Below, in pieces: positions 1-64,000 of a stretch of 64,000 nt of DNA. Origin of the DNA: an uncultured Verrucomicrobiota bacterium (GTDB lineage Bacteria; Verrucomicrobiota; Verrucomicrobiia; JABWAM01); the NCBI GenBank assembly GCA_964653025.1, contig CAZZBZ010000006.1:6292-70291 (forward strand), given 5' to 3'. The position numbers and the translations under genes were made by a program. Under the pieces are notes generated by a model. That model did no database searches, had not been told where the DNA came from, and was given only the letters and a program-made list of their open reading frames with translations. Positions within the stretch are counted from its first letter, which is position 1. Each line of letters starts with the position of its first letter.

Positions 1-1309
1 GGGTGTCTCCGGTTTCACGGCAGGTGCGAAAGGCGGTCATTAACGCCCAGCGCGCATGGCGGGGGTGGCGGGCCACCTTCCAGCAAACTTCCTTGAGTTC
101 GGAAGGCCATTTCCACTTCTCGCAGAGGCGCGCGAGCATCATGAGGGGAACGGGATCGTCGGCCGCGGCGGCCATTGCGCTCTTCCAGATTCTACGGGAG
201 TTCACGGGCTCCCCGAGCCCGGAAGCGGCGCGGGCCAGGTGAGCGAGGCGGCTGAACTCCAGCCCGGGCCAGACGCTGCGATCCAGGAAATGGCGGGAGG
301 CTTTCCAGTCGCCGAGGGCCTCGTAGGTCTCAACCAGCGCAAGGGCTGCGATGGGGTTTCGGCGAATGAAGATCGGCCGCCCCTCGATCCACGTGGCCGC
401 TTCACGGGAAAGCCCGTTGGCGTTCATCCATCGCGTGAGCTCGTAGACGTTGCTGCCCACCCGCCCCGCAAGGGTCTGGAGGCGCTGGAGTTCCTCGGGG
501 AACCCGGTTTTTTGAAAGCGGTAAAGCGTGCCGAGGCGGATCACCCGGTCCTGGTAAAGGGCGGCAGGAACGGAGACGAGGCGGTCGGCGAATGCAAGGG
601 CGGCAGGACCGTCGTTTCGGGCAAGGGCATCGGCGAGGAGCGCGCGGAGGGTCTGGGAGCGAAACTCAGGCTGCGCGGAGACCTCCTCGATCTCCTGTCG
701 GGCGGCGGTCGCCGTTCCGGGTTTCGATGACTGCATTCGGAGGGTGGCAAGGTCGAGACGGAAGACCGTATTGGAAGGATCGAGGCGGTTGGCCCGTGTG
801 AGGTGCGCCTCGGCGGCGTCGGGGCGGTGGAGCAGCACGGCGAGCGTCCCGGCGGCATGTTGCCAGCGCCCCGTGTTTCTTGCGGATTCGGGCATCGCAT
901 CGAGCGTGCGGTCGGCGAGGATGAGTTCGTTGAATCTCAACGCCGCGTTCGCAAGGGCGAGGCGGTTCTCCAGGTTTCCTGGCTCCACCTGGACGAGGCG
1001 GTTCCGCCACAGGACCGCCTCGGGTGAGCCGATCTTCTCAGCGAGTTCGGCCACCGTCCGCACGATCTCCACGTTGTTGCGGTTGATCTGGTGCGCGTGG
1101 CGGATGTTGAGTGAAGCCGCGAGGAGGTCTCCGCGCTCAATAGCGATCTTCGCGCGGGTCACGAGCCGTTGCTGGGCCCAGATGCCGAGGCCCTTCCACG
1201 AGGCCCAACCTGCGGCGAGGATCAGCCCGGCGATGAGAAAACGTCGCGTCCACCGCCAGAGAAGCAGGGGGGTCGGCTGGAGCCATGGATGGATTGGCAG
1301 CTTGCTCAT
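1..1309 (-). CDS. Membrane-anchored TPR-repeat protein. It is a paralog of the PrsT-like protein at 25114..26850. The 3' part of the gene runs off the window start.
   Basis: I translated the reverse strand by hand from the ATG at 1309. The product begins MSKLPIHPWLQPTPLLLWRWTRRFLIAGLILAAGWASW... and the frame stays open to position 1. It is absent from the ORF track because it is truncated at the edge. It has one N-terminal TM helix followed by TPR-like helical repeats. It shows clear similarity to the 25114..26850 product, for example LWRNRLVQVEPGNLENRLALANAALRF versus LWWRNVLQAEPNNPRRALEVAQASLRF. Confidence 0.6.
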   Translation of the reverse strand, partial: MSKLPIHPWLQPTPLLLWRWTRRFLIAGLILAAGWASWKGLGIWAQQRLVTRAKIAIERGDLLAASLNIRHAHQINRNNVEIVRTVAELAEKIGSPEAVLWRNRLVQVEPGNLENRLALANAALRFNELILADRTLDAMPESARNTGRWQHAAGTLAVLLHRPDAAEAHLTRANRLDPSNTVFRLDLATLRMQSSKPGTATAARQEIEEVSAQPEFRSQTLRALLADALARNDGPAALAFADRLVSVPAALYQDRVIRLGTLYRFQKTGFPEELQRLQTLAGRVGSNVYELTRWMNANGLSREAATWIEGRPIFIRRNPIAALALVETYEALGDWKASRHFLDRSVWPGLEFSRLAHLARAASGLGEPVNSRRIWKSAMAAAADDPVPLMMLARLCEKWKWPSELKEVCWKVARHPRHARWALMTAFRTCRETGDT

Positions 1310-1338
1310 CGGCTACGCAGCCCGCCGCCGTCCGGGGA

Positions 1339-2118
1339 TCAGGATTCCTCGGGGGCGCTTCGCCGCATCCGGCGTAGCGCTAGGAAGGCGAGGACGAACC
1401 CGGCGGCGGCCGCGGGAACCACCCCCGCCTCGGGAATCACCGGTAGAAAAGTGATATCATTCATCGCGATCACCTGGGTGGAAGGATTGCTTTGGGAGTT
1501 TGGGCCGGGAGAGAAGGTAAACTGAAAGCCCTTGATCGGTCCATTGAAGGCAATCTGGACATTCGCGTCAGAGGTCGTGTCGCTGGAGTTTGCGGTGCCG
1601 ATAACGTTGTAGCTGAGGCCGCTTCCCGTAACCGAGTTGTTTGGCGAACCCGTCACCGAGTTGGGGGCGATGGTGTACCCCGCATCGTAGTAGGCCGCGA
1701 TGTTGCTGATCTCGTCCTGGTAGGAATAGGGGGTGCCGCCGGATGACCTGTCCACGTCGAAGAGCGAGAAGGTGACGCCCTCGACGCCGTTCGCATAGCC
1801 GAAGTCCACTGTCAGCGTGGTGGATTGAGAGGTGGCGCTCCAGTTTACGGAGAGGAGAAGGGAGTTCTGTGCCGGGGACAACCCACCCGAGGGGCTCGTC
1901 CCAAGCCGGGGATAACTCGATGTGAACGTTGTCGTAGAGGTGGCGGAGACCGTGACGTCATTGCCCGTGTTGGAGGCATCGATGTCGTAGGACTGGGAGA
2001 GGGACCCGGCCGTCCACGCGAGGGAGTCCCAGTCGAGAACGAGGGCGCGGGAGGGGATGGCGCCGAGACCCAGTGCAACGCCCAACATGCAGGGGAGGAG
2101 TGGACGAATTGAATACAT
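1339..2118 (-). CDS. PEP-CTERM sorting-domain secreted protein (exosortase substrate)
   Basis: There is an N-terminal signal peptide. The body is Ser/Thr/Asn-rich. The C-terminus is VIPEAGVVPAAAAGFVLAFLALRRMRRS, which is a PEP-like motif, then a TM helix, then a basic tail. Confidence 0.7.
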   Translation of the reverse strand: MYSIRPLLPCMLGVALGLGAIPSRALVLDWDSLAWTAGSLSQSYDIDASNTGNDVTVSATSTTTFTSSYPRLGTSPSGGLSPAQNSLLLSVNWSATSQSTTLTVDFGYANGVEGVTFSLFDVDRSSGGTPYSYQDEISNIAAYYDAGYTIAPNSVTGSPNNSVTGSGLSYNVIGTANSSDTTSDANVQIAFNGPIKGFQFTFSPGPNSQSNPSTQVIAMNDITFLPVIPEAGVVPAAAAGFVLAFLALRRMRRSAPEES

Positions 2119-2265
2119 GGGCGGGAACCTACCTTTTCGGTCATCGCCCGGTTATGTTCCGAAGTCAAGGTAACTTCTTATCATTCATCTCTTTCGAACC
2201 ACGGCTGCCGTGTTGGCGGCCATCGGAATCCGAGGGAAGCTTCTGATCACCACACTGGTAGGGCA

Positions 2266-2796
2266 CTAACCCTTGCGGTCGAAGAAGGGGCTCTTGCCCG
2301 TAACGCTGAGCGGGATACCGAGGGCTTGGACGACCTCCGTCGGGAAGAGGCCGAGATCGATCGCGGCCTTCCCGATCGAGTACATGAGGCGGTTGTCGAG
2401 GTGGTGGTGCGCCGCAACGGACGCGGCGGAAGCGGCCGCGATCCCGAGGTCTATCGAGTTGAAGGCGCACACGCCGCAGGCCTGCTCAAGCGCCTCGCAA
2501 GTGGGATGGCCGCAGAAACCGCAGTTGAGTCCCGAAGTTTTTGTAACGACGCCCAGCACAAGGATCGCGGGACTGGCGGCGAGGTTTCCCGCGTCGCGCT
2601 CAAGCCCGGGGCGGTTCTCACGCCGAGCGATCTCCCGCATGCGCGCAACAAGGCGATCACGAGAAGCATCGTCCTCGATCACGCGAACGCGGAGGTTGTC
2701 GATCCCGCGTGTCTTGGGCGCCGTGCGGGCCGCGGCGGCCATCAGACGGACCACGGCCCGGGCGGCATCTTGCTCGTAGGAAAGGGAGGCTTGCAT
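2266..2796 (-). CDS. DUF2148-type Cys-rich (ferredoxin-like) protein. The start could alternatively be at 2910.
   Basis: The ORF is 2266..2910. It contains the conserved block LNCGFCGHPTCEAL...GVCAFNSIDLGIAA and the tail IPLSVTGKSPFFDRK, both typical of the small DUF2148 family. The internal Met (MQASL...) gives a family-typical length of about 176 aa. Confidence 0.5.
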   Translation of the reverse strand: MQASLSYEQDAARAVVRLMAAAARTAPKTRGIDNLRVRVIEDDASRDRLVARMREIARRENRPGLERDAGNLAASPAILVLGVVTKTSGLNCGFCGHPTCEALEQACGVCAFNSIDLGIAAASAASVAAHHHLDNRLMYSIGKAAIDLGLFPTEVVQALGIPLSVTGKSPFFDRKG

Positions 2797-3108
2797 GGTG
2801 AAATGCTGCAGCCGGCTTTCCGTGCGGGCAAGGGGAAAACGGCCGTCGTCCCATTTGCTAGTCTGCTGTCCCTGAAGTGCCTGCCAATATTTCTTTTGAT
2901 GGAGGGCCACGCTTCGTCGTGGCCATCGGCCATCACAGAGGGCACGACGAAGCGTGCCCCTCCATCATTCAGAGCAAACTTCTCGAAATGTGCGAGATCC
3001 ATAGTAGCAAGCATTTCGTGGACACCACACTAGCAAGTTGACGTCAAATCGTGAAGTCCACCGGATACTTGATTCCTGGAGGGTGACGAGAGTATGTAAA
3101 TTCCCCGT

Positions 3109-4176
3109 ATGAAACCCTGTGCGCGACGCCACGTCAGGAACTGGGCGGTTTTTGCCGTCCTCGGGGCGGCCCTTCGCGCCTTCGCGGCGGAAGATCCGCT
3201 CGCGAGTTTGCGCGCCTTCTCGAGTTTCACCTCCGTGGACATTTCTCGCCTTGCGAAAGGTGAGGTTCTCACGGATCGAGGGGACGGCATGGATTTTGTG
3301 CGAGGGATCAGTGGGGAAGCCTGCTACGTCGTGCGCAAGGAGCCTGCCGCAGTTGCCCGTTTTATTATTTCCTCCGATCCCTCGAAGGGTGCCCCGGACA
3401 GCGTCTACTACCATAAGAAATTCAGCGGGGTCGTCCCGGACTCGGTTTTCGTGGAGATGAAGCTCGACGATTCAAAGTTCGGCCAGCGTCGCGTGGTCGG
3501 GAAGACCCTCGAAGTCGGGGGGGGGAAGGCGGATTTCTTCATGAGCAAGGCGGAGATGGTGTGCTTTGAGGAAGTGGCCAAGCAGGGACGGGCCGCGGGC
3601 CTGAAGCCCGCGGAGATCGCGGCGCACTGCTGGTCCTCCCTTTTCGTCGGGCGCGCGACCGCGTTCCTCAAATCGGGCCTCGACAACCTCGATCCCTATG
3701 AGACCGGGCGCGCCCCCGTGAAGCCCGCAGACGAGATGCGGCAACTCCTCGACGAGGTTCCCGAGGTGCGTGAGCATTTTCGCGGGCTCCTCAGCCAGAC
3801 CGGTCTCCTCGGTTCCCCCAACGCCGCGCCACGCCTCGCTCCCGAGTGTTATGCCGAACTGATGAACGCCCAGGTTTCGGCCAGCTTCGATCTCGGCGCC
3901 ATTTTTGTGAAGGAACTTCCGGGCGGTGAGGTTCAGGTCCTCGATTGCCAGTACTACTCCAGCGCGGCGTACTATGTGTCGCTGACGCTCTTCCATCTCT
4001 GGCCCATCCAGGTGGACGGGGCCCCCGCGACGCTCGCGTGGCGAGGGGACCTTCTTTCCGCGCCGCTTCTGGAGGTTACGCACGGCACGGCCCGCATGGC
4101 ATGGGGCCTGGTGATGATGCGCGAGATCAAACAATCCATCCAGATCTTCCAGAAAGACATCCTGAAGGCGCCCTGA
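3109..4176 (+). CDS. Secreted hypothetical protein
   Basis: The ORF is 355 aa with protein-like composition. The N-terminal signal peptide is MKPCARRHVRNWAVFAVLGAALRAFAAEDP. It contains an in-frame G9 tract at 3517..3525. Confidence 0.55.
   Translation: MKPCARRHVRNWAVFAVLGAALRAFAAEDPLASLRAFSSFTSVDISRLAKGEVLTDRGDGMDFVRGISGEACYVVRKEPAAVARFIISSDPSKGAPDSVYYHKKFSGVVPDSVFVEMKLDDSKFGQRRVVGKTLEVGGGKADFFMSKAEMVCFEEVAKQGRAAGLKPAEIAAHCWSSLFVGRATAFLKSGLDNLDPYETGRAPVKPADEMRQLLDEVPEVREHFRGLLSQTGLLGSPNAAPRLAPECYAELMNAQVSASFDLGAIFVKELPGGEVQVLDCQYYSSAAYYVSLTLFHLWPIQVDGAPATLAWRGDLLSAPLLEVTHGTARMAWGLVMMREIKQSIQIFQKDILKAP
3517..3525. repeat. Homopolymeric G9 inside CDS 3109..4176 (encodes GGG)
   Basis: Nine consecutive G residues are read directly from the sequence. 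Confidence 0.9.
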
Positions 4177-4257
4177 GGCAAATGCCCCTTTCCGCCCCTG
4201 GCAATCTTGTCAGGAATGGAGAGTGGGTCTATAATCCTTACTCCCCTCCGTAACTCC

Positions 4258-5172
4258 ATGAAACCCTCCCTTCGTCCTCTCCTTCAGTTGGCCCTTTGTG
4301 CGGCCGTGGGTCTGGTCTTTGCCTCCCCCGCGACGGCGGCTTCAAAGAAGAAGAAGAAGGCCACCGAGGAGGTTTCCTGGGAGGTGTCCTCCGATGCTTC
4401 CTACGTGGCGGGGAGTCAGACGAAGGCCGGAGATGTGAAGTTCGGTCGATTCACCGAGGTGGCGAACTCTTTTCAAGCGGTCGCCTCCACCCACCTCACC
4501 GAGGGGGTCATCCTTCGCATGGGTGGTGCGTGGGATCGGTATTCGTTCGGCACCCCCGCCAATTCCCCGCTCCCCAACACGCTCCAGTCCGGATCGGCGG
4601 TGATGGGGGTGGACTTCCAGGTGGCCAGCGAGTGGCTGGTCCGCTTCGAGGTGCAGCCCGGCGTTTACAGCGATTTCGCGGACATCACGTTCGACGATGT
4701 CAATGTGCCGGCGACGTTCGGGGCCTCCTACCTCTACGACAAGGACCTCCAGATCGTCTTCGGTCTCAGCATCGACCCTCGGCGCGAGATCCCCGTCCTG
4801 CCGGGGGCGGGCATTCGTTGGCAGTTTGCGGACCGCTGGACTCTCAACGCGATCCTGCCGCGTCCACGCCTCGAATGGGCGATGAGTGAGACCCTCACCC
4901 TCACGACAGGCGCGACGCTCAAGGGGGGGTCTTACCGCCTTGCCGACAACTTCGGGGACACTCACAGCCGTCCCGGGATGAACGGGGTGACCGTGGATTT
5001 CTCCGAGGTCCGGGCCTGTCTTGGCGCCGCGTGGAAGCCGCATCCCGCGGTCGAGGTGACCGTCGAGGGCGGTTACATGGTGTGGCGTACCTTCGACGCA
5101 TGGGCCCGGAACGTGAGTTTTCGCGGGGACCCGGCCCCCTACGGGGGGATCTCGGTGACCGCCGGCTTCTGA
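4258..5172 (+). CDS. Putative outer-membrane beta-barrel protein
   Basis: The signal peptide is MKPSLRPLLQLALCAAVGLVFASPATA. The sequence has alternating beta-strand character and ends in a C-terminal Phe (..TAGF), typical of OMP barrels. It contains a (AAG)5 Lys run. The ORF track starts earlier, at 4207. Confidence 0.55.
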   Translation: MKPSLRPLLQLALCAAVGLVFASPATAASKKKKKATEEVSWEVSSDASYVAGSQTKAGDVKFGRFTEVANSFQAVASTHLTEGVILRMGGAWDRYSFGTPANSPLPNTLQSGSAVMGVDFQVASEWLVRFEVQPGVYSDFADITFDDVNVPATFGASYLYDKDLQIVFGLSIDPRREIPVLPGAGIRWQFADRWTLNAILPRPRLEWAMSETLTLTTGATLKGGSYRLADNFGDTHSRPGMNGVTVDFSEVRACLGAAWKPHPAVEVTVEGGYMVWRTFDAWARNVSFRGDPAPYGGISVTAGF

Positions 5173-6912
5173 TTGAAACGCGCGGCCTGGTGGTTCCTGG
5201 CGGCGTTCATCGTCGCCCTCTATCTGGGGTCGAGCGTGGTCCCCGTCCTGTTCGACGAGACGGAAGGGCAGTACGCAGGCGCCGCGAGGGAGATGCTCCA
5301 GCGCGGGGAATGGCTCCTGCCAACCAACAACGGCCTGCCTCGGTTGCAGAAGCCCCCGCTTCTCTACTGGGTGATTCTGCTTTCCTACAAGGCCTTCGGT
5401 GTGAGCGAGTTTGCCGCGCGGTTGCCGAATGCCCTCGCCTGTCTGGCCTGGATCTTCGGCACCGCGCTGGTGGGTCGGTGTGTCAACGGCTGGCGGCTCG
5501 GGGCCTACGCCGCCCTCCTCCTTGCCACCTCGTTCGGTTTTTTCATCTTCGGGCACCTGATCATGCCCGAGCCCTTTCTCGGGGCGTGCGTGACCTTCGC
5601 CTTCTGGTGTCTGCTGTGTGCGCTTCGCACTCCTGAGCGGGAGGCCGCGTGGTTCCGCGGGGCTTGGTTCTTTATGGCCCTGGGCACCCTGCTGAAGGGA
5701 CCTCACGGATTTCTCTACCCGGTGCTCGCCCTGGGGGGGGCGGCGCTGTTTTCGGAGAAGTTCGCGGGATTGTGGCGGCGCTTTTGGAGTTGGCGCCGAG
5801 TCCTGCTCTTCCTCGTGGCCGTGGCGCCCTGGTACCTCGTGATGGAGACCCGGTTTCCGGGATTTCTTCACGAGAACTTCGTCAACGAGCAGGTCGGGCA
5901 TCTCCTCAACGCGCGCTTCCCTCCCGACAGCCGGGCCGTGCCGTCGCTCATCTTCTGGGGTCAGCACCTGCTCTACTTCTTTCCGTGGGCCCTCTTCGTG
6001 CCGGCCGTCGTGTGGGCCTGGCATCGTCCCGAGCCGTGCGAAGAGGCGGGCCACGATGCCGCACGGTTGCTCTGGGCGTGGATCGCGGTGACGGTGGTGA
6101 GCGTCGCCTTCTCGGCGCGGCAGGACTACTACACGATGACCTGCTGGAGCGCGGTGGCGGTGGCCCTGGCGCGCCCATGGGCCCGCGAAGAGGCCGTCCC
6201 TCGGCGCTACTGGGTGGTTCCATGCGTGCTCATGATGCTGGCCGGTCTCGTGGGCGTGGCCTTGTGGCCCCGCATTGATTTCCTGATGGCCGAATCCACC
6301 TTCGAGGTGGACCCCGTTGCCGAGCGCGACACGCTCTGGAACGCGCTCCACGGTTCCACGTTCGGCGGCTGGAGCGAGTTCGTCCCGCTGATGAAGGCGG
6401 CGGGGCTGATCCTCCTCGCAGGGGGCGCCGTATCGGTCTTTCTCGCATGGAAGAAGCGGGCCGCCCTGGCTGCCCGCGCGGTGGCGCTCGTCATGCTGGG
6501 GCTGCTTGTGCTTGCGGCGCGTGGGCTCGCGCTGAAGGGGGAGTACTATTCGCTTGCCGGGGCCGTTGCCGGCATCAAGGCCGCCGCCGAACCCGGGGCC
6601 ATGGTGGTCTACGATGGAGAACCCCATCTTGCCGCGAGCCTTTTCTTTTACCTGGACCGCCCCGCCTCCTGGGTAAATGCCACGCCGGCCGTTGAGTTTG
6701 CCGTGCGCTACTTTGGGATCGGCGCGGAGGCCTTCCTGGAGCGCGCCACCTTTCAGAGGGCGTGGGGCTCTTCTCGCCAGGTCTTCCTGATCACCGAGAA
6801 GGCGGGCCTCGCGGGTTGGGCGAGCGATCTTGGCCTCGACAAACGCCAACTCACGCCGGTGGGAACCAGCGGCACGCGCGTGGCGATTGCGAACCGACCG
6901 GCGCGGCGGTGA
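5173..6912 (+). CDS. GT-C family membrane glycosyltransferase (ArnT/PMT-like, GT39/GT83)
   Basis: The polytopic membrane protein has the N-terminal GT-C signature DETEGQYAGAAREMLQRGEWLLP. This compares with DEGRYAEIAREML..GDWLVP in ArnT. It uses a TTG start in the ORF track. It contains an in-frame G8 tract at 5733..5740. Confidence 0.8.
   Translation: MKRAAWWFLAAFIVALYLGSSVVPVLFDETEGQYAGAAREMLQRGEWLLPTNNGLPRLQKPPLLYWVILLSYKAFGVSEFAARLPNALACLAWIFGTALVGRCVNGWRLGAYAALLLATSFGFFIFGHLIMPEPFLGACVTFAFWCLLCALRTPEREAAWFRGAWFFMALGTLLKGPHGFLYPVLALGGAALFSEKFAGLWRRFWSWRRVLLFLVAVAPWYLVMETRFPGFLHENFVNEQVGHLLNARFPPDSRAVPSLIFWGQHLLYFFPWALFVPAVVWAWHRPEPCEEAGHDAARLLWAWIAVTVVSVAFSARQDYYTMTCWSAVAVALARPWAREEAVPRRYWVVPCVLMMLAGLVGVALWPRIDFLMAESTFEVDPVAERDTLWNALHGSTFGGWSEFVPLMKAAGLILLAGGAVSVFLAWKKRAALAARAVALVMLGLLVLAARGLALKGEYYSLAGAVAGIKAAAEPGAMVVYDGEPHLAASLFFYLDRPASWVNATPAVEFAVRYFGIGAEAFLERATFQRAWGSSRQVFLITEKAGLAGWASDLGLDKRQLTPVGTSGTRVAIANRPARR
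5733..5740. repeat. Homopolymeric G8 inside the ArnT-like CDS 5173..6912
   Basis: Eight consecutive G residues are read directly. They encode LGGA. Confidence 0.9.
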
Positions 6913-8059
6913 GCGCGGGATCCCAGTCCTTCCAGACCGGCTCGAGTCCGAGTTCGCGGACCCGCACCGCCACTTCCTCGACGGAACGGCGATCGGCGAT
7001 CGCGAACTGCTCGGTGGCCTGTTCGCCTTCCGAGGGGACCCGGTCCTTCGGGAGTTCCACGCGGCAGCCGTGCGAGGTCCGGTGCAGGTCGTCGCGCCCG
7101 GCACCGGTGTAGCCTCCCGGTTCCGTGTGAGAACCCGCGCTCATCGCGGTGATCCCGACGCAGGCCAGGCCGTCCCGAAGGGTGGGGGACTCCCTCGTGG
7201 AGAGGACGATGCCCACCTGTGGGAAGGCGATCCGCATGGCGATGACGAACTGGGTCAGATCGCGGTCGGTGACATGGACCAGGGGCTCGAACTCTCCCGC
7301 GGCGGGACGGAGACGTGGCGCGGAGACGGTGAAGAAGGCCTTCCAGCAGATGGCGAGCAGTTCATCGAGGTGTCGTGCGAGCGCGAGGGCCTCCTCGCGC
7401 CAATCGGCAAGCCCGAACAGGGCCCCCAAACCGATTCTTCGGAAACCGGCCTCATAGGCGCGTCGCGGGCAGGCGAGGCGCGCGTCGTAGTCCTTCTTTG
7501 GGCCGGCGAGGTGCATCGCCGCATAGACCTCCCGGTTGTAGGTCTCCTGGTAGACAATGAGCCCCTCGGCGCCCGCCTCGACGATCGAGCGATAGTCCTC
7601 CGTTTCCATCGGGCCGACCTCGAGATTGATCGAGGGCACGCCCAGCGCGCGGAGGCGGCGGACGCATTCGGCGAGGTAGTCGCGACCCACGAAACGGGGG
7701 TGCTCTCCGGCGACGAGGAGGAAGTTCCGGAATCCCTTCTCGAGGAGATGGCGGACCTCGGTCTCGACCTGGTCGAGGGTGAGCGTGACGCGGAGGATGG
7801 GGTTCTCCCTCGAAAACCCACAGTAGCGGCACGAGTTGATGCACTCGTTCGAGAGGTAGAGCGGGGCGAAAAAGCGCATGGTGGCCCCGAAGTGCTGGCG
7901 CGTCAGGCGTCGTGCATCGAGCGCGCGGGCCTCGAGCTCGGCGTCGGTGCAGGGCTGGATCAGGCTTTCGAAGAGGTCGGGGCGGCGGCTCACGTTGGTG
8001 CCTAACTTCGGCAGTGCCGGGCCGAAATGCAACCCGCCCCGCCATCGGGTGCGCGACAA
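6851..8059 (-). CDS. thiH: 2-iminoacetate synthase ThiH (radical SAM tyrosine lyase). The start is uncertain.
   Basis: The radical-SAM CxxxCxxC motif is present in LTRQHFGATMRFFAPLYLSNECINSCRYCGF. This matches the E. coli ThiH region [31 protein letters not shown]. There is a ThiH-like C-terminal KDW region. The 3' end overlaps the convergent GT-C gene by about 60 nt. Confidence 0.8.
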   Translation of the reverse strand: MSRTRWRGGLHFGPALPKLGTNVSRRPDLFESLIQPCTDAELEARALDARRLTRQHFGATMRFFAPLYLSNECINSCRYCGFSRENPILRVTLTLDQVETEVRHLLEKGFRNFLLVAGEHPRFVGRDYLAECVRRLRALGVPSINLEVGPMETEDYRSIVEAGAEGLIVYQETYNREVYAAMHLAGPKKDYDARLACPRRAYEAGFRRIGLGALFGLADWREEALALARHLDELLAICWKAFFTVSAPRLRPAAGEFEPLVHVTDRDLTQFVIAMRIAFPQVGIVLSTRESPTLRDGLACVGITAMSAGSHTEPGGYTGAGRDDLHRTSHGCRVELPKDRVPSEGEQATEQFAIADRRSVEEVAVRVRELGLEPVWKDWDPALTAAPVGSQSPRACRWFPPA

Positions 8060-8062
8060 AAT

Positions 8063-8147
8063 TGGTGGGCGAGACAGGACTTGAACCTGTACCCCTTTCG
8101 GGACTGGAACCTAAATCCAGCGCGTCTGCCAGTTTCGCCACTCGCCC
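8063..8147 (-). tRNA. tRNA-Leu, anticodon UAG
   Basis: I folded it by hand. The acceptor stem is GGGCGAG/CUCGCCC with discriminator A and CCA. The anticodon stem-loop is CUGGA-UUUAGGU-UCCAG. There is a long variable arm, as expected for a class II Leu tRNA. The T-loop is GGUUCAAGUCC. Length is 85 nt. Confidence 0.85.
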
Positions 8148-8496
8148 ATCACTCTCAAAACGGGGGTATTCACGACGACTAAAAAAGGCACTGTCACACT
8201 TTCCGCCCATGTCCGTGCACACCCCTGTTTCAGGCTCCGTCCCATGAGCAAAGCGTCTCCCTTCGTCAAGGTTAAAGACCCTTCTCGCCATTCGGTTCGC
8301 GGTCTGTACCATCCCACGCTCTCACGCCCAGACTCGATCAACCCTTCAGCAACTCGTGCAGCCGCAGCCGCCGCCACAACGCCAACGCCAGATAGACCTC
8401 CCCAAACTTCCGCGCTCGCTCCACTCGCACCGCCGACACAACACCGCATTCAAGAGAGAGTTCAGTGAGGCGATCTTGGCGGAATCACAGCTGCGC

Positions 8497-9774
8497 TCAC
8501 AGCCGTGATCCCAGTCCGGTCCCGTGAGTGGTGTTCAGGCGGTGCACGCCGTTCGTTGGCTGGAATAAGCCCCGGAGACGCGGAAGCCAGGCTTCGTTGG
8601 CCTTTGGGGTGTACTGTGGGGAGTTGAGTTCGACGCAGTTGAGCATGGGAATGTGGGCCGCGAAGAGAAAAGCGTGGATGGCCGAATACCCCGGGTTGGT
8701 GAGGTCCTGAAGCGACAGCGTCATCCCGTGCTTGCGCGCCCACGCGGCCGCCACGAGGGCGAAGCTGTGCCCTTTGCAGGTTTTCAAGGCCAATCCACTC
8801 CATCCCTGTGTCCTCGCCAGCGGCAGCAGTTCGAGGTCCGTGAGGCCCTCGTCGAGGAGGACGGGTTTGAGGGAGGTGACGGCCCGCCAGTCGTGGGCAT
8901 GAACCTTGATGTCACGTCCTGTCGGTTGCTCCAGATAGATGAGGGCTTCGAAGGCGCCGTCGTCGATCGCGCGGAGGTGCTGAAGGTAATCAAGGACCGA
9001 AGCGGCGTCCGGATTGGCCTCGTTGCTGTCCGCGCTCAGGACGGGGCCCCGGATTCCCCAACTCCGTGCGGCGCGGTAGACCTCCACGGTGCGGGTCGCG
9101 TCCGCAAGAGGGTCCTTCCCGAGGATTTTAAGTTTGAAGGCTTCATAGCCGCCCCTCTTGACGCGGCCGGCCACCTCTGTCTCAAGATTGTCCCTTGCGC
9201 TCACGATCCACCATGCCTTCAGATGCTGCGATGGGTAGGGAGCCAGCACTCGTCGGATTGCCGCGCAAGCGGTTTCGCCTCCAAAATGGATGTCCGCCAA
9301 GGGGATGGGTGCTTCTTCGTCGTAGAATCGGAAGGCCGACCTGTTGAGGGCGATTCCTGCCGCGTCATGGATGGCGGCGTCGAAGGGACTCGCGCACATC
9401 GCTCGCGCCAGCGACGGAGGCCCCGCCTCTTGGCAGGCGGCGTGGTGAAGTCGCAGCCCGTGCTCCAGAGGGTGGGCCGGGGTGCCGCACCAGGACGGTA
9501 ACCTTTCCGATATCCCGATGCAGATCTTCCGCAGAACCGCGTCCCGCTGGTCGTGGCCTAACGCGGGGTCGGGCCATGCCCACAGGTCACTCAGGTAGAT
9601 GGAACCCCGCCCTGTAGCCTGAAGCCCGTTGGCGTCGACCGTGACGACGGCTCGCGCCTCGGTGATGTGGCTGATCAGCCCGCTGGAAAGTTGGAGCGGC
9701 TTTTCGAACGCCCGGGGCAGGAACTCGACACGGGCCTCCAAGACCCTGGTTTGCTGAATCGGTCGGGTGGACAT
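8497..9774 (-). CDS. Enolase-superfamily enzyme (mandelate racemase / muconate lactonizing enzyme family)
   Basis: The ORF is 425 aa. It has a capping domain followed by a TIM-barrel organisation. The catalytic Lys region KLKIL is present, as is a spaced acidic metal-ligand pattern. Confidence 0.7.
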   Translation of the reverse strand: MSTRPIQQTRVLEARVEFLPRAFEKPLQLSSGLISHITEARAVVTVDANGLQATGRGSIYLSDLWAWPDPALGHDQRDAVLRKICIGISERLPSWCGTPAHPLEHGLRLHHAACQEAGPPSLARAMCASPFDAAIHDAAGIALNRSAFRFYDEEAPIPLADIHFGGETACAAIRRVLAPYPSQHLKAWWIVSARDNLETEVAGRVKRGGYEAFKLKILGKDPLADATRTVEVYRAARSWGIRGPVLSADSNEANPDAASVLDYLQHLRAIDDGAFEALIYLEQPTGRDIKVHAHDWRAVTSLKPVLLDEGLTDLELLPLARTQGWSGLALKTCKGHSFALVAAAWARKHGMTLSLQDLTNPGYSAIHAFLFAAHIPMLNCVELNSPQYTPKANEAWLPRLRGLFQPTNGVHRLNTTHGTGLGSRL

Positions 9775-9794
9775 AATGGATATCGGTCACCGGC

Positions 9795-10229
9795 TCAGAC
9801 CTCCGCGATGTCCACCATGCGCTTCTCGAGCGCCGATTTCACCCCGGCCAAGCAGATGCGCGTGGCCCGCAAGGCGCTTTCGACCGGGCTGACCGGCTCC
9901 TTGCGAAGGCCCCGGATCTCCTCGACGAACGCGCCCAGCATCCGGGCGTACCCCTTGTCCGGTTCCGCGGTGAAGAGCTTCCAGATGTCCCCGCTGCGTT
10001 CCGCTTCCCGACATGCCTCGCGCTTCTTGGCGAGCCAGACGGAGAGCCCTCCCTTGCTTCCGACGTTCGGGTGACGATCCTTGAGCATGGGGTAGATCTT
10101 GCGCGCAGGGGCGTCCGCGATCCCTGTGGTTCGCACCTCGATCTCCGTCCAGCGCTGGCGTTTCCATGCCTTGATGGCCTCTTCGCGCCACGCGCACGGC
10201 GGGTCCGCAGCGCCTCTTTGTGGGCCCAC
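9795..10229 (-). CDS. Hypothetical protein (low confidence)
   Basis: The ORF is 144 aa with more protein-like composition (K/E/W) than the overlapping Arg/Gly-rich frame. It is tandem with, and immediately upstream of, the enolase-family gene. I recognise no domain. Confidence 0.35.
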   Translation of the reverse strand: MGPQRGAADPPCAWREEAIKAWKRQRWTEIEVRTTGIADAPARKIYPMLKDRHPNVGSKGGLSVWLAKKREACREAERSGDIWKLFTAEPDKGYARMLGAFVEEIRGLRKEPVSPVESALRATRICLAGVKSALEKRMVDIAEV

Positions 10230-10264
10230 TTGCGGCGATCGCTGAATGCACCGGTCGCGCGCGG

Positions 10265-12118
10265 TCAGGCGAGCGGTGTCTTGCGTGCGAAGAAGGCGCC
10301 TCCGGCTGCGAGCACCAGCAGGATGGCCATCGTGGAGGGCTCCGGAATGGTGACGTAGAACCCACCATCCTCGAAGGACCAGGAAAGCGACGACCCGTTA
10401 ATGAAGCTCACGTCGGTATCGGTCGGGTTGCCGAGGGCCGCGTTCCATGAAACCAAGAGGAGGTTGCTGGCGACCATGGGGCGGGTGAAGTTGGCGAGGT
10501 CCACCTGGATTGATCCTCCATGGGTGAACGAACCCGTGATGACCAGGAAGTCGTAGTTGCCTCCCGCGGTGAGAACGAGGTTCGAAACGTCGCCGATCTC
10601 AAGCTGGATCACGAGGTTGCTGTTGTTCCAGTTTCCGAAGTTGGTAATCACCCCCGGACTATTGCCGACATTTACGATCCCACCGGCCGCCCCTGCGACG
10701 TTCCCCGCGATGGAACCCGTGCCACGCACGGTCGCGTTGCTGCCGATTCCAAGGCCACCCTGGAAGGTGTGGGTTCCCCCGGAAAGGTCGAAAACCACCG
10801 GTGTGCCCCCGCCACCGAGGCTGAGGATCGCCCCGTTATTGATGAGCGTGGACTTTGAACGAAGAAGCCCGCCGCTGAACTGGAACACGGACGCCACGCC
10901 ATTGGTCGCGAGGAGGCGGTCAACCGCGCCCGTCCCTCCTGCCATAAGGAACGTCCCGTTCTGCACATCGAACACACCCGTCCCGGTGGAGTTGGATACG
11001 GCGAGGAATCCACCGCTATTGGTGAACGCACCGGCGCGAATGGAAACGCGGTTGGCCCACAGGTCGCCACCAGCCTTGGTCACCACGCCCATTCCCGCGG
11101 ACGCCTTGCCGAGGAACACCTCAGCGCTGCCCGCCCCGTTCGTCACCCGCAGGACGCCGGCATCGCTCATCAGGAGTTCACCCACCGCTTGACCGCCGTC
11201 CCCCAAGTAAACGTTGGAGCCGACAAGTAGGCTGCCGCCACTCAGGTTCACCCTCGCATGGTTGCTGGCCCCAATGGTGGTGTCCGATTTTTGGACGAAT
11301 GAACCGCCGGAGATATTGAGTTCGGCCCACGAGGTGGGGTTGGTGGTGAGGTTGAGGATAAGCGGGCTGGCGTTGGTCACCGTTCCCCCGGTCACCTCCA
11401 TGCGCGCATCGGCGTGAGCGTTGTTAAGACCGTAGCCCAACGTGATCGAGCTGCCGTTATTGACCAGGGCGCCTCCGACCACGCGGACGGTTCCTGTCCC
11501 CGAGTACCCCACGACGATTGCCTTTTGGCTCAAGAGGAGCCCATTGCTCACCGTCATGAGCGCGTTGTCACCGGCAAACCCCCCGACATACATGTTCCTC
11601 GAACCGTTGTATGTGAAGGAACCTCCATCCACCAAGAGAGTGCCGTTCCCGTTGATGGACGGATTGCTGGCGAAGTAAACCGTGCCGCCGAGGACGTTGA
11701 ATTGCGCGCCCCTGATGGTGATGGTTTTGCTCGGCCCGCCCTGCAGGTTGCTATAGGTTCCTCCCGCATGAACGTTCACGATGCTGCCTGTGTCGAACAA
11801 CTGCGCACCCGACACCTGGAAGCCGTTTGTGCGGATGTTGAGCGTCGTGGACCCCCCCGTCGCGATATTCTTGATGGACAGGTTCGTCAGGGAGACACCG
11901 GGCTGTAAGAACTCCACCTTGTAGTGGGAGGCGACGGCACTCGTCAGGAGCGCGTTCGTTGCAGAAATGCCCCCTACGCCATTGTCCCAGTTGGCGACGG
12001 CATCCCATGCGTTGTTCGCATTGGAGTAGTTCGTCCACGTGGTGGTTTGGCCCAGCAGGCAAGGACTGCCCAATGCCAACGCAAGGAGGATCGCAAGATG
12101 GATATGGCGGGTTTTCAT
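10265..12118 (-). CDS. PEP-CTERM protein with autotransporter-associated beta-strand repeats (exosortase substrate)
   Basis: The signal peptide is MKTRHIHLAILLALALGSPCLLGQ. ATG 12118 is chosen over the ORF-track start at 12220. The body has long Gly/Thr/Asn-rich beta-helix-like repeats. The C-terminus is the canonical VTIPEPSTMAILLVLAAGGAFFARK. Confidence 0.8.
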   Translation of the reverse strand: MKTRHIHLAILLALALGSPCLLGQTTTWTNYSNANNAWDAVANWDNGVGGISATNALLTSAVASHYKVEFLQPGVSLTNLSIKNIATGGSTTLNIRTNGFQVSGAQLFDTGSIVNVHAGGTYSNLQGGPSKTITIRGAQFNVLGGTVYFASNPSINGNGTLLVDGGSFTYNGSRNMYVGGFAGDNALMTVSNGLLLSQKAIVVGYSGTGTVRVVGGALVNNGSSITLGYGLNNAHADARMEVTGGTVTNASPLILNLTTNPTSWAELNISGGSFVQKSDTTIGASNHARVNLSGGSLLVGSNVYLGDGGQAVGELLMSDAGVLRVTNGAGSAEVFLGKASAGMGVVTKAGGDLWANRVSIRAGAFTNSGGFLAVSNSTGTGVFDVQNGTFLMAGGTGAVDRLLATNGVASVFQFSGGLLRSKSTLINNGAILSLGGGGTPVVFDLSGGTHTFQGGLGIGSNATVRGTGSIAGNVAGAAGGIVNVGNSPGVITNFGNWNNSNLVIQLEIGDVSNLVLTAGGNYDFLVITGSFTHGGSIQVDLANFTRPMVASNLLLVSWNAALGNPTDTDVSFINGSSLSWSFEDGGFYVTIPEPSTMAILLVLAAGGAFFARKTPLA

Positions 12119-12165
12119 AGAGGTTGAAGGGCCGGGGAAACGCGTGTCTGTCGTTCTTAGGATTC

Positions 12166-13185
12166 TTAGGAAGAAGCAAGGGGAATCGAGTCCGGGGCGG
12201 ACGGCACCTGCGCGGAACACAACGGCGAGGACCCGGGTATTTTAGTGTCGGTTTGCGAAGGAATCAAGCGGTATTTGGCTTTTCGATAGTCGCTGGCGAA
12301 ACCAGCCCCATCGTACGAGCAAGAGGGCATCGTCGACAGTTCCGCGATTCGGACTTCGCGATTCCCCTCATTCCACGATACCTGTGCCGCGAGGGCAGCG
12401 AGTTCGGGTTCGACCAGCACATCCCACGGGACGGGGGCCAGGGCGGCCTTTCCCGACAGGAAGGGGAGGGTCGCCTCGAGCAGGGCGTGATAGATGCGCG
12501 CGTTGTTTACGGATAGCTGATGGACGCCCTTCTCGGTGATGATGGTGCTGTAAAAAGGCAGGCTCGCCACCTGCTTTCCGATCACAACCATTCCGATGCG
12601 GCCGTCAGACCAATTCAGTTGAACGTGCCTCTGAACGCTGGTCCCGAGGTGTCGCACGCTGACGATACCAGACCCCAGGATCCCGCAGAGATGGGAGTAG
12701 GCGTGGATCCCATAGTTGAAGTCATCCACTCCGCAGCCGCAGATGACGGTGTGAGGGGTGCCACGCTCAAGCACGGGTTGCTCAAGGAAACGGAGGGTCT
12801 CGTCAGCGAACCTGAGGCAGGAGCCCCCGGTGATGCGCATTCCGCGATCGGCCCAAGACTTGAACTCGAGGAGGTCTTTCAGGTTTCCCGCAATCGGCTT
12901 GTCGACGAGGATCGCCCTGCCGGCTTCCACAAAGGGGCGAGCACGTTCCACGTGGGCATCCCAGTTGGAGGAGTGAATGATGGCACAATCCACTTTCGCG
13001 GCCATGGCGGCCAGCGAGGGAAAGACCACGGGAATGGATAACTTCGCCACGAAATCGCGGACATACTCTGGGGGGTGCACATCCCCGGCGTCCCAGACGC
13101 CGGTCACCTCGTGCCCCATCTCCCGCAGGATCGGGATCCACTTGACGGGATGACTGGTGTCCAAGTCGACAATTCCGATTTTCAT
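12166..13185 (-). CDS. Gfo/Idh/MocA-family NAD(P)-dependent oxidoreductase
   Basis: The N-terminal Rossmann region is MKIGIVDLDTSH...GHEV. There is a Gfo/Idh/MocA-like central region. Confidence 0.7.
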   Translation of the reverse strand: MKIGIVDLDTSHPVKWIPILREMGHEVTGVWDAGDVHPPEYVRDFVAKLSIPVVFPSLAAMAAKVDCAIIHSSNWDAHVERARPFVEAGRAILVDKPIAGNLKDLLEFKSWADRGMRITGGSCLRFADETLRFLEQPVLERGTPHTVICGCGVDDFNYGIHAYSHLCGILGSGIVSVRHLGTSVQRHVQLNWSDGRIGMVVIGKQVASLPFYSTIITEKGVHQLSVNNARIYHALLEATLPFLSGKAALAPVPWDVLVEPELAALAAQVSWNEGNREVRIAELSTMPSCSYDGAGFASDYRKAKYRLIPSQTDTKIPGSSPLCSAQVPSAPDSIPLASS

Positions 13186-13213
13186 AAAGAAGTCACAGCT
13201 CTGGGATCTGGGC

Positions 13214-14266
13214 TCACGCCATGCGCTCGAACATCTCGCGGGTCACTTCGCCGGAAATGGGGCGCCCCTCGACAAAGGCAAGAATCTGATCCACCGCCAT
13301 GCGGCCCTGACGGAGACAACCGTTCGAGACCGCCCCGGCGAGATGCGGAGTCAGAACCACGTTGGGAAGACGACGGAAGGGATGGTCGGCCGCCGGGGGT
13401 TCCGGGTCCGTGACATCGATGAACGCGGAGATGCGCCCGGTTTCGAGTTCGGCAAGGAGGGCCTGCTCATCCACAACCATCCCACGGGCGGTATTAATGA
13501 AGATGGCTCCATCTTTCATCGCGCGGAAATGCTGCGCCTTGAGAAGCTGCTTGGTTGCGGGGAGGGCGGGCGCGTGCAGGGAGACCACGTGGCTCTGGCA
13601 GACAAGGTCGTCAAGCGTGGCGAGGGTGCACCCGAGATCGCGGGCCGTCTCGGGTTTCATGTAGGGATCGTAAAGCAGGATGCGGACCTCGAAGTTGCGC
13701 AGCAGGCGAATCAGGTGCAGTCCGGCCCGGCTGGCGGAGATCACGCCGACGGTGACGCGGTAGAGTTCCCGGACCGCCATGCGGCCTGTCCCCAACGTCG
13801 GATCGCTCCACTTGCCGAGGCGCGTCCAGTCGCGGGACGGGAAAAACCCCTTCAACCCGGCGATGGCCATCCCGAGGGCGGTTTCGGCAACCCCCACGGC
13901 GATGGCGTCGTTGGTGGTTGCGATGCGGAGCCCGCGCGTCCAGATATCCGGGGGGACCAGGCGTTTGATGCTGCCGGCCGCGTGGACGAGAAGCCCGAGG
14001 TTGGGCAAGGAATCGAGGAACTTCGCCGCGAGTGGCGGGGTGCCCCAGCCGGTCACAAGGATCCCGATGCGGTCGGCGAACTCCGCCTCGATGGTCGGCG
14101 TAGCCCCGGTCCCTTCGCCGAGAATGACCGGGAGGCGCGCCTGAAGCGCCGCCATATCTTCCGGATCGAAGCAGCGCCTGCGGTTAGTCTCCGGCAGGTG
14201 GAGATAGGCGCGTTGGAGGGAAGGGGGAAGGGGAGGCATCGGGGTCAGGTGGGGGGAGGTCTCCAC
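13214..14266 (-). CDS. D-isomer-specific 2-hydroxyacid dehydrogenase family protein
   Basis: The NAD-binding domain has G-x-G-x-x-G-like GTGRMA. The catalytic region is typical, with RG...D/E...H, and the sequence LTPHLAG is present. Confidence 0.8.
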   Translation of the reverse strand: METSPHLTPMPPLPPSLQRAYLHLPETNRRRCFDPEDMAALQARLPVILGEGTGATPTIEAEFADRIGILVTGWGTPPLAAKFLDSLPNLGLLVHAAGSIKRLVPPDIWTRGLRIATTNDAIAVGVAETALGMAIAGLKGFFPSRDWTRLGKWSDPTLGTGRMAVRELYRVTVGVISASRAGLHLIRLLRNFEVRILLYDPYMKPETARDLGCTLATLDDLVCQSHVVSLHAPALPATKQLLKAQHFRAMKDGAIFINTARGMVVDEQALLAELETGRISAFIDVTDPEPPAADHPFRRLPNVVLTPHLAGAVSNGCLRQGRMAVDQILAFVEGRPISGEVTREMFERMA

Positions 14267-16815
14267 CGCATGAGGTTGATGCCGACGGAAAAATAGACGT
14301 TGCCGTCGCGGTCACACACGACTCCCGCCCCGATCTCCTGGCCGTCGATAAGTTGGGCGACCATCGTGCAGTTTTCGGGATGATTCGCAGGAGCACGGAA
14401 AATGGCCTGGCCGAGGGAACCGTAAATCGAACGGCTTCGGGCATCCCAGGCGAGCGTGGCTCTCCACGGCACGGAGGTGGAGGTGCGAAGAGATCTCCGG
14501 AAGCTCACGGAGAACGTGTTGGGGTCAACCCCGAACCATTCGCCTTCCCGGGTCAGCCCGCAGATCGGCCCGTCCGGTACAACGAGTAACGCGGCGATGG
14601 AAATGGCTCCAGGGACCTGGACCGTGCGAAGGACCTGATGCTTGTCGAGATCCCATTCAGCCAGCGTGGCGGTTTCAGCGACGGTCGCGCTTCCAGACCC
14701 CCCGTGGACCGAACTCCCCAGGTAGAGGCGCCGCCGTCCGTCATCCACGGCGAGAGCGGCGATGCTTTGGCGCGGGATGACGGAGCGCCAAACAGTGAAG
14801 GTTTCCTCCCCCTTGCGCAGGCACGCGAGCGCCCCGTTGTGCAGCCCGTAGCCGGGAGCGGTGCCCACATAGACGTTTCCAGACCGGTCGGAGACCATCG
14901 CCCAGGGACGATCCTGTTCCTGGCCAATTCGGCCAATGGTGCGGACCCCTTGACTGGGTTCGGAGGGATTAAAGGTATGGACGGTGGCATGCGTGTAGGT
15001 TCCCAGATAGAGCCTGCCATTGGCGGCGCACATGGAATCCACCTGCCCCGCCTTGAAAGACGTGATTTCGCGAAGATCATGGATTTGCCTTGTGGCCGGA
15101 TCGAAGGCCATCAAGACCGACGGCTTCGTCGAGGCATAGATCCGCCCATCCGGCCCCAGGGCGATGGAGTAGATGGATTTTACCCCACCCCCATAGGGAA
15201 GCGGAATCGAGACATGCTCGCCTCCTTCGCTCCATTTCCTTAAGAGGACCTTGGTGGCGCTCGCCTCGACAATTTGCCAGCCATTCTCGAGTCGAGGCTG
15301 GGCGGGAAAGGACGGGGGCATGCAACCCATTGCCTGTCGCACCCCATTGGCGACCTGTTCCACCTTGCCTCCCGGGGAGATTTTGAGGCAACGTCCTTCG
15401 CTGGCGGGGGTTGCGATCCCCGGGTAAGCGTACACAAGCCCATCCTCGCCCATGTAGACCCGGGGGACATGGTTGGTGACCCAGTCCTTGGGCCACACGT
15501 CCCTTTTCGCCCCGGAAACCGGGTTGTATTCGAAGAGGGCCTGCGAGCGCATGCCCACCGCGGCGTAGACAAGTCCATCGCGCCCGACGGCCCCGAAGCA
15601 GGCATGGGTCTGGTCGGGACTCAGCGCGCCGAGGTTGGTGATTTTCCGCGTCTTTGGATCAAGAGAAAACAGGAGGTTGCCCGGGTTGGTCCCCCCGTAG
15701 ATGGTGCCGTCGGGCGCCGTCTTGAGCCAGTAGACCATGGTCTCGTTTTCAATGCCGCCCAACTGCTCGACGCGGTTCTCCTTCGGATCGAAGCAGAAGA
15801 GAAAGGCACCGGGAGCCTGGGAGGTCCCGAGATAAACCCTGCCATCCTTCCCGGTCGTGATACCGTAAGGCATGCCGCTGAGTTCGTGCTTGGTCACCTC
15901 ACGCGTCGCCAGGTCGACCACCAGGATGAAACGATCACGTCGGAAAGCCATCACGAGCAGTTGGCCTGCGCCCCTCGGGTTCGGGCAAAGGGTCCAATCG
16001 TGGAGCGAGGCCGGGCTTTCGCCCGCCGGGCCCAATACCTCGATGCGGTCGTTCAGCAGCGCTTGCGGTACGCCCAAGGGGAGCTTCGGCAAGGAAGCCG
16101 CGGGGGGGCGCCCCGTCGTGGTGGCGGTCGCGCTTTTCTGCTTGCTGAGATCACCGAACCAGGGGGGCTCATGGGTGTCGGCGCCCTGGCCAACATCGAG
16201 TTCCTCCTGGCTCATGAGGCGGACACTCCCATCGCAGAAAAGGACGTGGGCCTTCTTCCCATCGAAACCAAACTGCATCCCTCCGTTTGGGTAAGCCTGG
16301 TACCAGCCCAAGCCCGGCTGTTTGATCGCTTCACTTTCGACAAGCAGGAGTGTTGCCCCGGCGTTGGGGACCTCCCGTACCAGCCGTCGACGGGGGCCAA
16401 TCTCTCCGCCCTTGGCATCGGCTCCAAGCGCATAGGTGTTGTAGCCGTAGCTCACGAGGCTGGCCTTGCCTCCTCGACGGAAGCTCATCGGCACGGACGG
16501 AGAGAAGAAGGGGCCATCGATCCTGACATGTCCCGGCGGAGAGGGATCATGGAGAGCCTTCTTCAGCAGTTCGGGCCACAGCAGCACCCGACCGCCATCG
16601 CCCTTGAGGGACAGCGGGGGAAACTCGCCGCCGTGATCCTTGCGCCATACCTGGAAGGCCTCGTAGAGCTCAAGTAGGTTCTTCTTCACCTGGGGGTCGG
16701 GCTCCTCGGCCCGTGTGGACGGGGGGGGGGTGATACCCCCAAGCAGAACAGCCAACAAGATCCCTCCTTTGATCAGCGCTCTGCACAGGCTTACGGGTGT
16801 TGAGCGGGTGTTCAT
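14245..16815 (-). CDS. Secreted fusion protein. It has an H-X9-DG (DUF1559 C-terminal-like) region and a large SBBP-type beta-propeller.
   Basis: The signal peptide is MNTRSTPVSLCRALIKGGILLAVLLG (ATG 16815). Residues about 150-250 resemble the C-terminal half of the neighbouring DUF1559 protein: VSYGYNTYALG...AHVLFCDGSVRLMS. They lack the prepilin N-terminus. After that come at least 9 repeats of the form DG.VY.GT....L..FDP. An example is DRSGNVYVGTAPGYG, which is SBBP beta-propeller-like. A C10 tract sits 85 nt into the CDS. Confidence 0.7.
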   Translation of the reverse strand: MNTRSTPVSLCRALIKGGILLAVLLGGITPPPSTRAEEPDPQVKKNLLELYEAFQVWRKDHGGEFPPLSLKGDGGRVLLWPELLKKALHDPSPPGHVRIDGPFFSPSVPMSFRRGGKASLVSYGYNTYALGADAKGGEIGPRRRLVREVPNAGATLLLVESEAIKQPGLGWYQAYPNGGMQFGFDGKKAHVLFCDGSVRLMSQEELDVGQGADTHEPPWFGDLSKQKSATATTTGRPPAASLPKLPLGVPQALLNDRIEVLGPAGESPASLHDWTLCPNPRGAGQLLVMAFRRDRFILVVDLATREVTKHELSGMPYGITTGKDGRVYLGTSQAPGAFLFCFDPKENRVEQLGGIENETMVYWLKTAPDGTIYGGTNPGNLLFSLDPKTRKITNLGALSPDQTHACFGAVGRDGLVYAAVGMRSQALFEYNPVSGAKRDVWPKDWVTNHVPRVYMGEDGLVYAYPGIATPASEGRCLKISPGGKVEQVANGVRQAMGCMPPSFPAQPRLENGWQIVEASATKVLLRKWSEGGEHVSIPLPYGGGVKSIYSIALGPDGRIYASTKPSVLMAFDPATRQIHDLREITSFKAGQVDSMCAANGRLYLGTYTHATVHTFNPSEPSQGVRTIGRIGQEQDRPWAMVSDRSGNVYVGTAPGYGLHNGALACLRKGEETFTVWRSVIPRQSIAALAVDDGRRRLYLGSSVHGGSGSATVAETATLAEWDLDKHQVLRTVQVPGAISIAALLVVPDGPICGLTREGEWFGVDPNTFSVSFRRSLRTSTSVPWRATLAWDARSRSIYGSLGQAIFRAPANHPENCTMVAQLIDGQEIGAGVVCDRDGNVYFSVGINLMRWRPPPT
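16721..16730. repeat. Homopolymeric G10 (C10 on the coding strand) inside the 5' end of CDS 14245..16815
   Basis: Ten consecutive G residues are in the window sequence. On the coding strand they encode TPPP directly after the signal peptide. This is a classic slipped-strand mispairing substrate. Confidence 0.9.
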
Positions 16816-16831
16816 GCGCAGATGCGGGTGA

Positions 16832-17542
16832 CTACTTGCAGTTGTTGCCGAACCATGGCGCGTTGTCCGTGTCGGGCGTGGCTCCAGTGACCAGTTGGTC
16901 TCTTGTCCGCGATTCCGCGTGGACGTCCGCAAAAAGCACATTTGCGCGTCCCTCGTGCCGCTCGAAGAAGAACGCGGGATGACAATATGAACCGTACCAC
17001 CCGACGTACGGTTGGGTGGTGGCCTCGATGTCCACGAGCATCAGCGTCTGCTCCGTTGGACTGCGCAGGTCCTTCCGCAGCTTCGTATTGCCGTCTGTCC
17101 AGGGGGTCATCCCGCCCCCAACCCCGTAGTGGCTCAGGCCATAGCTGACATAGGAGGCGGAGAGGTTCCGATCCTTTATGGGCACCGAAGGGCAATAAAA
17201 CACTCCCCGGGGATCGAGGTTGTAGCCGCTGGTGTTGTCCCCGACGTAGCGTTTCAGCAACACACCCCAGGCATAGTGTTCGGTAGCCGCCGTCGCAAGG
17301 TTCGGGGCAAAGCGAACCGGTGGAAAGTAGCCGTCGAAATCGTTGCGGTAGGCCATGATTGCCAGCCCGATCTGGCGGAGTTGGCCGGTGCAGGCGGTGC
17401 TTCGCGCCATGGCACGCGCGCGCCCCAGGGACGGCATCAGCAGGGCTGCGAGGATCGCAATGATTGCGATCACCACGAGAAGTTCGATCAGCGTGAAACC
17501 CCTTCCATCGCACCGACATGGCTCCGCCGGGGTGGTACCCAT
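16832..17542 (-). CDS. Prepilin-type N-terminal cleavage/methylation domain protein of the H-X9-DG (DUF1559) family
   Basis: The N-terminus is ...[28 protein letters not shown], a type IV pilin-like leader plus hydrophobic helix. The C-terminus is [15 protein letters not shown], an H-X9-D motif. This matches the TIGR04294-type family. Confidence 0.8.
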
Positions 17543-17632
17543 ACATTTGCCACGTAGTAGACCACACGGGCGAGTCGGCGTCTTTACCCGCGGCTGACGT
17601 GCTTTTGACCAAATCTGCTCGACGCCTTTGCG

Positions 17633-18496
17633 TCAGCGACTTTTCCGTCCCCAGGTTAACGGACGAGGCATGCCGTCATCCATGGTGAGGTGGGTGCTCC
17701 GGTAAACTGCCGGGCTGGTGTGGAATACCTTTCGGAAGGCCCGCGTGAACGGATGGACGGAGCAATAGCCGCTGAGTTCTGCAATCCTCTTGATAGGAAC
17801 CGGTTGCGAGGCGGTGAGTGCCGTGGCCGCCGCGCGCATCAGTTGATCGAGCAGAAAGCGGCGAGGGGACATGCCAAGCACCAGGCGAAAACTCCTCGAA
17901 AAATGCGCCGTGGAGAGGTGGCATGCCCTCGCCATGGCGCCCACGGTCCAGCGCTCCTGGGGGCACATGATGATCTTCTCAAGGAGCGGAAACAGTTGTG
18001 CCCGGAAAGGACTGAGTTCCACGGGTTGCCTGGGGCTTTCTGGCGTCCGCTGGGGAATTTCGGCGAGTGCCAGGGTGATGGCCGCATCCACCTGCTGGTG
18101 GATTAATGATCCCCCTTTGAGAAACCTTGCCCCAACGAGATTCAGGATCGCCCGCAGGGCGGGGGAGGCGCGGAACCTCTGAAAGGAGTGTCGTACTAGG
18201 GCCCAGAACGGTGGGGCAAGGTGAAATTTGAAGGATGCGTGCCGATGGCATGACTTCGAGGTAAACGCATGTCGGAGCAGGGGAGGGATCAACCAACCAT
18301 CACCAGGACGGCCGTCGAAAGGCGGATGGCCTTCGATGAACACCGTGGTTCTTCCCTCGAGGAGGATGTCGAGTTGGAAGTAATGATGGAGGTGCTGCCG
18401 CATCTGGTAGCCCTCGGGAGGAATCGTCGCAAAGTCCACTCTCACGATTTCGGTGACCACAGGACCATGCATGGGATGAAGGAGAAGGGGGCACAA
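17633..18496 (-). CDS. AraC-family transcriptional regulator
   Basis: The C-terminal dual helix-turn-helix of the AraC family is present (..HLSTAHFSRSFRLVLGMSPRRF... IKRIAELSGYCSVHPFTRAFRKVFHTSPAVYR). The N-terminus is a cupin-like sensing domain. It is divergent from a Gfo/Idh/MocA gene. Confidence 0.8.
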   Translation of the reverse strand: MCPLLLHPMHGPVVTEIVRVDFATIPPEGYQMRQHLHHYFQLDILLEGRTTVFIEGHPPFDGRPGDGWLIPPLLRHAFTSKSCHRHASFKFHLAPPFWALVRHSFQRFRASPALRAILNLVGARFLKGGSLIHQQVDAAITLALAEIPQRTPESPRQPVELSPFRAQLFPLLEKIIMCPQERWTVGAMARACHLSTAHFSRSFRLVLGMSPRRFLLDQLMRAAATALTASQPVPIKRIAELSGYCSVHPFTRAFRKVFHTSPAVYRSTHLTMDDGMPRPLTWGRKSR

Positions 18497-18601
18497 CGTG
18501 TAGTTGCTCGCGGGGTCATGCTAGAGAATAAAGCAGATTTGGTCAAATCCGTGGTCGCCCGCGACAAAGACGAACCACGGGGATTCGTTCAAAGTAGCGG
18601 G

Positions 18602-19573
18602 ATGAACACCGTTCCTGTCGCACTGATCGGTTGCGGAAAGCTGGGGCGCGTCCACGCCGAATGCCTTGCTCGGATTCCCGAAGCACGGTTGGTCGCCTAC
18701 GCGGACGTGTCGGAGGAGGCCGCCAAGGGTTTACTCAAGGATTTTGGAGGCGAATATGCCACCATGGACGTGTCGCGCGTAGTTGGCGACCCGTCGATTC
18801 GGGCGGTCTACATCTGCACGCGGCATGACTCGCACGCCCCTCTGGCGATCGCCGCGGCGCGAGCAGGCAAACATATCCTGATCGAGAAGCCCCTCGCCCT
18901 GACCATCGAGGACTGCGAAAGCGTCGCATTGGAGGTGGCGAAGGCGGGGGTTGTCCTGATGCCTGCGTTCAAGATGCGGTACTACCCGCTCATCCAGATG
19001 GCTCACGAATTCATTCCCGAGCCACAGGTCCTGGTTGGGCAGATGATGTGCGACCGCTGGCCCGAGACCATCTGGCCACAGGACCCGGTCCAGGGTGGGG
19101 GCAACGTTCATAGCCAAGGATGCCATACGACCGACATCCTGCGATATCTGGCGGGCAGCGAACCGAAGCTCCTCTGGGCTGCAGGAGGGGCCCTTACCCA
19201 CACGAGACATCCGTGCATTGACCAGTGCGTGGCGACCATCTGCTTTGCAAATGGACACGTGGCGAGTTGGATTCAGGGTGATGCCGCCACGGGAATGTTC
19301 ACCAGCAAGTTCTTCTTCGAGTTGTTCGGCAACAATGGTCGTAGCGTCCAGCTTCACGATCGCCTGAAGAAGGCGGTGTTCTTCGATGGCAAGAAGACCT
19401 GGACGGAGGAACGCGGGGAGGAAGAGGGGTTCTTTCTCGAAAACCGGGAATTCATCTCCGCCATCCTCGAAGAACGGAAACCGGCCCTTGACGTCCATGA
19501 CGGGATCCAAGCCACTCGCATCGTGCTTGCCGCCGAACGCGCGATCCGCACGGGAATCGTCCAGAAACTGTGA
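18602..19573 (+). CDS. Gfo/Idh/MocA-family oxidoreductase
   Basis: The ATG at 18602 gives MNTVPVALIGCGKLGRVHAE..., a Rossmann N-terminus typical of the family. The ORF-track start at 18269 would overlap the AraC gene. Confidence 0.8.
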   Translation: MNTVPVALIGCGKLGRVHAECLARIPEARLVAYADVSEEAAKGLLKDFGGEYATMDVSRVVGDPSIRAVYICTRHDSHAPLAIAAARAGKHILIEKPLALTIEDCESVALEVAKAGVVLMPAFKMRYYPLIQMAHEFIPEPQVLVGQMMCDRWPETIWPQDPVQGGGNVHSQGCHTTDILRYLAGSEPKLLWAAGGALTHTRHPCIDQCVATICFANGHVASWIQGDAATGMFTSKFFFELFGNNGRSVQLHDRLKKAVFFDGKKTWTEERGEEEGFFLENREFISAILEERKPALDVHDGIQATRIVLAAERAIRTGIVQKL

Positions 19574-19684
19574 GGTTCCGGGGAAGCTTCCTCGCACACA
19601 TCCAACCTAGGGAAAACTCGCGAGAGCCTGTCCTTGCTGGGGCGGCAGGAATCAACCGGCCAGGGCCACACCATTGGGCTTGGC

Positions 19685-20101
19685 CTAATCGCCGATGATC
19701 TTCACGAGGGCCCGCTTGCGGCGCCGTCCGTCGAACTCGCCGTAGAAGATCTGCTCCCAGGGGCCGAAATCGAGGCGACCCTGGGAGATCGCCACAACGA
19801 CCTCGCGGCCCATGATCGTGCGCTTCAGGTGGGCATCGGCGTTGTCCTCGGCCCCGTTGTGGGCGTACTGGGAGTGCGGCTTCTCGGGCGCCAGCTTCTC
19901 GAGCCACTTTTCGAAATCGGCGCGGAGACCGCGTTCGTTATCATTGACGAACACGCTGGCGGTGATGTGCATCGCGTTGACCAGGACCAGGCCCTCGCGG
20001 ATGGCGCTGTCGCGGAGGCATTGTTCGACCTGCGGGGTGATGTTCACGAGCCCGCAGCGTGACGGGATCTCGAACCAGAGTTCCTTTCGGTAGCTCTTCA
20101 T
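19685..20101 (-). CDS. yjbQ: YjbQ/UPF0047-family protein (secondary thiamine-phosphate synthase-like)
   Basis: The family hallmark [13 protein letters not shown] is present. The length is 138 aa. Confidence 0.85.
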
Positions 20102-20410
20102 GGTTTTGGGAAACTAAAGGGTTGGGGGGGTGACGGGTCGAGGACCCACGCGGGTTTCGGATTCCTTCCTCTTCCTTCAACCTCGCAAGGGCCTTCTGCA
20201 CTACATGCCACCTCCAACTCAGTCCCCCTCTGAAAACTCCCAGACTCCCTCACCCCTCACGGGGGGAGATATTTTCACCCTCGCTCAAACTGCGGAACTT
20301 GGGCTAGAAGCCGGAGGTGGACAATACCCCAAGGTTCCCTTATCCTTCCGCCTGTTATTGAGTGGTCCGTGGGCGCGCCACAGTGCGACGCGGGCCGCCG
20401 AGGAGGTTAC

Positions 20411-20899
20411 GTGGAACTCAAAGAAATCAAGGCGATCATTGACCTGATGAAGCGCAACGGGCTCACGGAGTTTGAACTCGAGCGCGACAATCAAAAGATC
20501 CGCATCCGCCGGGGGGCGGACGGGTCTTTCCAATCCATTTCTCCCGCGGGCGGAGTCGGGCATTCCGTGGCCGTCCCCGCACCCCAGGTCGCCCTCCCGG
20601 TTTCCGCGGTTCCCGTAGCGTCGGTCCTTGCGTCTGCCGCGCCCGATCTCAAGGAGATCAAGTCGCCGATGGTCGGCACATTCTACCGGTCCCCTTCGCC
20701 CGACGCCCCGCCCTACGTGGAGATTGGCCAGACGGTCACCGAGGACACCGTGGTCTGTCTCATCGAGGCGATGAAGGTGATGAACGAGATCAAGGCCGAG
20801 GCCTCGGGTGTGATCGCCGAGATCTGTGTCGAGAACGTCAAGCCCGTGGAGTTTGGCAAACCCCTTTTCCGTCTTCGAACGCTTTCCGTAGCCAAATAG
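20411..20899 (+). CDS. accB: Acetyl-CoA carboxylase biotin carboxyl carrier protein
   Basis: The biotinylation motif EAMKVMNEI is present. There is an Ala/Pro-rich linker. The GTG start at 20411 is preceded by a perfect AGGAGG Shine-Dalgarno 5 nt upstream. The N-terminus VELKEIKAIIDLM matches AccB N-termini. Confidence 0.85.
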   Translation: MELKEIKAIIDLMKRNGLTEFELERDNQKIRIRRGADGSFQSISPAGGVGHSVAVPAPQVALPVSAVPVASVLASAAPDLKEIKSPMVGTFYRSPSPDAPPYVEIGQTVTEDTVVCLIEAMKVMNEIKAEASGVIAEICVENVKPVEFGKPLFRLRTLSVAK

Positions 20900-20905
20900 T
20901 CGGCC

Positions 20906-22270
20906 ATGTTCCAGAAGGTCCTCATCGCCAACCGCGGCGAAATTGCACTGCGCGTGATCCGCGCGTGCCGCGATCTCGGTATCCCCACGCTGGCGGTTTA
21001 CTCGGACGTGGACGTGGACTGCCTTCACGTCCAGTTTGCCGACGAGGCGATCTGCATCGGCAGCGCGCCGGCCACCGAGAGTTATCTCAAGATCGACCGC
21101 ATTATCTCCGCCGCGGAGGTGGGGGACGTGGACGCCATCCACCCGGGGTACGGTTTTCTTGCCGAGAATGCGCACTTTGCGGACATCTGCGAGAACTGCA
21201 ACATCAAGTTCATCGGTCCCGGCGCCGGGGCGATGCGTGCGATGGGGGACAAGGCACGGGCCCGCGAATCCGCCCGCAAGGCGGGCATCCCCGTGGTTCC
21301 CGGGAGCGACGGGGTGCTCGACAACGAGCAGGAGGCGCTCCGTGCCGCGAAGAAGCTCGGCTATCCCGTGATGATCAAGGCGGTGGCCGGGGGAGGGGGG
21401 CGCGGGATGCGCATCGCGCACAACGACGTCAGCCTGGTCCAGGGCTTTTTCACCGCGAAGGCGGAAGCGGAGAGGGCCTTCAACAACCCCGGGCTTTATC
21501 TCGAGAAATTGATCGAGAACCCCCACCACATCGAGTTTCAGATTCTTGCGGACGAGCATGGACATATCGTGCATTTCGGGGAGCGCGAGTGCAGCATTCA
21601 GCGTCGTCACCAGAAGCTCATCGAGGAATGCCCGTCGCCCTTTCTGACGGCCGACCTCCGCAAGAAGATGGGTAAGGCCGCGGTGCGCCTCGCCCAGGCG
21701 GTTTCCTACACCAGTGCGGGGACCATTGAGTTTCTTGTGGACGGGAAGGGGAATTTTTACTTTCTCGAGATGAACACCCGCATCCAGGTGGAGCATCCCG
21801 TCACCGAGGAGGTCTTTGGGGTGGACCTTGTGAAGTGGCAGATCCGAGCGGCGGCGGGGGAGAAGTTGGGGTTCGACCAGGATGACCTGAAGCCACGGGG
21901 CGCCGCGATCGAGTGCCGGGTAAACGCGGAGGATTCCGAGCGGAACTTCATGCCTTCAGCGGGCAGGATTGAACTCTTCTGCCCCCCGGGCGGATGCGGC
22001 GTGCGCGTGGATTCCCACGCCTACAGCGGTTACCACATGCCGCCGAACTATGACTCGCTCCTGGCAAAGATCATCACCCGCGGGTCGGATCGCGAGGAGG
22101 CGCTCACCCGCATGCGACGTGCGCTCGACGAGTGCCTGTTCAAGGGCGTCAAGACCACGATCCCCGTGTCCAAGATGGTTTTGCGCGATCCGAACTTCCG
22201 CCGAGGCCAGTACGATTTGGGATTCCTGCCCGCCCTCCTGAAAAACGGCCATGGCGACGGGGTGGAGTAG
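20906..22270 (+). CDS. accC: Acetyl-CoA carboxylase biotin carboxylase subunit
   Basis: The N-terminus is [21 protein letters not shown]. There is an ATP-grasp domain. The whole 454 aa is collinear with AccC. Confidence 0.9.
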
Positions 22271-22387
22271 TCCCTTTGTCGCTCGCGAGAAAATTCCAAC
22301 GTCGGACTTGCGCGACGGCGGGCTTTCTCCTAATTCAACGCGCATTCGCGCGGCTTATCGCGCGGTTTTAAATCAACAAGAACTTTC

Positions 22388-23416
22388 ATGAGCATCAAAA
22401 GACTCGCCATGCTGACCGGTGGGGGCGACTGCCCCGGCCTGAACCCCGTAATCCGTGCCGTGACTCGCCGCGCCCTGCAGGAGGGGTACGAGGTGCTTGG
22501 TATTCGCAACGGCTGGAAGGGGATGATCGAAAAGAACTTTATTTCGCTCGACCGCCTTGCAATCGCGGGAATCCTTCACCGCGGCGGCACCATCCTGGGG
22601 ACCTCCCGCACCAACCCCCGCAAGATGCCCGGCGCCGTCCAGAAAATCTTTGATAACTTCAAGGATCTGAAACTCGACGTCCTCATCGCCATCGGGGGGG
22701 ACGATACCCTTGGCGTGGCCTACGACCTCCACACGAAGGGTCTCGCCACGATCGGGGTGCCGAAGACCATCGACAATGACCTTCCCGGCACCGACTACAC
22801 TTTCGGTTTTGACACCGCGGTGAATATTGCCATGGAGGCCATCGACCGCCTCCACACCACGGCGGAATCGCACAATCGGGTGCTGGTCGTCGAGTTGATG
22901 GGGCGCAACGCGGGCTGGATCACCCTCCACGCCGGGATCGCCGGCGGGGCAGACTACATCCTCCTTCCCGAGTTTCCGAAGAGCATGAAGGAAGTGGGCG
23001 AGGTTCTCAAAAAGCGCCACGCGGGCGGCCGCTCCTTCAGCATCGTCGCCGTCTCCGAGGGCTTCAAGATCGAGGGCGAGGAAATCACCCAGAACCATGA
23101 GAAGGATGCCTTTGGTCATGTCCGGCTCGGTGGCGTGGGCGAGCGCGTGGCCAAGCAGATTGAGAAGCACACCGGCTTTGAGACCCGCTCCGTCGTCCTC
23201 GGTCACCTCCAGCGTGGCGGTGTGCCCACGGCCTACGACCGCGTGCTCGGCACGCGCTACGGCCTCAAGGCGGTCGAACTCGCGATGAAGGGCCAGTTTG
23301 GGAAGATGGTGGCCCTCCGTGGCACCGAGATCGTGGCGATCGACCTGCAGGCGGTCACCAAGACAAAGGTGGTCAGCAAGGAACTCTACGAGGAAGCCCA
23401 GGTCTTCTTCGGCTGA
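22388..23416 (+). CDS. pfkA: 6-phosphofructokinase (ATP- or PPi-dependent; not resolved)
   Basis: The motifs LTGGGDCPGLN, GGDDT and MGR are present. The length of 342 aa is typical. Confidence 0.85.
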   Translation: MSIKRLAMLTGGGDCPGLNPVIRAVTRRALQEGYEVLGIRNGWKGMIEKNFISLDRLAIAGILHRGGTILGTSRTNPRKMPGAVQKIFDNFKDLKLDVLIAIGGDDTLGVAYDLHTKGLATIGVPKTIDNDLPGTDYTFGFDTAVNIAMEAIDRLHTTAESHNRVLVVELMGRNAGWITLHAGIAGGADYILLPEFPKSMKEVGEVLKKRHAGGRSFSIVAVSEGFKIEGEEITQNHEKDAFGHVRLGGVGERVAKQIEKHTGFETRSVVLGHLQRGGVPTAYDRVLGTRYGLKAVELAMKGQFGKMVALRGTEIVAIDLQAVTKTKVVSKELYEEAQVFFG

Positions 23417-23450
23417 GGTTTCGCGACGAGAATATCGGTCCTGATCGGAT

Positions 23451-23475
23451 GGGGGGCGCAATCCTCGCGCCCCCC
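23451..23475. terminator. GC hairpin between the convergent pfkA and exosortase genes
   Basis: GGGGGGCGC-AATCCTC-GCGCCCCCC gives a perfect 9-bp stem and a 7-nt loop. There is no strong U tract, which is common at this GC content. It lies between two stop codons. Confidence 0.45.
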
Positions 23476-23565
23476 TCCGATCACTCGTGGCCGTGCCAAG
23501 CGCGTGGATGCCGCAGAAAACCCCCGGCAAACCACCCTGCGCCCGATCCGTGCTTCGCCGCGCGG

Positions 23566-25092
23566 TCAGCGCCGCTCGACCAACATGGGGCCGACGAGTT
23601 TCTGGAAGGAAAGGGCCGCCGCCGCCATGTCGCCTCCGCCGTCGGAGGTGGCCTGCAGGATCTGGAGGCCGAGGTGGCGGCGTCCCTCGATGGCGGCGCG
23701 CCAGCGGTTGCGGTGGGTGAACTCCAACTCGGGGAGTCGGCCCGGTGCGGTTTCCCAGCGGCAGAGGAAAAGCGCCAGCGGCCGTCCCTCGCGCGTAAAT
23801 CGGTAGGGCAGGCAGGGGAGACGCAACTGCCCAGACGAAAGAGTCAGTGGGGTCCCCATGTGGTCCAGTCGCCAGCCCGCTGAGGGAAGACAGCCCTCCG
23901 GCACGTGGAGATCGGAGATGCGCGACACGTCTTGTCCCGCGCTCCAGTGAAAGAGATGAACCTGCCAGGTTTGCCCGTCGGGTGTTCGTATTTCCCTGGC
24001 TTGAAGTTCATCGCAGTGCAGGCGCTCACGGATCCGACGGGGGATTTCCATGGGGCGGACGATGCCCGGTGCGCGTGACCAGTCCAGGGTCCACGAGGGG
24101 CTTGGGAGAAGGTCCCGCTCGTGGGCTCGATACCATGCCCCGGTGAGGACCTCGACCGCGATCAGCCATGCGAGGCCGGCGGCGGCGGCGAGGGCGGGGA
24201 TGCGGCGAGGAGACCGCGACGGGTCAGGTGAGGGGGGAGATGGGGCAGGAGTTTCCCAGCGCGCAGAGAGCCAGCCGAGGACTGCGAAGCACGGGATGAG
24301 GACCGTGAAGCCGGCGGGATCATGCCATCCCTCCACGGCCGAGGGGCCATGCCTTGCGGCGATCCAGGCAAGGGAAAATGAACGCAGGAAGTTCATCGCC
24401 AACGCGAGCGGGAGGCCGAGGGCAACCAGGGCCGCACGGTGACGGGGGCCAAGGCGAGACCATTCGCCGAGGAGGAGGGCGACCATCAAGGTTGCGTGGA
24501 GGGAGCGAACCCCGCTGCACGCTTCCTCGATGCCAACGAATCCGGCGACCATCTCGATGACGCTGCCCTGCTGGACACACGCGATGCCAAGCCAGTTCAA
24601 GGCATCCACCGTGATGGCCGTCACGCTTTCCATGAGCCCCTGGGTGAGTGGGGCCTCGATTCGAGCCGGCCAGGGGACCGCAAGGAGGGGGAAGAACGCG
24701 GGGAAGGCAAAGTGGCCCAACCATGGACGGCCCCCGGCGCGATGGACCACGAGGAGGGTTAGTCCGAGCACGATGATCGCGAGGGCGATGTTTGCGAGGC
24801 GCCACTCGCCGTTGGCCTCGAGGAGGATGCGGAGGGGAAGGAGGGTCAGTCCGAGCAGGGTGACCGCGATCCAGAAAACGGCCTTCCCGTGTGCGGTTGG
24901 GACGGGCTCGGGGCGGGTGTTCCAGCGTCTCCATGTGAGGAGGATCGCAAGGGGGGGCACGAACCATCCGAAGCTGTACTGCGGATTGATCGACCACTCT
25001 CCTCGCAGGCGCTCAAAGAGAAGAACCCAGAGTCCGGTGAGGCATGCCCACCGCAGCAAACTTGCAAGGCGCGGAAAAAGAAGAGGGGGCAC
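23566..25092 (-). CDS. xrtA: Exosortase (XrtA-like) fused to a C-terminal EpsI domain
   Basis: It has eight or more TM helices. The exosortase active-site block is IEEACSGVRSLHA. The motif NFLRSF with the conserved Arg is present. The C-terminal roughly 200 aa are a soluble EpsI-like domain (..HVPEGCLPSAGW..). Confidence 0.85.
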   Translation of the reverse strand: MPPLLFPRLASLLRWACLTGLWVLLFERLRGEWSINPQYSFGWFVPPLAILLTWRRWNTRPEPVPTAHGKAVFWIAVTLLGLTLLPLRILLEANGEWRLANIALAIIVLGLTLLVVHRAGGRPWLGHFAFPAFFPLLAVPWPARIEAPLTQGLMESVTAITVDALNWLGIACVQQGSVIEMVAGFVGIEEACSGVRSLHATLMVALLLGEWSRLGPRHRAALVALGLPLALAMNFLRSFSLAWIAARHGPSAVEGWHDPAGFTVLIPCFAVLGWLSARWETPAPSPPSPDPSRSPRRIPALAAAAGLAWLIAVEVLTGAWYRAHERDLLPSPSWTLDWSRAPGIVRPMEIPRRIRERLHCDELQAREIRTPDGQTWQVHLFHWSAGQDVSRISDLHVPEGCLPSAGWRLDHMGTPLTLSSGQLRLPCLPYRFTREGRPLALFLCRWETAPGRLPELEFTHRNRWRAAIEGRRHLGLQILQATSDGGGDMAAAALSFQKLVGPMLVERR

Positions 25093-25113
25093 CGAGAGGG
25101 AAGGGGGAAATCG

Positions 25114-26850
25114 TTATGGGGCGATTGGACGGTCGCTTCGCGGGGCGGGGGATGGGGTGCGGGCTCCTGCACGGTAGGAGGCGAGGAGTCGCTTCTCTTC
25201 GGGCTTGAGCTTCTTTTCGTCGAGCGAGGCGAGGAGTTTCTCCGCATCGGCACGGCGGCCGGCGCCGGCGAGGATGAGGGCGTGGTTGAGTTTTACGCTC
25301 GGGTGGTTAAGGACGGCGGGCGGGAGTTTTTCGTAGATCCTGAGGGCCTCGCCGGGTTTCTCCTGTCGATAGAGAGAAAAGCCGTAGGTGACGGCCGCGG
25401 CGGGGTGGCGGGAGGTGGCGCGGTAGACCATCTCCGCGAGCGTGGCGGCGCGTTCGGGGCTGTCGTTGAAGAGGAGGTCGAGCGCGGCGAGGTCGTTCGC
25501 GACGGCGAGGTCGCTTGGCGCGCGCTCATGGAGTTCGAGGAGGACGCCGCGGAGCTTGTCCTGCCGGTGGGTGCGGAGGTAGATGCCAACAAGTCGTCCG
25601 AGGCCGAGTTCCGGGGAGACCGGGCCGCTGGCGATTTCGCGGCAGAGGCCCTCGGCCTCGGGCTCCCATCCCCAGCGGATGGCAAGGTTGGCGAGGATCA
25701 GTTGCTGCGGGAGGCTCTTTGCGGTAAGCCCTCGCGCCACGCCCCAGTGCTTGTCGAACATCGGGGAACGGGTGGCGCGGGCGAGGTGGGCGAGGAGGGC
25801 GCTGCGCAAGTACTCGAGGGGAGGGATTGTGGAATCACGGAGGAGGCCATCCAATGCCTTCCAGTCCTTGAGCTGCATGAGGGCCTCGGCCTTGATGAAG
25901 TAGAGCATCGAGTCGCGGTCGGTGCGTCCGCCGGCCCGTGCGAGGAGGTCGAGTGCCTCGCGGGCCTTGCCGCGCCCCAGGTGCCAGACCAGGATCTGGG
26001 CGAGGGCGGACGGGTCGGAAACGGCCTGCTGCTCGTAGCGTGCGATTTCCTCGGCGGCCCCGGGCGGATCGATGAGGCGGCGGATCTCGATGGCTTGGAG
26101 GCGTTCTTCCCAGGAGAGCGCGGCGTGGCGGGCGAGCTGGTCCCAGCATTTCAGGCTTTCGGCGGGTTTCTCCTCTCGGCGGTAGTGGAACGCAAGGTTG
26201 CGCAGGGCCGTGCGCCCGAAGTCGGGATCGGCCACCCATTGTTGGACCTCCTTTTTCGCGCGTTCACGCGTGGCGGGGTCTGGGGAGAAGAGGCCGACGC
26301 AGGCGAGGTTGAAGCGGTGGCGCGGCTGGTCCGGCTCCGTGGATTGGAGTTCGCCCATCAAGCGACCAGCCTCGCGAAAGTTTCCCCGGGCAAGGGCGCA
26401 ACCGGCGGCGGCCGTGAGCCATGCGGGGTCTTTGTGAAACCCGGCGGGCAGGGCGCGCAGGAGCGCTTCGGCCTCGTCCACCTTGCCGAAGCGCAGGGAT
26501 GCCTGGGCGACCTCGAGGGCGCGGCGGGGGTTGTTAGGTTCCGCTTGGAGCACGTTGCGCCACCAGAGCATGGCGAAGGGCTCGCCGACCCGCGTGGCGA
26601 GCACGGCCATGGCGCGGTTCTCCTCGATGCCCTGGGGATCATAACGCAGGGCCTGGCGGATCGTGAGCGAGGCCTCGAGCAGGCGGTCCTTCTCCATCAG
26701 GCTCATCGCGTGACGGGTGAGGAGGCCCCCCCGCCAATGCTTGTAGCGCAGTTTGGCGGAGGGATAGGTCGCGACGAGCACGGCAACGACCGCGGCGAAG
26801 GCCACGACGTAAGAAAAAGAGTAGAGGGAGAAAGGGGCTTTTGGCTTCAC
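25114..26850 (-). CDS. prsT: PEP-CTERM system TPR-repeat protein (PrsT-like), membrane-anchored
   Basis: It has an N-terminal TM helix and TPR repeats throughout. It lies immediately upstream of the exosortase, the position PrsT occupies in known loci. It is a paralog of the gene at 1..1309. Confidence 0.65.
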   Translation of the reverse strand: MKPKAPFSLYSFSYVVAFAAVVAVLVATYPSAKLRYKHWRGGLLTRHAMSLMEKDRLLEASLTIRQALRYDPQGIEENRAMAVLATRVGEPFAMLWWRNVLQAEPNNPRRALEVAQASLRFGKVDEAEALLRALPAGFHKDPAWLTAAAGCALARGNFREAGRLMGELQSTEPDQPRHRFNLACVGLFSPDPATRERAKKEVQQWVADPDFGRTALRNLAFHYRREEKPAESLKCWDQLARHAALSWEERLQAIEIRRLIDPPGAAEEIARYEQQAVSDPSALAQILVWHLGRGKAREALDLLARAGGRTDRDSMLYFIKAEALMQLKDWKALDGLLRDSTIPPLEYLRSALLAHLARATRSPMFDKHWGVARGLTAKSLPQQLILANLAIRWGWEPEAEGLCREIASGPVSPELGLGRLVGIYLRTHRQDKLRGVLLELHERAPSDLAVANDLAALDLLFNDSPERAATLAEMVYRATSRHPAAAVTYGFSLYRQEKPGEALRIYEKLPPAVLNHPSVKLNHALILAGAGRRADAEKLLASLDEKKLKPEEKRLLASYRAGARTPSPAPRSDRPIAP

Positions 26851-26902
26851 GTCCAGCGGGCAGGATGGTGCCGGTGCAGGTTATCCAAGGGAAGCGGGCC
26901 GA

Positions 26903-27943
26903 TCAGGCGGGGATGGCAGTCTGGTTGCGGCAGCGGCCCGCGAGCCAGCGGGCGGCGACGGCGGCCCCGAGACCGGTAACTGCAATCAACCACGAGGAGA
27001 GCTCCGGTACGAGCGGGAGGCTGCTGGTGATCACGAGGTTGCGGATCTCGTGGATGTCGGTGGATCCTCCGGTGGCGGCTGCGAAGCCGATTCCCAACAG
27101 TTCGGGGCGTGCCACCTGGTTGCTCGCCGTATTCAAGTTGTAGCTGCTGATGAGCGTCTGGGGCGTCCCTGCGGCGCCGAACTGCATGGTCACCGTGAGG
27201 GTGTTGTTCGAGCTGAAATCAAGGTTCACCTTGCGATAGTCCACACCAGTCTGGACCGGACGCGTTGTGTAGGTGGGAAAGTCCATCTGCCCGATGGAGT
27301 CGAGATTGGCCATGGCCAGATAGTTGTAGCCGGTCGTTGAGTTTCCGGAACCGCGGACCGTGATCGAGTTGGGGATGAAGCCTGGGCCGCCGATGCGCCC
27401 CTCGGTCGGGTTGCTGAAATTGCCGAAGTTGTCGAGCCCGACGCCGAGCCAACCGCCCGCAACGCCCTCCATGCCGGTGCGCTGCGCATAACCGAGTGAG
27501 CCGCCAAAGGACCCTGGGCTGGGGCTGGGCGTGGTCGCATCGAAGAGGAAAAAGCTGATGCCGTCGGCCCCCGATCCGTTCCACATCGCATACTCAAAGG
27601 AGATCGAGAACGAACTTGGCGTGCGGATCGCCGAGTTGAGGAAGGCGTAGGCGGACTGGTTGTTTGCGTTGCTGGTGAGTCGCAGCCAGCCGTTACCCGA
27701 GGGATCAATACCCTGCGCCGCGGTGAGGACGGGAGCAGGGGTGCCGGGATCATCTCCCGCGAGTATCCACCCGGGGGCGGTCGTCTCCCTGAAGGTCTCG
27801 CTGTAGAGGTATTGTGCGCGTGCGCTGACAGTGAAGACAAGAAGCAGCACCCCGGCGGTCACCCGGATGCCCCGAAGTCTGGAAGACGCGAGATTCACGC
27901 CCCCGCAGCCTAGCAGGAGGACGGCAAATGGCAACAGGGGCAT
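26903..27943 (-). CDS. PEP-CTERM-like secreted protein with a lectin-like (legume-lectin/LamG-type) domain
   Basis: There is a signal peptide. The block SFSISFEYAMWNGSGADGISFFLFD resembles a legume-lectin fold. The C-terminus is a variant sorting signal: LPLVPELSSWLIAVTGLGAAVAARWLAGRCRNQ. Confidence 0.6.
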   Translation of the reverse strand: MPLLPFAVLLLGCGGVNLASSRLRGIRVTAGVLLLVFTVSARAQYLYSETFRETTAPGWILAGDDPGTPAPVLTAAQGIDPSGNGWLRLTSNANNQSAYAFLNSAIRTPSSFSISFEYAMWNGSGADGISFFLFDATTPSPSPGSFGGSLGYAQRTGMEGVAGGWLGVGLDNFGNFSNPTEGRIGGPGFIPNSITVRGSGNSTTGYNYLAMANLDSIGQMDFPTYTTRPVQTGVDYRKVNLDFSSNNTLTVTMQFGAAGTPQTLISSYNLNTASNQVARPELLGIGFAAATGGSTDIHEIRNLVITSSLPLVPELSSWLIAVTGLGAAVAARWLAGRCRNQTAIPA

Positions 27944-27962
27944 GCCTCGCCACGGTCCGCCT

Positions 27963-29891
27963 TCAAGGAGGCGGCGCGGCGTGGGCTGCGGATTCCCACC
28001 GCCCGTTGAGCAACCCGAGCGATTCGGTCAGCCCCATGAGTTCGCGATTGATCTCGACGATATTTCCGGAGGCATAGGTGGTCGGATCCTCCATCAGCGC
28101 GGTGAGTTCCTTTTGTCGATTTTCCAGGGCCAGGATCTCGGCCTCGAGAGAGGCCACTTTCTGTGCGTGCTCCTTGTTTTGGAGGGAATGGGCCTGGCGC
28201 TTCTCGGCATCGAGTCGGCGCTGCGCTTTCGTGCTGGCCCGCGGGGCGGGTCCTTCTTTCGGATGGGCGGACGGGAGGGAGGTTTTTCGCGCCGTCAGGG
28301 CCGAGCGTTCCGAGACCGCCTGCGACCGGTCGAGGTAGTATTGGTAGTCGCCCGCGTAAGGGGTGAGTTTGCCGTCGGCGATGTGCAGCACCTTTGTGGC
28401 GATGGCGCGGATAAAGTAGACGTCATGCGAGATGAAGACCAGGGTCCCCTCGAACTGCTTCAGTGCCCCGACCAGGGCATCGATGCTCGCCATGTCCAGG
28501 TGGGTGGTGGGCTCGTCCATCAACAAAAGATTGGGCGGATCGAGGAGAAATTTGACGAGGGCCAGGCGACTTTTCTCCCCGCCGCTGAGCACGGAGACCT
28601 TCTTGAAAACCTCGTCGCCGCGAAAGAGAAAAGAACCCAAGACGCTTCGAACGGTTTGCTCGGAGATGCGCTGGGGGGTGTCGAGCGCTTCATCCAGGGC
28701 CGAACGCGATCCGTCCAACGTGTCAATGCGATACTGTGCGTAGTAACCCATGCGGGTATTGTGGCCCAATGAGCGCCGTCCCTGTTGAAAGGGAACAATC
28801 CCGGCCAGGATCTTGAGCAAGGTGGATTTCCCGGCCCCGTTGGGTCCCACCAAGACCACACGCTGGCCGCGCTCGGTTTCGAAATTCAAGCCGCGGTAAA
28901 CGACATGCTCCCCGTAGGCTTGGTGGATGCCTTCCAGGGTGATGACACGCTGGCCGCTGCGCGGCGGCTGGGGAAAGCGAAACTTGATCGTCTTGTCATG
29001 GCGCGTGGGAGCCTCGATCTTCTCCATGCGCTCGATCTGGCGCAGCTTGCTCTGGGCCTGGGACGCCTTGCTCGCCTTGGCGCGAAAGCGATCGGCAAAA
29101 GTCTGGAGGGACTGGATTTCCTTCTGCTGGTTTTTGTAAGCGGCCTCGTGCTGCTCCTCCCGCGCCGCCGATTGCTCGACGTAGGAATCGTAGTTGCCGC
29201 GGTAGCGATGGAGTTTACCGTGCTGGATGGCGATGATCGTGTCAGAGAGGCGGTTCAGGAATTCCCGGTCGTGGGAGATCATGAAAATCGCGCCCGGGTA
29301 ACCCATCAGGTAGTTCTGGAACCAGAGCAGCGCATCCAAGTCCAGGTGGTTGGTCGGCTCGTCGAGCAGGAGCAGGTCCGGTTCCTGGACGAGTAGCCGC
29401 GCCAGATGGGCGCGCATGACCCAGCCGCCGCTCATCTCGCGGGCGCGTCGGTGAAAATCGCCCTCGCGGAAGGCGAGGCCCGACAGGATGCGCTTGGCCT
29501 TCGGTTCGGTGCTGTGGCCGCCAAGCTCGGTGAAGCGCGCGTGGGTCTGGTGGTAGTCCTCGCTGTCTTCAAGCCCGCGGGCCTCATGCTCCCGCATGGC
29601 CCGTCGCAGCCCGGTCATCTCGGTGCAGGTGCTGGTCGCCAACTCCAGCACGGTCTCGTCGCCGCAGGGCGCGCTCTCTTGGGGAAGATGGCCCACCGAA
29701 ACCCCCGGATCGAAGAGGATCGTCCCCTCATCAGGTGAGATCTCCCGTAACATCAGGGAAAAGAGCGTGGTCTTCCCCGCACCGTTGGGTCCAACCAGGC
29801 CGATCCGATCGGCATCGTTGACCTGCACCGACGCTTCCTCGAAGAGGGTGCGCGCGCCGTAGGCCTTGGTGACTCCTGAAATAGTGAGCAT
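27963..29891 (-). CDS. ABC-F family ATPase (translation-factor type, EttA/Uup-like)
   Basis: It has two ABC domains: GPNGAGKTT, LSGG..., GPNGAGKST, LSGGEKSRL. There are no TM domains. A linker and a C-terminal coiled-coil are present. ATG 29891 (MLTISGVTKAYG) is chosen over 29930. Confidence 0.85.
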   Translation of the reverse strand: MLTISGVTKAYGARTLFEEASVQVNDADRIGLVGPNGAGKTTLFSLMLREISPDEGTILFDPGVSVGHLPQESAPCGDETVLELATSTCTEMTGLRRAMREHEARGLEDSEDYHQTHARFTELGGHSTEPKAKRILSGLAFREGDFHRRAREMSGGWVMRAHLARLLVQEPDLLLLDEPTNHLDLDALLWFQNYLMGYPGAIFMISHDREFLNRLSDTIIAIQHGKLHRYRGNYDSYVEQSAAREEQHEAAYKNQQKEIQSLQTFADRFRAKASKASQAQSKLRQIERMEKIEAPTRHDKTIKFRFPQPPRSGQRVITLEGIHQAYGEHVVYRGLNFETERGQRVVLVGPNGAGKSTLLKILAGIVPFQQGRRSLGHNTRMGYYAQYRIDTLDGSRSALDEALDTPQRISEQTVRSVLGSFLFRGDEVFKKVSVLSGGEKSRLALVKFLLDPPNLLLMDEPTTHLDMASIDALVGALKQFEGTLVFISHDVYFIRAIATKVLHIADGKLTPYAGDYQYYLDRSQAVSERSALTARKTSLPSAHPKEGPAPRASTKAQRRLDAEKRQAHSLQNKEHAQKVASLEAEILALENRQKELTALMEDPTTYASGNIVEINRELMGLTESLGLLNGRWESAAHAAPPP

Positions 29892-30035
29892 GGGGGCCGC
29901 AGACCATAGCGGGGCGTTGGAAAAATGCAACGCGCCCGAGCCCGGAAGGGATCATCCGTCCTGGCGCGAACTTTTCGGCCGCCGACGCGGAATTCTTGAA
30001 GAAGTGCCACGGGAGGGACGCTAGACTCCTCCTCC

Positions 30036-30950
30036 ATGCAGGACCCGCGCATGATCTATGTGGTCGGACCGACCGCCGTCGGCAAGAGCGAGGTCGGGGT
30101 CGAACTGGCCCTGCGCCTCGGGGGGGAGATCGTCTCTGCCGACTCGATGCAGGTTTACCGGGGGATGAACCTCGGTACTGCGAAGCCGACCGCCCCAGAG
30201 CGGCGCGGGGTGCCACACCACATGATTGACGCGCTCGACGTGGGGGAGCAATGCGACGTGGCGCGGTTCCGCCAGATGGCCCTCGAAGCGGCATGCGGGA
30301 TCGCGGCACGCGGCCGCCTGCCGATTGTCGTCGGGGGGACCGGTCTCTATGTGCGCGCGCTGGCGCACGGGATTTTCGAGGGGCCGGGGCGGAACGAAGC
30401 CCTACGCGCAAGGTTCGAGGCGCTGTCTTCGGAAGAGTTATGGTTGCGCCTTGAAAAGGTTGATCCCGTGGCGGCCGTGAGAATGACGGATCGTAACCGC
30501 CGGCGCATGGTCCGTGCGCTGGAGTTTTTTGAGATGACGGGGCGGCCGATCTCCGAGGTGCAGACCCAGTGGGCTGCGGCAGAGGCGCCCCCGATCTTTG
30601 GCCTCGCTCGCGAGCGGGATGACCTTCGGAGGAGGTGCGACGCCCGCGTGGAGCGGATGTTTGCGCGGGGTTTTGTGGACGAGGTGCGTGCCCTGATGGC
30701 TCGCGGGCTCGCGGCCAGCCCGACTGCCGCGAAGGCCATTGGCTATGCGGATGTCCTGGGGTTCCTCGAAGGAAAAGCGAACGAGAAAGATCTCGTGGGG
30801 GCGATCCAGCGGCGGACATGGCAGTACGCGCGGCGGCAGATGACCTGGTTTCGCCGCGAGACGGGGATTGTGTGGATCGCATGCGCCGTGGAGGAGTCCC
30901 CCGTAGTCATTGCCGACAGGATCGCGGCCGCCCTTCCCGCGGCCCGTTGA
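30036..30950 (+). CDS. miaA: tRNA dimethylallyltransferase
   Basis: The P-loop GPTAVGKSE is present. The DSMQVYRGM block is present. The whole 304 aa is collinear with MiaA. Confidence 0.85.
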   Translation: MQDPRMIYVVGPTAVGKSEVGVELALRLGGEIVSADSMQVYRGMNLGTAKPTAPERRGVPHHMIDALDVGEQCDVARFRQMALEAACGIAARGRLPIVVGGTGLYVRALAHGIFEGPGRNEALRARFEALSSEELWLRLEKVDPVAAVRMTDRNRRRMVRALEFFEMTGRPISEVQTQWAAAEAPPIFGLARERDDLRRRCDARVERMFARGFVDEVRALMARGLAASPTAAKAIGYADVLGFLEGKANEKDLVGAIQRRTWQYARRQMTWFRRETGIVWIACAVEESPVVIADRIAAALPAAR

Positions 30951-31062
30951 CACTCCGCGGGACAGGGGATTAACCTTTGGGGAGATTTGTTTTCGACCGC
31001 GCCCTCTAAAAACGCTCCCACCCCGACTTTTGAAGAAACTTCCCGTGAGAATCTCTACCTCC

Positions 31063-31695
31063 ATGCTTGGGCTTGTCCTTGTGGCTGAGTTGGCGTGGAG
31101 CGTTGGGGTCGGCGTGGTAGACCCGAAGCAATCCGCGGTGTCCTACTCCGCGCCCGTGCCCGTCGCGGAACCGACCGGTTTTCGTGAGTGGCAGTATCTC
31201 GTCATTCACCACAGCGGCTCCTCGGCGGGGAATGTGGCCATGATCCAGGCCGAGCACCTTCGTCGCGGGATGGAAAACGGGATGGCCTACCATTTCCTGA
31301 TCGGCAATGGCAGCGTCGGGTTGGGCGATGGCGAGGTCGCCGAGGGGCGGCGCTGGAAGTACCAGTTGCAGGGCGGGCACGCGCACCAGGAGCCGCTGAA
31401 CGAGGTGGGAATCGGTATCTGCCTCGTGGGCAACTTTAATCGCACCACGCCGACCGAGGCGCAGATGCGCGCCCTCGCGAACCTGGTCCTGCGCCTCCAG
31501 CGAGACTTCAACATTGCCGACGAGGGCATCCATGGGCACGGCCAGTACTTCGGCGAGGATAGCGACTGTCCCGGTCGAAACTTTAGTTGGGATCGATTCT
31601 GGAATCATCTCGATCTGGCCCACGAGCGTGAGTTTAGCCCGCGCGCGGGACCCCTCGCCGCGGGGGTGCCACCTCCCACACCCAAGGCCCCATGA
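31063..31695 (+). CDS. N-acetylmuramoyl-L-alanine amidase, Amidase_2/PGRP family
   Basis: The YLVIHHSG motif is present. A Zn-ligand His is present. The motif DCPGRNF is the family's conserved Cys. There is an N-terminal TM/signal segment. The ORF track begins earlier, at 30910, which overlaps miaA. Confidence 0.7.
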   Translation: MLGLVLVAELAWSVGVGVVDPKQSAVSYSAPVPVAEPTGFREWQYLVIHHSGSSAGNVAMIQAEHLRRGMENGMAYHFLIGNGSVGLGDGEVAEGRRWKYQLQGGHAHQEPLNEVGIGICLVGNFNRTTPTEAQMRALANLVLRLQRDFNIADEGIHGHGQYFGEDSDCPGRNFSWDRFWNHLDLAHEREFSPRAGPLAAGVPPPTPKAP

Positions 31696-32417
31696 GCGAC
31701 CCGTCTCCCACCCCGAGGGGATTGCTCATTCGCGAGATGTCGAAGGATGAGATGCCGAGGGAGAAGCTCGAGAAGTACGGGCCGGATACCCTTTCGGACG
31801 CGGAACTGGTGGCGATCCTTTTGCGGACCGGTCGGAAGGGGCGATCAGTCGTGGATATCGCACGGGATCTTGTCGAGGAGAGCGGGGGACTTGCGCAACT
31901 CGCCCGCCGCACCCCGAAAGAACTCCAGTCCCTTTCTGGAATCGGGCCGGCCAAGGCGGTGACGCTTGTCGCCGCACTGGCCCTCCATGCGAGAATTGTG
32001 GGCAAGCAGATGGAACGTGCCCTGCTCGATCGTCCCGAGAGCATCGCGGAGTACATGCGTCCCATCGTGCGCGACCTTCCGGTGGAGGTGCTCTTCGGGG
32101 TACCGCTTGACGCCCAGTTAAGGACCATGCGCCACTATCAGGTCACGAGAGGGTTGGCGAACCAGACCCTCATCCACGCGCGGGAGGTGTATCGCCCGGC
32201 GATCGCTTGCGGGGCGGCGCACCTTGTGCTCGTCCACAACCACCCGAGCGGGGACCCGAAGCCGAGTGCCGACGACATTCGTGCCACGCGCGAGATGGCG
32301 GAGGCGGGTCGTCTCCTTGGTATCCCGCTTCTTGATCACGTGATCCTTGGCACTCCGAGCCCGATGAACCCCGCCGGCTTTGTGAGCCTCAAACAGATGG
32401 GCGTGATCGGGGGGTAA
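31692..32417 (+). CDS. radC: RadC-like JAB/MPN-domain protein (UPF0758)
   Basis: There is a HhH N-terminal region. The JAMM motif HNHPSGDPKPSADD is present. Confidence 0.8.
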   Translation: MSDPSPTPRGLLIREMSKDEMPREKLEKYGPDTLSDAELVAILLRTGRKGRSVVDIARDLVEESGGLAQLARRTPKELQSLSGIGPAKAVTLVAALALHARIVGKQMERALLDRPESIAEYMRPIVRDLPVEVLFGVPLDAQLRTMRHYQVTRGLANQTLIHAREVYRPAIACGAAHLVLVHNHPSGDPKPSADDIRATREMAEAGRLLGIPLLDHVILGTPSPMNPAGFVSLKQMGVIGG

Positions 32418-32473
32418 CCAGAAAAGCCCCGCGCTTCAGGGGTGGGGCGGAATCGCCGACCCCCCCGTGCTGG

Positions 32474-32653
32474 CTAGTACTGCATCGCACCGCCGCCCAT
32501 TGGGGTGGAGCGCTCCCACTTCGAGGGGGTGTTCCATGGCAGGGTGGAGATGTTGGTCTTCTCGGGCTCGTCTTTTGGCGTGGACGCGCAGCCGCCGAGA
32601 AAAAGCGGTGCGAGGGCGAGGGCCATGCAGGCGAGGAAGATGCGGAGTTTCAT
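32474..32653 (-). CDS. Small putative lipoprotein
   Basis: The sequence is MKLRIFLACMALALAPLFLGGCASTPK..., which has a signal peptide plus a lipobox (LGGC). It is 59 aa. There is no convincing SD. Confidence 0.4.
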   Translation of the reverse strand: MKLRIFLACMALALAPLFLGGCASTPKDEPEKTNISTLPWNTPSKWERSTPMGGGAMQY

Positions 32654-32700
32654 GAGAGGCAGTAAGGCGGGGGCGTCGCCCCCTAATCTGCAACCAGCAA

Positions 32701-33465
32701 TCAAAATGTGACCGTGTCGCCTTCCAGCGGGGGAGCCTGCTGCCAGTCGGCGAGGATGTCGGCGATGGCGATGGAGGGTTCCACCGAGGTGACCTTGATC
32801 TTACCGACCAGCTTCCCGTCCCGGTAGATGATCATCGAGGCGTTCTCGACCACGCCGTCGTTGGAACCGATGTCGAGGACCACGAAGTTCCAGTCCGGAT
32901 TTACGGCCATGATATGGCCGGTGAGGCCGTCGGGCATCTTGCCGCCACGGCGGCGCGCGGCCTGCTCTTCGAGCTTCTTCTTCTCGCCGTCGAGCTTGGT
33001 GAGCTGGTCTTTGAGGATATTCTTTTCCTGGTCGAGCGTGGTAAACTGGGTCTGCAGTTCCTGGAGCTTGTCCTTTACCTGTTCGATCGTCATGCCCGGA
33101 GGAAGGGCCTTGACGTACTTCTCGATTTCCGCCTGCTTCGCGGTGAGGTCCTGCTGCACGGACTGGAGTTTTTGCTCGGCGGAGGCCGCCTTGGTCTTCA
33201 CGGACTCCAGGTCGCCGCGCGTCTTGTCCGCGGCTTCCTTGACCTCGGCGATCTCTTTGGTCTGCGACTGGATCTTTGCAAGGGCGGCCTGCTTGGCTTG
33301 CTCCTCGGCAGTCGCCCGCAGTTGAGCGGCGTTGGTGTCCGCGGTCTGCTTCTCGAGGCTTGCCTGCAACTCGGTCTTTTTGCCCTTGAGTTGAACTCCG
33401 GCGTAGATGGCACCGAGCCCGGCAACGATAGTGACGACCAAAAAGATGCGGGTGAGAAGCGACAT
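32701..33465 (-). CDS. Membrane-anchored coiled-coil protein with a C-terminal globular domain (hypothetical)
   Basis: There is an N-terminal TM helix. The long Ala/Gln/Lys/Glu-rich region is a heptad-like coiled-coil. The last roughly 70 aa are conserved-looking (GHIMAVNPDWNFVVLDIG...). Confidence 0.6.
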   Translation of the reverse strand: MSLLTRIFLVVTIVAGLGAIYAGVQLKGKKTELQASLEKQTADTNAAQLRATAEEQAKQAALAKIQSQTKEIAEVKEAADKTRGDLESVKTKAASAEQKLQSVQQDLTAKQAEIEKYVKALPPGMTIEQVKDKLQELQTQFTTLDQEKNILKDQLTKLDGEKKKLEEQAARRRGGKMPDGLTGHIMAVNPDWNFVVLDIGSNDGVVENASMIIYRDGKLVGKIKVTSVEPSIAIADILADWQQAPPLEGDTVTF

Positions 33466-33596
33466 AAGCGTCAGATTGCGAGGGATTTAGGGGAAACTAG
33501 TCAAAAGCCCCGAAGGTTGTCAACGAGCATTCCCAAAGCTTATGCATGGCAGCGAACATTCACAAATTGATTGCGCACCCATGCGAGATCCGTCGA

Positions 33597-34265
33597 TCAA
33601 CGGCCTGCTTTCGAGGGTTTCGCTTTGCTGGCGGAGGGAGCGGGCTTCGGCGGCGGTACGGTTGGTGCCTCGAAGGGGTCTGCCGCCTGGACCTGCACGA
33701 GCACGGAGGCCGCGGCTTTCAATAGGGCATCCTCCCCGCGGAGGGTGTGATGCGTCCGCTTCTCCCTCCGAGCAATCGTCTGTACGCGAGCCGTTCCTCG
33801 ACTCTCGTCCACGTACCGGGCTGTCTCGATGCGTGTGGAGAACTCCCGTACCTCCAGCGAGGCCATGCTGCCGTAGCCGGAGAGCAGGCGATCGTGGAGG
33901 CTGCGAAGGTTCGTGGGGCCTTCCGGGCTTCGGACACAGTTCACGCTGGCGATGTCCACGTCGACCATCGAGAGGTAAAACCGCCCACGCAGGAGCGCCC
34001 AAGGGTCGTAGCGGACGGAAAGAGAACGAATTCCCAGAGCCATCGGGGTGCGGCAACTGTACGGGGAATTATTAATTGAGATGGCACAAGCATTGACGAG
34101 CGACGAGGAGAGGCGCAGATCCACCGACCCCACGGCACACGGGAGTCCGGTCACCCGTTCGAGTTCGCCCCGCAGGAGTCGTGCGCCAATCCAGTTACGC
34201 CCCAGTACCAGTCCGATGAGGACGAGCACCAACAGGAAAAAGATTCGAAACAGCCAGCGAAACAT
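33597..34265 (-). CDS. Hypothetical membrane-anchored protein (AsmA N-terminal-like)
   Basis: MFRWLFRIFFLLVLVLIGLVLG is an N-terminal TM helix (ATG 34265). The remainder is soluble with an Ala/Pro/Lys tail. Confidence 0.5.
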   Translation of the reverse strand: MFRWLFRIFFLLVLVLIGLVLGRNWIGARLLRGELERVTGLPCAVGSVDLRLSSSLVNACAISINNSPYSCRTPMALGIRSLSVRYDPWALLRGRFYLSMVDVDIASVNCVRSPEGPTNLRSLHDRLLSGYGSMASLEVREFSTRIETARYVDESRGTARVQTIARREKRTHHTLRGEDALLKAAASVLVQVQAADPFEAPTVPPPKPAPSASKAKPSKAGR

Positions 34266-34326
34266 GGGGATTCGGGAGTTGCGGGATGATTCGACGGAGA
34301 AAACGTGATGCCAAGCCAAATGTGGA

Positions 34327-34355
34327 CTCCCCCTCGCAATGGGGAGATCCTTTTT
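34327..34355 (+). terminator. Intrinsic-terminator-like hairpin plus T5 on the + strand, with no upstream + strand gene
   Basis: CTCCCC-ctcgcaat-GGGGAG is followed by ATCCTTTTTCGC. It lies in the divergent region between minus-strand gene 33597..34265 and the SDR operon. Confidence 0.4.
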
Positions 34356-34367
34356 CGCAACTACTCA

Positions 34368-34454
34368 GGTTCACGGTTCAGAGGTTCAACGGTTCACGGT
34401 CGGGAATCTCGTTAGAAAATGATCGGCAACCGTTGAACCGTGAACCGTTGAACC
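34368..34454. promoter_or_regulatory. Array of TTCA(A)CGG repeats arranged as an extended inverted repeat
   Basis: The left arm is GGTTCACGGTTCAGAGGTTCAACGGTTCACGG (34368..34399). After a 30-nt spacer, the right arm is CCGTTGAACCGTGAACCGTTGAACC (34430..34454), the reverse complement of the same unit. It lies about 65 nt upstream of the SDR/CoA-transferase/thiolase operon. A related copy is at 40449..40517. Confidence 0.6.
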
Positions 34455-34518
34455 CAACAACCCGAGCAGTTACCCTTTTTCGTTGAAAAGGGTCCGCTCG
34501 GAGGGCGACACTTCTTCC

Positions 34519-35280
34519 ATGTCTATTTCGATTGATCTCACCGGAAAGACAGTGCTCGTCACCGGCGCCTCGCAGGGCATCGGGGCGCAGATCGCGCGCA
34601 CCTTCCACCGCGCCGGCGCCGCGGTGGTCCTGAACCACCCCGGTCTTGAGGGCCCGCGCGCCGATGCCACCCGCCTCGCCGAGGAACTCAACGCCGCGCG
34701 TCCCGGAAGCGCCGAAGAGGCTGCCGCCGACATTTCGGATGCAGGGGCCGTTCGCGCGATGATGGAATCCCTCCGCGCCCGGCGGGGAGGGATCGACTTC
34801 CTCGTCAACAACGCCGCGATCATTCGCGACCGGACCATCGCGAAGATGTCCCTTGAGGATTGGGGTGCCGTGGTCGGGGTAAACCTTTCCGGGGTTTTCC
34901 ACTGCTGCAAGTATGGGCTGGAGATCATGCGCGACGGCGGCGCCATCGTGAGCCTTGGGAGCATCGCCGCCCTCCAGGGGTTCTACGGACAGGCCAACTA
35001 CGCCGCCGCCAAGGCCGGCGTGCAGGCGATGATGCGCGTCCTCAGTCGCGAGTGCGCCCGTCGGGGCATTCGCGTGAATGCCATTGCCCCCGGGGTCGTC
35101 GAAACAGCCATGGCCGCCACCATCCCTGCGGAGGTGCGCGCCGAGATGCTCAAGAACGTCCCGCTGCGCCGCTTCGGCGACCCGTCGGAAATCGCGAATG
35201 TCGCCCTGTTCCTCTGCTCTCCGCTGGCGTCCTACGTCACGGGGCAGACGATCGAGGTCAATGGAGGTTGGCGCGGGTGA
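34519..35280 (+). CDS. SDR-family oxidoreductase (3-oxoacyl/3-hydroxyacyl reductase-like)
   Basis: The glycine motif TGASQGIG is present. The NNAAI block is present. The catalytic YxxxK is in YAAAK. Confidence 0.85.
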
Positions 35281-36803
35281 GAGGCGCGGCCCGGATCGTT
35301 TCCGCGGCGGAGGCGGTGGCGATGATCCCCGCCGGTGCCACCGTGGCGGTCAGCGGTTTTGTGGGCTCGGGGCACCCCGAACTGCTCACGGCGGCGCTGG
35401 AGAAGCGTTTTCTCGGGAGCGGCACGCCCCACGACCTCACGCTCGTTTACGCCGCGGGGCAGGGGGATCGCGACCGACGCGGCCTCAACCACCTCGCACA
35501 CCCCGGGCTCCTCAAGCGCGTGGTCGGTGGGCACTGGAACCTCGCCCCCCGTCTCGGGAAACTCGCCATGGAGAACCGGATCGAGGCCTACAACCTTCCG
35601 CAGGGAGTCCTCTGTGCCCTCTTCCGCGAAATCGCCGCGAAACGCCCAGGCGTGATCACGCGCGTGGGCCTCCACACCCTCGTGGATCCGAAGAACGGCG
35701 GCGGGCGCCTCAACGAAAGTACCGTCGAGCATCTCGTTGAGCGGATCACCCTCGGCGGGCAGGAATGGCTCTGGTATCGCGCCTTCCCGATCCATGTAGC
35801 GCTCATCCGCGCCAGTACCGCCGACCGCCGCGGAAACCTCGCGCTCGATCGCGAGGCGATTGTCGGCGAGGTGCTCCCCCTCGCCCAGGCTGCGAGGAAT
35901 TGCGGCGGGATCGTCATCGCCCAGGTCGAGCGCCTCGTGGATCGCATCCCCGACCCGAAGTCCGTGCGCGTTCCCGGGATTCTCGTGGATGATCTCGTCC
36001 TCTCCGAAGGGGAAGGGCACGACCAGACCTTCGCGGAGCCCTTCAACGAGGCCTACGTCACCGCCGGGCCTCCTCCCGCCGCGCCGCCGCCGCTCCCCTT
36101 CTCCGAGCGAAAGATCATCGGGCGGCGCACCCTTGCGGAAATTGCGAAGGGCGACCTCGTGAACCTCGGTATCGGCCTTCCGGAGGCGGTCGCCGCCGTC
36201 GCTGCCGAGGAAGGAAGGCTCGAGGATTTCACACTGACCGTCGAGAGCGGGCCGATCGGGGGGATTCCTGCCGGTGGATTGAGCTTCGGTTGCAGCGCCT
36301 GGACGGAAGCGGTGGTGGACCAGCCCGCGCAGTTCGATTTCTACGACGGTGGCGGACTGGATTTCGCGGCGCTCGGCGCCATCGAGGTGGACGCTGAGGG
36401 CAGCGTCAACGTGACCAGCTTTGCGGGGCGGTTTGCCGGCGTGGGTGGATTCATCAACATCAGCCAGAATGCGAAGCGGCTCGTCTTCTGCTTCAGCTTT
36501 CGCGCGGGCGACCTCGAGGTGGACGCCGAGGGGGGGTGCCTTCGGATCGTGAGGGAAGGCCAGTATCCCAAGTGGGTGAAGCGTGTTGCCCAGGTCGGTT
36601 TTCATGGCCCCTCCGCCCTCGCGCGCGGCCAGCAGGTCCTCTACGTCACCGAGCGGGCCGTGTTCGAGCTCACCCCGAAGGGCGTGGAGTTGCGCGAGGT
36701 CGCGCCGGGCGTTGACCTGAAGGCCTCGGTGCTCGATCTGATGGCCTTCGCCCCCGTGGTGGGTTCCCCCAAACTGATGCCTGCCTCCTGTTTTCATAAG
36801 TGA
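35277..36803 (+). CDS. Acyl-CoA:acetate/3-ketoacid CoA-transferase (family I, YdiF-like)
   Basis: The GTG start overlaps the SDR stop (GTGA). The N-terminus is [23 protein letters not shown], which compares with VLSAQEAVNYIPDEATLCVLG in YdiF. The length is 508 aa. The large minus-strand ORF 35232..37082 here is spurious. Confidence 0.8.
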
Positions 36804-36822
36804 ACCCGAAAGGACATTTCCC

Positions 36823-37995
36823 ATGAAACTCTCCAAACCTGTCTTCATCGTTTCCGCCGCACGCTCGCCAATCGGACGCTTCGGTGGCGGCCTCAAGTCC
36901 GTCGGCCCCGTGGACCTTGCCGCGCATGTCGCAGCCTCGTTCCTCAAGCCAGAACTGGCCGCGCGCACCGGCTCGGTGATCCTCGGCCAGGTCCTCCAGG
37001 CGGGCAGTGGGATGAACGTGGCCCGCCAGATTTCCCTGCGCCTGGGCATCCCGCGGGAGACCCCCTCTTTCACCGTGAACATGGCGTGCGCCTCGGGCCT
37101 GAAGGCCGTGGCTCTCGGCGCCTCCGCGATCCAGGAGGGCGAGGCGGAACTTGCGCTCGCGGGCGGGGTCGAGTCGATGAGCCGCGCGCCGCACTATTCC
37201 TGGGGCATGCGCTGGGGGCACAAGCTCGGGGACGTGGCCCTCGCCGATGCGATTTTTGCCGATGGCCTCACCGACCCCACTCTCGGCCTCGCGATGGGGG
37301 AGACCGCCGAGCGGCTCGCGGAGCTTTACCGCGTGTCGAGGGCCGACCAGGACGCCTTCGCCCTCGAAAGCCAGCGCCGCGTGGCGACCGCCCGCGCCGC
37401 CTTTGCGCGGGAGATTGTCCCGTTCCCGTCGGATAAGGGGACCGTGGAGAAGGACGAGCACCCGCGCCCGGACACGACGCTGGAGAAGCTGGCGCAGCTC
37501 AAGCCGTCCTTTCGCAAGGAGGGCACCGTGACCGCTGGCAATTCCTCCGGCATCAACGACGGGGCCGCGCTCGTACTGCTTGCGGGGGAAGGCGCCGCGA
37601 ACCGTGCCGGCCTGCGCCCGCGGGCGAGGGTGATCGCGTGCTCCGCGGTGGGCTGCGACCCTGCCATCATGGGGATTGGCCCCGTCGGCGCGATCCGTGC
37701 CCTGTGTGCCGAGACCGGATGGGACCTCGACAAGGTGGATGCCGTGGAGATCAACGAGGCCTTTGCCGCACAGACGCTGGCGTGTGCGCGCGAGCTCAAA
37801 CTTCCCTTGGAGAAGCTCAACCGCCGCGGCGGCGCGATCGCCCTCGGTCACCCGATCGGCGGCAGTGGCGCGCGCGTGCTCGTGACCCTCCTCCATCTCA
37901 TGGAGGACCTGGGGCTGAAGCGCGGGATCGCCTCCCTCTGCGTGGGGGGTGGCATGGGCATCGCGATGGCCATCGAACGCGAGGCCATCGCGTGA
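36823..37995 (+). CDS. Acetyl-CoA C-acetyltransferase (thiolase)
   Basis: The N-terminus is VFIVSAARSPIGRFGG. The active-site Cys is in NMACASGL. The C-terminal CVGGGMGIA block is present. Confidence 0.9.
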   Translation: MKLSKPVFIVSAARSPIGRFGGGLKSVGPVDLAAHVAASFLKPELAARTGSVILGQVLQAGSGMNVARQISLRLGIPRETPSFTVNMACASGLKAVALGASAIQEGEAELALAGGVESMSRAPHYSWGMRWGHKLGDVALADAIFADGLTDPTLGLAMGETAERLAELYRVSRADQDAFALESQRRVATARAAFAREIVPFPSDKGTVEKDEHPRPDTTLEKLAQLKPSFRKEGTVTAGNSSGINDGAALVLLAGEGAANRAGLRPRARVIACSAVGCDPAIMGIGPVGAIRALCAETGWDLDKVDAVEINEAFAAQTLACARELKLPLEKLNRRGGAIALGHPIGGSGARVLVTLLHLMEDLGLKRGIASLCVGGGMGIAMAIEREAIA

Positions 37996-38007
37996 TTGAA
38001 GTTTTTT
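37963..38007 (+). terminator. Hairpin plus T6 at the end of the thiolase gene
   Basis: GCGATGGCC-(11 nt)-GGCCATCGC is a perfect 9-bp stem that overlaps the stop codon. GTGATTGAAG follows, then TTTTTT. Confidence 0.45.
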
Positions 38008-38047
38008 AAATCCGGATTTGACCGCGGGGTGCCAGCATCTCTAATAT
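38008..38047 (+). promoter_or_regulatory. Putative sigma-70-type promoter of gap with an overlapping 12-bp palindrome
   Basis: TTGACC (38018..38023) is separated by 18 nt from TAATAT (38042..38047). The perfect palindrome AAATCCGGATTT (38008..38019) overlaps the -35 element. The gene start at 38086 is about 38 nt downstream. Confidence 0.4.
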
Positions 38048-38049
38048 GA

Positions 38050-39126
<1,077 letters not shown>

Positions 39127-39212
39127 GATTCGCCAGAGCCCCACGGTCGCCGCGCGCTCGCTTTTCGCTGCGAGCTGTGGCTGCTCGAATGAAATCCTGA
39201 TTGGCGAATCCT

Positions 39213-40436
39213 ATGGCAAAACTCAACGTTCAGGACCTCGATGTCGCGGGCAGGCGCGTGCTTGTCCGTGTGGACTTCAACGTACCCCTCGACGCGGACG
39301 GGAAGATCACGGACGATTCGCGCGTCCGCGCCTCGCTCCCCACCATCGACTGGCTTCTTGAGCGCGGGGCCCGCGTCATCCTCTGCAGCCACCTTGGACG
39401 CCCGAAGGGCAAGCCCGACCCCTCGATGAGTCTCCGCCCCGTGGCAAAGCACCTTTCCGACCTGCTCAACCGCCCGGTCGCGTTCCTCGACGACTGTGTT
39501 GGCGAGAAGGTGGAGAAGACCGTGGGGATTATGAAGGACGGGGACTGCCTGCTGCTGGAGAACGTCCGGTTTTATGCCGCGGAGGAGAAGAACGATTCCG
39601 CGTTCGCGAAGCAACTGGCCTCCTGCGCCGAGCTTTACGTGAACGACGCGTTCGGCTCCGCCCACCGCGCCCATGCTTCCACCGAGGGGGTCGCCCGCTT
39701 TGTCCAGAAGTCTGCCGCCGGTTTTCTCCTCCAGAAGGAGCTCCAGTACCTCGGCGACGAGCTCGCAAACCCAGCGCGCCCCTTCGTCGCGATTCTTGGT
39801 GGCGCCAAGGTCAGCGATAAGATTGCGGTGATCGAGTCGCTTCTCGACAAGGCCGACACCCTGCTTATTGGAGGCGCGATGGCCTACACCTTCCTCCGCG
39901 CGCAGGGAATCCCCACGGGTGCCTCGCTTGTTGAGGAGGACCGCCTCGATATGAGCCGTCGCGTCCTCGAGCTCGCCTCGAAGAAGAACAAGCGCATTTT
40001 TCTTCCCGTGGACCATGTTGTCGCCCGCCGCGTCGAGACCGACAAGCTCGATAAGAAGGGCAGAAAGATCGTGGAGTTCCAGGGCGCCCACGCCACGGAT
40101 TGCGCCTCGATCGGCGAGGGGCTTTGCGGCGTGGACATTGGACCGAAAACGCTGGAGGTCTATTCGAGAGCCGTGGGCACGGCAAAGACCGTCCTCTGGA
40201 ACGGCCCGATGGGGATCTTTGAGAACAAGCAGTTTTCCCGGGGCACCTTCGAGGTCGCGAAGGCTGTCGCCGCGAGCGGTGCCAAGTCCATCATCGGCGG
40301 TGGCGACTCCGTGAAGGCCATCCATCAAAGCGGCCTCTCGGACAAGATTACCTTTCTCAGCACCGGCGGCGGCGCCTCCCTCGAGTTCCTCGAGGGCAAG
40401 GTCCTTCCTGGTGTTGCAGCGCTCAACGAGAAGTAG
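39213..40436 (+). CDS. pgk: Phosphoglycerate kinase
   Basis: The ATG at 39213 gives [27 protein letters not shown]. The ORF-track start at 39201 is TTG. The 407 aa are collinear with PGK. Confidence 0.9.
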
Positions 40437-40448
40437 GTCGGCTACCGA

Positions 40449-40517
40449 AGTTCACGCTCCGGGGGCTCAACGGCTGGCGAAAAGCTTCTCGATCCCCAAA
40501 CCGTGAACCGCTGAACC
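40449..40517. promoter_or_regulatory. Second copy of the TTCACG / TCAACGG ... CCGTGAACCGCTGAACC palindromic repeat element
   Basis: GTTCACG (40449..40455), CTCAACGG (40466..40473) and, after a spacer, CCGTGAACCGCTGAACC (40501..40517). This has the same architecture as 34368..34454. It lies between pgk and tpiA. Confidence 0.55.
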
Positions 40518-40559
40518 TGGCAACATAATTTTCTCAACCAACACCCTGATCCCATCCTC

Positions 40560-41321
40560 ATGAAGACCCGCCGCTCCATCATCGCCGGAAACTGGAAAAT
40601 GCATCGCACCCTCGCTGAGGCCGAGAGCCTCGTGAAGAGTCTCCTTCTCGAGCTAACGGACCTCTCTGATGTGGATGTGGTTCTCTGCCCACCGTTCACT
40701 TCCCTTGCGAAGGTGGCCGACCTCGTCTCCAAGACCCAGATTCGCGTCGGTGCCCAGGATATGCACTGGGAGAAAGAGGGGGCTTTCACCGGCGAGATTT
40801 CTGCCACGATGCTCCGCGATGTCTTTTGCCGCTACGTGATCCTTGGTCACAGCGAGCGCCGTCAGTACTTTGGTGAGACGAACGCCACCGTGAACCGCAA
40901 GGCCAGGGCAGCCATCGCGGCCAGCCTCCGCCCCATCGTCTGCGTCGGCGAGACCCTCGATCAGCGCGAGAAGGAGGACTTCAAGGCCATCCTTCGCACC
41001 CAGGTGCAGGAGAGCCTCGATGAGATCTTTGGCGACGAGGCCGAGGAGGTCGTCGTGGCCTACGAGCCGGTGTGGGCGATCGGCACCGGTCGCACCGCAA
41101 CCCCCGCCCAGGCGCAGGAGGTCCATGCCCTGATTCGCACAACTCTCTCCGACATGATGGGGGCCAAGCTCGCCGCGAAGATCCGTATCCAGTACGGCGG
41201 CAGCGTGAAACCCGCGAATGCCGTCGAGATCCTTGGGCAACCCGACATTGACGGCGCGCTCGTCGGGGGTGCCAGCCTCGATGCCCGCAGCTTCGCCGCG
41301 ATCGTCAAGGCCGCGATCTGA
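40560..41321 (+). CDS. tpiA: Triosephosphate isomerase
   Basis: The N-terminus is IIAGNWKMH. The YEPVWAIGTG block is present. The GGSVKP block is present. Confidence 0.9.
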   Translation: MKTRRSIIAGNWKMHRTLAEAESLVKSLLLELTDLSDVDVVLCPPFTSLAKVADLVSKTQIRVGAQDMHWEKEGAFTGEISATMLRDVFCRYVILGHSERRQYFGETNATVNRKARAAIAASLRPIVCVGETLDQREKEDFKAILRTQVQESLDEIFGDEAEEVVVAYEPVWAIGTGRTATPAQAQEVHALIRTTLSDMMGAKLAAKIRIQYGGSVKPANAVEILGQPDIDGALVGGASLDARSFAAIVKAAI

Positions 41322-41322
41322 C

Positions 41323-41340
41323 GGGGGAATCCTGCCCCCC
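41323..41340 (+). terminator. GC hairpin immediately after the tpiA stop
   Basis: GGGGG-AATCCTG-CCCCCC. This has the same G-run/AATCCT/C-run architecture as the hairpin at 23451. Confidence 0.35.
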
Positions 41341-41467
41341 GGTTACGGGATTCCTGCCGAGTGGCTTGCATCGCGTCCCGAAGGCCTGTAGAAGAATCTT
41401 CCTCACCAACTCCTATCTGGCCTGTGACCTGCGGCTTACAGCTCGCAGCTTTTGGCCTCCGCCCCCC

Positions 41468-41851
41468 ATGACTTTTACCGGCCTCCTTATTGGTTTTCTG
41501 CTCACGGTCCACGTGGTCGTGTGCGTGCTCCTCGTTCTCATTGTCCTCATGCAGCGCCCCAAGAGCGAGGGGCTCGGCACCGCCTTCGGGGGGGGCGTCA
41601 CCGACTCCCTGTTCGGCTCCAGCGCGGGGAATGTCCTTACCAAGATCACCACATGGCTCGGTGTCATCTTCTTCATCACCACCATCTCCCTTGCCCTTCT
41701 CTATAGCCGCGCGACTGCCACGAAGAAGGCGAGCCTCGGGGCCAAGCTAAAAGCGGTCGCTTCGGCTTCGACCAACGCCGACGTACGCGCCGCGATCACC
41801 AACGTCCCGTCCGCATCAGTCGCCCCGACCAACGCCCCGTCCGCGAAGTAG
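41468..41851 (+). CDS. secG: Preprotein translocase subunit SecG
   Basis: MTFTGLLIGFLLTVHVVVCVLLVLIVLMQRPKSEGLGTAFGGG has two TM helices and the SecG Gly-rich motif. It is in the classic position after tpiA. ATG 41468 is chosen over the ORF-track start at 41366. Confidence 0.75.
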   Translation: MTFTGLLIGFLLTVHVVVCVLLVLIVLMQRPKSEGLGTAFGGGVTDSLFGSSAGNVLTKITTWLGVIFFITTISLALLYSRATATKKASLGAKLKAVASASTNADVRAAITNVPSASVAPTNAPSAK

Positions 41852-41966
41852 AAGGGGTCCGCCATATCGGGGTGCTTGGCGCTGTGGTCTTTGACCGCAG
41901 TCGGGCTGACGCCGCGATCGGGAAAACGGGGTCAACGGCTCCGTCTCAAACAGATATCTGTCCGCC

Positions 41967-42944
41967 TCAGTCCTTCTTCTCGGGCACCGCTTCCGGCAAC
42001 CGGCTCACAAACCTCTGTCCCACCTTGAGCGGACAGCCGCGCAGAAAGTCAGCCGATGTCATCCGCCGTTTTCCCTCGGCTTGGAGCTCTTTGATCACGA
42101 CCGCCCCGCGCGGAGCCGCGACGTGGATGCCGTCGACATCGATCTTGATGATCTCGCCAGGCTTACCCTCCACAAAGCGCTCAAAGTCCGCCACAAGCAG
42201 CTTGACCATTTTCGGACCCTTCTCGGCGACCAGCCAGGAGCAGGCCCCGGGACCGGGCGTGAGGGCGCGGATGTGGTTCCACACGCGCCGCTTGCTCGTC
42301 TCCCATTCGACCCACTCGTCGTCGCGGGTGATTTTTGGGGCGTGGGTCGCCTCGCCCTCGGGTTGGGGTCGGAAGTCGGCCTTCTCCTGCGCGAGAAGGC
42401 GCAGGGCGTCCACGACGAGCGAGGCGCCCATTGCCGCAAGGCGATCGTGAAGCGTGGCCACGGTGTCCGAGTCGCGGATGTGGGTGCTCTGCTGAAGAAG
42501 GATGTCGCCGGTGTCCAGCCCCTCGTCCATGCGCATAATGGTGACCCCCGTCTCGGGGCAGCCCTCCATGATTGCGCGTTGGATCGGGGCCGCACCGCGA
42601 TACTTCGGCAGCAACGAGCCGTGGATGTTGAGGCTCCCGAGGCGGGGAGCATCGAGCGCCGCGCGTGGAAGGATCTTCCCGTAGGCGACCACGATGTTCA
42701 CCTCCGGCCGCAGGTAGCGAAGTTGGGAAAGGAACGGGGGCGACTGGAGCGAGGTGGGCTGGAGGACCTTGCAGTGAAAATCAAGCGCGAGGATCTTGAT
42801 TGGAGTGGGGGCGAGCTTCCCTGATCGCCCGCGCGGGCGGTCGGGCTGGGTGACGACGCCGACGATGTCGAAGGAAGGGTGTTCCGCGAGCGCCCGAAGT
42901 GACGGGCAGGCGAAGTCCGCCGATCCAAAGAAGACAACTTTCAC
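41967..42944 (-). CDS. fmt: Methionyl-tRNA formyltransferase
   Basis: The N-terminus is MKVVFFGSADFACPSL. The SLLPKYRGAAPIQ block (formyltransferase motif) is present. Confidence 0.85.
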   Translation of the reverse strand: MKVVFFGSADFACPSLRALAEHPSFDIVGVVTQPDRPRGRSGKLAPTPIKILALDFHCKVLQPTSLQSPPFLSQLRYLRPEVNIVVAYGKILPRAALDAPRLGSLNIHGSLLPKYRGAAPIQRAIMEGCPETGVTIMRMDEGLDTGDILLQQSTHIRDSDTVATLHDRLAAMGASLVVDALRLLAQEKADFRPQPEGEATHAPKITRDDEWVEWETSKRRVWNHIRALTPGPGACSWLVAEKGPKMVKLLVADFERFVEGKPGEIIKIDVDGIHVAAPRGAVVIKELQAEGKRRMTSADFLRGCPLKVGQRFVSRLPEAVPEKKD

Positions 42945-43050
42945 CCTGCGCTCTTAACCCGGCCCACGCGTTCCCGCAAGGAGGAAGGGGGAGGAAGGGG
43001 GACGCGAGCGGGTTTGCAGCCCGCGCCGGTCCTGCTAGGGTTGGTGCCGC

Positions 43051-44448
43051 ATGCCATTGTGCCTCCACAACACCCTGACCCGCAAGGTCGAGGAGTTTCG
43101 CCCGTCGGAACCCTCTGGTCGCTCGGTGACGATGTACTGCTGCGGGCCGACGGTGTACGACTCGGCGCACATCGGCAACTTTCGCACGTTTGTGGCGCAG
43201 GACCTCCTTCGCCGTTGCCTCGAGGCACACGGCTGGGAGGTGCGCCACGCGATGAACATTACCGACGTGGAGGACAAGATCATCCGCTCGATCAAGGTCT
43301 CGGGGGAGTCGCTTGAGGTCTTCACCCGCCGCCACGAGAAAACCTTCCTCGATGACTTCGATGCGCTGGGCTGCCGCCGTCCCACCGTGATGCCGCGGGC
43401 GACAGAGCATATCGGGGAGATCATCGCCCTCGTGAAGCGCCTGCAGGAGAAGGGCGTGGCCTACGCGGCGGCGGACGGCTCCGTCTACTTCTCCATCGAG
43501 CGCTTTCCCGACTACGGGAAGCTCTCGAGGCTCGACCGCTCGCAGCTCAAGCCGGGTGCGCGGGTGAGCGCCGATGAGCACGCGCGCGAGGCCTATGGCG
43601 ACTTCGCCCTCTGGAAGGCATGGACCGACCGCGATGGCGCCGTGGCGTGGGAGAGCCCGTGGGGGAAGGGTCGCCCCGGCTGGCACATCGAGTGCTCCTG
43701 CATGAGCATGAAGCACCTCGGGGAGACCCTCGACCTGCACTGCGGGGGCGAGGACCTCGTCTTCCCGCACCACGAGGACGAGATCGCCCAGAGCGAGGCC
43801 GCCACGGGTCGCCCCTTCGCTCGCTTCTGGATCCACAGCGCGCATCTGCTCGTCAATGGCCAGAAGATGTCGAAGTCTGCCGGTAACTTTTTCACCGCCC
43901 GCGACCTCTTCGCAAAGGGATATACCGGGCGCGAACTCCGCTACGCGCTTCTCTCGGCGCACTATCGCCTGCCACTCAACTTCACCCTCGAGGGACTCGA
44001 TGCGGCGCGCCAGGCCCTTGCCCGCCTCGATGCGTGGGAGGAGCGCCTCCGCGCCACCGCGGGGCACCTTCCTTTGTCGGCTGCGGGCGGGTCGCTCCGG
44101 CAGGCCTTCGGCGCCGCGCTCGACGACGATCTCAATATCTCGGCTGCCCTCGGCTGCCTTTTCGATGCCCTGCGCGCCTCGAACCGCGCCCTCGACGAGG
44201 GGAAGCTGTCGCCGGCGGAGGCTGCCCGCGACCTCGCGGACTGGCTCGCGGTACGGGAGGTCCTGGGCCTTCCCGCGCCCACCCCGAAAGCCGCCCCTCC
44301 GGAAGTGGAGGCGCTTGCCCGCGAGCGGCAGGCGGCGCGGGCCGCGAAGGACTGGAAGCGCTCCGACGCCCTGCGCGCCGAGATTGTGAAACTTGGCTGG
44401 GCCGTCAAGGATGTTCCCGGCGGTTTCCAACTTTCCCGTTCGCCTTGA
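43051..44448 (+). CDS. cysS: Cysteine--tRNA ligase
   Basis: The motifs CGPTVYDSAHIGN (HIGH), KMSKS and the zinc-ligand Cys are present. The full 465 aa is collinear with CysS. Confidence 0.9.
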   Translation: MPLCLHNTLTRKVEEFRPSEPSGRSVTMYCCGPTVYDSAHIGNFRTFVAQDLLRRCLEAHGWEVRHAMNITDVEDKIIRSIKVSGESLEVFTRRHEKTFLDDFDALGCRRPTVMPRATEHIGEIIALVKRLQEKGVAYAAADGSVYFSIERFPDYGKLSRLDRSQLKPGARVSADEHAREAYGDFALWKAWTDRDGAVAWESPWGKGRPGWHIECSCMSMKHLGETLDLHCGGEDLVFPHHEDEIAQSEAATGRPFARFWIHSAHLLVNGQKMSKSAGNFFTARDLFAKGYTGRELRYALLSAHYRLPLNFTLEGLDAARQALARLDAWEERLRATAGHLPLSAAGGSLRQAFGAALDDDLNISAALGCLFDALRASNRALDEGKLSPAEAARDLADWLAVREVLGLPAPTPKAAPPEVEALARERQAARAAKDWKRSDALRAEIVKLGWAVKDVPGGFQLSRSP

Positions 44449-44513
44449 TCCGTGCGTTCGAGAGCCCTATTCTACGAGCGTACGTGGCAGATCCCCTCGA
44501 ACCGTCATCACTC

Positions 44514-45500
44514 ATGAACCCCATCTCCCCCTATTGGAAAGGTCGTCGCGTGACGGTGACCGGTGCGGCCGGCCTGGTCGGTTCCCACCTCTGTGACCTG
44601 CTCGTCGAGGCGGGTGCCGAGATCCTCGCCGTGGACGACCTCTCGAAGGGAATTCGCGAACGCCTTGCCCATCTCGAGGGCAGGATCCGCTTCGTGAAGG
44701 CCGACCTCTGCGTCCCCGGCGCTGCCGAGGAACTCTTCCGTGGGCAGCAGGTGATCCTTCACCTCGCCTCGCGGGCCTACGGGATTGCCTACAGCGGGGG
44801 CCACCACGACGAGATGCTCCGTTTCAACGTGGACCTCAACCACAAGGTCCTCCGCGCTTGTGCCGCCGCGCGGGTCGAGCGCGTCCTGGCGGTGAGTTCC
44901 TCCTGCGTCTACCCGGATGAAGCCCCCTCTCCGACGCCGGAGCTTCCCGTGAATACCGGCGAGCCCGAGCGGGCCAACATCGGCTACGGGCAGGCCAAGC
45001 GTCAGCTCGAGATCGAAGCCACGGATCTCTCGCGCTCCACGGGCATCGGCGTGGCCATCGTTCGCCCCTTCAACGCCTACTCGGGGCGCTACAAGTGGGA
45101 GGGCGAGTACAGCCACGTGATCCCCATGCTCGTGAAGCGCGTCATGGAGGGAGAGGAGCCTCTCGTCATCTGGGGCACGGGCCGCCAGCGTCGCAACTTC
45201 CTTCATGCCGTGGATTTTGGCCGCTGCTTCCTCGCCGTGACGGAACACCACGCGAAGGCCGATCCCGTGAATGTCGGCTACGAGGAGACCGTCTCCATGG
45301 CCGAGCTTGCCGCCGCGATCGGCGAAGCCGCCGGGCGAAAACTCACCATCCGCTTCGACCCCTCCAAGCCCGAGGGTCGCCTTGTGAAGAGCGCGGATTC
45401 CACCAAACTCCGCCGCGTCACGGGGGGCGTGGCGCCCAGCATCCCCCTCGCCGAGGGCCTTCGCGAGATGATCGAGTGGCACCGCCGATCCTTCGCCTGA
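44514..45500 (+). CDS. NAD-dependent epimerase/dehydratase family protein (sugar-nucleotide modifying)
   Basis: ATG 44514 gives MNPISPYWKGRRVTVTGAAGLVGSHL, a Rossmann fold. The catalytic YxxxK is in YGQAK. The ORF-track start at 44034 overlaps cysS. Confidence 0.8.
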   Translation: MNPISPYWKGRRVTVTGAAGLVGSHLCDLLVEAGAEILAVDDLSKGIRERLAHLEGRIRFVKADLCVPGAAEELFRGQQVILHLASRAYGIAYSGGHHDEMLRFNVDLNHKVLRACAAARVERVLAVSSSCVYPDEAPSPTPELPVNTGEPERANIGYGQAKRQLEIEATDLSRSTGIGVAIVRPFNAYSGRYKWEGEYSHVIPMLVKRVMEGEEPLVIWGTGRQRRNFLHAVDFGRCFLAVTEHHAKADPVNVGYEETVSMAELAAAIGEAAGRKLTIRFDPSKPEGRLVKSADSTKLRRVTGGVAPSIPLAEGLREMIEWHRRSFA

Positions 45501-45519
45501 CGGCGGAGGACAAAGGAAA

Positions 45520-46680
45520 ATGAGCATGGATTCCAGCGAACGCCTTCTTGCCTCGCACCACGCGCTGGCCATCAAGAAGAAGATGGATGTGCGGCGCGAG
45601 GAGTACCTCGACTTCATGACGTTTAAGTCGAACGCGCGTCCGCTGTTCGATGAGATTTTCGGACCAATCATTGGTCTCAAGGAGGAGTGGATGGCGCAGG
45701 GGGCGAAGCTGGAGGAGTTGGACATGTCGGCATTTCGCTTTCGTCGGCCGATCTTTCGGAGCCTGCCGGTCACCACCGGATGGATCGAGGGGAAGCCCGT
45801 GCGGATCATCGAGGAAACGGCGGAGTATATCATCGCGCGCGACCAGATGGGGCGGCGGGTAAAGCTCTGCCGCGGCGTGGCCTCCATCCCTCTCCCCCTC
45901 GATCACCCCGTGAAGACGATGGACGACTGGCGCAAGGTGAAGTTCCAGTACGAGTTTCACGAGAAGCGGGTGGCTGCCGACTTTGAGCGGATCGCCTGCG
46001 AGGCCCGCGAGGCGGGGCAAGTGGTGCGCCTGGGGATTCCTGGGGGTTTCGACGAGCCGCGGCAACTTCTCGGCGAGGAAGGGGTGTGCCTGGCAACCGG
46101 GGAGGCCCCGGAGATGCTCCACGAGATCCTCAACACAATCGCGGACACGGCCGTGCGCGTGATCGAGAGCGCAGGAAAACGCGGGGGGTTCGATGAGTTG
46201 TCGATCCACGAGGACATGGCGGGCAAGAGCGGGCCGCTTTTCGGCCCGCGGCAGGTGCGCGAGTTCATGGCGCCCTACTTCCGTCGAGTTTGGGCGTCCG
46301 CACAGGCTGCCGGAGCAAGGACCTTCATGATGGACTCCGACGGCGACATGAGCCCGATCCTCGGGGATCTCTGCGACGCAGGGTTAAACGCGATCCACCC
46401 GATGGAGCCGACCGGAAATAACGACCTTCTCGCCGTGCGGGAGAAGTTTGGGAAGCGCTTGGCGTTCCAGGGCGGCATCGACAAGCATGTGCTCCGCAAG
46501 GGGCACGAGGCGATCACGGCGGAACTGGAGCGCAAGGTGCCTCCGATGATCCGTTCAGGGGGATGCATCTTCGGTCTCGACCATCGCATTCCGAACGGAA
46601 CGCCGCTCGAGGCTTACCGCTTCTACCACGCGAAGATGTGGGAGATCCTGGAGAGGGAAGGCGCGAAGCTGACAGCGTAG
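45520..46680 (+). CDS. Uroporphyrinogen-decarboxylase (URO-D) family protein. This is a tentative call; the protein is otherwise hypothetical.
   Basis: The ORF is 386 aa and TIM-barrel-like. The N-terminus (SSERLLASHHA) and the DSDGD...NAIHPMEP region are reminiscent of URO-D/MtaA-type proteins. This rests on weak recognition only. Confidence 0.45.
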   Translation: MSMDSSERLLASHHALAIKKKMDVRREEYLDFMTFKSNARPLFDEIFGPIIGLKEEWMAQGAKLEELDMSAFRFRRPIFRSLPVTTGWIEGKPVRIIEETAEYIIARDQMGRRVKLCRGVASIPLPLDHPVKTMDDWRKVKFQYEFHEKRVAADFERIACEAREAGQVVRLGIPGGFDEPRQLLGEEGVCLATGEAPEMLHEILNTIADTAVRVIESAGKRGGFDELSIHEDMAGKSGPLFGPRQVREFMAPYFRRVWASAQAAGARTFMMDSDGDMSPILGDLCDAGLNAIHPMEPTGNNDLLAVREKFGKRLAFQGGIDKHVLRKGHEAITAELERKVPPMIRSGGCIFGLDHRIPNGTPLEAYRFYHAKMWEILEREGAKLTA

Positions 46681-46750
46681 GGCGGCGCATTGTGGCCCGC
46701 TCTCCCGTCTTTTGCGGTCCAACCCTTGAACCTTTCCCCTTCTCTTCCCC

Positions 46751-49700
46751 TCACTTCTTCTTAAAAAGCCCGTCGAGGAGGTTCTGGAGAGGCGGTTGCT
46801 GGGGCGGGGTGGGCTGACCGGGCTGGGCGGGTTGCGACGGTTGCTGCTTCTTCTCAAGCATCTGCTTGAGGTAGTTGACGCCGGTGTTGATCAGCGTCTC
46901 GCCGACAAACTTGCTGGTGTCGAGGGCGACCTGCGGTTCGGAGAATGTCCCCGTGATGGTCGCGGCGCCCGGGAGGCGGAGCCAGTCACCCCGCTCGGCG
47001 CTCATGGTCTTAAGGAGGGGGGCGAGGAGCGAGGATTTCGCCATCACCGCGCGGTTCATCTTGATCGTGGCTTCCATCGCGAGCCGTTGGTCGAAGAACG
47101 CGTTGCCGCGGAGGGAGACCTGCAGGGCCGAACCGATCACGTGGAGGTTGTCGGTGGACAGTTTTCCGGAGGCGATTTTTGCGGAGCCTTCTACGGAGTT
47201 CACGGTGGAGGCCGTGATGTCCGGAGACTGGAGGATGCCGCCGAGGCGGGTGAGGGCCTTCCCGATCGAGGGGAGTTTCTCAAGGTGGGCGTCGCGGATG
47301 GCGAGTTCGAGGTTGCCATCGAGATTTTTGTCGAGCATCTCGCGGGAGAGACCGCGGCCCGATCCGTAGATGCGTCCAGTGAGCGTGCCGCTAATTTGTC
47401 CACGCAAAGAAGGCGTGAATGTTTCCACGAGAGGGCCGAGGGCGAGGTTCTCCACCTTCGACTCGAAGCGGAAGGGACCGGGGGTGCCGTCCTCGCCCTT
47501 GTCGGTCTTCACGCTGGCCGAGAGCGGTGCGCCGCCGAGGGTGGCGTGTGCGTCGGGCACCTCGATGGTGTTGCCCTTCACGCGCAGGGGGAGGACAAGG
47601 TTGGCGAGGGTGAAATCGCGAACCTTGAGCGAGTCCACCTTCGCGTCGAGGGTGAGGTCGAGCGCGCGCGACAGGGCGGGCGGGGCGGTGGGAGGGGCAT
47701 GGGATGGCACCGCGGCGGACGGGGAAGGGGGGGTGGCAGTCGCGGGTGACGGGGTTGCGACGGACGGGAAAATCTGGTCGTACCAAGGGGTGAGATCGAG
47801 GGACTGGCCAATGAGCTTGAGGTTGGCGAAAAGCAGGGACGGTGTGGATTTGAGGACGCCCGAGGCCTCGACACGGTTTTTCGCCCTGCCAACGGGATCG
47901 AGTTGGAGCGCGGTCGACCGGAGGGTGAGTGTGCCGTTCGTGTTCCACGAAAGGTTGGCCGAGAGGCCGGCGTTGAGGGGCTTGAGGCCCGACGGCGCGG
48001 TGCCCCCGATGACGAGGTTCTTCGCCTCGACCTTCCCGTCGAACGAAAGCGTGCCTGCGTCCCAGGCAACTTCGCCCTGTCCGGAAAAGAGGAGGGATCG
48101 CAGCTCGATGCCGGGAAGCCACGCGGCAAGGAGGGGGGCGAAGGCGGTCTCGCGGCAGTCGCTGGCCTCGAAGCGAGTGCGAAGGGCGCCCGTGCGCGCG
48201 TTCCAACTTGCGTTGGCGAGGAGGATGCCTGTGGGTTGATCCGCGACGAGCAGGGTAAGGCGGGTGTCGTTGGCGCGGAATTCAGGATTGCCCCAGCCGA
48301 CGACGGCGTCGAGTTGTGCTGCGAGGCGGGTGTATCGGATGCCCTGCCATACGATGGAGACGTTCCTGGTCGAGGTGGTTGTCCGTGCGACAAAGCGGCC
48401 GGTTGCGTCAAGCTTCCATTCCGCCGTGATGGATGCGGTGCCCGAGGGGATTGCGAGGTCGGCGACCGGATGGAGGGCAAGGAGAGTGGGGAGCGGGGCG
48501 GAAAGGACGAGGCGTCCCGCGCCGGCATGCGCGGAGAGATTCCAACTCCCGTCGAGGGTGGCCTCTGCGATTTCTTCGCCTTTCTCGATGAGTCGGAAGG
48601 AGTTTTTCTCGAAGCGGAGTGTTTTGAGGTCGCGCAGGCTGGTGCGTCCCACGACCTGGGCAGCGGCGTCGGTAAACGAGATTTTGGGGGTGACGAGGGC
48701 GATTCCTGCGGCGCCAATGCGGCCATCGAACGAAAGGAGATGTCCCTGCTCCGAGGCAGTGATCTTGAGCGTGGCCGCAAGCGTGCCCGCGTCGAGGCGC
48801 CAGCCGGGAGGGAGGTCGAGGAGGCGCAGGAAGGGTGCGATCTCGAGCGGGGAAAGTTGGAGGCTGAACTCGGCGTCCTCGGCAGGGGTGCCGAGGTTTT
48901 CGCCCTCCTTCCACGAGATCGTCATGGGGCGGTTGAGCGTCCCCTTGAGAAGTGGACCGCTACCTTGGCGCGTGGTGTCGAGGTTGAGTTGGGAGATTGT
49001 GGCTTGTCGGATGCGAAGGTTGATTTCGATTTCGTGATCGAGGGAGATCTGGATGGGGCGAGCGAAGAGGGCGGAGAGATTGGGGGAGGAAACCATGAGC
49101 GGGTTCGCGGTGAGGCGGCCTTTGGTGCGAATCAGGGTGGCGTCGTGTCGGAGGGAGAGGTGGCCGGTGTACCCGATCTGCGTCGGTCCAAAATCCATGT
49201 GGCGCGCACCGAAGAGAAGATTGAGCACCGGCTTGCCCACAGGGCCGATTTCCATGTCGAGTTCCGCCTCTCTCGCCGCGAGGTCGAGGGGGCCCGTTGC
49301 CCGTGCGGTGGCGAGCGCGGTTCCCGCACGTTCCACGGTGAGGGCCGCCTCACGGAGAAGGCCCTTGCCGTTCACACCGGATCCAAGATCGAAGTGCAGG
49401 GTTGCGGAGAAACCTTCGAAACGCTCGGCCCCGGCGTGGCCAGCGAGGCGATCAATAAAAAGCTCACCTTTCGCGGAGCGAGGGATGAGCGCCTCGTCGA
49501 GGTTCACCGCGAGTTTTGCGCGTGCGTTGCCGGTGGCGGTGGTGGCGTGCGCTTCCTGTCCCTCTTCCCCGGGGGCTTCTTGCTTCAGGGAGAATCCCAG
49601 GTCGAGGTCGAGGGTCGCGGAGCCGCCCGGACGAAGGTCTTGTGCGGAAAGGTTGGCGGTGCCGATCTCGATTTTCCTGAGGGGGGCCTCGTGGACGAGG

Positions 49701-50251
49701 TGCAGGTTGCGGATCGAGAGATTCCCGACCCAAACAGGGAGCGGGGGAGGTGCGTCAGTACTTGTCGAAACGGGCGTCGGGACTTTCGCGGTCGCAGCGG
49801 CGGGTTGGAAAGCCTTTGGCATGTCCGCGAAGGTGCCGTCCGGTCTCTCGACGAGGTGGATCGACGGGGATTCGAGTTGCAGGGTCTCAGCTTCAAAGCG
49901 CCCGAGGAGCGCGGCCCAGCCGTGATAGCGGGCGGAAAGACGCACGGCGGCAAGGAGCGGGCGTTCGGCCGGGCCGATGCGCAGGTTCTCGATCTCGATC
50001 GAGGAGAACGGGTGCCAGGCGACCCGCGAGGCGGTGATCTCCATACCGAAATTTTTTGAGAGATGGGGCAGGATCACGCGGCGGACGCCGGCATCGCTCG
50101 TCAGCCAGAACCCGAAGCCGAGCAGGAGGGCGAAGAGGGAGACGCACAGGATGGCGGTGAGCCCAAGCCATCGGGCACCTCGATTTTTTGGGGCCGATGC
50201 AGGCACCGGTTCTTGGGAAAGGCCGTGAGTTGGGGGAGCGGCGTCAGGCAT
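46751..50251 (-). CDS. AsmA-family / TamB-like large envelope protein
   Basis: ATG 50251 gives MPDAAPPTHG..., followed by the TM helix RWLGLTAILCVSLFALLLGFGFWL. The roughly 1100-aa body is beta-rich and repetitive. The C-terminal region is AsmA-like with a Gln/Pro tail. The ORF-track N-terminal extension to 50926 has Arg/Pro-biased junk composition. Confidence 0.7.
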   Translation of the reverse strand: MPDAAPPTHGLSQEPVPASAPKNRGARWLGLTAILCVSLFALLLGFGFWLTSDAGVRRVILPHLSKNFGMEITASRVAWHPFSSIEIENLRIGPAERPLLAAVRLSARYHGWAALLGRFEAETLQLESPSIHLVERPDGTFADMPKAFQPAAATAKVPTPVSTSTDAPPPLPVWVGNLSIRNLHLVHEAPLRKIEIGTANLSAQDLRPGGSATLDLDLGFSLKQEAPGEEGQEAHATTATGNARAKLAVNLDEALIPRSAKGELFIDRLAGHAGAERFEGFSATLHFDLGSGVNGKGLLREAALTVERAGTALATARATGPLDLAAREAELDMEIGPVGKPVLNLLFGARHMDFGPTQIGYTGHLSLRHDATLIRTKGRLTANPLMVSSPNLSALFARPIQISLDHEIEINLRIRQATISQLNLDTTRQGSGPLLKGTLNRPMTISWKEGENLGTPAEDAEFSLQLSPLEIAPFLRLLDLPPGWRLDAGTLAATLKITASEQGHLLSFDGRIGAAGIALVTPKISFTDAAAQVVGRTSLRDLKTLRFEKNSFRLIEKGEEIAEATLDGSWNLSAHAGAGRLVLSAPLPTLLALHPVADLAIPSGTASITAEWKLDATGRFVARTTTSTRNVSIVWQGIRYTRLAAQLDAVVGWGNPEFRANDTRLTLLVADQPTGILLANASWNARTGALRTRFEASDCRETAFAPLLAAWLPGIELRSLLFSGQGEVAWDAGTLSFDGKVEAKNLVIGGTAPSGLKPLNAGLSANLSWNTNGTLTLRSTALQLDPVGRAKNRVEASGVLKSTPSLLFANLKLIGQSLDLTPWYDQIFPSVATPSPATATPPSPSAAVPSHAPPTAPPALSRALDLTLDAKVDSLKVRDFTLANLVLPLRVKGNTIEVPDAHATLGGAPLSASVKTDKGEDGTPGPFRFESKVENLALGPLVETFTPSLRGQISGTLTGRIYGSGRGLSREMLDKNLDGNLELAIRDAHLEKLPSIGKALTRLGGILQSPDITASTVNSVEGSAKIASGKLSTDNLHVIGSALQVSLRGNAFFDQRLAMEATIKMNRAVMAKSSLLAPLLKTMSAERGDWLRLPGAATITGTFSEPQVALDTSKFVGETLINTGVNYLKQMLEKKQQPSQPAQPGQPTPPQQPPLQNLLDGLFKKK

Positions 50252-50362
50252 TCCCCCATTGTACACGTCGGAGAATGGGGGGCAAAGTGGCAAAAGGGGG
50301 GGCAAGGAGACTCCCGGCTTGCCCCGGGGTCGGGGGTGTGGTTCCAAGGGGGTGGCACCCTT

Positions 50363-51562
50363 ATGAACTCGCCGCTTCCCATCCAGTTGGAGATTTCCGC
50401 GGCCGAAAGGTCCTGTCTCGAACGGGACTACGAGCTTTACGCGACGGATGAGTTGCCCGCGGCATGGGAGGACTTCGTGCAGGAGGAGTATGGCCTCGAT
50501 GTGGCGGGGAGGTTTGCGGGCATGCCGATCCGCAATCCTTTCGGTTGCGCGGGCGGACCGCTTTGTCGGAACATCCTGCAGGTGCGCGAAGCCTCCGAGG
50601 CGGGGCTTGGGTTCATCACCCTGATCGCGGCGCGGGCGCGCGATGAAGCGGGCGCCACCATGGTGCAGGACTGGCGTGGGTTGGAGTCCGAGATCGATCT
50701 CGAGGAGCGCGACGGTGGGCGCTCGCTGACGTGGATCGAGTGCGGGTGGTACGACACCCTCGATGTTTACGCGGAGTTTCTGCGCACCGCCCTCGATGTG
50801 GGGGGGCGTCGTCGGATGCTTGTGATCCCGGCAATACGCATCAGCGTGAACGCGCGCGGCCAGGCGAGTCCGCCCGAGGTTCGCCACACGGTCCGCCTGC
50901 TCCAGGAGGTCTGGCACGGGGCACATCCCGACCAGTCGCTTCCGCTGGAGGTGGAGGTCCTTCCCGAGATGCGCGGACTTTCACCGGCGAACAAGAAGAA
51001 AGCGCTGCTGCGCGCCTACGGCGCGGTCGCGGGTCTCATCAAGGCCGCATCCGAGCATCCGCGCTATGTGTGCGCGGGACTGAAGCTGGGCTCCGCCGCG
51101 TTCGATGCCGCCTTCCAGGCCCGCGCGGTGGAGGCGGCCCTTGGCGGGGCGGAGAAGCCAGGGTTCCTTGTCCTCTTCGAACGCCTGCGGCGGTTTGAGC
51201 GGCGGCGTGGCGGACGGTGCACGGTCTCGTTCGGGGGTGAAGAACTCTCGCGGCGCAACCTCGCGGCCCTCGATCGCCTCGACCGGACGGTGGAGTTCAG
51301 CGCCCTTGGCGACATCACCACGGGGAGGAGGATGGTCGAGTACGCGCTGCGCGGCGCGACGAGCGGGCAGATGCACACGATCTTCCATCTCCCCTCGTCC
51401 TTTTACCGTCGCCAAACGGGTACGCGGATCGATCGGGCCCTCCATGAGTTGGTTTTCCACCCGCACCACGGCCTCGTTGCGGCGATGCTCCACGTGAAGG
51501 CAAGGGCCGGCGTCGCCCGATTTCTCGATCTCGCGAAGGCGCGCGCGAAACTCGCGAGCTGA
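50363..51562 (+). CDS. Hypothetical TIM-barrel protein with a dihydroorotate-dehydrogenase-like N-terminal motif
   Basis: ATG 50363 gives MNSPLPIQ... The block GRFAGMPIRNPFGCAGGP resembles the DHOD/DHPD-family substrate loop G.KF.NP.GLAAG. I cannot confirm the rest. Confidence 0.4.
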   Translation: MNSPLPIQLEISAAERSCLERDYELYATDELPAAWEDFVQEEYGLDVAGRFAGMPIRNPFGCAGGPLCRNILQVREASEAGLGFITLIAARARDEAGATMVQDWRGLESEIDLEERDGGRSLTWIECGWYDTLDVYAEFLRTALDVGGRRRMLVIPAIRISVNARGQASPPEVRHTVRLLQEVWHGAHPDQSLPLEVEVLPEMRGLSPANKKKALLRAYGAVAGLIKAASEHPRYVCAGLKLGSAAFDAAFQARAVEAALGGAEKPGFLVLFERLRRFERRRGGRCTVSFGGEELSRRNLAALDRLDRTVEFSALGDITTGRRMVEYALRGATSGQMHTIFHLPSSFYRRQTGTRIDRALHELVFHPHHGLVAAMLHVKARAGVARFLDLAKARAKLAS

Positions 51563-51621
51563 GCGGGTCATCCCGAAGTTGCGGTTCGGGGGCCGGGGTG
51601 GTAGTCGGAGGCGATCACCCC

Positions 51622-52670
<1,049 letters not shown>

Positions 52671-52674
<4 letters not shown>

Positions 52675-54407
52675 AGAATAGCTGGAAGTTCCGGGCGGGG
52701 CTGGCGTTGACGTTCGCCTTCCTCGCGCTTTTCCTCATCTGGCCCGTTTTCTTCGTGGTTCAGGGGAGTGTGCTGGTCGAGCAGGAGGGGCGCACGCGGT
52801 TCACGGCCGTGTTCTTCCAACTCTTCGCGCAGAGCCCGTTCATGTGGACCTGCCTGCTGAACAGCCTTGCGCTGGCGGTGTGCAGCACGGGGGTTTGTGT
52901 CCTCATTTCGCTGCCGCTGGCACAGCTCTTCGCGCGGCACGACTTCCCGGGAAAGATGCTCTGGCAGGCGCTCCTCATGGGGCCGCTCATCCTGCCGCCG
53001 TTCGTCGGGGCCATCGGCGTGCAACAGATCTTCGCGCGGTTTGGCACGCTGAACCACTGGCTGGGGCTGGTGGGGCCGGGCGTGGCAGACCCGAGGCCGA
53101 TCGACTGGCTCGGCGACGGGGGCTTCTGGGGGGCGGTGGTGATGCAGTCGCTCCACCTTTTTCCGATCCTTTTCCTGAACCTCACCGCCTCGATGGCGAA
53201 CATCAATCCGGCCATGCGTGAGGCGGCGCGCGGCCTCGGCGCCGCCCCGTGGCGTGTCTTTCACACGGTCACCCTGCCGCTCCTTACCCCCGGGTTCTTT
53301 GCGGGCGCGATCATCGTCTTTGTCTGGGCGTTCACCGACCTCGGGACACCGCTCATCTTCGGGTTCTCCAACGTGGTGGCCGTCCAGATCTTCGACAAGG
53401 TCAATGAGGCCGGCTTCAACCCTTTCGGGTACACGCTGGTCATCGTGGTGCTCGTGACCACCGTGGTCCTTTTTCTCATCTCGCGCCAGCTAGTGGCGCG
53501 GCAGGACTACGTCACCCAGGGCAAAGCCTCGGCGCGCGAGGATCTCGAGCCGCTGCGGGGAAGGGGGCTTGCGCTCGCCACGGTGGGGCTCGGGTTCATT
53601 GGTGCCCTTGCCTTGCTCCCGCACGCGAGTGTTGTTCTCCAGTCGTTGAGCGGAAAGTGGTTCATGGGCGCGCTGCCGCAGGAGTGGACGCTCGGTCACT
53701 ACCGTGAGGTGTTTACCCTGCCGCAGACGATGACAGGACTGCGCAACAGCCTCTTCTACTCGAGCCTGAGTGCGGGGGTGGATGTGGTGCTCGGCGTTGC
53801 CATCGCCTATTGGCTCGCGCGAAAGGAGTTTGCGGGCAAAGCGCTGCTCGACGCCCTGACGGTCCTCCCGCTTGCCCTCCCCGGCATCGTGCTGGCCTTC
53901 GGCTACGTGATGGCGTTCAACGTGCCGAAGTCATGGCACGGGCTCGACCTCGGCTGGCTCAGGTCGTTCCTGAATCCGCGGGAGAACCCGACGCTCCTCC
54001 TCGTGGTGAGCTACAGCGTGCGGCGCCTGCCCTTCATCGTGCGTGCCGTGTATGCGGGCCTGCAGCAGATGAGCGTCTCGCTGGAGGAGGCCTCCCGGAA
54101 TCTTGGTGCGAGCGAGGCGGTCACCGTGCGCCGTGTGGTCCTTCCCCTTGTGCGGGGCAACGTGATCGCGGGCGCGGCGCTGACCTTTGCCTTTGCCTTC
54201 CTCGAGGTGAGCGACAGCCTGATTCTCGCGATGAAGGAGCAGTTCTACCCAACGACAAAAACGATCTGGGCCCTCATGGGGCGGATCGAGCCGGGGGCGG
54301 GCGCGGTGGCGAGCGCGCTTGGCGTGCTCGGGATGCTCCTCCTTTTCCTCGCCTTCTACATAGCCAACCGCGTCCTCGGCAAACGCATGGGCAACCTTTT
54401 CGGTTGA
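52671..54407 (+). CDS. ABC transporter permease with fused duplicated transmembrane domains (FbpB-type)
   Basis: The ORF is 578 aa. It has two tandem roughly 6-TM permease halves, each with an EAA-like loop (..AARGLGAAPW.. and ..ASRNLGASEA..). A 4-nt overlap with the ATPase gene indicates an operon. Confidence 0.85.
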
Positions 54408-54451
54408 GTGTGCTTCCGGCTTGCATGGGAGAGGCAGGGGAGGCATAAGCC

Positions 54452-54970
54452 TTGGCCGTGCGCATTGCCCTGGCATTGATCGCGCTTTTCGCGCTGGCTC
54501 GCCCCTGTCGCGCCGAGATCAGCTCCGACTGGGAGGTGATGAAGGTCCATCACGAGTTGATCGACACGGTCGGCGAGACGACCGAGTTGGTCGGGGATCT
54601 CAAGGAGAAGGCGGCCTTTCAGCGGAACCTTTCGCTCAACGCGAAGCAGGTCACCGGCATCCGCTTCGTGGTCCACTGGAAGGCCCCCTCTACGGGGATC
54701 CCAAAGTTCGCGGTCAAGATCGAGGCGCGCGGCGTGGTTCCCGCGACGAATGAGGAGACCTGGAAGGAGATCATCAAGCTGTACAAGGAGACGCCCGATT
54801 TTAGCGGCTGGACGTATGCCGACATCAAGGGCGACGCCCTGGTGAAGTTCGGGCGGGTGATGGCGTGGAAAGTGACTCTTTTGCAGAACGGGAAGCCGAT
54901 GGCGACCCGAGATTCGTTCACGTGGGACGAAGCCGCGGCGGTCGCGGCCAGGAACAAAGACAAGCCCTGA
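54452..54970 (+). CDS. Secreted hypothetical protein
   Basis: It has a TTG start. The signal peptide is MAVRIALALIALFALARPCRA. It is 172 aa with balanced composition. Confidence 0.5.
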   Translation: MAVRIALALIALFALARPCRAEISSDWEVMKVHHELIDTVGETTELVGDLKEKAAFQRNLSLNAKQVTGIRFVVHWKAPSTGIPKFAVKIEARGVVPATNEETWKEIIKLYKETPDFSGWTYADIKGDALVKFGRVMAWKVTLLQNGKPMATRDSFTWDEAAAVAARNKDKP

Positions 54971-55009
54971 CCCCGGACCGCGGGGCGAGGCACCCAAGGA
55001 GGAATCACC

Positions 55010-55213
55010 ATGGCATTCAGCGTTGTCAGCAACAAGTCGCAGAAAACCTATTACCTTCACTCCCGCGAGGTGGTCCTCAGGGGGGACCGGAAGCAGCGGA
55101 TCTTCTTCTTCGCCGGTGAGGTGAAGGAGGGGGCGCTCGACGCGATCCCCGAGGGGTACGAGACGATGGAGAACCCGCGCACCGGCCTCCCGATGCTGCG
55201 GAAGAAAAAGTAA
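55010..55213 (+). CDS. Small conserved-looking hypothetical protein (67 aa)
   Basis: A strong SD, AAGGAGG, lies 7 nt upstream of the ATG. The sequence MAFSVVSNKSQKTYYLHSREVVLRGDRKQRIFFFAGEVKEGALDAIPEGYETMENPRTGLPMLRKKK is well composed. It is followed by its own terminator. Confidence 0.55.
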   Translation: MAFSVVSNKSQKTYYLHSREVVLRGDRKQRIFFFAGEVKEGALDAIPEGYETMENPRTGLPMLRKKK

Positions 55214-55216
55214 CCC

Positions 55217-55236
55217 GGCGCTTGGCGCCCCTTTTT
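55217..55236 (+). terminator. Small hairpin plus T5 after the 67-aa gene
   Basis: GGCGC-ttg-GCGCC is followed by CCTTTTTCG. Confidence 0.4.
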
Positions 55237-55238
55237 CG

Positions 55239-56963
55239 TTGACCCCCGGTTCGCCCCAGCGCGGGAGAATCGTGGGGGTGTGGTTTCCCCTCGCCATCCT
55301 CGTGGCGGTGTGGATGGCCGCCGCGTGGTGGGCGCGGCGCGAGTGCCTGCCGTACGACGTCAACAACACCGACGTCGGAACTTATCTTTTCCAGGCCGAG
55401 ACCTTCGCTGCCGGGCAACTCGCACGCCCGACGCCCGAGCCGCGTGAGTTTTTCTCGCAGTGGCAGGCAATCGTCCGGGATTGTTCCTTTGCCTACTACC
55501 CGCCGCTGCCGGCGGTCGCCATGGCATTGCCGATTGCGTTCGGCGGGTCGCCCTTCTGGGTTCCTTGGCTCTCGTCGGGTTTGGTGCTGGTCCTGACCTT
55601 CATCTGGATCAGGCGCCTTGCAGGGAAACGCGCCGCGTGGTTCGGGACGCTTGTTCTTGCGGTCTCGCCCTTCTTCGTCGCCAACGGCCTTTCAGTCCTC
55701 TCGCATGCGTTCACCCTGCTCCTGACCGTCGCGTTTCTCGTGGCCGTGGAACGCTGGCGGGCGATGGGATCTCGCGGGTGGGCGGCGGCAGCGGGAACGC
55801 TTCTCGCGGCGGTCTTCGCCTCGCGCCCCGTGAACGCCCTCGCGCTCGGGATCGCGTGGGTGCCATGGGCCGTCGCATCGACAATTGCCAACTGCCAATT
55901 GCCAACTGAAGAACGGAAACGGCAAGGCTTTATGGGGGTCGCGGGTTTTGCGGTTGGGTTTGCGGCGCTGTTCGTGCCGCTGGCGCTCTACTACCACGAG
56001 ATGGCAGGGCGGTGGACGCTCAGCCTGTTCACGGACTACTGGCCGAGGAACCGGTTCGGCTTTGGGCAAGGACTGGGGCGTGGGGAGACGGGACACTACT
56101 TCCAGACTTTTACGGATCACGATTTTTTTGGATTTCTTGGGAATCTGCGGTACAGCGCGGAAGGACTGGCGACCTGGTGGACGGGAAACGCATGGCTTTC
56201 GGCGGCGCTGCTCGGACTTGTGGGAATCCTCCTCGTTCTCCGTATCAAGAATCGGATTTCATCAATTGGCAGTCGGCAGTTGGCAGTTGGAAATGTTGGG
56301 TGGCCTCTGCTGGTGTGGCCTGCGGCGCATGTCTTCCTCTACGCGGGCTACTTCACCCCGAGCACTCCGACGACGGGGCCGCGCTACCTCGCCGAGCTCA
56401 TGCCGGCGCTTGCGCTCGCCACGGGGTGGGGCATGGCTCGCCTGGCGACCGGGGGTGTGGCAAGGCGGCGTCTCGCGCTCCTGCTTTTCTCGGTTGCGAT
56501 GGTCGTGTCGGCTCAGGCCGTGGTGAGGTTCCTTCGGCTCAATCAACTCGGTATCCCGGCCCGACGGGCGGTGGAGCATGGTGTTGTCGGGGAAGCGCGG
56601 GCGCCGGCGGTGGTCTTCCTGCGTTCCTTCTGGATCGGCCATCCGCTCCCGATCTTTCGGAATCTTCCCAGCCTCTCGGGTCCGGTGATCTTCGCATGCG
56701 ACCGAGGGGCGGAAGATCGACGGTTGGTGGAACGGCACCCCGACCGCAACGCCTATGTCCTCGCGCTGTTCCCCGAAGGGCGCGGGGTGCGGACGGAGAT
56801 GGTGCCTGTTTATCGGGCGAACGACCGCCGGTGGCTCCGTGCGCCTGAGTCGGTGGAAGCTCCCTTCTTTGTCGGGAGCCGCTTCACTCCTTCGCTGCGG
56901 CTGGAGGGGGAGGCGGCGAGGAAGCTCTTTTACCCGCAGCCGGACGAGATCGAGGGACAGTGA
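55239..56963 (+). CDS. Polytopic membrane protein, GT-C glycosyltransferase-like
   Basis: It has about 12 TM helices. The N-terminal periplasmic-loop motif NNTDVGTYLFQAETFAAGQL has the GT-C D-x-G-x-Y pattern. It carries two inverted 4x heptamer arrays in frame. Confidence 0.6.
   Translation: MTPGSPQRGRIVGVWFPLAILVAVWMAAAWWARRECLPYDVNNTDVGTYLFQAETFAAGQLARPTPEPREFFSQWQAIVRDCSFAYYPPLPAVAMALPIAFGGSPFWVPWLSSGLVLVLTFIWIRRLAGKRAAWFGTLVLAVSPFFVANGLSVLSHAFTLLLTVAFLVAVERWRAMGSRGWAAAAGTLLAAVFASRPVNALALGIAWVPWAVASTIANCQLPTEERKRQGFMGVAGFAVGFAALFVPLALYYHEMAGRWTLSLFTDYWPRNRFGFGQGLGRGETGHYFQTFTDHDFFGFLGNLRYSAEGLATWWTGNAWLSAALLGLVGILLVLRIKNRISSIGSRQLAVGNVGWPLLVWPAAHVFLYAGYFTPSTPTTGPRYLAELMPALALATGWGMARLATGGVARRRLALLLFSVAMVVSAQAVVRFLRLNQLGIPARRAVEHGVVGEARAPAVVFLRSFWIGHPLPIFRNLPSLSGPVIFACDRGAEDRRLVERHPDRNAYVLALFPEGRGVRTEMVPVYRANDRRWLRAPESVEAPFFVGSRFTPSLRLEGEAARKLFYPQPDEIEGQ
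55883..55908. repeat. Tandem heptamer array (AAYTGCC)x3.7 inside CDS 55239..56963
   Basis: The sequence is aattgcc aactgcc aattgcc aactg. Confidence 0.8.
56264..56291. repeat. Inverted copy of the heptamer array (caattgg cagtcgg cagttgg cagttgg)
   Basis: The reverse complement is ccaactg ccaactg ccgactg ccaattg, which is the same AAYTGCC unit family as 55883..55908. The two arrays form an imperfect 26-bp inverted repeat (about 4 mismatches) separated by 355 bp. Both are in frame in the CDS. Confidence 0.8.
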
Positions 56964-56967
56964 ATAA

Positions 56968-56988
56968 CCGCCGCCTTCCAGGCGGCGG
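56968..56988. terminator. Bidirectional hairpin between convergent genes
   Basis: CCGCCGCC-ttcca-GGCGGCGG is a perfect 8-bp GC stem. It lies exactly between the stop at 56963 and the stop at 56993. Confidence 0.5.
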
Positions 56989-56992
56989 TGGT

Positions 56993-57844
56993 TCACTTCA
57001 TCTTGAACTCGACGGAGAGAGGGGGAGGATTTGTGCCGAGACGGGTGCTGAGCCAGTAAACGATGACGGTATTTCCCTCGGTCTTTTTGGTGCCGTCGGG
57101 CGGGTTGAAGCGCACGAGTTCTGCTCCCGTCGGGAGCGCGACGCCCGCACCGGCGATGCCGCCGGTTCGGGGAAGACGCCCGAGAGGGACATCGAGGGAC
57201 CCGCCACGAAGAAGGCGTGGCCGAACATTGGTTTCAAAAGCACGAAAAACGAACTGCGTGGATCCCGGGGGGAGCGGCTGGTCGAGGTTCAGCGTGATAT
57301 AGAGCACGTTGGTGTGGGTTGGGTTGCTGCGCAGGGTGAAGCGCATCGGCGATCCGTCGAGGCGGTAATAGCCGATCCATTGGTCGCGGCGCCGGGGAAA
57401 CTGGCGTTCCACTTTTGTGATGGAGTTGAAGCCCGGGTTCCATGCGGGCTCCGTGGCCCATGTCACGGAGGGGTGGTTGGTGTCGGCAAGGACCAGCATG
57501 CGGAGGGAAGCGAGAGGGAGACGGGTCTTGGCAGCTTCGGTCTCGCATGCCTCGCGGAGGAGTTTCAGCGGTGCGATGGGCAGGGAAGGGCTGGAGTGCG
57601 TCTCGGTGTGAAACCATGCGGGGGGGCCTTGAGGTTGGCTCTCTTGCCACCGGAGGGCGATGAAGGCGGCGGCGCCCGCGAAGAACAGGAGGGTCAACAT
57701 CCACTTGAGCTGAATGGGAAAAGGGGGGAGCGGTTTTCGTTGCGTCTTGAAACGTGGAGCCGCGGCCGCCGCGCCGGGGGGGACGTGGCGAAAGCCTTCT
57801 CGCATCGAGATGAACAGCGCTTTGAGAAGATGGAAGGGGTTCAT
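56993..57844 (-). CDS. Hypothetical membrane-anchored protein
   Basis: The ORF is 283 aa. There is one TM helix (MLTLLFFAGAAAFIALRW). It is downstream of, and co-oriented with, the pilin-like gene. Confidence 0.45.
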   Translation of the reverse strand: MNPFHLLKALFISMREGFRHVPPGAAAAAPRFKTQRKPLPPFPIQLKWMLTLLFFAGAAAFIALRWQESQPQGPPAWFHTETHSSPSLPIAPLKLLREACETEAAKTRLPLASLRMLVLADTNHPSVTWATEPAWNPGFNSITKVERQFPRRRDQWIGYYRLDGSPMRFTLRSNPTHTNVLYITLNLDQPLPPGSTQFVFRAFETNVRPRLLRGGSLDVPLGRLPRTGGIAGAGVALPTGAELVRFNPPDGTKKTEGNTVIVYWLSTRLGTNPPPLSVEFKMK

Positions 57845-57916
57845 CGAGGAGGGAGCAGGGGGAAGCAGTGGGGGAAGTGGGAGGGGATCTTGGGACGGTT
57901 GTCAGTCAATCAGCAA

Positions 57917-58684
57917 TCAAGGGAGGGTGGTCTGCCAGTCGGCGTTCTTGTCGTACCAGTAGGTCATCTGGTTGGTTTCGTAGTGGTTGAAGGCGGCGAC
58001 GTGGCCGTCGGCGAAGAGGAAGTTGGCCGCGCCGTTGTGGGGAAGCGGGTAGGTGGAGCCGTTATGGGAGAAGCCGGTGCGATCAGTGACCTCGTTGGTG
58101 GGATCGAAGTCCTGGTCGTTGCGGTCTGTGGAGAGATCTTCGCTCATGAGGATGAACGCGGGTGGGTTGCTGATGCGGCGGGCGTCGAGGACGAATGCGC
58201 CGGTCTTCGATCCGCCGCCGACTCCGGGATCACCCCCGCCTTCCTTGTAGGGCTGGATGAGGTTGAGGTAGTAGTCCACTTGGACCACGGGGGTGACCCA
58301 CTTCGGGAGGCCACGGTCTTGCAGGATGCCGGTATCCTTGAAGTAAGGGTAGAGGAGCCGGGTCCATGACTGCGTGGATCCGGAGGAGTTCCACGCGGGG
58401 GAAGGGAGTCCGCTCTGGGCGACGAGTTGGTTTTCGTTCTCATCCCAGTACATCCGGACCGCGTAGCCGAGCTGCTTGAGATTATTGGCGCACGACATGG
58501 CCTGGGCGCGGTAGCGCGCCTTCGAGAGCGAGGGCATGAGCAGGCCCGCGAGGATGCCGAGGATGGCCACTACGACCAAAAGCTCGATGAGAGTGAAGGC
58601 GGTGAGCGGTGAGCGGTGAGCGGTGAGCAGGCTTGCTCCGTGTTGCGCGAGGAAACGGGGAGTTGGGCGAGACTCAAACATCAT
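57917..58684 (-). CDS. Prepilin-type N-terminal cleavage/methylation domain protein, H-X9-DG (DUF1559) family
   Basis: ...[28 protein letters not shown] is the pilin-like N-terminus, preceded by a 26-aa leader. The C-terminus [17 protein letters not shown] is an exact H-X9-DG motif. A 4x GGTGAGC heptamer array lies in the leader-coding region. The gene overlaps the upstream GT-C gene by 4 nt (ATGA). Confidence 0.8.
58601..58628. repeat. Perfect tandem heptamer (GGTGAGC)x4 in the 5' coding region of the pilin-like gene
   Basis: The sequence ggtgagcggtgagcggtgagcggtgagc is read directly. On the coding strand it encodes [11 protein letters not shown] in the leader peptide. The 7-nt unit is not a multiple of 3. 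Confidence 0.9.
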
Positions 58685-60867
58685 GGAGGGAGGATGTGGG
58701 GGGGCGGTGCGGGAGGCGAGGCTTGGGGGGAGCTTACCGCAGAAGGGGCGTTGGTGGAAATGATGGTTTGCGGGGGCGCGTTGCTGACCGTGACCGAGAG
58801 GACATTGCCCGACACGCGAACAACGATTCCCGATGGGATGATCGCGAGCGTGGCGACGTTCGATGAGATGACGGCCACCGGAAGGGAGACCGTGGCGGAG
58901 GGCGGGTTCGTCGCGGGGAGTGGCGGGGGGAGAGGGAGAACGGTCCTGCGGGTCGCCATGAGGCGACCCTGTTGCCCGTTCAGTTCGCCGAGTTCGCGTT
59001 CCATGGCCGTGATGCGGTCGCGGCTTTGCTGGGCACCGGGGTACTTCTGTTCGTGTTCCTCGCGGACGAGGTTGAGGCGGTAGCGGACCTGCTCGATGCG
59101 TTCCTGGATCTGTTCGAGCGTCAGCCCGCGGGAGGGAGCGGGGGTGGCAGTGCCGGGTTTTACGAAGGCGATTTCAGTGAGCGTCCAGACGGTGGAGCGA
59201 ATTTCGCCCTCGGGGCGGAAGGCGGGCTGCAGGCACTCCCCGACGGGAAGGAAGTCGAAGCGGGGGCCGAGGCGGGCCTTCCACGCGCGCGCGACCGCCT
59301 GGTTGCCGAACATCGCAACGCGTCGGCCAGCATCGAGGTGTTTGGCGATGAGGCTGCGCTGGATCTCGGCGAGTTCGGGTTCGCGCTTGCCCTCGAGCAT
59401 CTTCTTGATGGCGAGCGCCTTCTCGCGGTGAAAGGGATGGGGCTCGCCGTTTTCCAGCACCTTCGTCCAGCGCTGGATGGTGGCGCGGTCGAACATCCCC
59501 TGTCCATAAAGGGTGTGGTTACCCGCAAACTCGATGAACTGTAGAGACCCCTCGTCCGAGAGGATGACGGCGCTTTCGGGGAGTTTTCTACGGAGGAGGT
59601 CGGTGGCGTTGGCGGAGAAGGTGTTGCGTTCGAGCATGGGCATGAGGCGCTCGGTCGCGATGCCCTGGTTGACCCACGCGATGAAGAAGACGAGGAGCCC
59701 GGAGATGGCGACCCAGGCGGGGCGGAGGGGTTGTGCGTGGCAGAGCAATCCCATGCCGGCGATGATGAGCGGGGGGAAGATGCTCACGAAAAATCGGATA
59801 TAGGAGGGGCCCTCCCCGGCGGGAGCCCAGTAGTAGGCGGTGTAAAGGAGCAGCGTGGGCAGGATCCAGAGCGCGAGGAAGAGCCCCCGGCGGAACTCGT
59901 GGACGAGGTACCAGGCCATGCCAGCCAGCCCGAGCGGGAAGAGCAGGTAAAGCCCGGGAAAGTCCATCCGCGCCAGCATCAGCGGCCAGTTCTTCAAGAA
60001 CCATTTCTGGCTGAAACCCGTGGCCTCGCCGCACAGCGCATACCCTGTCTTGAGCGGTCCTCCGAAGGCGACGGTGTGTTGCCAGAGCAGCGGGGCGAAG
60101 GAGAGGAGGGCGGCGACCAGGATCAGCACGAGGTCTCGTACAAAGGGAAACAACACCCTCGATGGCGGGTTCTCGCCGCGGTCCCGCCAGAGGCGGATGA
60201 GGCGCGTGGCGACGATCGCGGCCGCCGGTAACGCGAGGAGGGCTTCCGTATAACGGGCACTGACAGCCCAGGCCATGGCCGCCGCGCCGAGCATCCCGCG
60301 CCACCCACCCCCCTTCTCGCCCCATTGCCAGAAAAAATACATCCCCCAGAGCGAGAAGAACGTGGAGGAGGGGTGACTCAGCGCCGAGACGCTGAAATAG
60401 GCATGCATCGGGTTGGTGGCCAGGAGGATTGCGGCGAAGGCGCCGGCGAGGTCGCCCGCGATCGCGCGGCCAAGGAGAAAGATGCCGATGACTGCGAGGG
60501 CGGAGAGAAGTGGGTTCACCCAGAAAGCCGCCGAGGGGCCGCCGAGACGCCATGCGACCGCGCAAAGGGATGGATAGCCGATCGGATACTTCGCGGCGTA
60601 GAGGTTGCGTTTCGCGTCCACGAGCACCCAGTTGCCGCTGATAAACTCATACGGGTCGGAGGACTGCTTCCGAACGTCCCCGGTCGTTGCGAGGCGTTTT
60701 GCGGTGACGAGGTAACCGTTCTCGTCGGTTCCCCCGAAGGAGGGTACGTAGTAGGCGCCCACCATCGCCACGAAAAGGGCGGCGGCTGCGATAGCGGCGA
60801 GAGCCGAGGAGAGTCTGCGGACCATCCCTCGAATGTGAGGCCGGACGGAGGGACGCATCAACCCCAA
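58681..60867 (-). CDS. GT-C family membrane glycosyltransferase (ArnT/PMT-like) with a C-terminal soluble/coiled-coil extension
   Basis: The N-terminal motif [21 protein letters not shown] has the DE.GY signature of GT39/GT83. There are about 11 TM helices. The C-terminal region of roughly 250 aa has a coiled-coil and a Pro/Ser/Thr-rich tail. Confidence 0.75.
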
Positions 60868-60938
60868 ACCCGGAGGGTTCGGTTGCCATGCGCCCCTGTC
60901 TCGGGAATGTCGCCTCCGTCCTTGTCCATCCCGTAGCG

Positions 60939-61811
60939 ATGGGCTACTCTAAAAACTACCCGATGGCCAAACCGCGCGTATCGCAGGTCGAGCATGAGCG
61001 TCTGCTCCAGACGGTGCAGATGTTCGAGGAGGTTGCCCGCACTCAGCCGGGCGATATCCAGTCACTCGAAATTCTCAAGGAGGCCTACCTCAACCTTGGC
61101 CGCGACGACGAGTCGGTGACCACTTCCAAGAAGATCGCTCGCGCCTACCTTTCCGCCGGCCAACTCTCCTCCGCCATTCTCGAATACGAGGGCGTCATCC
61201 AGCGCTATCCGGACGACGCCGAGTGCCGGGCCGCCCTCCATGAGCTCGAGCAGAGCATGGCCGCCGTGGGGACCGCCGGCACCGACCAATCCACCGCCGG
61301 TGCCGCAGAAGCCGCAGAGCAGGTTCTCGCGGAGGCCGAGCAGTTCGAGGACGGTAACGAGGCCCTCCTCCGCTTCTTCCAGGAAAACGGCCTTGTCAGC
61401 GAGAAGGACGGCGTCACCGTTCTCGCCGCCATCAGTGCCGCCGCCAACGAGGCCCCGCCAGACAGGCCTGCCCCCTCGCTTCTCGCCATGCTCGCTGAAC
61501 GCGGCATCGCCTCCATGGAAAAAAGTCTTGGCCTCATCGTTGAGAAAACGCGCCTCCCCTTCCTGCCGCTGGCCATCTGTGAGGCCGATAGCGGGCGCGC
61601 CAATCTTCTCGAACGCGGGTTCTGCCTCCGCCACCTCGTGCTTCCCTTCGACCAGGTCAGCCGCACCCTCCTCGTGGCCACCGTCAATCCCTTCGATGCC
61701 CGTGCCAAGCACCATGTTGAGGCCGCTGCGGGGACGCGTGTCCAGTGGTACGTCACCTCGCCCGAGGACATGACCTCCCAGCTCAAGAACGTCTTCCGTA
61801 TCGTCGGCTAG
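60939..61811 (+). CDS. Protein with a GspE/PilB N-terminal (T2SSE_N) domain. The start could be 60888 or 60963.
   Basis: The C-terminal roughly 100 aa (LPFLPLAICEADSGRANLLERGFCLRHLVLPFDQVSRTLLVATVNPFDARAKHHVEAAAGTRVQWYVTSPEDM) match the GspE N-terminal fold. The N-terminal half is TPR-like and helical. Confidence 0.6.
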   Translation: MGYSKNYPMAKPRVSQVEHERLLQTVQMFEEVARTQPGDIQSLEILKEAYLNLGRDDESVTTSKKIARAYLSAGQLSSAILEYEGVIQRYPDDAECRAALHELEQSMAAVGTAGTDQSTAGAAEAAEQVLAEAEQFEDGNEALLRFFQENGLVSEKDGVTVLAAISAAANEAPPDRPAPSLLAMLAERGIASMEKSLGLIVEKTRLPFLPLAICEADSGRANLLERGFCLRHLVLPFDQVSRTLLVATVNPFDARAKHHVEAAAGTRVQWYVTSPEDMTSQLKNVFRIVG

Positions 61812-61821
61812 CACCCCTTCC

Positions 61822-63522
61822 ATGAAGCCCTTTGGAGAGAGAATTGCAGACGCCCTCATCGAGGACGGTGTGCTCCAGCCCACCCAACTTGAGGAGGCCA
61901 TGTCCCAGCATAAGACTCAGGGAGGTCGCCTCCTCAAGATCCTCCTCGACCACCAGTATGTGACCGAGCAGGACATGATGGTCAGCATGGGGCGCACCCT
62001 CGGTGCCGCCCCCATCAACCTCGCGCGCGTCAAGATTCCTCCCGAGATTGCCGAGCTCGTCCCGCGCGACCTCGCCCGCAATCACCAACTCCTCCCCGTC
62101 GCCCGCCTCGGCAACCTTCTCTACGTGGCGATGGCCGACCCCCTCAACGTCCTCGCCCTCGATGACGTGAAGCAGATCACCCACCTCGAAGTGGTTCCCC
62201 TCATTGCCACCGAGCGCATGGTCGCCGACGCGATCTCCAACCTCGACGCCCAGGGCAGCCAGCAGATCGAAGAAATTATCCGCGACGAGAACATCGATAT
62301 CGAGATCTCCGAGGACAAGCCGATGGAGGAGGTGGACGTCACCGCCAACGACCCCGGCGCCGCCCCCGTCATCCGCATCGCGAACCTCATGTTCGCCTCC
62401 TGCGTCAAGGACAAGGCGAGCGATATCCACCTCGAGTGCTACGAGAAGATTCTCAAACTTCGCTACCGCGTGGACGGCGTGCTCTTCGATTACCCCGCGC
62501 CCCCGAAGTCCATGCAGGGCGCCATCATCTCACGCCTCAAAATCATGGCGCATCTCGATATCTCCGAGAGGCGTCTTCCGCAGGACGGACGGATCCGCAT
62601 CAAGATGGCGGGACGCGACATCGATTTTCGCATGTCCTTTCTCCCCACCAAGTACGGGGAGAAAGTGGTGGGCCGAATCCTCGATAAGTCTGCTCTCGGC
62701 GGCACGGTCGCCGACCTTGGTCTCGACCCCCAGTCGCTCAAAATCTTCATGGGGGCCCTCGACGAGCCACAGGGGATGATCCTCGTCACCGGCCCCACCG
62801 GTTCCGGGAAGACGCGCACCCTTTACACCGCGCTCGCCGAGATCAACAAGCCCCAGTACAACATCGTCACCGTCGAGGACCCGATCGAGTACGAGCTTGC
62901 CGGGGTGAACCAGGTTCAGGTGAAGCCCGACATCGGATTCACCTTTGCCGCGGCCCTGCGCTCCATTCTCCGCCAGGATCCCGATATCGTGATGATCGGG
63001 GAAATGCGCGACCAGGAGACCGCCCACATCGGCGTGGAGGCCGCCCTTACCGGCCACCAGGTGCTCAGTACCCTCCACACCAACGATGCGGCCGGCGCGA
63101 TCACCCGCCTCACCGACATGGATATCGAGCCGTTTCTCACGGCATCGAGCCTTTCCCTCACCTGCGCCCAGCGCCTCATGCGCCGCATCTGCACCAACTG
63201 CAAGGAACCCCAAAAAGTTCCCGAAAAGCTTTGGGAGCAGCTCCACCTCGACCCCAAGAAGGAAGCCGAGTTCACCTACTACAAGGGGCGCGGCTGCGAC
63301 CGCTGCAAGAACAAGGGCTACGCCGGCCGATGCGCCATCCTCGAGATGATCCCCGCCACCGAGCCGATTCGGAAGCTCATCATCGAGCGCGCCACCGCCT
63401 CCGAGATCAAGCAGACCGCCCTCCAGGAGGGGATGCTGACCCTGCGCATGACCGGCCTCCTCAAGGCTCGAGAGGGAATCTCCACGCTCGAGGAGGTCCT
63501 CGGCGTCACCACCACCGACTGA
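61822..63522 (+). CDS. pilB: Type IV pilus assembly / type II secretion ATPase (PilB/GspE family)
   Basis: The Walker A motif is GPTGSGKT. The Asp box and His box are present. The C-terminal tetracysteine motif is CTNC...CDRCKNKGYAGR. Two N-terminal T2SSE_N domains are present. Confidence 0.9.
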   Translation: MKPFGERIADALIEDGVLQPTQLEEAMSQHKTQGGRLLKILLDHQYVTEQDMMVSMGRTLGAAPINLARVKIPPEIAELVPRDLARNHQLLPVARLGNLLYVAMADPLNVLALDDVKQITHLEVVPLIATERMVADAISNLDAQGSQQIEEIIRDENIDIEISEDKPMEEVDVTANDPGAAPVIRIANLMFASCVKDKASDIHLECYEKILKLRYRVDGVLFDYPAPPKSMQGAIISRLKIMAHLDISERRLPQDGRIRIKMAGRDIDFRMSFLPTKYGEKVVGRILDKSALGGTVADLGLDPQSLKIFMGALDEPQGMILVTGPTGSGKTRTLYTALAEINKPQYNIVTVEDPIEYELAGVNQVQVKPDIGFTFAAALRSILRQDPDIVMIGEMRDQETAHIGVEAALTGHQVLSTLHTNDAAGAITRLTDMDIEPFLTASSLSLTCAQRLMRRICTNCKEPQKVPEKLWEQLHLDPKKEAEFTYYKGRGCDRCKNKGYAGRCAILEMIPATEPIRKLIIERATASEIKQTALQEGMLTLRMTGLLKAREGISTLEEVLGVTTTD

Positions 63523-63586
63523 GCCCGCCCTCGCTCGTGGGTGATCGCCCGTGGCTCTGGTTTTCGGTCGGCCGCTGCGACGAGAA

Positions 63587-63752
63587 GCCACGGATGAAAC
63601 ACGGATGGACACGGATCACCAATGCGCCGATTCCGCCACACGGAATCGGTGCGACTTCCACCGGAGGATGGGAATAGCTCTGCGGCTGAGACATGTCAGG
63701 TCCGTGTAGCGGACCTGACATTATCTTCTGTAATCCGTGTTTCATCGGTGGC
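63587..63752. other. Structured intergenic region: a 20-bp long-range inverted repeat enclosing two internal hairpins
   Basis: The outer inverted repeat is GCCACGGATGAAACACGGAT (63587..63606) paired with ATCCGTGTTTCATCGGTGGC (63733..63752), 19 of 20 bp. The first internal hairpin is GCGCCGATTCCG-ccacac-GGAATCGGTGCG (about 63623..63652). The second internal hairpin is ATGTCAGGTCCG-tgtag-CGGACCTGACAT (63693..63721, a perfect 12-bp stem) followed by TATCTTCTGT. The motif CACGGAT occurs three times in direct orientation (63589..63620). Confidence 0.5.
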
Positions 63753-63838
63753 TCTCTCTGCCCCTCGACCATGGCTCTCTTCTTTGCCTCCACTTTCGGG
63801 GTTGAGACACGCCCCGTTTCTGGCAGACTCGCCCCCCG

Positions 63839-64000
63839 ATGACTTCGCCACGGCTGCGCTTTCTTCCTTGGTTCGCTGCCTTCGCCCTCGCGATCGCTCC
63901 CGCGCCCGCCGAGGTGGTGGATGGCGTGGCCGCCGTGGTCAACGACGACATCATCACCTTCAGCGACGTGAAGGGGATGGTCGGCCAGACCGAGGATTCC
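63839..64000 (+). CDS. SurA-like periplasmic chaperone/PPIase, N-terminal fragment (runs off the window end)
   Basis: ATG 63839 gives MTSPRLRFLPWFAAFALAIAPAPAEVVDGVAAVVNDDIITFSDVKG. This is a signal peptide plus the SurA N-terminal signature (V)DRIVAVVND..IT.S. Confidence 0.55.
   Translation, partial: MTSPRLRFLPWFAAFALAIAPAPAEVVDGVAAVVNDDIITFSDVKGMVGQTEDS

Follow-up and report, generated by a model that had tools for sequence, protein, structure and literature searches.

We identified a three-gene cassette that encodes, in order, a membrane glycosyltransferase of the GT-C superfamily, a pilin-like protein of the DUF1559/H-X9-DG type and a small membrane protein, hereafter P283. The cassette lies on the minus strand of a 64,000-nucleotide stretch of DNA from an uncultured Verrucomicrobiota bacterium (the window). 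A single-copy DUF1559 subfamily is linked here with a GT-C enzyme and a tiny accessory family, which makes a defined and testable three-gene system. There is good support for a functional coupling between the GT-C gene and the pilin-like gene, because the enzyme does not group with ArnT and its synteny with one pilin subfamily is kept down to a 4-nt overlap of the reading frames. By analogy with known systems, we consider the chances about even that the unit carries out periplasmic glycosylation of its dedicated pilin-like protein, with P283 as an accessory. The first-pass annotation of this locus had proposed such dedicated glycosylation, and overall its interpretation is partly supported by our results.

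Anatomy of the cassette

The GT-C gene (58681..60867, minus strand) encodes 728 aa from a TTG start in the list of open reading frames. An alternative ATG at 60825 corresponds to Met15, where a 99%-identical database protein (P0001) starts. The TGA stop of this gene and the start codon (ATG) of the pilin-like gene (57917..58684, minus strand, 255 aa) overlap in an ATGA at 58681..58684. The junction was read directly from the minus strand as ...CTCCCTCC-ATGA-TGTTT, and the overlap reported in the first-pass annotation is therefore real. The pilin-like gene is followed by the P283 gene (56993..57844, minus strand), an open reading frame of 283 aa whose product has a single transmembrane (TM) helix, consistent with the small membrane protein that had been placed there. 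The neighbours of the GT-C gene in the window are the pilin-like gene, the P283 gene, a GT-C-like gene (55239..56963) and MshEN/PilB genes, and the window holds only two pilin-like genes in all.

A GC-rich hairpin was read from the sequence at 56967..56989, between the convergent stop codons of the P283 gene and the GT-C-like gene. It consists of a perfect 9-bp stem and a 5-nt loop (ACCGCCGCC-TTCCA-GGCGGCGGT). The bidirectional terminator proposed for this position stands as far as the hairpin is concerned, but the hairpin has no T tract; it was absent from the output of a consensus terminator scan because it lacks the T run. A two-way terminator is plausible from the sequence.

The enzyme is a GT-C protein outside the ArnT family

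The AlphaFold model of the 728-aa protein (pLDDT 83, pTM 0.80) has about 11 TM helices, with long helices up to residue ~405 and hydropathy peaks in agreement. They are followed by an alpha/beta domain (~430-568), a coiled coil (584-643) and a disordered tail rich in Pro, Ser and Thr. The helix count would place the C-terminal domain in the periplasm. When the model was compared with the PDB using Foldseek, 30 matches were obtained at E <= 1e-3, every one of them a GT-C enzyme (STT3, ArnT, AglB, PglB, ALG12, DPY19, ALG9, AftA/B, Pmt4 and EmbB). The best solved match was the protein glycosyltransferase STT3 (E 2e-9), followed by ArnT (5ezm, 2.2e-7), and the highest target-normalised TM-score was that of ArnT (0.58). 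The protein combines the marks of the GT-C superfamily, namely the TM architecture with a soluble domain, acidic residues in loop 1 and the fold match. The acidic residues belong to a G-x-DENGY motif directly after TM1 (model helix 10-37), in the first periplasmic loop; alignment and model place the codons of D48-E49-N50-G51-Y52 at 60712..60726 on the minus strand. D48, N50 and Y52 are nearly invariant in an alignment of 23 GT-C sequences, D48 being conserved in at least 90%, and one orphan copy of the gene (L011/P0044) has lost the acidic motif and reads TANGY instead. Because of the analogy with loop-1 acidic motifs of other GT-C enzymes, D48-E49 are candidates for the catalytic Asp/Glu.

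Assignment to a particular GT-C family was much less clear-cut, since the Pfam scores of the protein were marginal: 24.8 bits for STT3, 23.1 for PMT_2 and 21.9 for PMT. The STT3 score (PF02516) exceeded its cut-off of 24.5 yet spanned 48 residues only, TIGR04154 scored 16.3 against a cut-off of 450, and no WWD(Y/W)G motif was visible in the sequence. The PMT score (PF02366) fell short of its cut-off of 22.7, and no MIR domain was matched in the protein. PMT_2, which is matched by 22 of the 23 family members, was below its threshold of 26.1 for the window protein. The ArnT NCBIfam model (PRK13279) did not match it, and a profile of the whole GT-C family searched against PDB sequences recovered no solved structure, ArnT included. 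We found no arn genes in the neighbourhood of the cassette in the window or in the flanks of the other genomes. The Pfam search at E <= 0.01 gave no Wzy_C match, and no WaaL/PglL-type structure was among the Foldseek matches. The 728-aa protein is therefore no orthologue of ArnT. Its place is at the margin of PMT_2, and its likeness to STT3 and ArnT is at the level of the fold only. This finding corrects the automated annotation of its close homologues as 'ArnT family glycosyltransferase' or '4-amino-4-deoxy-L-arabinose transferase-like'.

The window had also been described as containing three GT-C paralogs, which is true in a loose sense. The product of 55239..56963 is homologous to the 728-aa enzyme over ~160 N-terminal residues (hhalign probability 95.6%). 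It was considered as a member of the module and rejected, since it is conserved only in a close relative (L111) and is not found beside the cassette elsewhere. The product of 5173..6912 (hhalign probability against the 728-aa enzyme 28.6%) scores 58 bits with PMT_2 and 57.7 bits with the ArnT NCBIfam model (PRK13279), and is on these scores a distant, more ArnT-like PMT_2 protein.

The pilin-like protein

The identification of the second gene as an H-X9-DG pilin-like gene was borne out by four profiles that scored above their cut-offs. N_methyl (Pfam) scored 21.7 bits against 21.2, TIGR02532 (NCBIfam) 22.9 against 16.3, TIGR04294 (H-X9-DG) 26.1 against 19, and DUF1559/SBP_bac_10 (PF07596) 33.9 against 23.3, the last over profile positions 2-65 of 268 only. 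The protein comprises a 29-aa leader, a class III signal and N-methylation motif (A|FTLIELLVV) and a short DUF1559 body, with an H-X9-DG motif towards the C-terminus. The codons of the prepilin motif F30-T-L-I-E-L-L36 occupy 58577..58597 and those of H216-X9-D226-G227 occupy 58004..58039, both on the minus strand, the latter motif lying within the TIGR04294 match (residues 215-231). Across 22 orthologues F1, T2, L3 and E5 of the mature protein are invariant. The H, the D and the next H of the H-X9-DG region are also invariant in the orthologues. Residue -1 is Ala rather than Gly in the window and G, A, S or R in the orthologues; we considered Ala as an argument against processing and dropped it, because other DUF1559 genes of these phyla, unrelated ones included, often have Ala at this position, so that the residue does not discriminate.

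The orthologues form a short (~195 aa mature), single-copy subfamily with the motifs DPTNE, TGFS and QMTYWY...NWQ. They carry Ser/Thr-rich loops at mature positions ~68-75 and 177-182 that are variable in sequence, and the Thr residues that are strictly conserved could be structural. No conserved N-X-S/T sequon was found in the alignment of the orthologues. N-glycosylation was dropped on this ground and because the enzyme lacks WWDYG.

Tandem Repeats Finder detected 4.3 copies of a 7-nt unit in perfect tandem (100% matches) within the leader codons at 58599..58628; the unit reads GCTCACC in the sense of the gene, or GCGGTGA when read on the plus strand. Phase variation by means of this repeat was not supported, as the copy number is identical in a contig of the same species (L110) and no length variation was found. 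In the related contig L111 the 5' end of the pilin gene is different and of lower GC, probably because the contig end is chimeric or the N-terminus has recombined; L111 is therefore uninformative on repeat length.

Conservation of the linkage

We surveyed the neighbourhoods of GT-C orthologues with 37-69% identity in Verrucomicrobiota and Lentisphaeria. The same pilin subfamily (40-56% identity) adjoins the GT-C orthologue in 18 of 23 judgeable loci, against a background of 8 other pilin-motif ORFs in 891 kb of fetched flanks. The linkage is not due to chance. Of the other loci with GT-C-to-pilin order, 18 were read, among them L110 from the species of the window, and all have an ATGA or GTGA overlap; a 4-nt overlap often occurs at the junction of pilin and P283 genes as well. 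In two loci the order is permuted to pilin, P283, GT-C; the two junctions of one of these (L077) were read, and the genes overlap by 4 nt at each. The flanking genes vary from locus to locus. Lack of conserved synteny with pilin-like genes and robust grouping of the enzyme with ArnT orthologues had been named beforehand as results that would speak against dedicated glycosylation. Since the survey and the family placement gave neither, the earlier interpretation is favoured, and the tight coupling that it read from a single junction recurs with one specific pilin subfamily.

The linkage is not obligatory. The GT-C orthologue has no adjacent pilin gene in 5 of the 23 loci, among them that of the closest relative (L001, 68% identity), and a reverse search found the pilin-P283 pair without a GT-C gene in the fetched flanks at 4 of 7 judgeable loci. 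The orphan GT-C genes are scattered through the GT-C tree, so that the linkage looks ancestral and repeatedly lost. Non-orthologous DUF1559 loci (L091-L109) contained no GT-C or P283 match. No genes for sugar-donor biosynthesis were consistently linked to the cassette; genes of LPS-core-type GT9, GT4 and GT2 enzymes adjoin it in L076 and L081. A steady association with PilB/T2SS ATPases was rejected, as the window, its same-species contig L110, L077 and L012 were the only loci with a PilB-like gene nearby. A literature search on DUF1559, H-X9-DG and the combination of GT-C and pilin in Verrucomicrobia did not find a description of the cassette.

P283, to which the first-pass annotation gave little attention, is the most constant partner of the pilin. 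Its orthologues (23-36% identity) directly follow the pilin gene in all Verrucomicrobial loci, and the Lentisphaeria loci are the sole exceptions. The protein has one TM helix (~residues 44-67 by hydropathy) and a predicted periplasmic domain, and matches no Pfam or NCBIfam family. A word-based search found one homologue and a profile search three more. The family has 53 representatives among 1.84 billion clusters, a size close to that of the GT-C orthologue group, and its members occur in these cassettes only. The AlphaFold model, built from 5 sequences, has a pLDDT of 55 and is too poor to support any role; Foldseek found nothing significant for it, the best match (E 0.07) being a generic beta-sandwich/CBM-like fold.

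Proposed mechanism and alternative explanations

We propose that the three genes form one operon for a module dedicated to protein glycosylation in the periplasm. The GT-C enzyme would reside in the inner membrane with the D48-E49 loop facing the periplasm, as suggested by the predicted topology, together with further conserved residues that would line the same side (K93, H165, R205/Y206, E281, Y342-Y346 and R358), and would use a polyprenyl-phosphate-linked sugar as its donor. The acceptor would be the pilin-like protein, anchored in that membrane through a hydrophobic helix at its N-terminus and exposing its globular domain to the periplasm. The likeliest sites would be Ser/Thr residues of one of the two Ser/Thr-rich loops (mature ~68-75 or 177-182). 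P283, membrane-anchored and periplasmic, may serve as a pilin-specific holder or adaptor, comparable to TfpX for TfpW in Pseudomonas aeruginosa. Against glycosylation of the pilin-like protein stand the non-obligatory linkage, the absence of consistently linked sugar-donor genes and the variability of the Ser/Thr-rich loops.

The same gene arrangement admits a different reading. Because the enzyme gene comes first and the start of the pilin gene is coupled to it, the two proteins would be made in roughly equimolar amounts. An enzyme and an abundant subunit of a filament are not usually made in such a ratio, and it suits a complex no less well than it suits an enzyme acting on a plentiful substrate. 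It is possible, though we rate it clearly below glycosylation of the pilin-like protein, that the three proteins form a stoichiometric inner-membrane complex, in which the pilin-like protein and P283 are subunits rather than substrates. These two subunits would recruit, bind or hand over to the enzyme a different acceptor, be it another envelope protein, a polysaccharide or a lipid, in the manner of the single-pass subunits around STT3 in eukaryotic oligosaccharyltransferase, and the pilin N-terminus would be a mere anchor. Matched synthesis is suggested by the 4-nt overlaps kept at the GT-C/pilin and often at the pilin/P283 junction, as well as by the upstream position of the enzyme gene. A membrane anchor with a periplasmic domain is common to all three proteins, the fold of the enzyme is matched best by STT3 proteins, which are parts of multi-subunit complexes, and the cassette is not consistently near pilus-assembly genes. 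DUF1559 proteins, moreover, occur as dozens of paralogues per genome without a demonstrated filament (PMC2754498, PMC10632474). The fully conserved prepilin motif, Glu+5 included, would however be needless for a mere anchor, and the P283 model resembles Ost1 only weakly and below significance (E 0.4-0.65). We know of no bacterial GT-C enzyme characterised to date that has such accessory subunits; those characterised work without them.

A role of the enzyme in modifying lipid A, LPS core or another envelope glycan, with the pilin gene next to it through co-regulation only, appears improbable. The automated annotation of close homologues, the match of the family to PMT_2 (which includes ArnT-like proteins), the position of ArnT among the top fold matches with the highest TM-score, the LPS-core-type genes beside the cassette in L076 and L081, and the existence of orphan GT-C copies are all in keeping with it. 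Yet the ArnT NCBIfam model does not match the 728-aa enzyme though it does match the product of 5173..6912, and the family profile recovers no ArnT sequence from the PDB. Co-regulation also leaves unexplained why the start/stop overlap is kept in 18 other loci, why the linkage is retained after permutation of the gene order, and why one pilin subfamily and one tiny accessory family persist amid changing flanks.

Should the pilin-like protein be the acceptor, dedicated glycosylation of a pilin by a GT-C enzyme would extend from one Pseudomonas lineage to PVC bacteria; should it be a subunit, the cassette would encode an unusual multi-subunit bacterial GT-C enzyme. We tentatively suggest a bacterial multi-subunit GT-C complex that includes P283, a new single-pass family, and has a DUF1559 member as its dedicated partner; this member would be an obligate glycoprotein product, a structural subunit or one that presents the acceptor. 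If true, this would be the first concrete biochemical role for any DUF1559/H-X9-DG protein and a second, independently evolved pairing of a GT-C enzyme with a pilin besides that of TfpW.

Comparison with known systems

In the group IV pilin locus of P. aeruginosa (pilA-tfpW-tfpX), the pilin is O-glycosylated at Thr64/Thr66 by TfpW, a D-arabinofuranosyl transferase of the GT-C type for which 11 TM helices are predicted and whose C-terminal domain is periplasmic; TfpX is a membrane accessory (bioRxiv 10.1101/2020.04.19.049825; PMC11841053). The first-pass annotation had drawn an analogy with PglL/PilO, though with a different GT-C clade. Judged by gene arrangement and architecture, TfpW is the closer precedent, as its gene also directly adjoins that of the pilin and is followed by one for a small membrane protein with a periplasmic domain, as in our cassette. 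The sites Thr64/Thr66 lie at about the mature position of the first Ser/Thr-rich loop here (68-75). The two systems differ in gene order (GT-C, pilin, accessory, with coupling, here, and pilA, tfpW, tfpX in P. aeruginosa), in the C-terminal domain of the enzyme (alpha/beta and coiled coil here, TPR in TfpW; no TPR family matched the 728-aa protein) and in the TM helices of the accessory (one in P283, three in TfpX). Where P. aeruginosa has a proven major pilin, the cassette has a functionally uncharacterised DUF1559/H-X9-DG protein, and the hosts are PVC bacteria here and Pseudomonadota for TfpW.

The Wzy_C enzymes PilO/TfpO, PglL and PglL-ComP likewise act in the periplasm, transferring glycans from a lipid-linked donor to Ser/Thr of a pilin (bioRxiv 10.1101/2020.04.19.049825). 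Like the GT-C gene, theirs are adjacent or dedicated to a pilin; unlike them, the 728-aa enzyme has no Wzy_C match at E <= 0.01 and belongs to another enzyme family. The cyanobacterial pilin glycosyltransferase Ogt was discarded as a comparison, being a cytoplasmic GT41 enzyme. With ArnT (GT83), PMT (GT39) and STT3/PglB/AglB (GT66) the enzyme shares the GT-C fold (Foldseek E 2e-9 to 1e-4), an acidic motif in the first external loop and weak Pfam similarity (PMT_2, PMT and STT3). It differs from them in family scores at or below thresholds and in the lack of an ArnT equivalog match, a MIR domain and a visible WWD(Y/W)G motif, and the pilin orthologues have no conserved N-X-S/T sequon. AglB and STT3 glycosylate type IV pilin-like proteins in archaea.

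DUF1559/H-X9-DG pilin-like proteins are also common in Verrucomicrobia, and to our knowledge none has a known function. In Planctomycetes they make up the largest paralogue family, with 68-74 copies per genome (PMC10632474, PMC2754498), and are described as solute-binding-type proteins of unknown function with no demonstrated filament (PMC2754498; PMC10632474). The pilin-like protein of the cassette has in common with these paralogues a prepilin N-terminus, a match to the first part of the DUF1559 profile and the H-X9-DG motif at the C-terminal end. Its gene, however, is single-copy and accompanied by that of P283 and usually by a GT-C gene; typical DUF1559 genes exist in many copies and have no such linkage.

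Results

The first-pass annotation had described a glycosyltransferase gene of the membrane fold class GT-C that overlapped a pilin-like gene by ATGA, with a small membrane protein encoded downstream, and direct reading of the window bore this out. Three consecutive minus-strand ORFs with coding-type GC3 (0.74-0.83) encode the GT-C enzyme (58681..60867, 728 aa), the pilin-like protein (57917..58684, 255 aa), and P283 (56993..57844, 283 aa), and together form the cassette. The GT-C gene ends in CCT CCA TGA, which the pilin-like ATG overlaps as ATGA. A gap of 72 nt leads to the P283 gene, whose stop codon opposes that of the convergent gene 55239..56963, with a perfect 9-bp GC-rich hairpin (56967..56989) between the two. 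A 99%-identical locus in the Verrucomicrobiia MAG GCA_049318025.1 had the same arrangement. Upstream and divergent from the GT-C operon lie genes for a TPR+MshEN protein (60888..61811) and a PilB/GspE-type ATPase (61822..63522; TIGR02538, 633 bits), the latter with an N-terminal MshEN domain of the c-di-GMP-binding type; 20-62 bp separate the start codons of the operon and this divergent group (60888..63522). No further pilus genes come into view before the window ends.

Linkage was examined from both sides. The GT-C alignment was scanned against one genome per species, giving 74 loci, and seven metagenomic contigs with homologues were added; a locus, the window's included, counted as judgeable if its GT-C orthologue was 37-69% identical and its flanking sequence sufficient. 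The same pilin subfamily adjoined the GT-C orthologue in 18 of the 23 judgeable loci. These pilins were 40-56% identical to that of the window, versus about 30% for unrelated DUF1559 proteins, and other pilin-motif ORFs were scarce in GT-C flanks (8 in 891 kb). An ATGA or GTGA start/stop overlap was present in all 18 other loci read with the GT-C gene before the pilin gene, including L110, the same-species copy. In one clade (L077 and L085) the pilin gene comes first, then P283 and then GT-C, and at L077 both junctions were read, each a 4-nt overlap. Surroundings varied by locus (response regulators, GT9/GT4 genes, peroxiredoxin, DNA polymerase III tau, and others). Since the flanks vary and the order is permuted but linked, the cassette genes therefore move as a unit.

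Five GT-C copies were unlinked (L001, L010, L011, L012, and L075). That of L001 is 68% identical and sister to the window's enzyme, that of L011 has lost the acidic motif, and the MAG in which L012 is an additional copy also carries a complete cassette (L008). Because the five are scattered in a neighbour-joining tree, the GT-C/pilin linkage looks ancestral and repeatedly lost. No pilin adjoined the distant GT-C homologues of about 30% identity in Phycisphaerae, Tepidisphaerales, and Acidobacteriota. In Lentisphaeria, GT-C adjoined a pilin at two loci, L016 and L017, the latter on a contig ending inside the pilin gene. No recognisable P283 was found at L016; the stretch of about 1.3 kb that follows the GT-C–pilin pair (3695..5010), its expected place, contained no convincing ORF.

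In the reverse test, metagenomes were scanned with the C-terminal half of the pilin, and a P283 homologue directly followed all nine orthologues recovered (L082-L090). GT-C adjoined the pilin–P283 pair in three (L085, L088, and L089); in four (L082, L084, L087, and L090) the flanking sequence to hand contained none, and the other two contigs are truncated. Non-orthologous DUF1559 loci (L091-L109) had neither partner. Of these links, that between the pilin and P283 is the tightest; GT-C usually, though not always, lies beside the pair. P283 has a single TM helix and could be assigned to no described family, its own family comprised only 53 cluster representatives among 1.84 billion in an exhaustive HMM search, and its predicted model was too poor to inform its role.

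The 728-aa enzyme gave only borderline Pfam matches (STT3, 24.8; PMT_2, 23.1; PMT, 21.9 bits), and PMT_2 was touched by 22 of 23 family members (best E-value 1.8e-10). ArnT orthology, the alternative named in the first-pass annotation, was excluded, as a family-model scan gave no ArnT equivalog match and a profile of the 23 members found no solved structure by sequence. The AlphaFold model was confident (pLDDT 83, pTM 0.80), with about 11 membrane helices, a 73-residue first loop bearing a beta-hairpin, an alpha/beta domain (~430-568), a coiled coil (584-643), and a disordered Pro/Ser/Thr tail. Its Foldseek matches in the PDB were exclusively GT-C enzymes, led by STT3 (2e-9) and ArnT (2.2e-7; target-normalised TM-score 0.58), with AglB, PglB, ALG12, DPY19, AftB, and Pmt4 further down and no WaaL or PglL-type ligase. 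On this model, the enzyme is a GT-C member at the fold level. Helix counting and the positively charged N-terminus place the conserved family residues, DENGY (after TM1), K93-Y94-P95, H165, R205-Y206, G275-Y276...E281, YTAYYW, and R358, on the predicted periplasmic face. The C-terminal ~90 codons (58681..58960), which encode the Pro/Ser/Thr-rich tail of low model confidence, include a hydrophobic beta-hairpin-like stretch of 33 residues, found among orthologues only in P0002, P0003, P0010, and P0018.

The 255-aa protein is prepilin-type, with a 29-residue leader ending in Ala; its DUF1559 body is short and is followed by a C-terminal H-X9-DG motif. In 22 aligned mature orthologues, Ser/Thr-enriched variable loops (mature ~68-75 and 177-182) and invariant Thr or Ser (167, 174, and 212) are candidate glycosylation sites only. 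Within the 29 leader codons is a perfect heptanucleotide tandem repeat (58599..58628; GCTCACC in gene sense, x4.3), of which one unit gained or lost would put the ATG out of frame with the mature pilin, a hypothetical on/off switch; copy number was unchanged in L110. In the related contig L111 (1..240), P283 is 92% identical to that of the window and the pilin gene about 97% identical from Cys65 on, and its leader and N-terminal helix differ and have lower GC. This reflects either a chimera at the end of the contig, where the N-terminus of the pilin is repetitive, or recombination of the 5' end. The 64-kb window has only two pilin-like genes; the other (16832..17542, in region 14245..18496), which shares only 29% identity with the pilin of the cassette and lacks a GT-C or P283 partner, lies between genes for an 898-aa beta-propeller-type protein and an AraC-family regulator.

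Other window genes were also noted. The GT-C-like ORF 55239..56963 carries two arrays of CAAYTGC heptamers and their reverse complement (55882..55908 and 56266..56290; four matches versus 0.02 expected by chance), forming 32-nt inverted arms, 84% complementary and 344 nt apart. Compared with the L111 orthologue (83% identical), both sites fall in stretches that vary or carry indels, and the second array is a 21-nt (7-aa) in-frame insertion. A DUF6268 gene (4207..5172) abuts, without a gap, a more ArnT-like PMT_2 GT-C gene (5173..6912), so that 4207..6912 resembles a further compact pair with a GT-C gene. At 41967..45500, a formyltransferase (Formyl_trans_N, Formyl_trans_C) lies close to a 488-aa NAD-dependent epimerase/dehydratase, a pairing reminiscent of ArnA's two halves that might supply the ArnT-like paralogue 5173..6912; alternatively, the formyltransferase may simply be fmt. 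A 1391-aa AsmA/YhdP/DUF748-like protein (46751..50926) is a candidate envelope lipid-transport protein.

Discussion

The cassette is most likely a dedicated periplasmic glycosylation module, in which GT-C would take sugar from a polyprenyl-phosphate donor and attach it to the cognate pilin-like protein, with both proteins still anchored in the inner membrane and P283 assisting. The first-pass annotation had proposed dedicated O-glycosylation of the pilin-like protein; the functional coupling it saw is strong, given the conserved linkage, and the pilin as acceptor is a candidate facing a serious rival. The pilin-like protein and P283 might instead be accessory subunits of a GT-C complex serving a different acceptor, which we regard as less likely. 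The enzyme gene comes first with the pilin translationally coupled, which suggests similar protein amounts, and a stoichiometric complex fits this at least as well. Each of the three proteins has a membrane anchor and a periplasmic domain, DUF1559 has been described as a solute-binding-type family whose filament role is unproven (PMC2754498, PMC10632474), and pilus-assembly genes are not consistently near the cassette. A third reading, in which the enzyme modifies a lipid or glycan as ArnT does and merely shares regulation with the pilin, is quite improbable. It would account for the automated names of homologues but leaves unexplained the conserved overlap, the permuted yet linked gene order, and the confinement to a single pilin subfamily with one very small accessory family.

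No description of the cassette was found in the literature searched. If either the substrate or the subunit relationship is true, it would be the first concrete role for any DUF1559/H-X9-DG protein. By the tests applied, the 728-aa enzyme falls outside ArnT, PMT, STT3/PglB, and the Wzy_C O-oligosaccharyltransferases. It works most like TfpW of P. aeruginosa, likened by architecture and not by sequence. The GT-C enzyme TfpW has 11 predicted TM helices and a C-terminal domain in the periplasm, and its acidic loop-1 motif is essential; the tfpW gene adjoins pilA, and the enzyme O-glycosylates pilin at Thr64/Thr66 and interacts with the small membrane accessory protein TfpX (bioRxiv 10.1101/2020.04.19.049825), the TfpX/Y/Z architecture being described in PMC11841053. 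The pilA–tfpW–tfpX locus is a precedent for the proposed mechanism, from which the cassette differs in its gene order (GT-C, pilin, P283), in the C-terminal domain of the enzyme (alpha/beta and coiled coil versus TPR), in the accessory protein (one TM helix in P283 versus three in TfpX), and in the kind of pilin.
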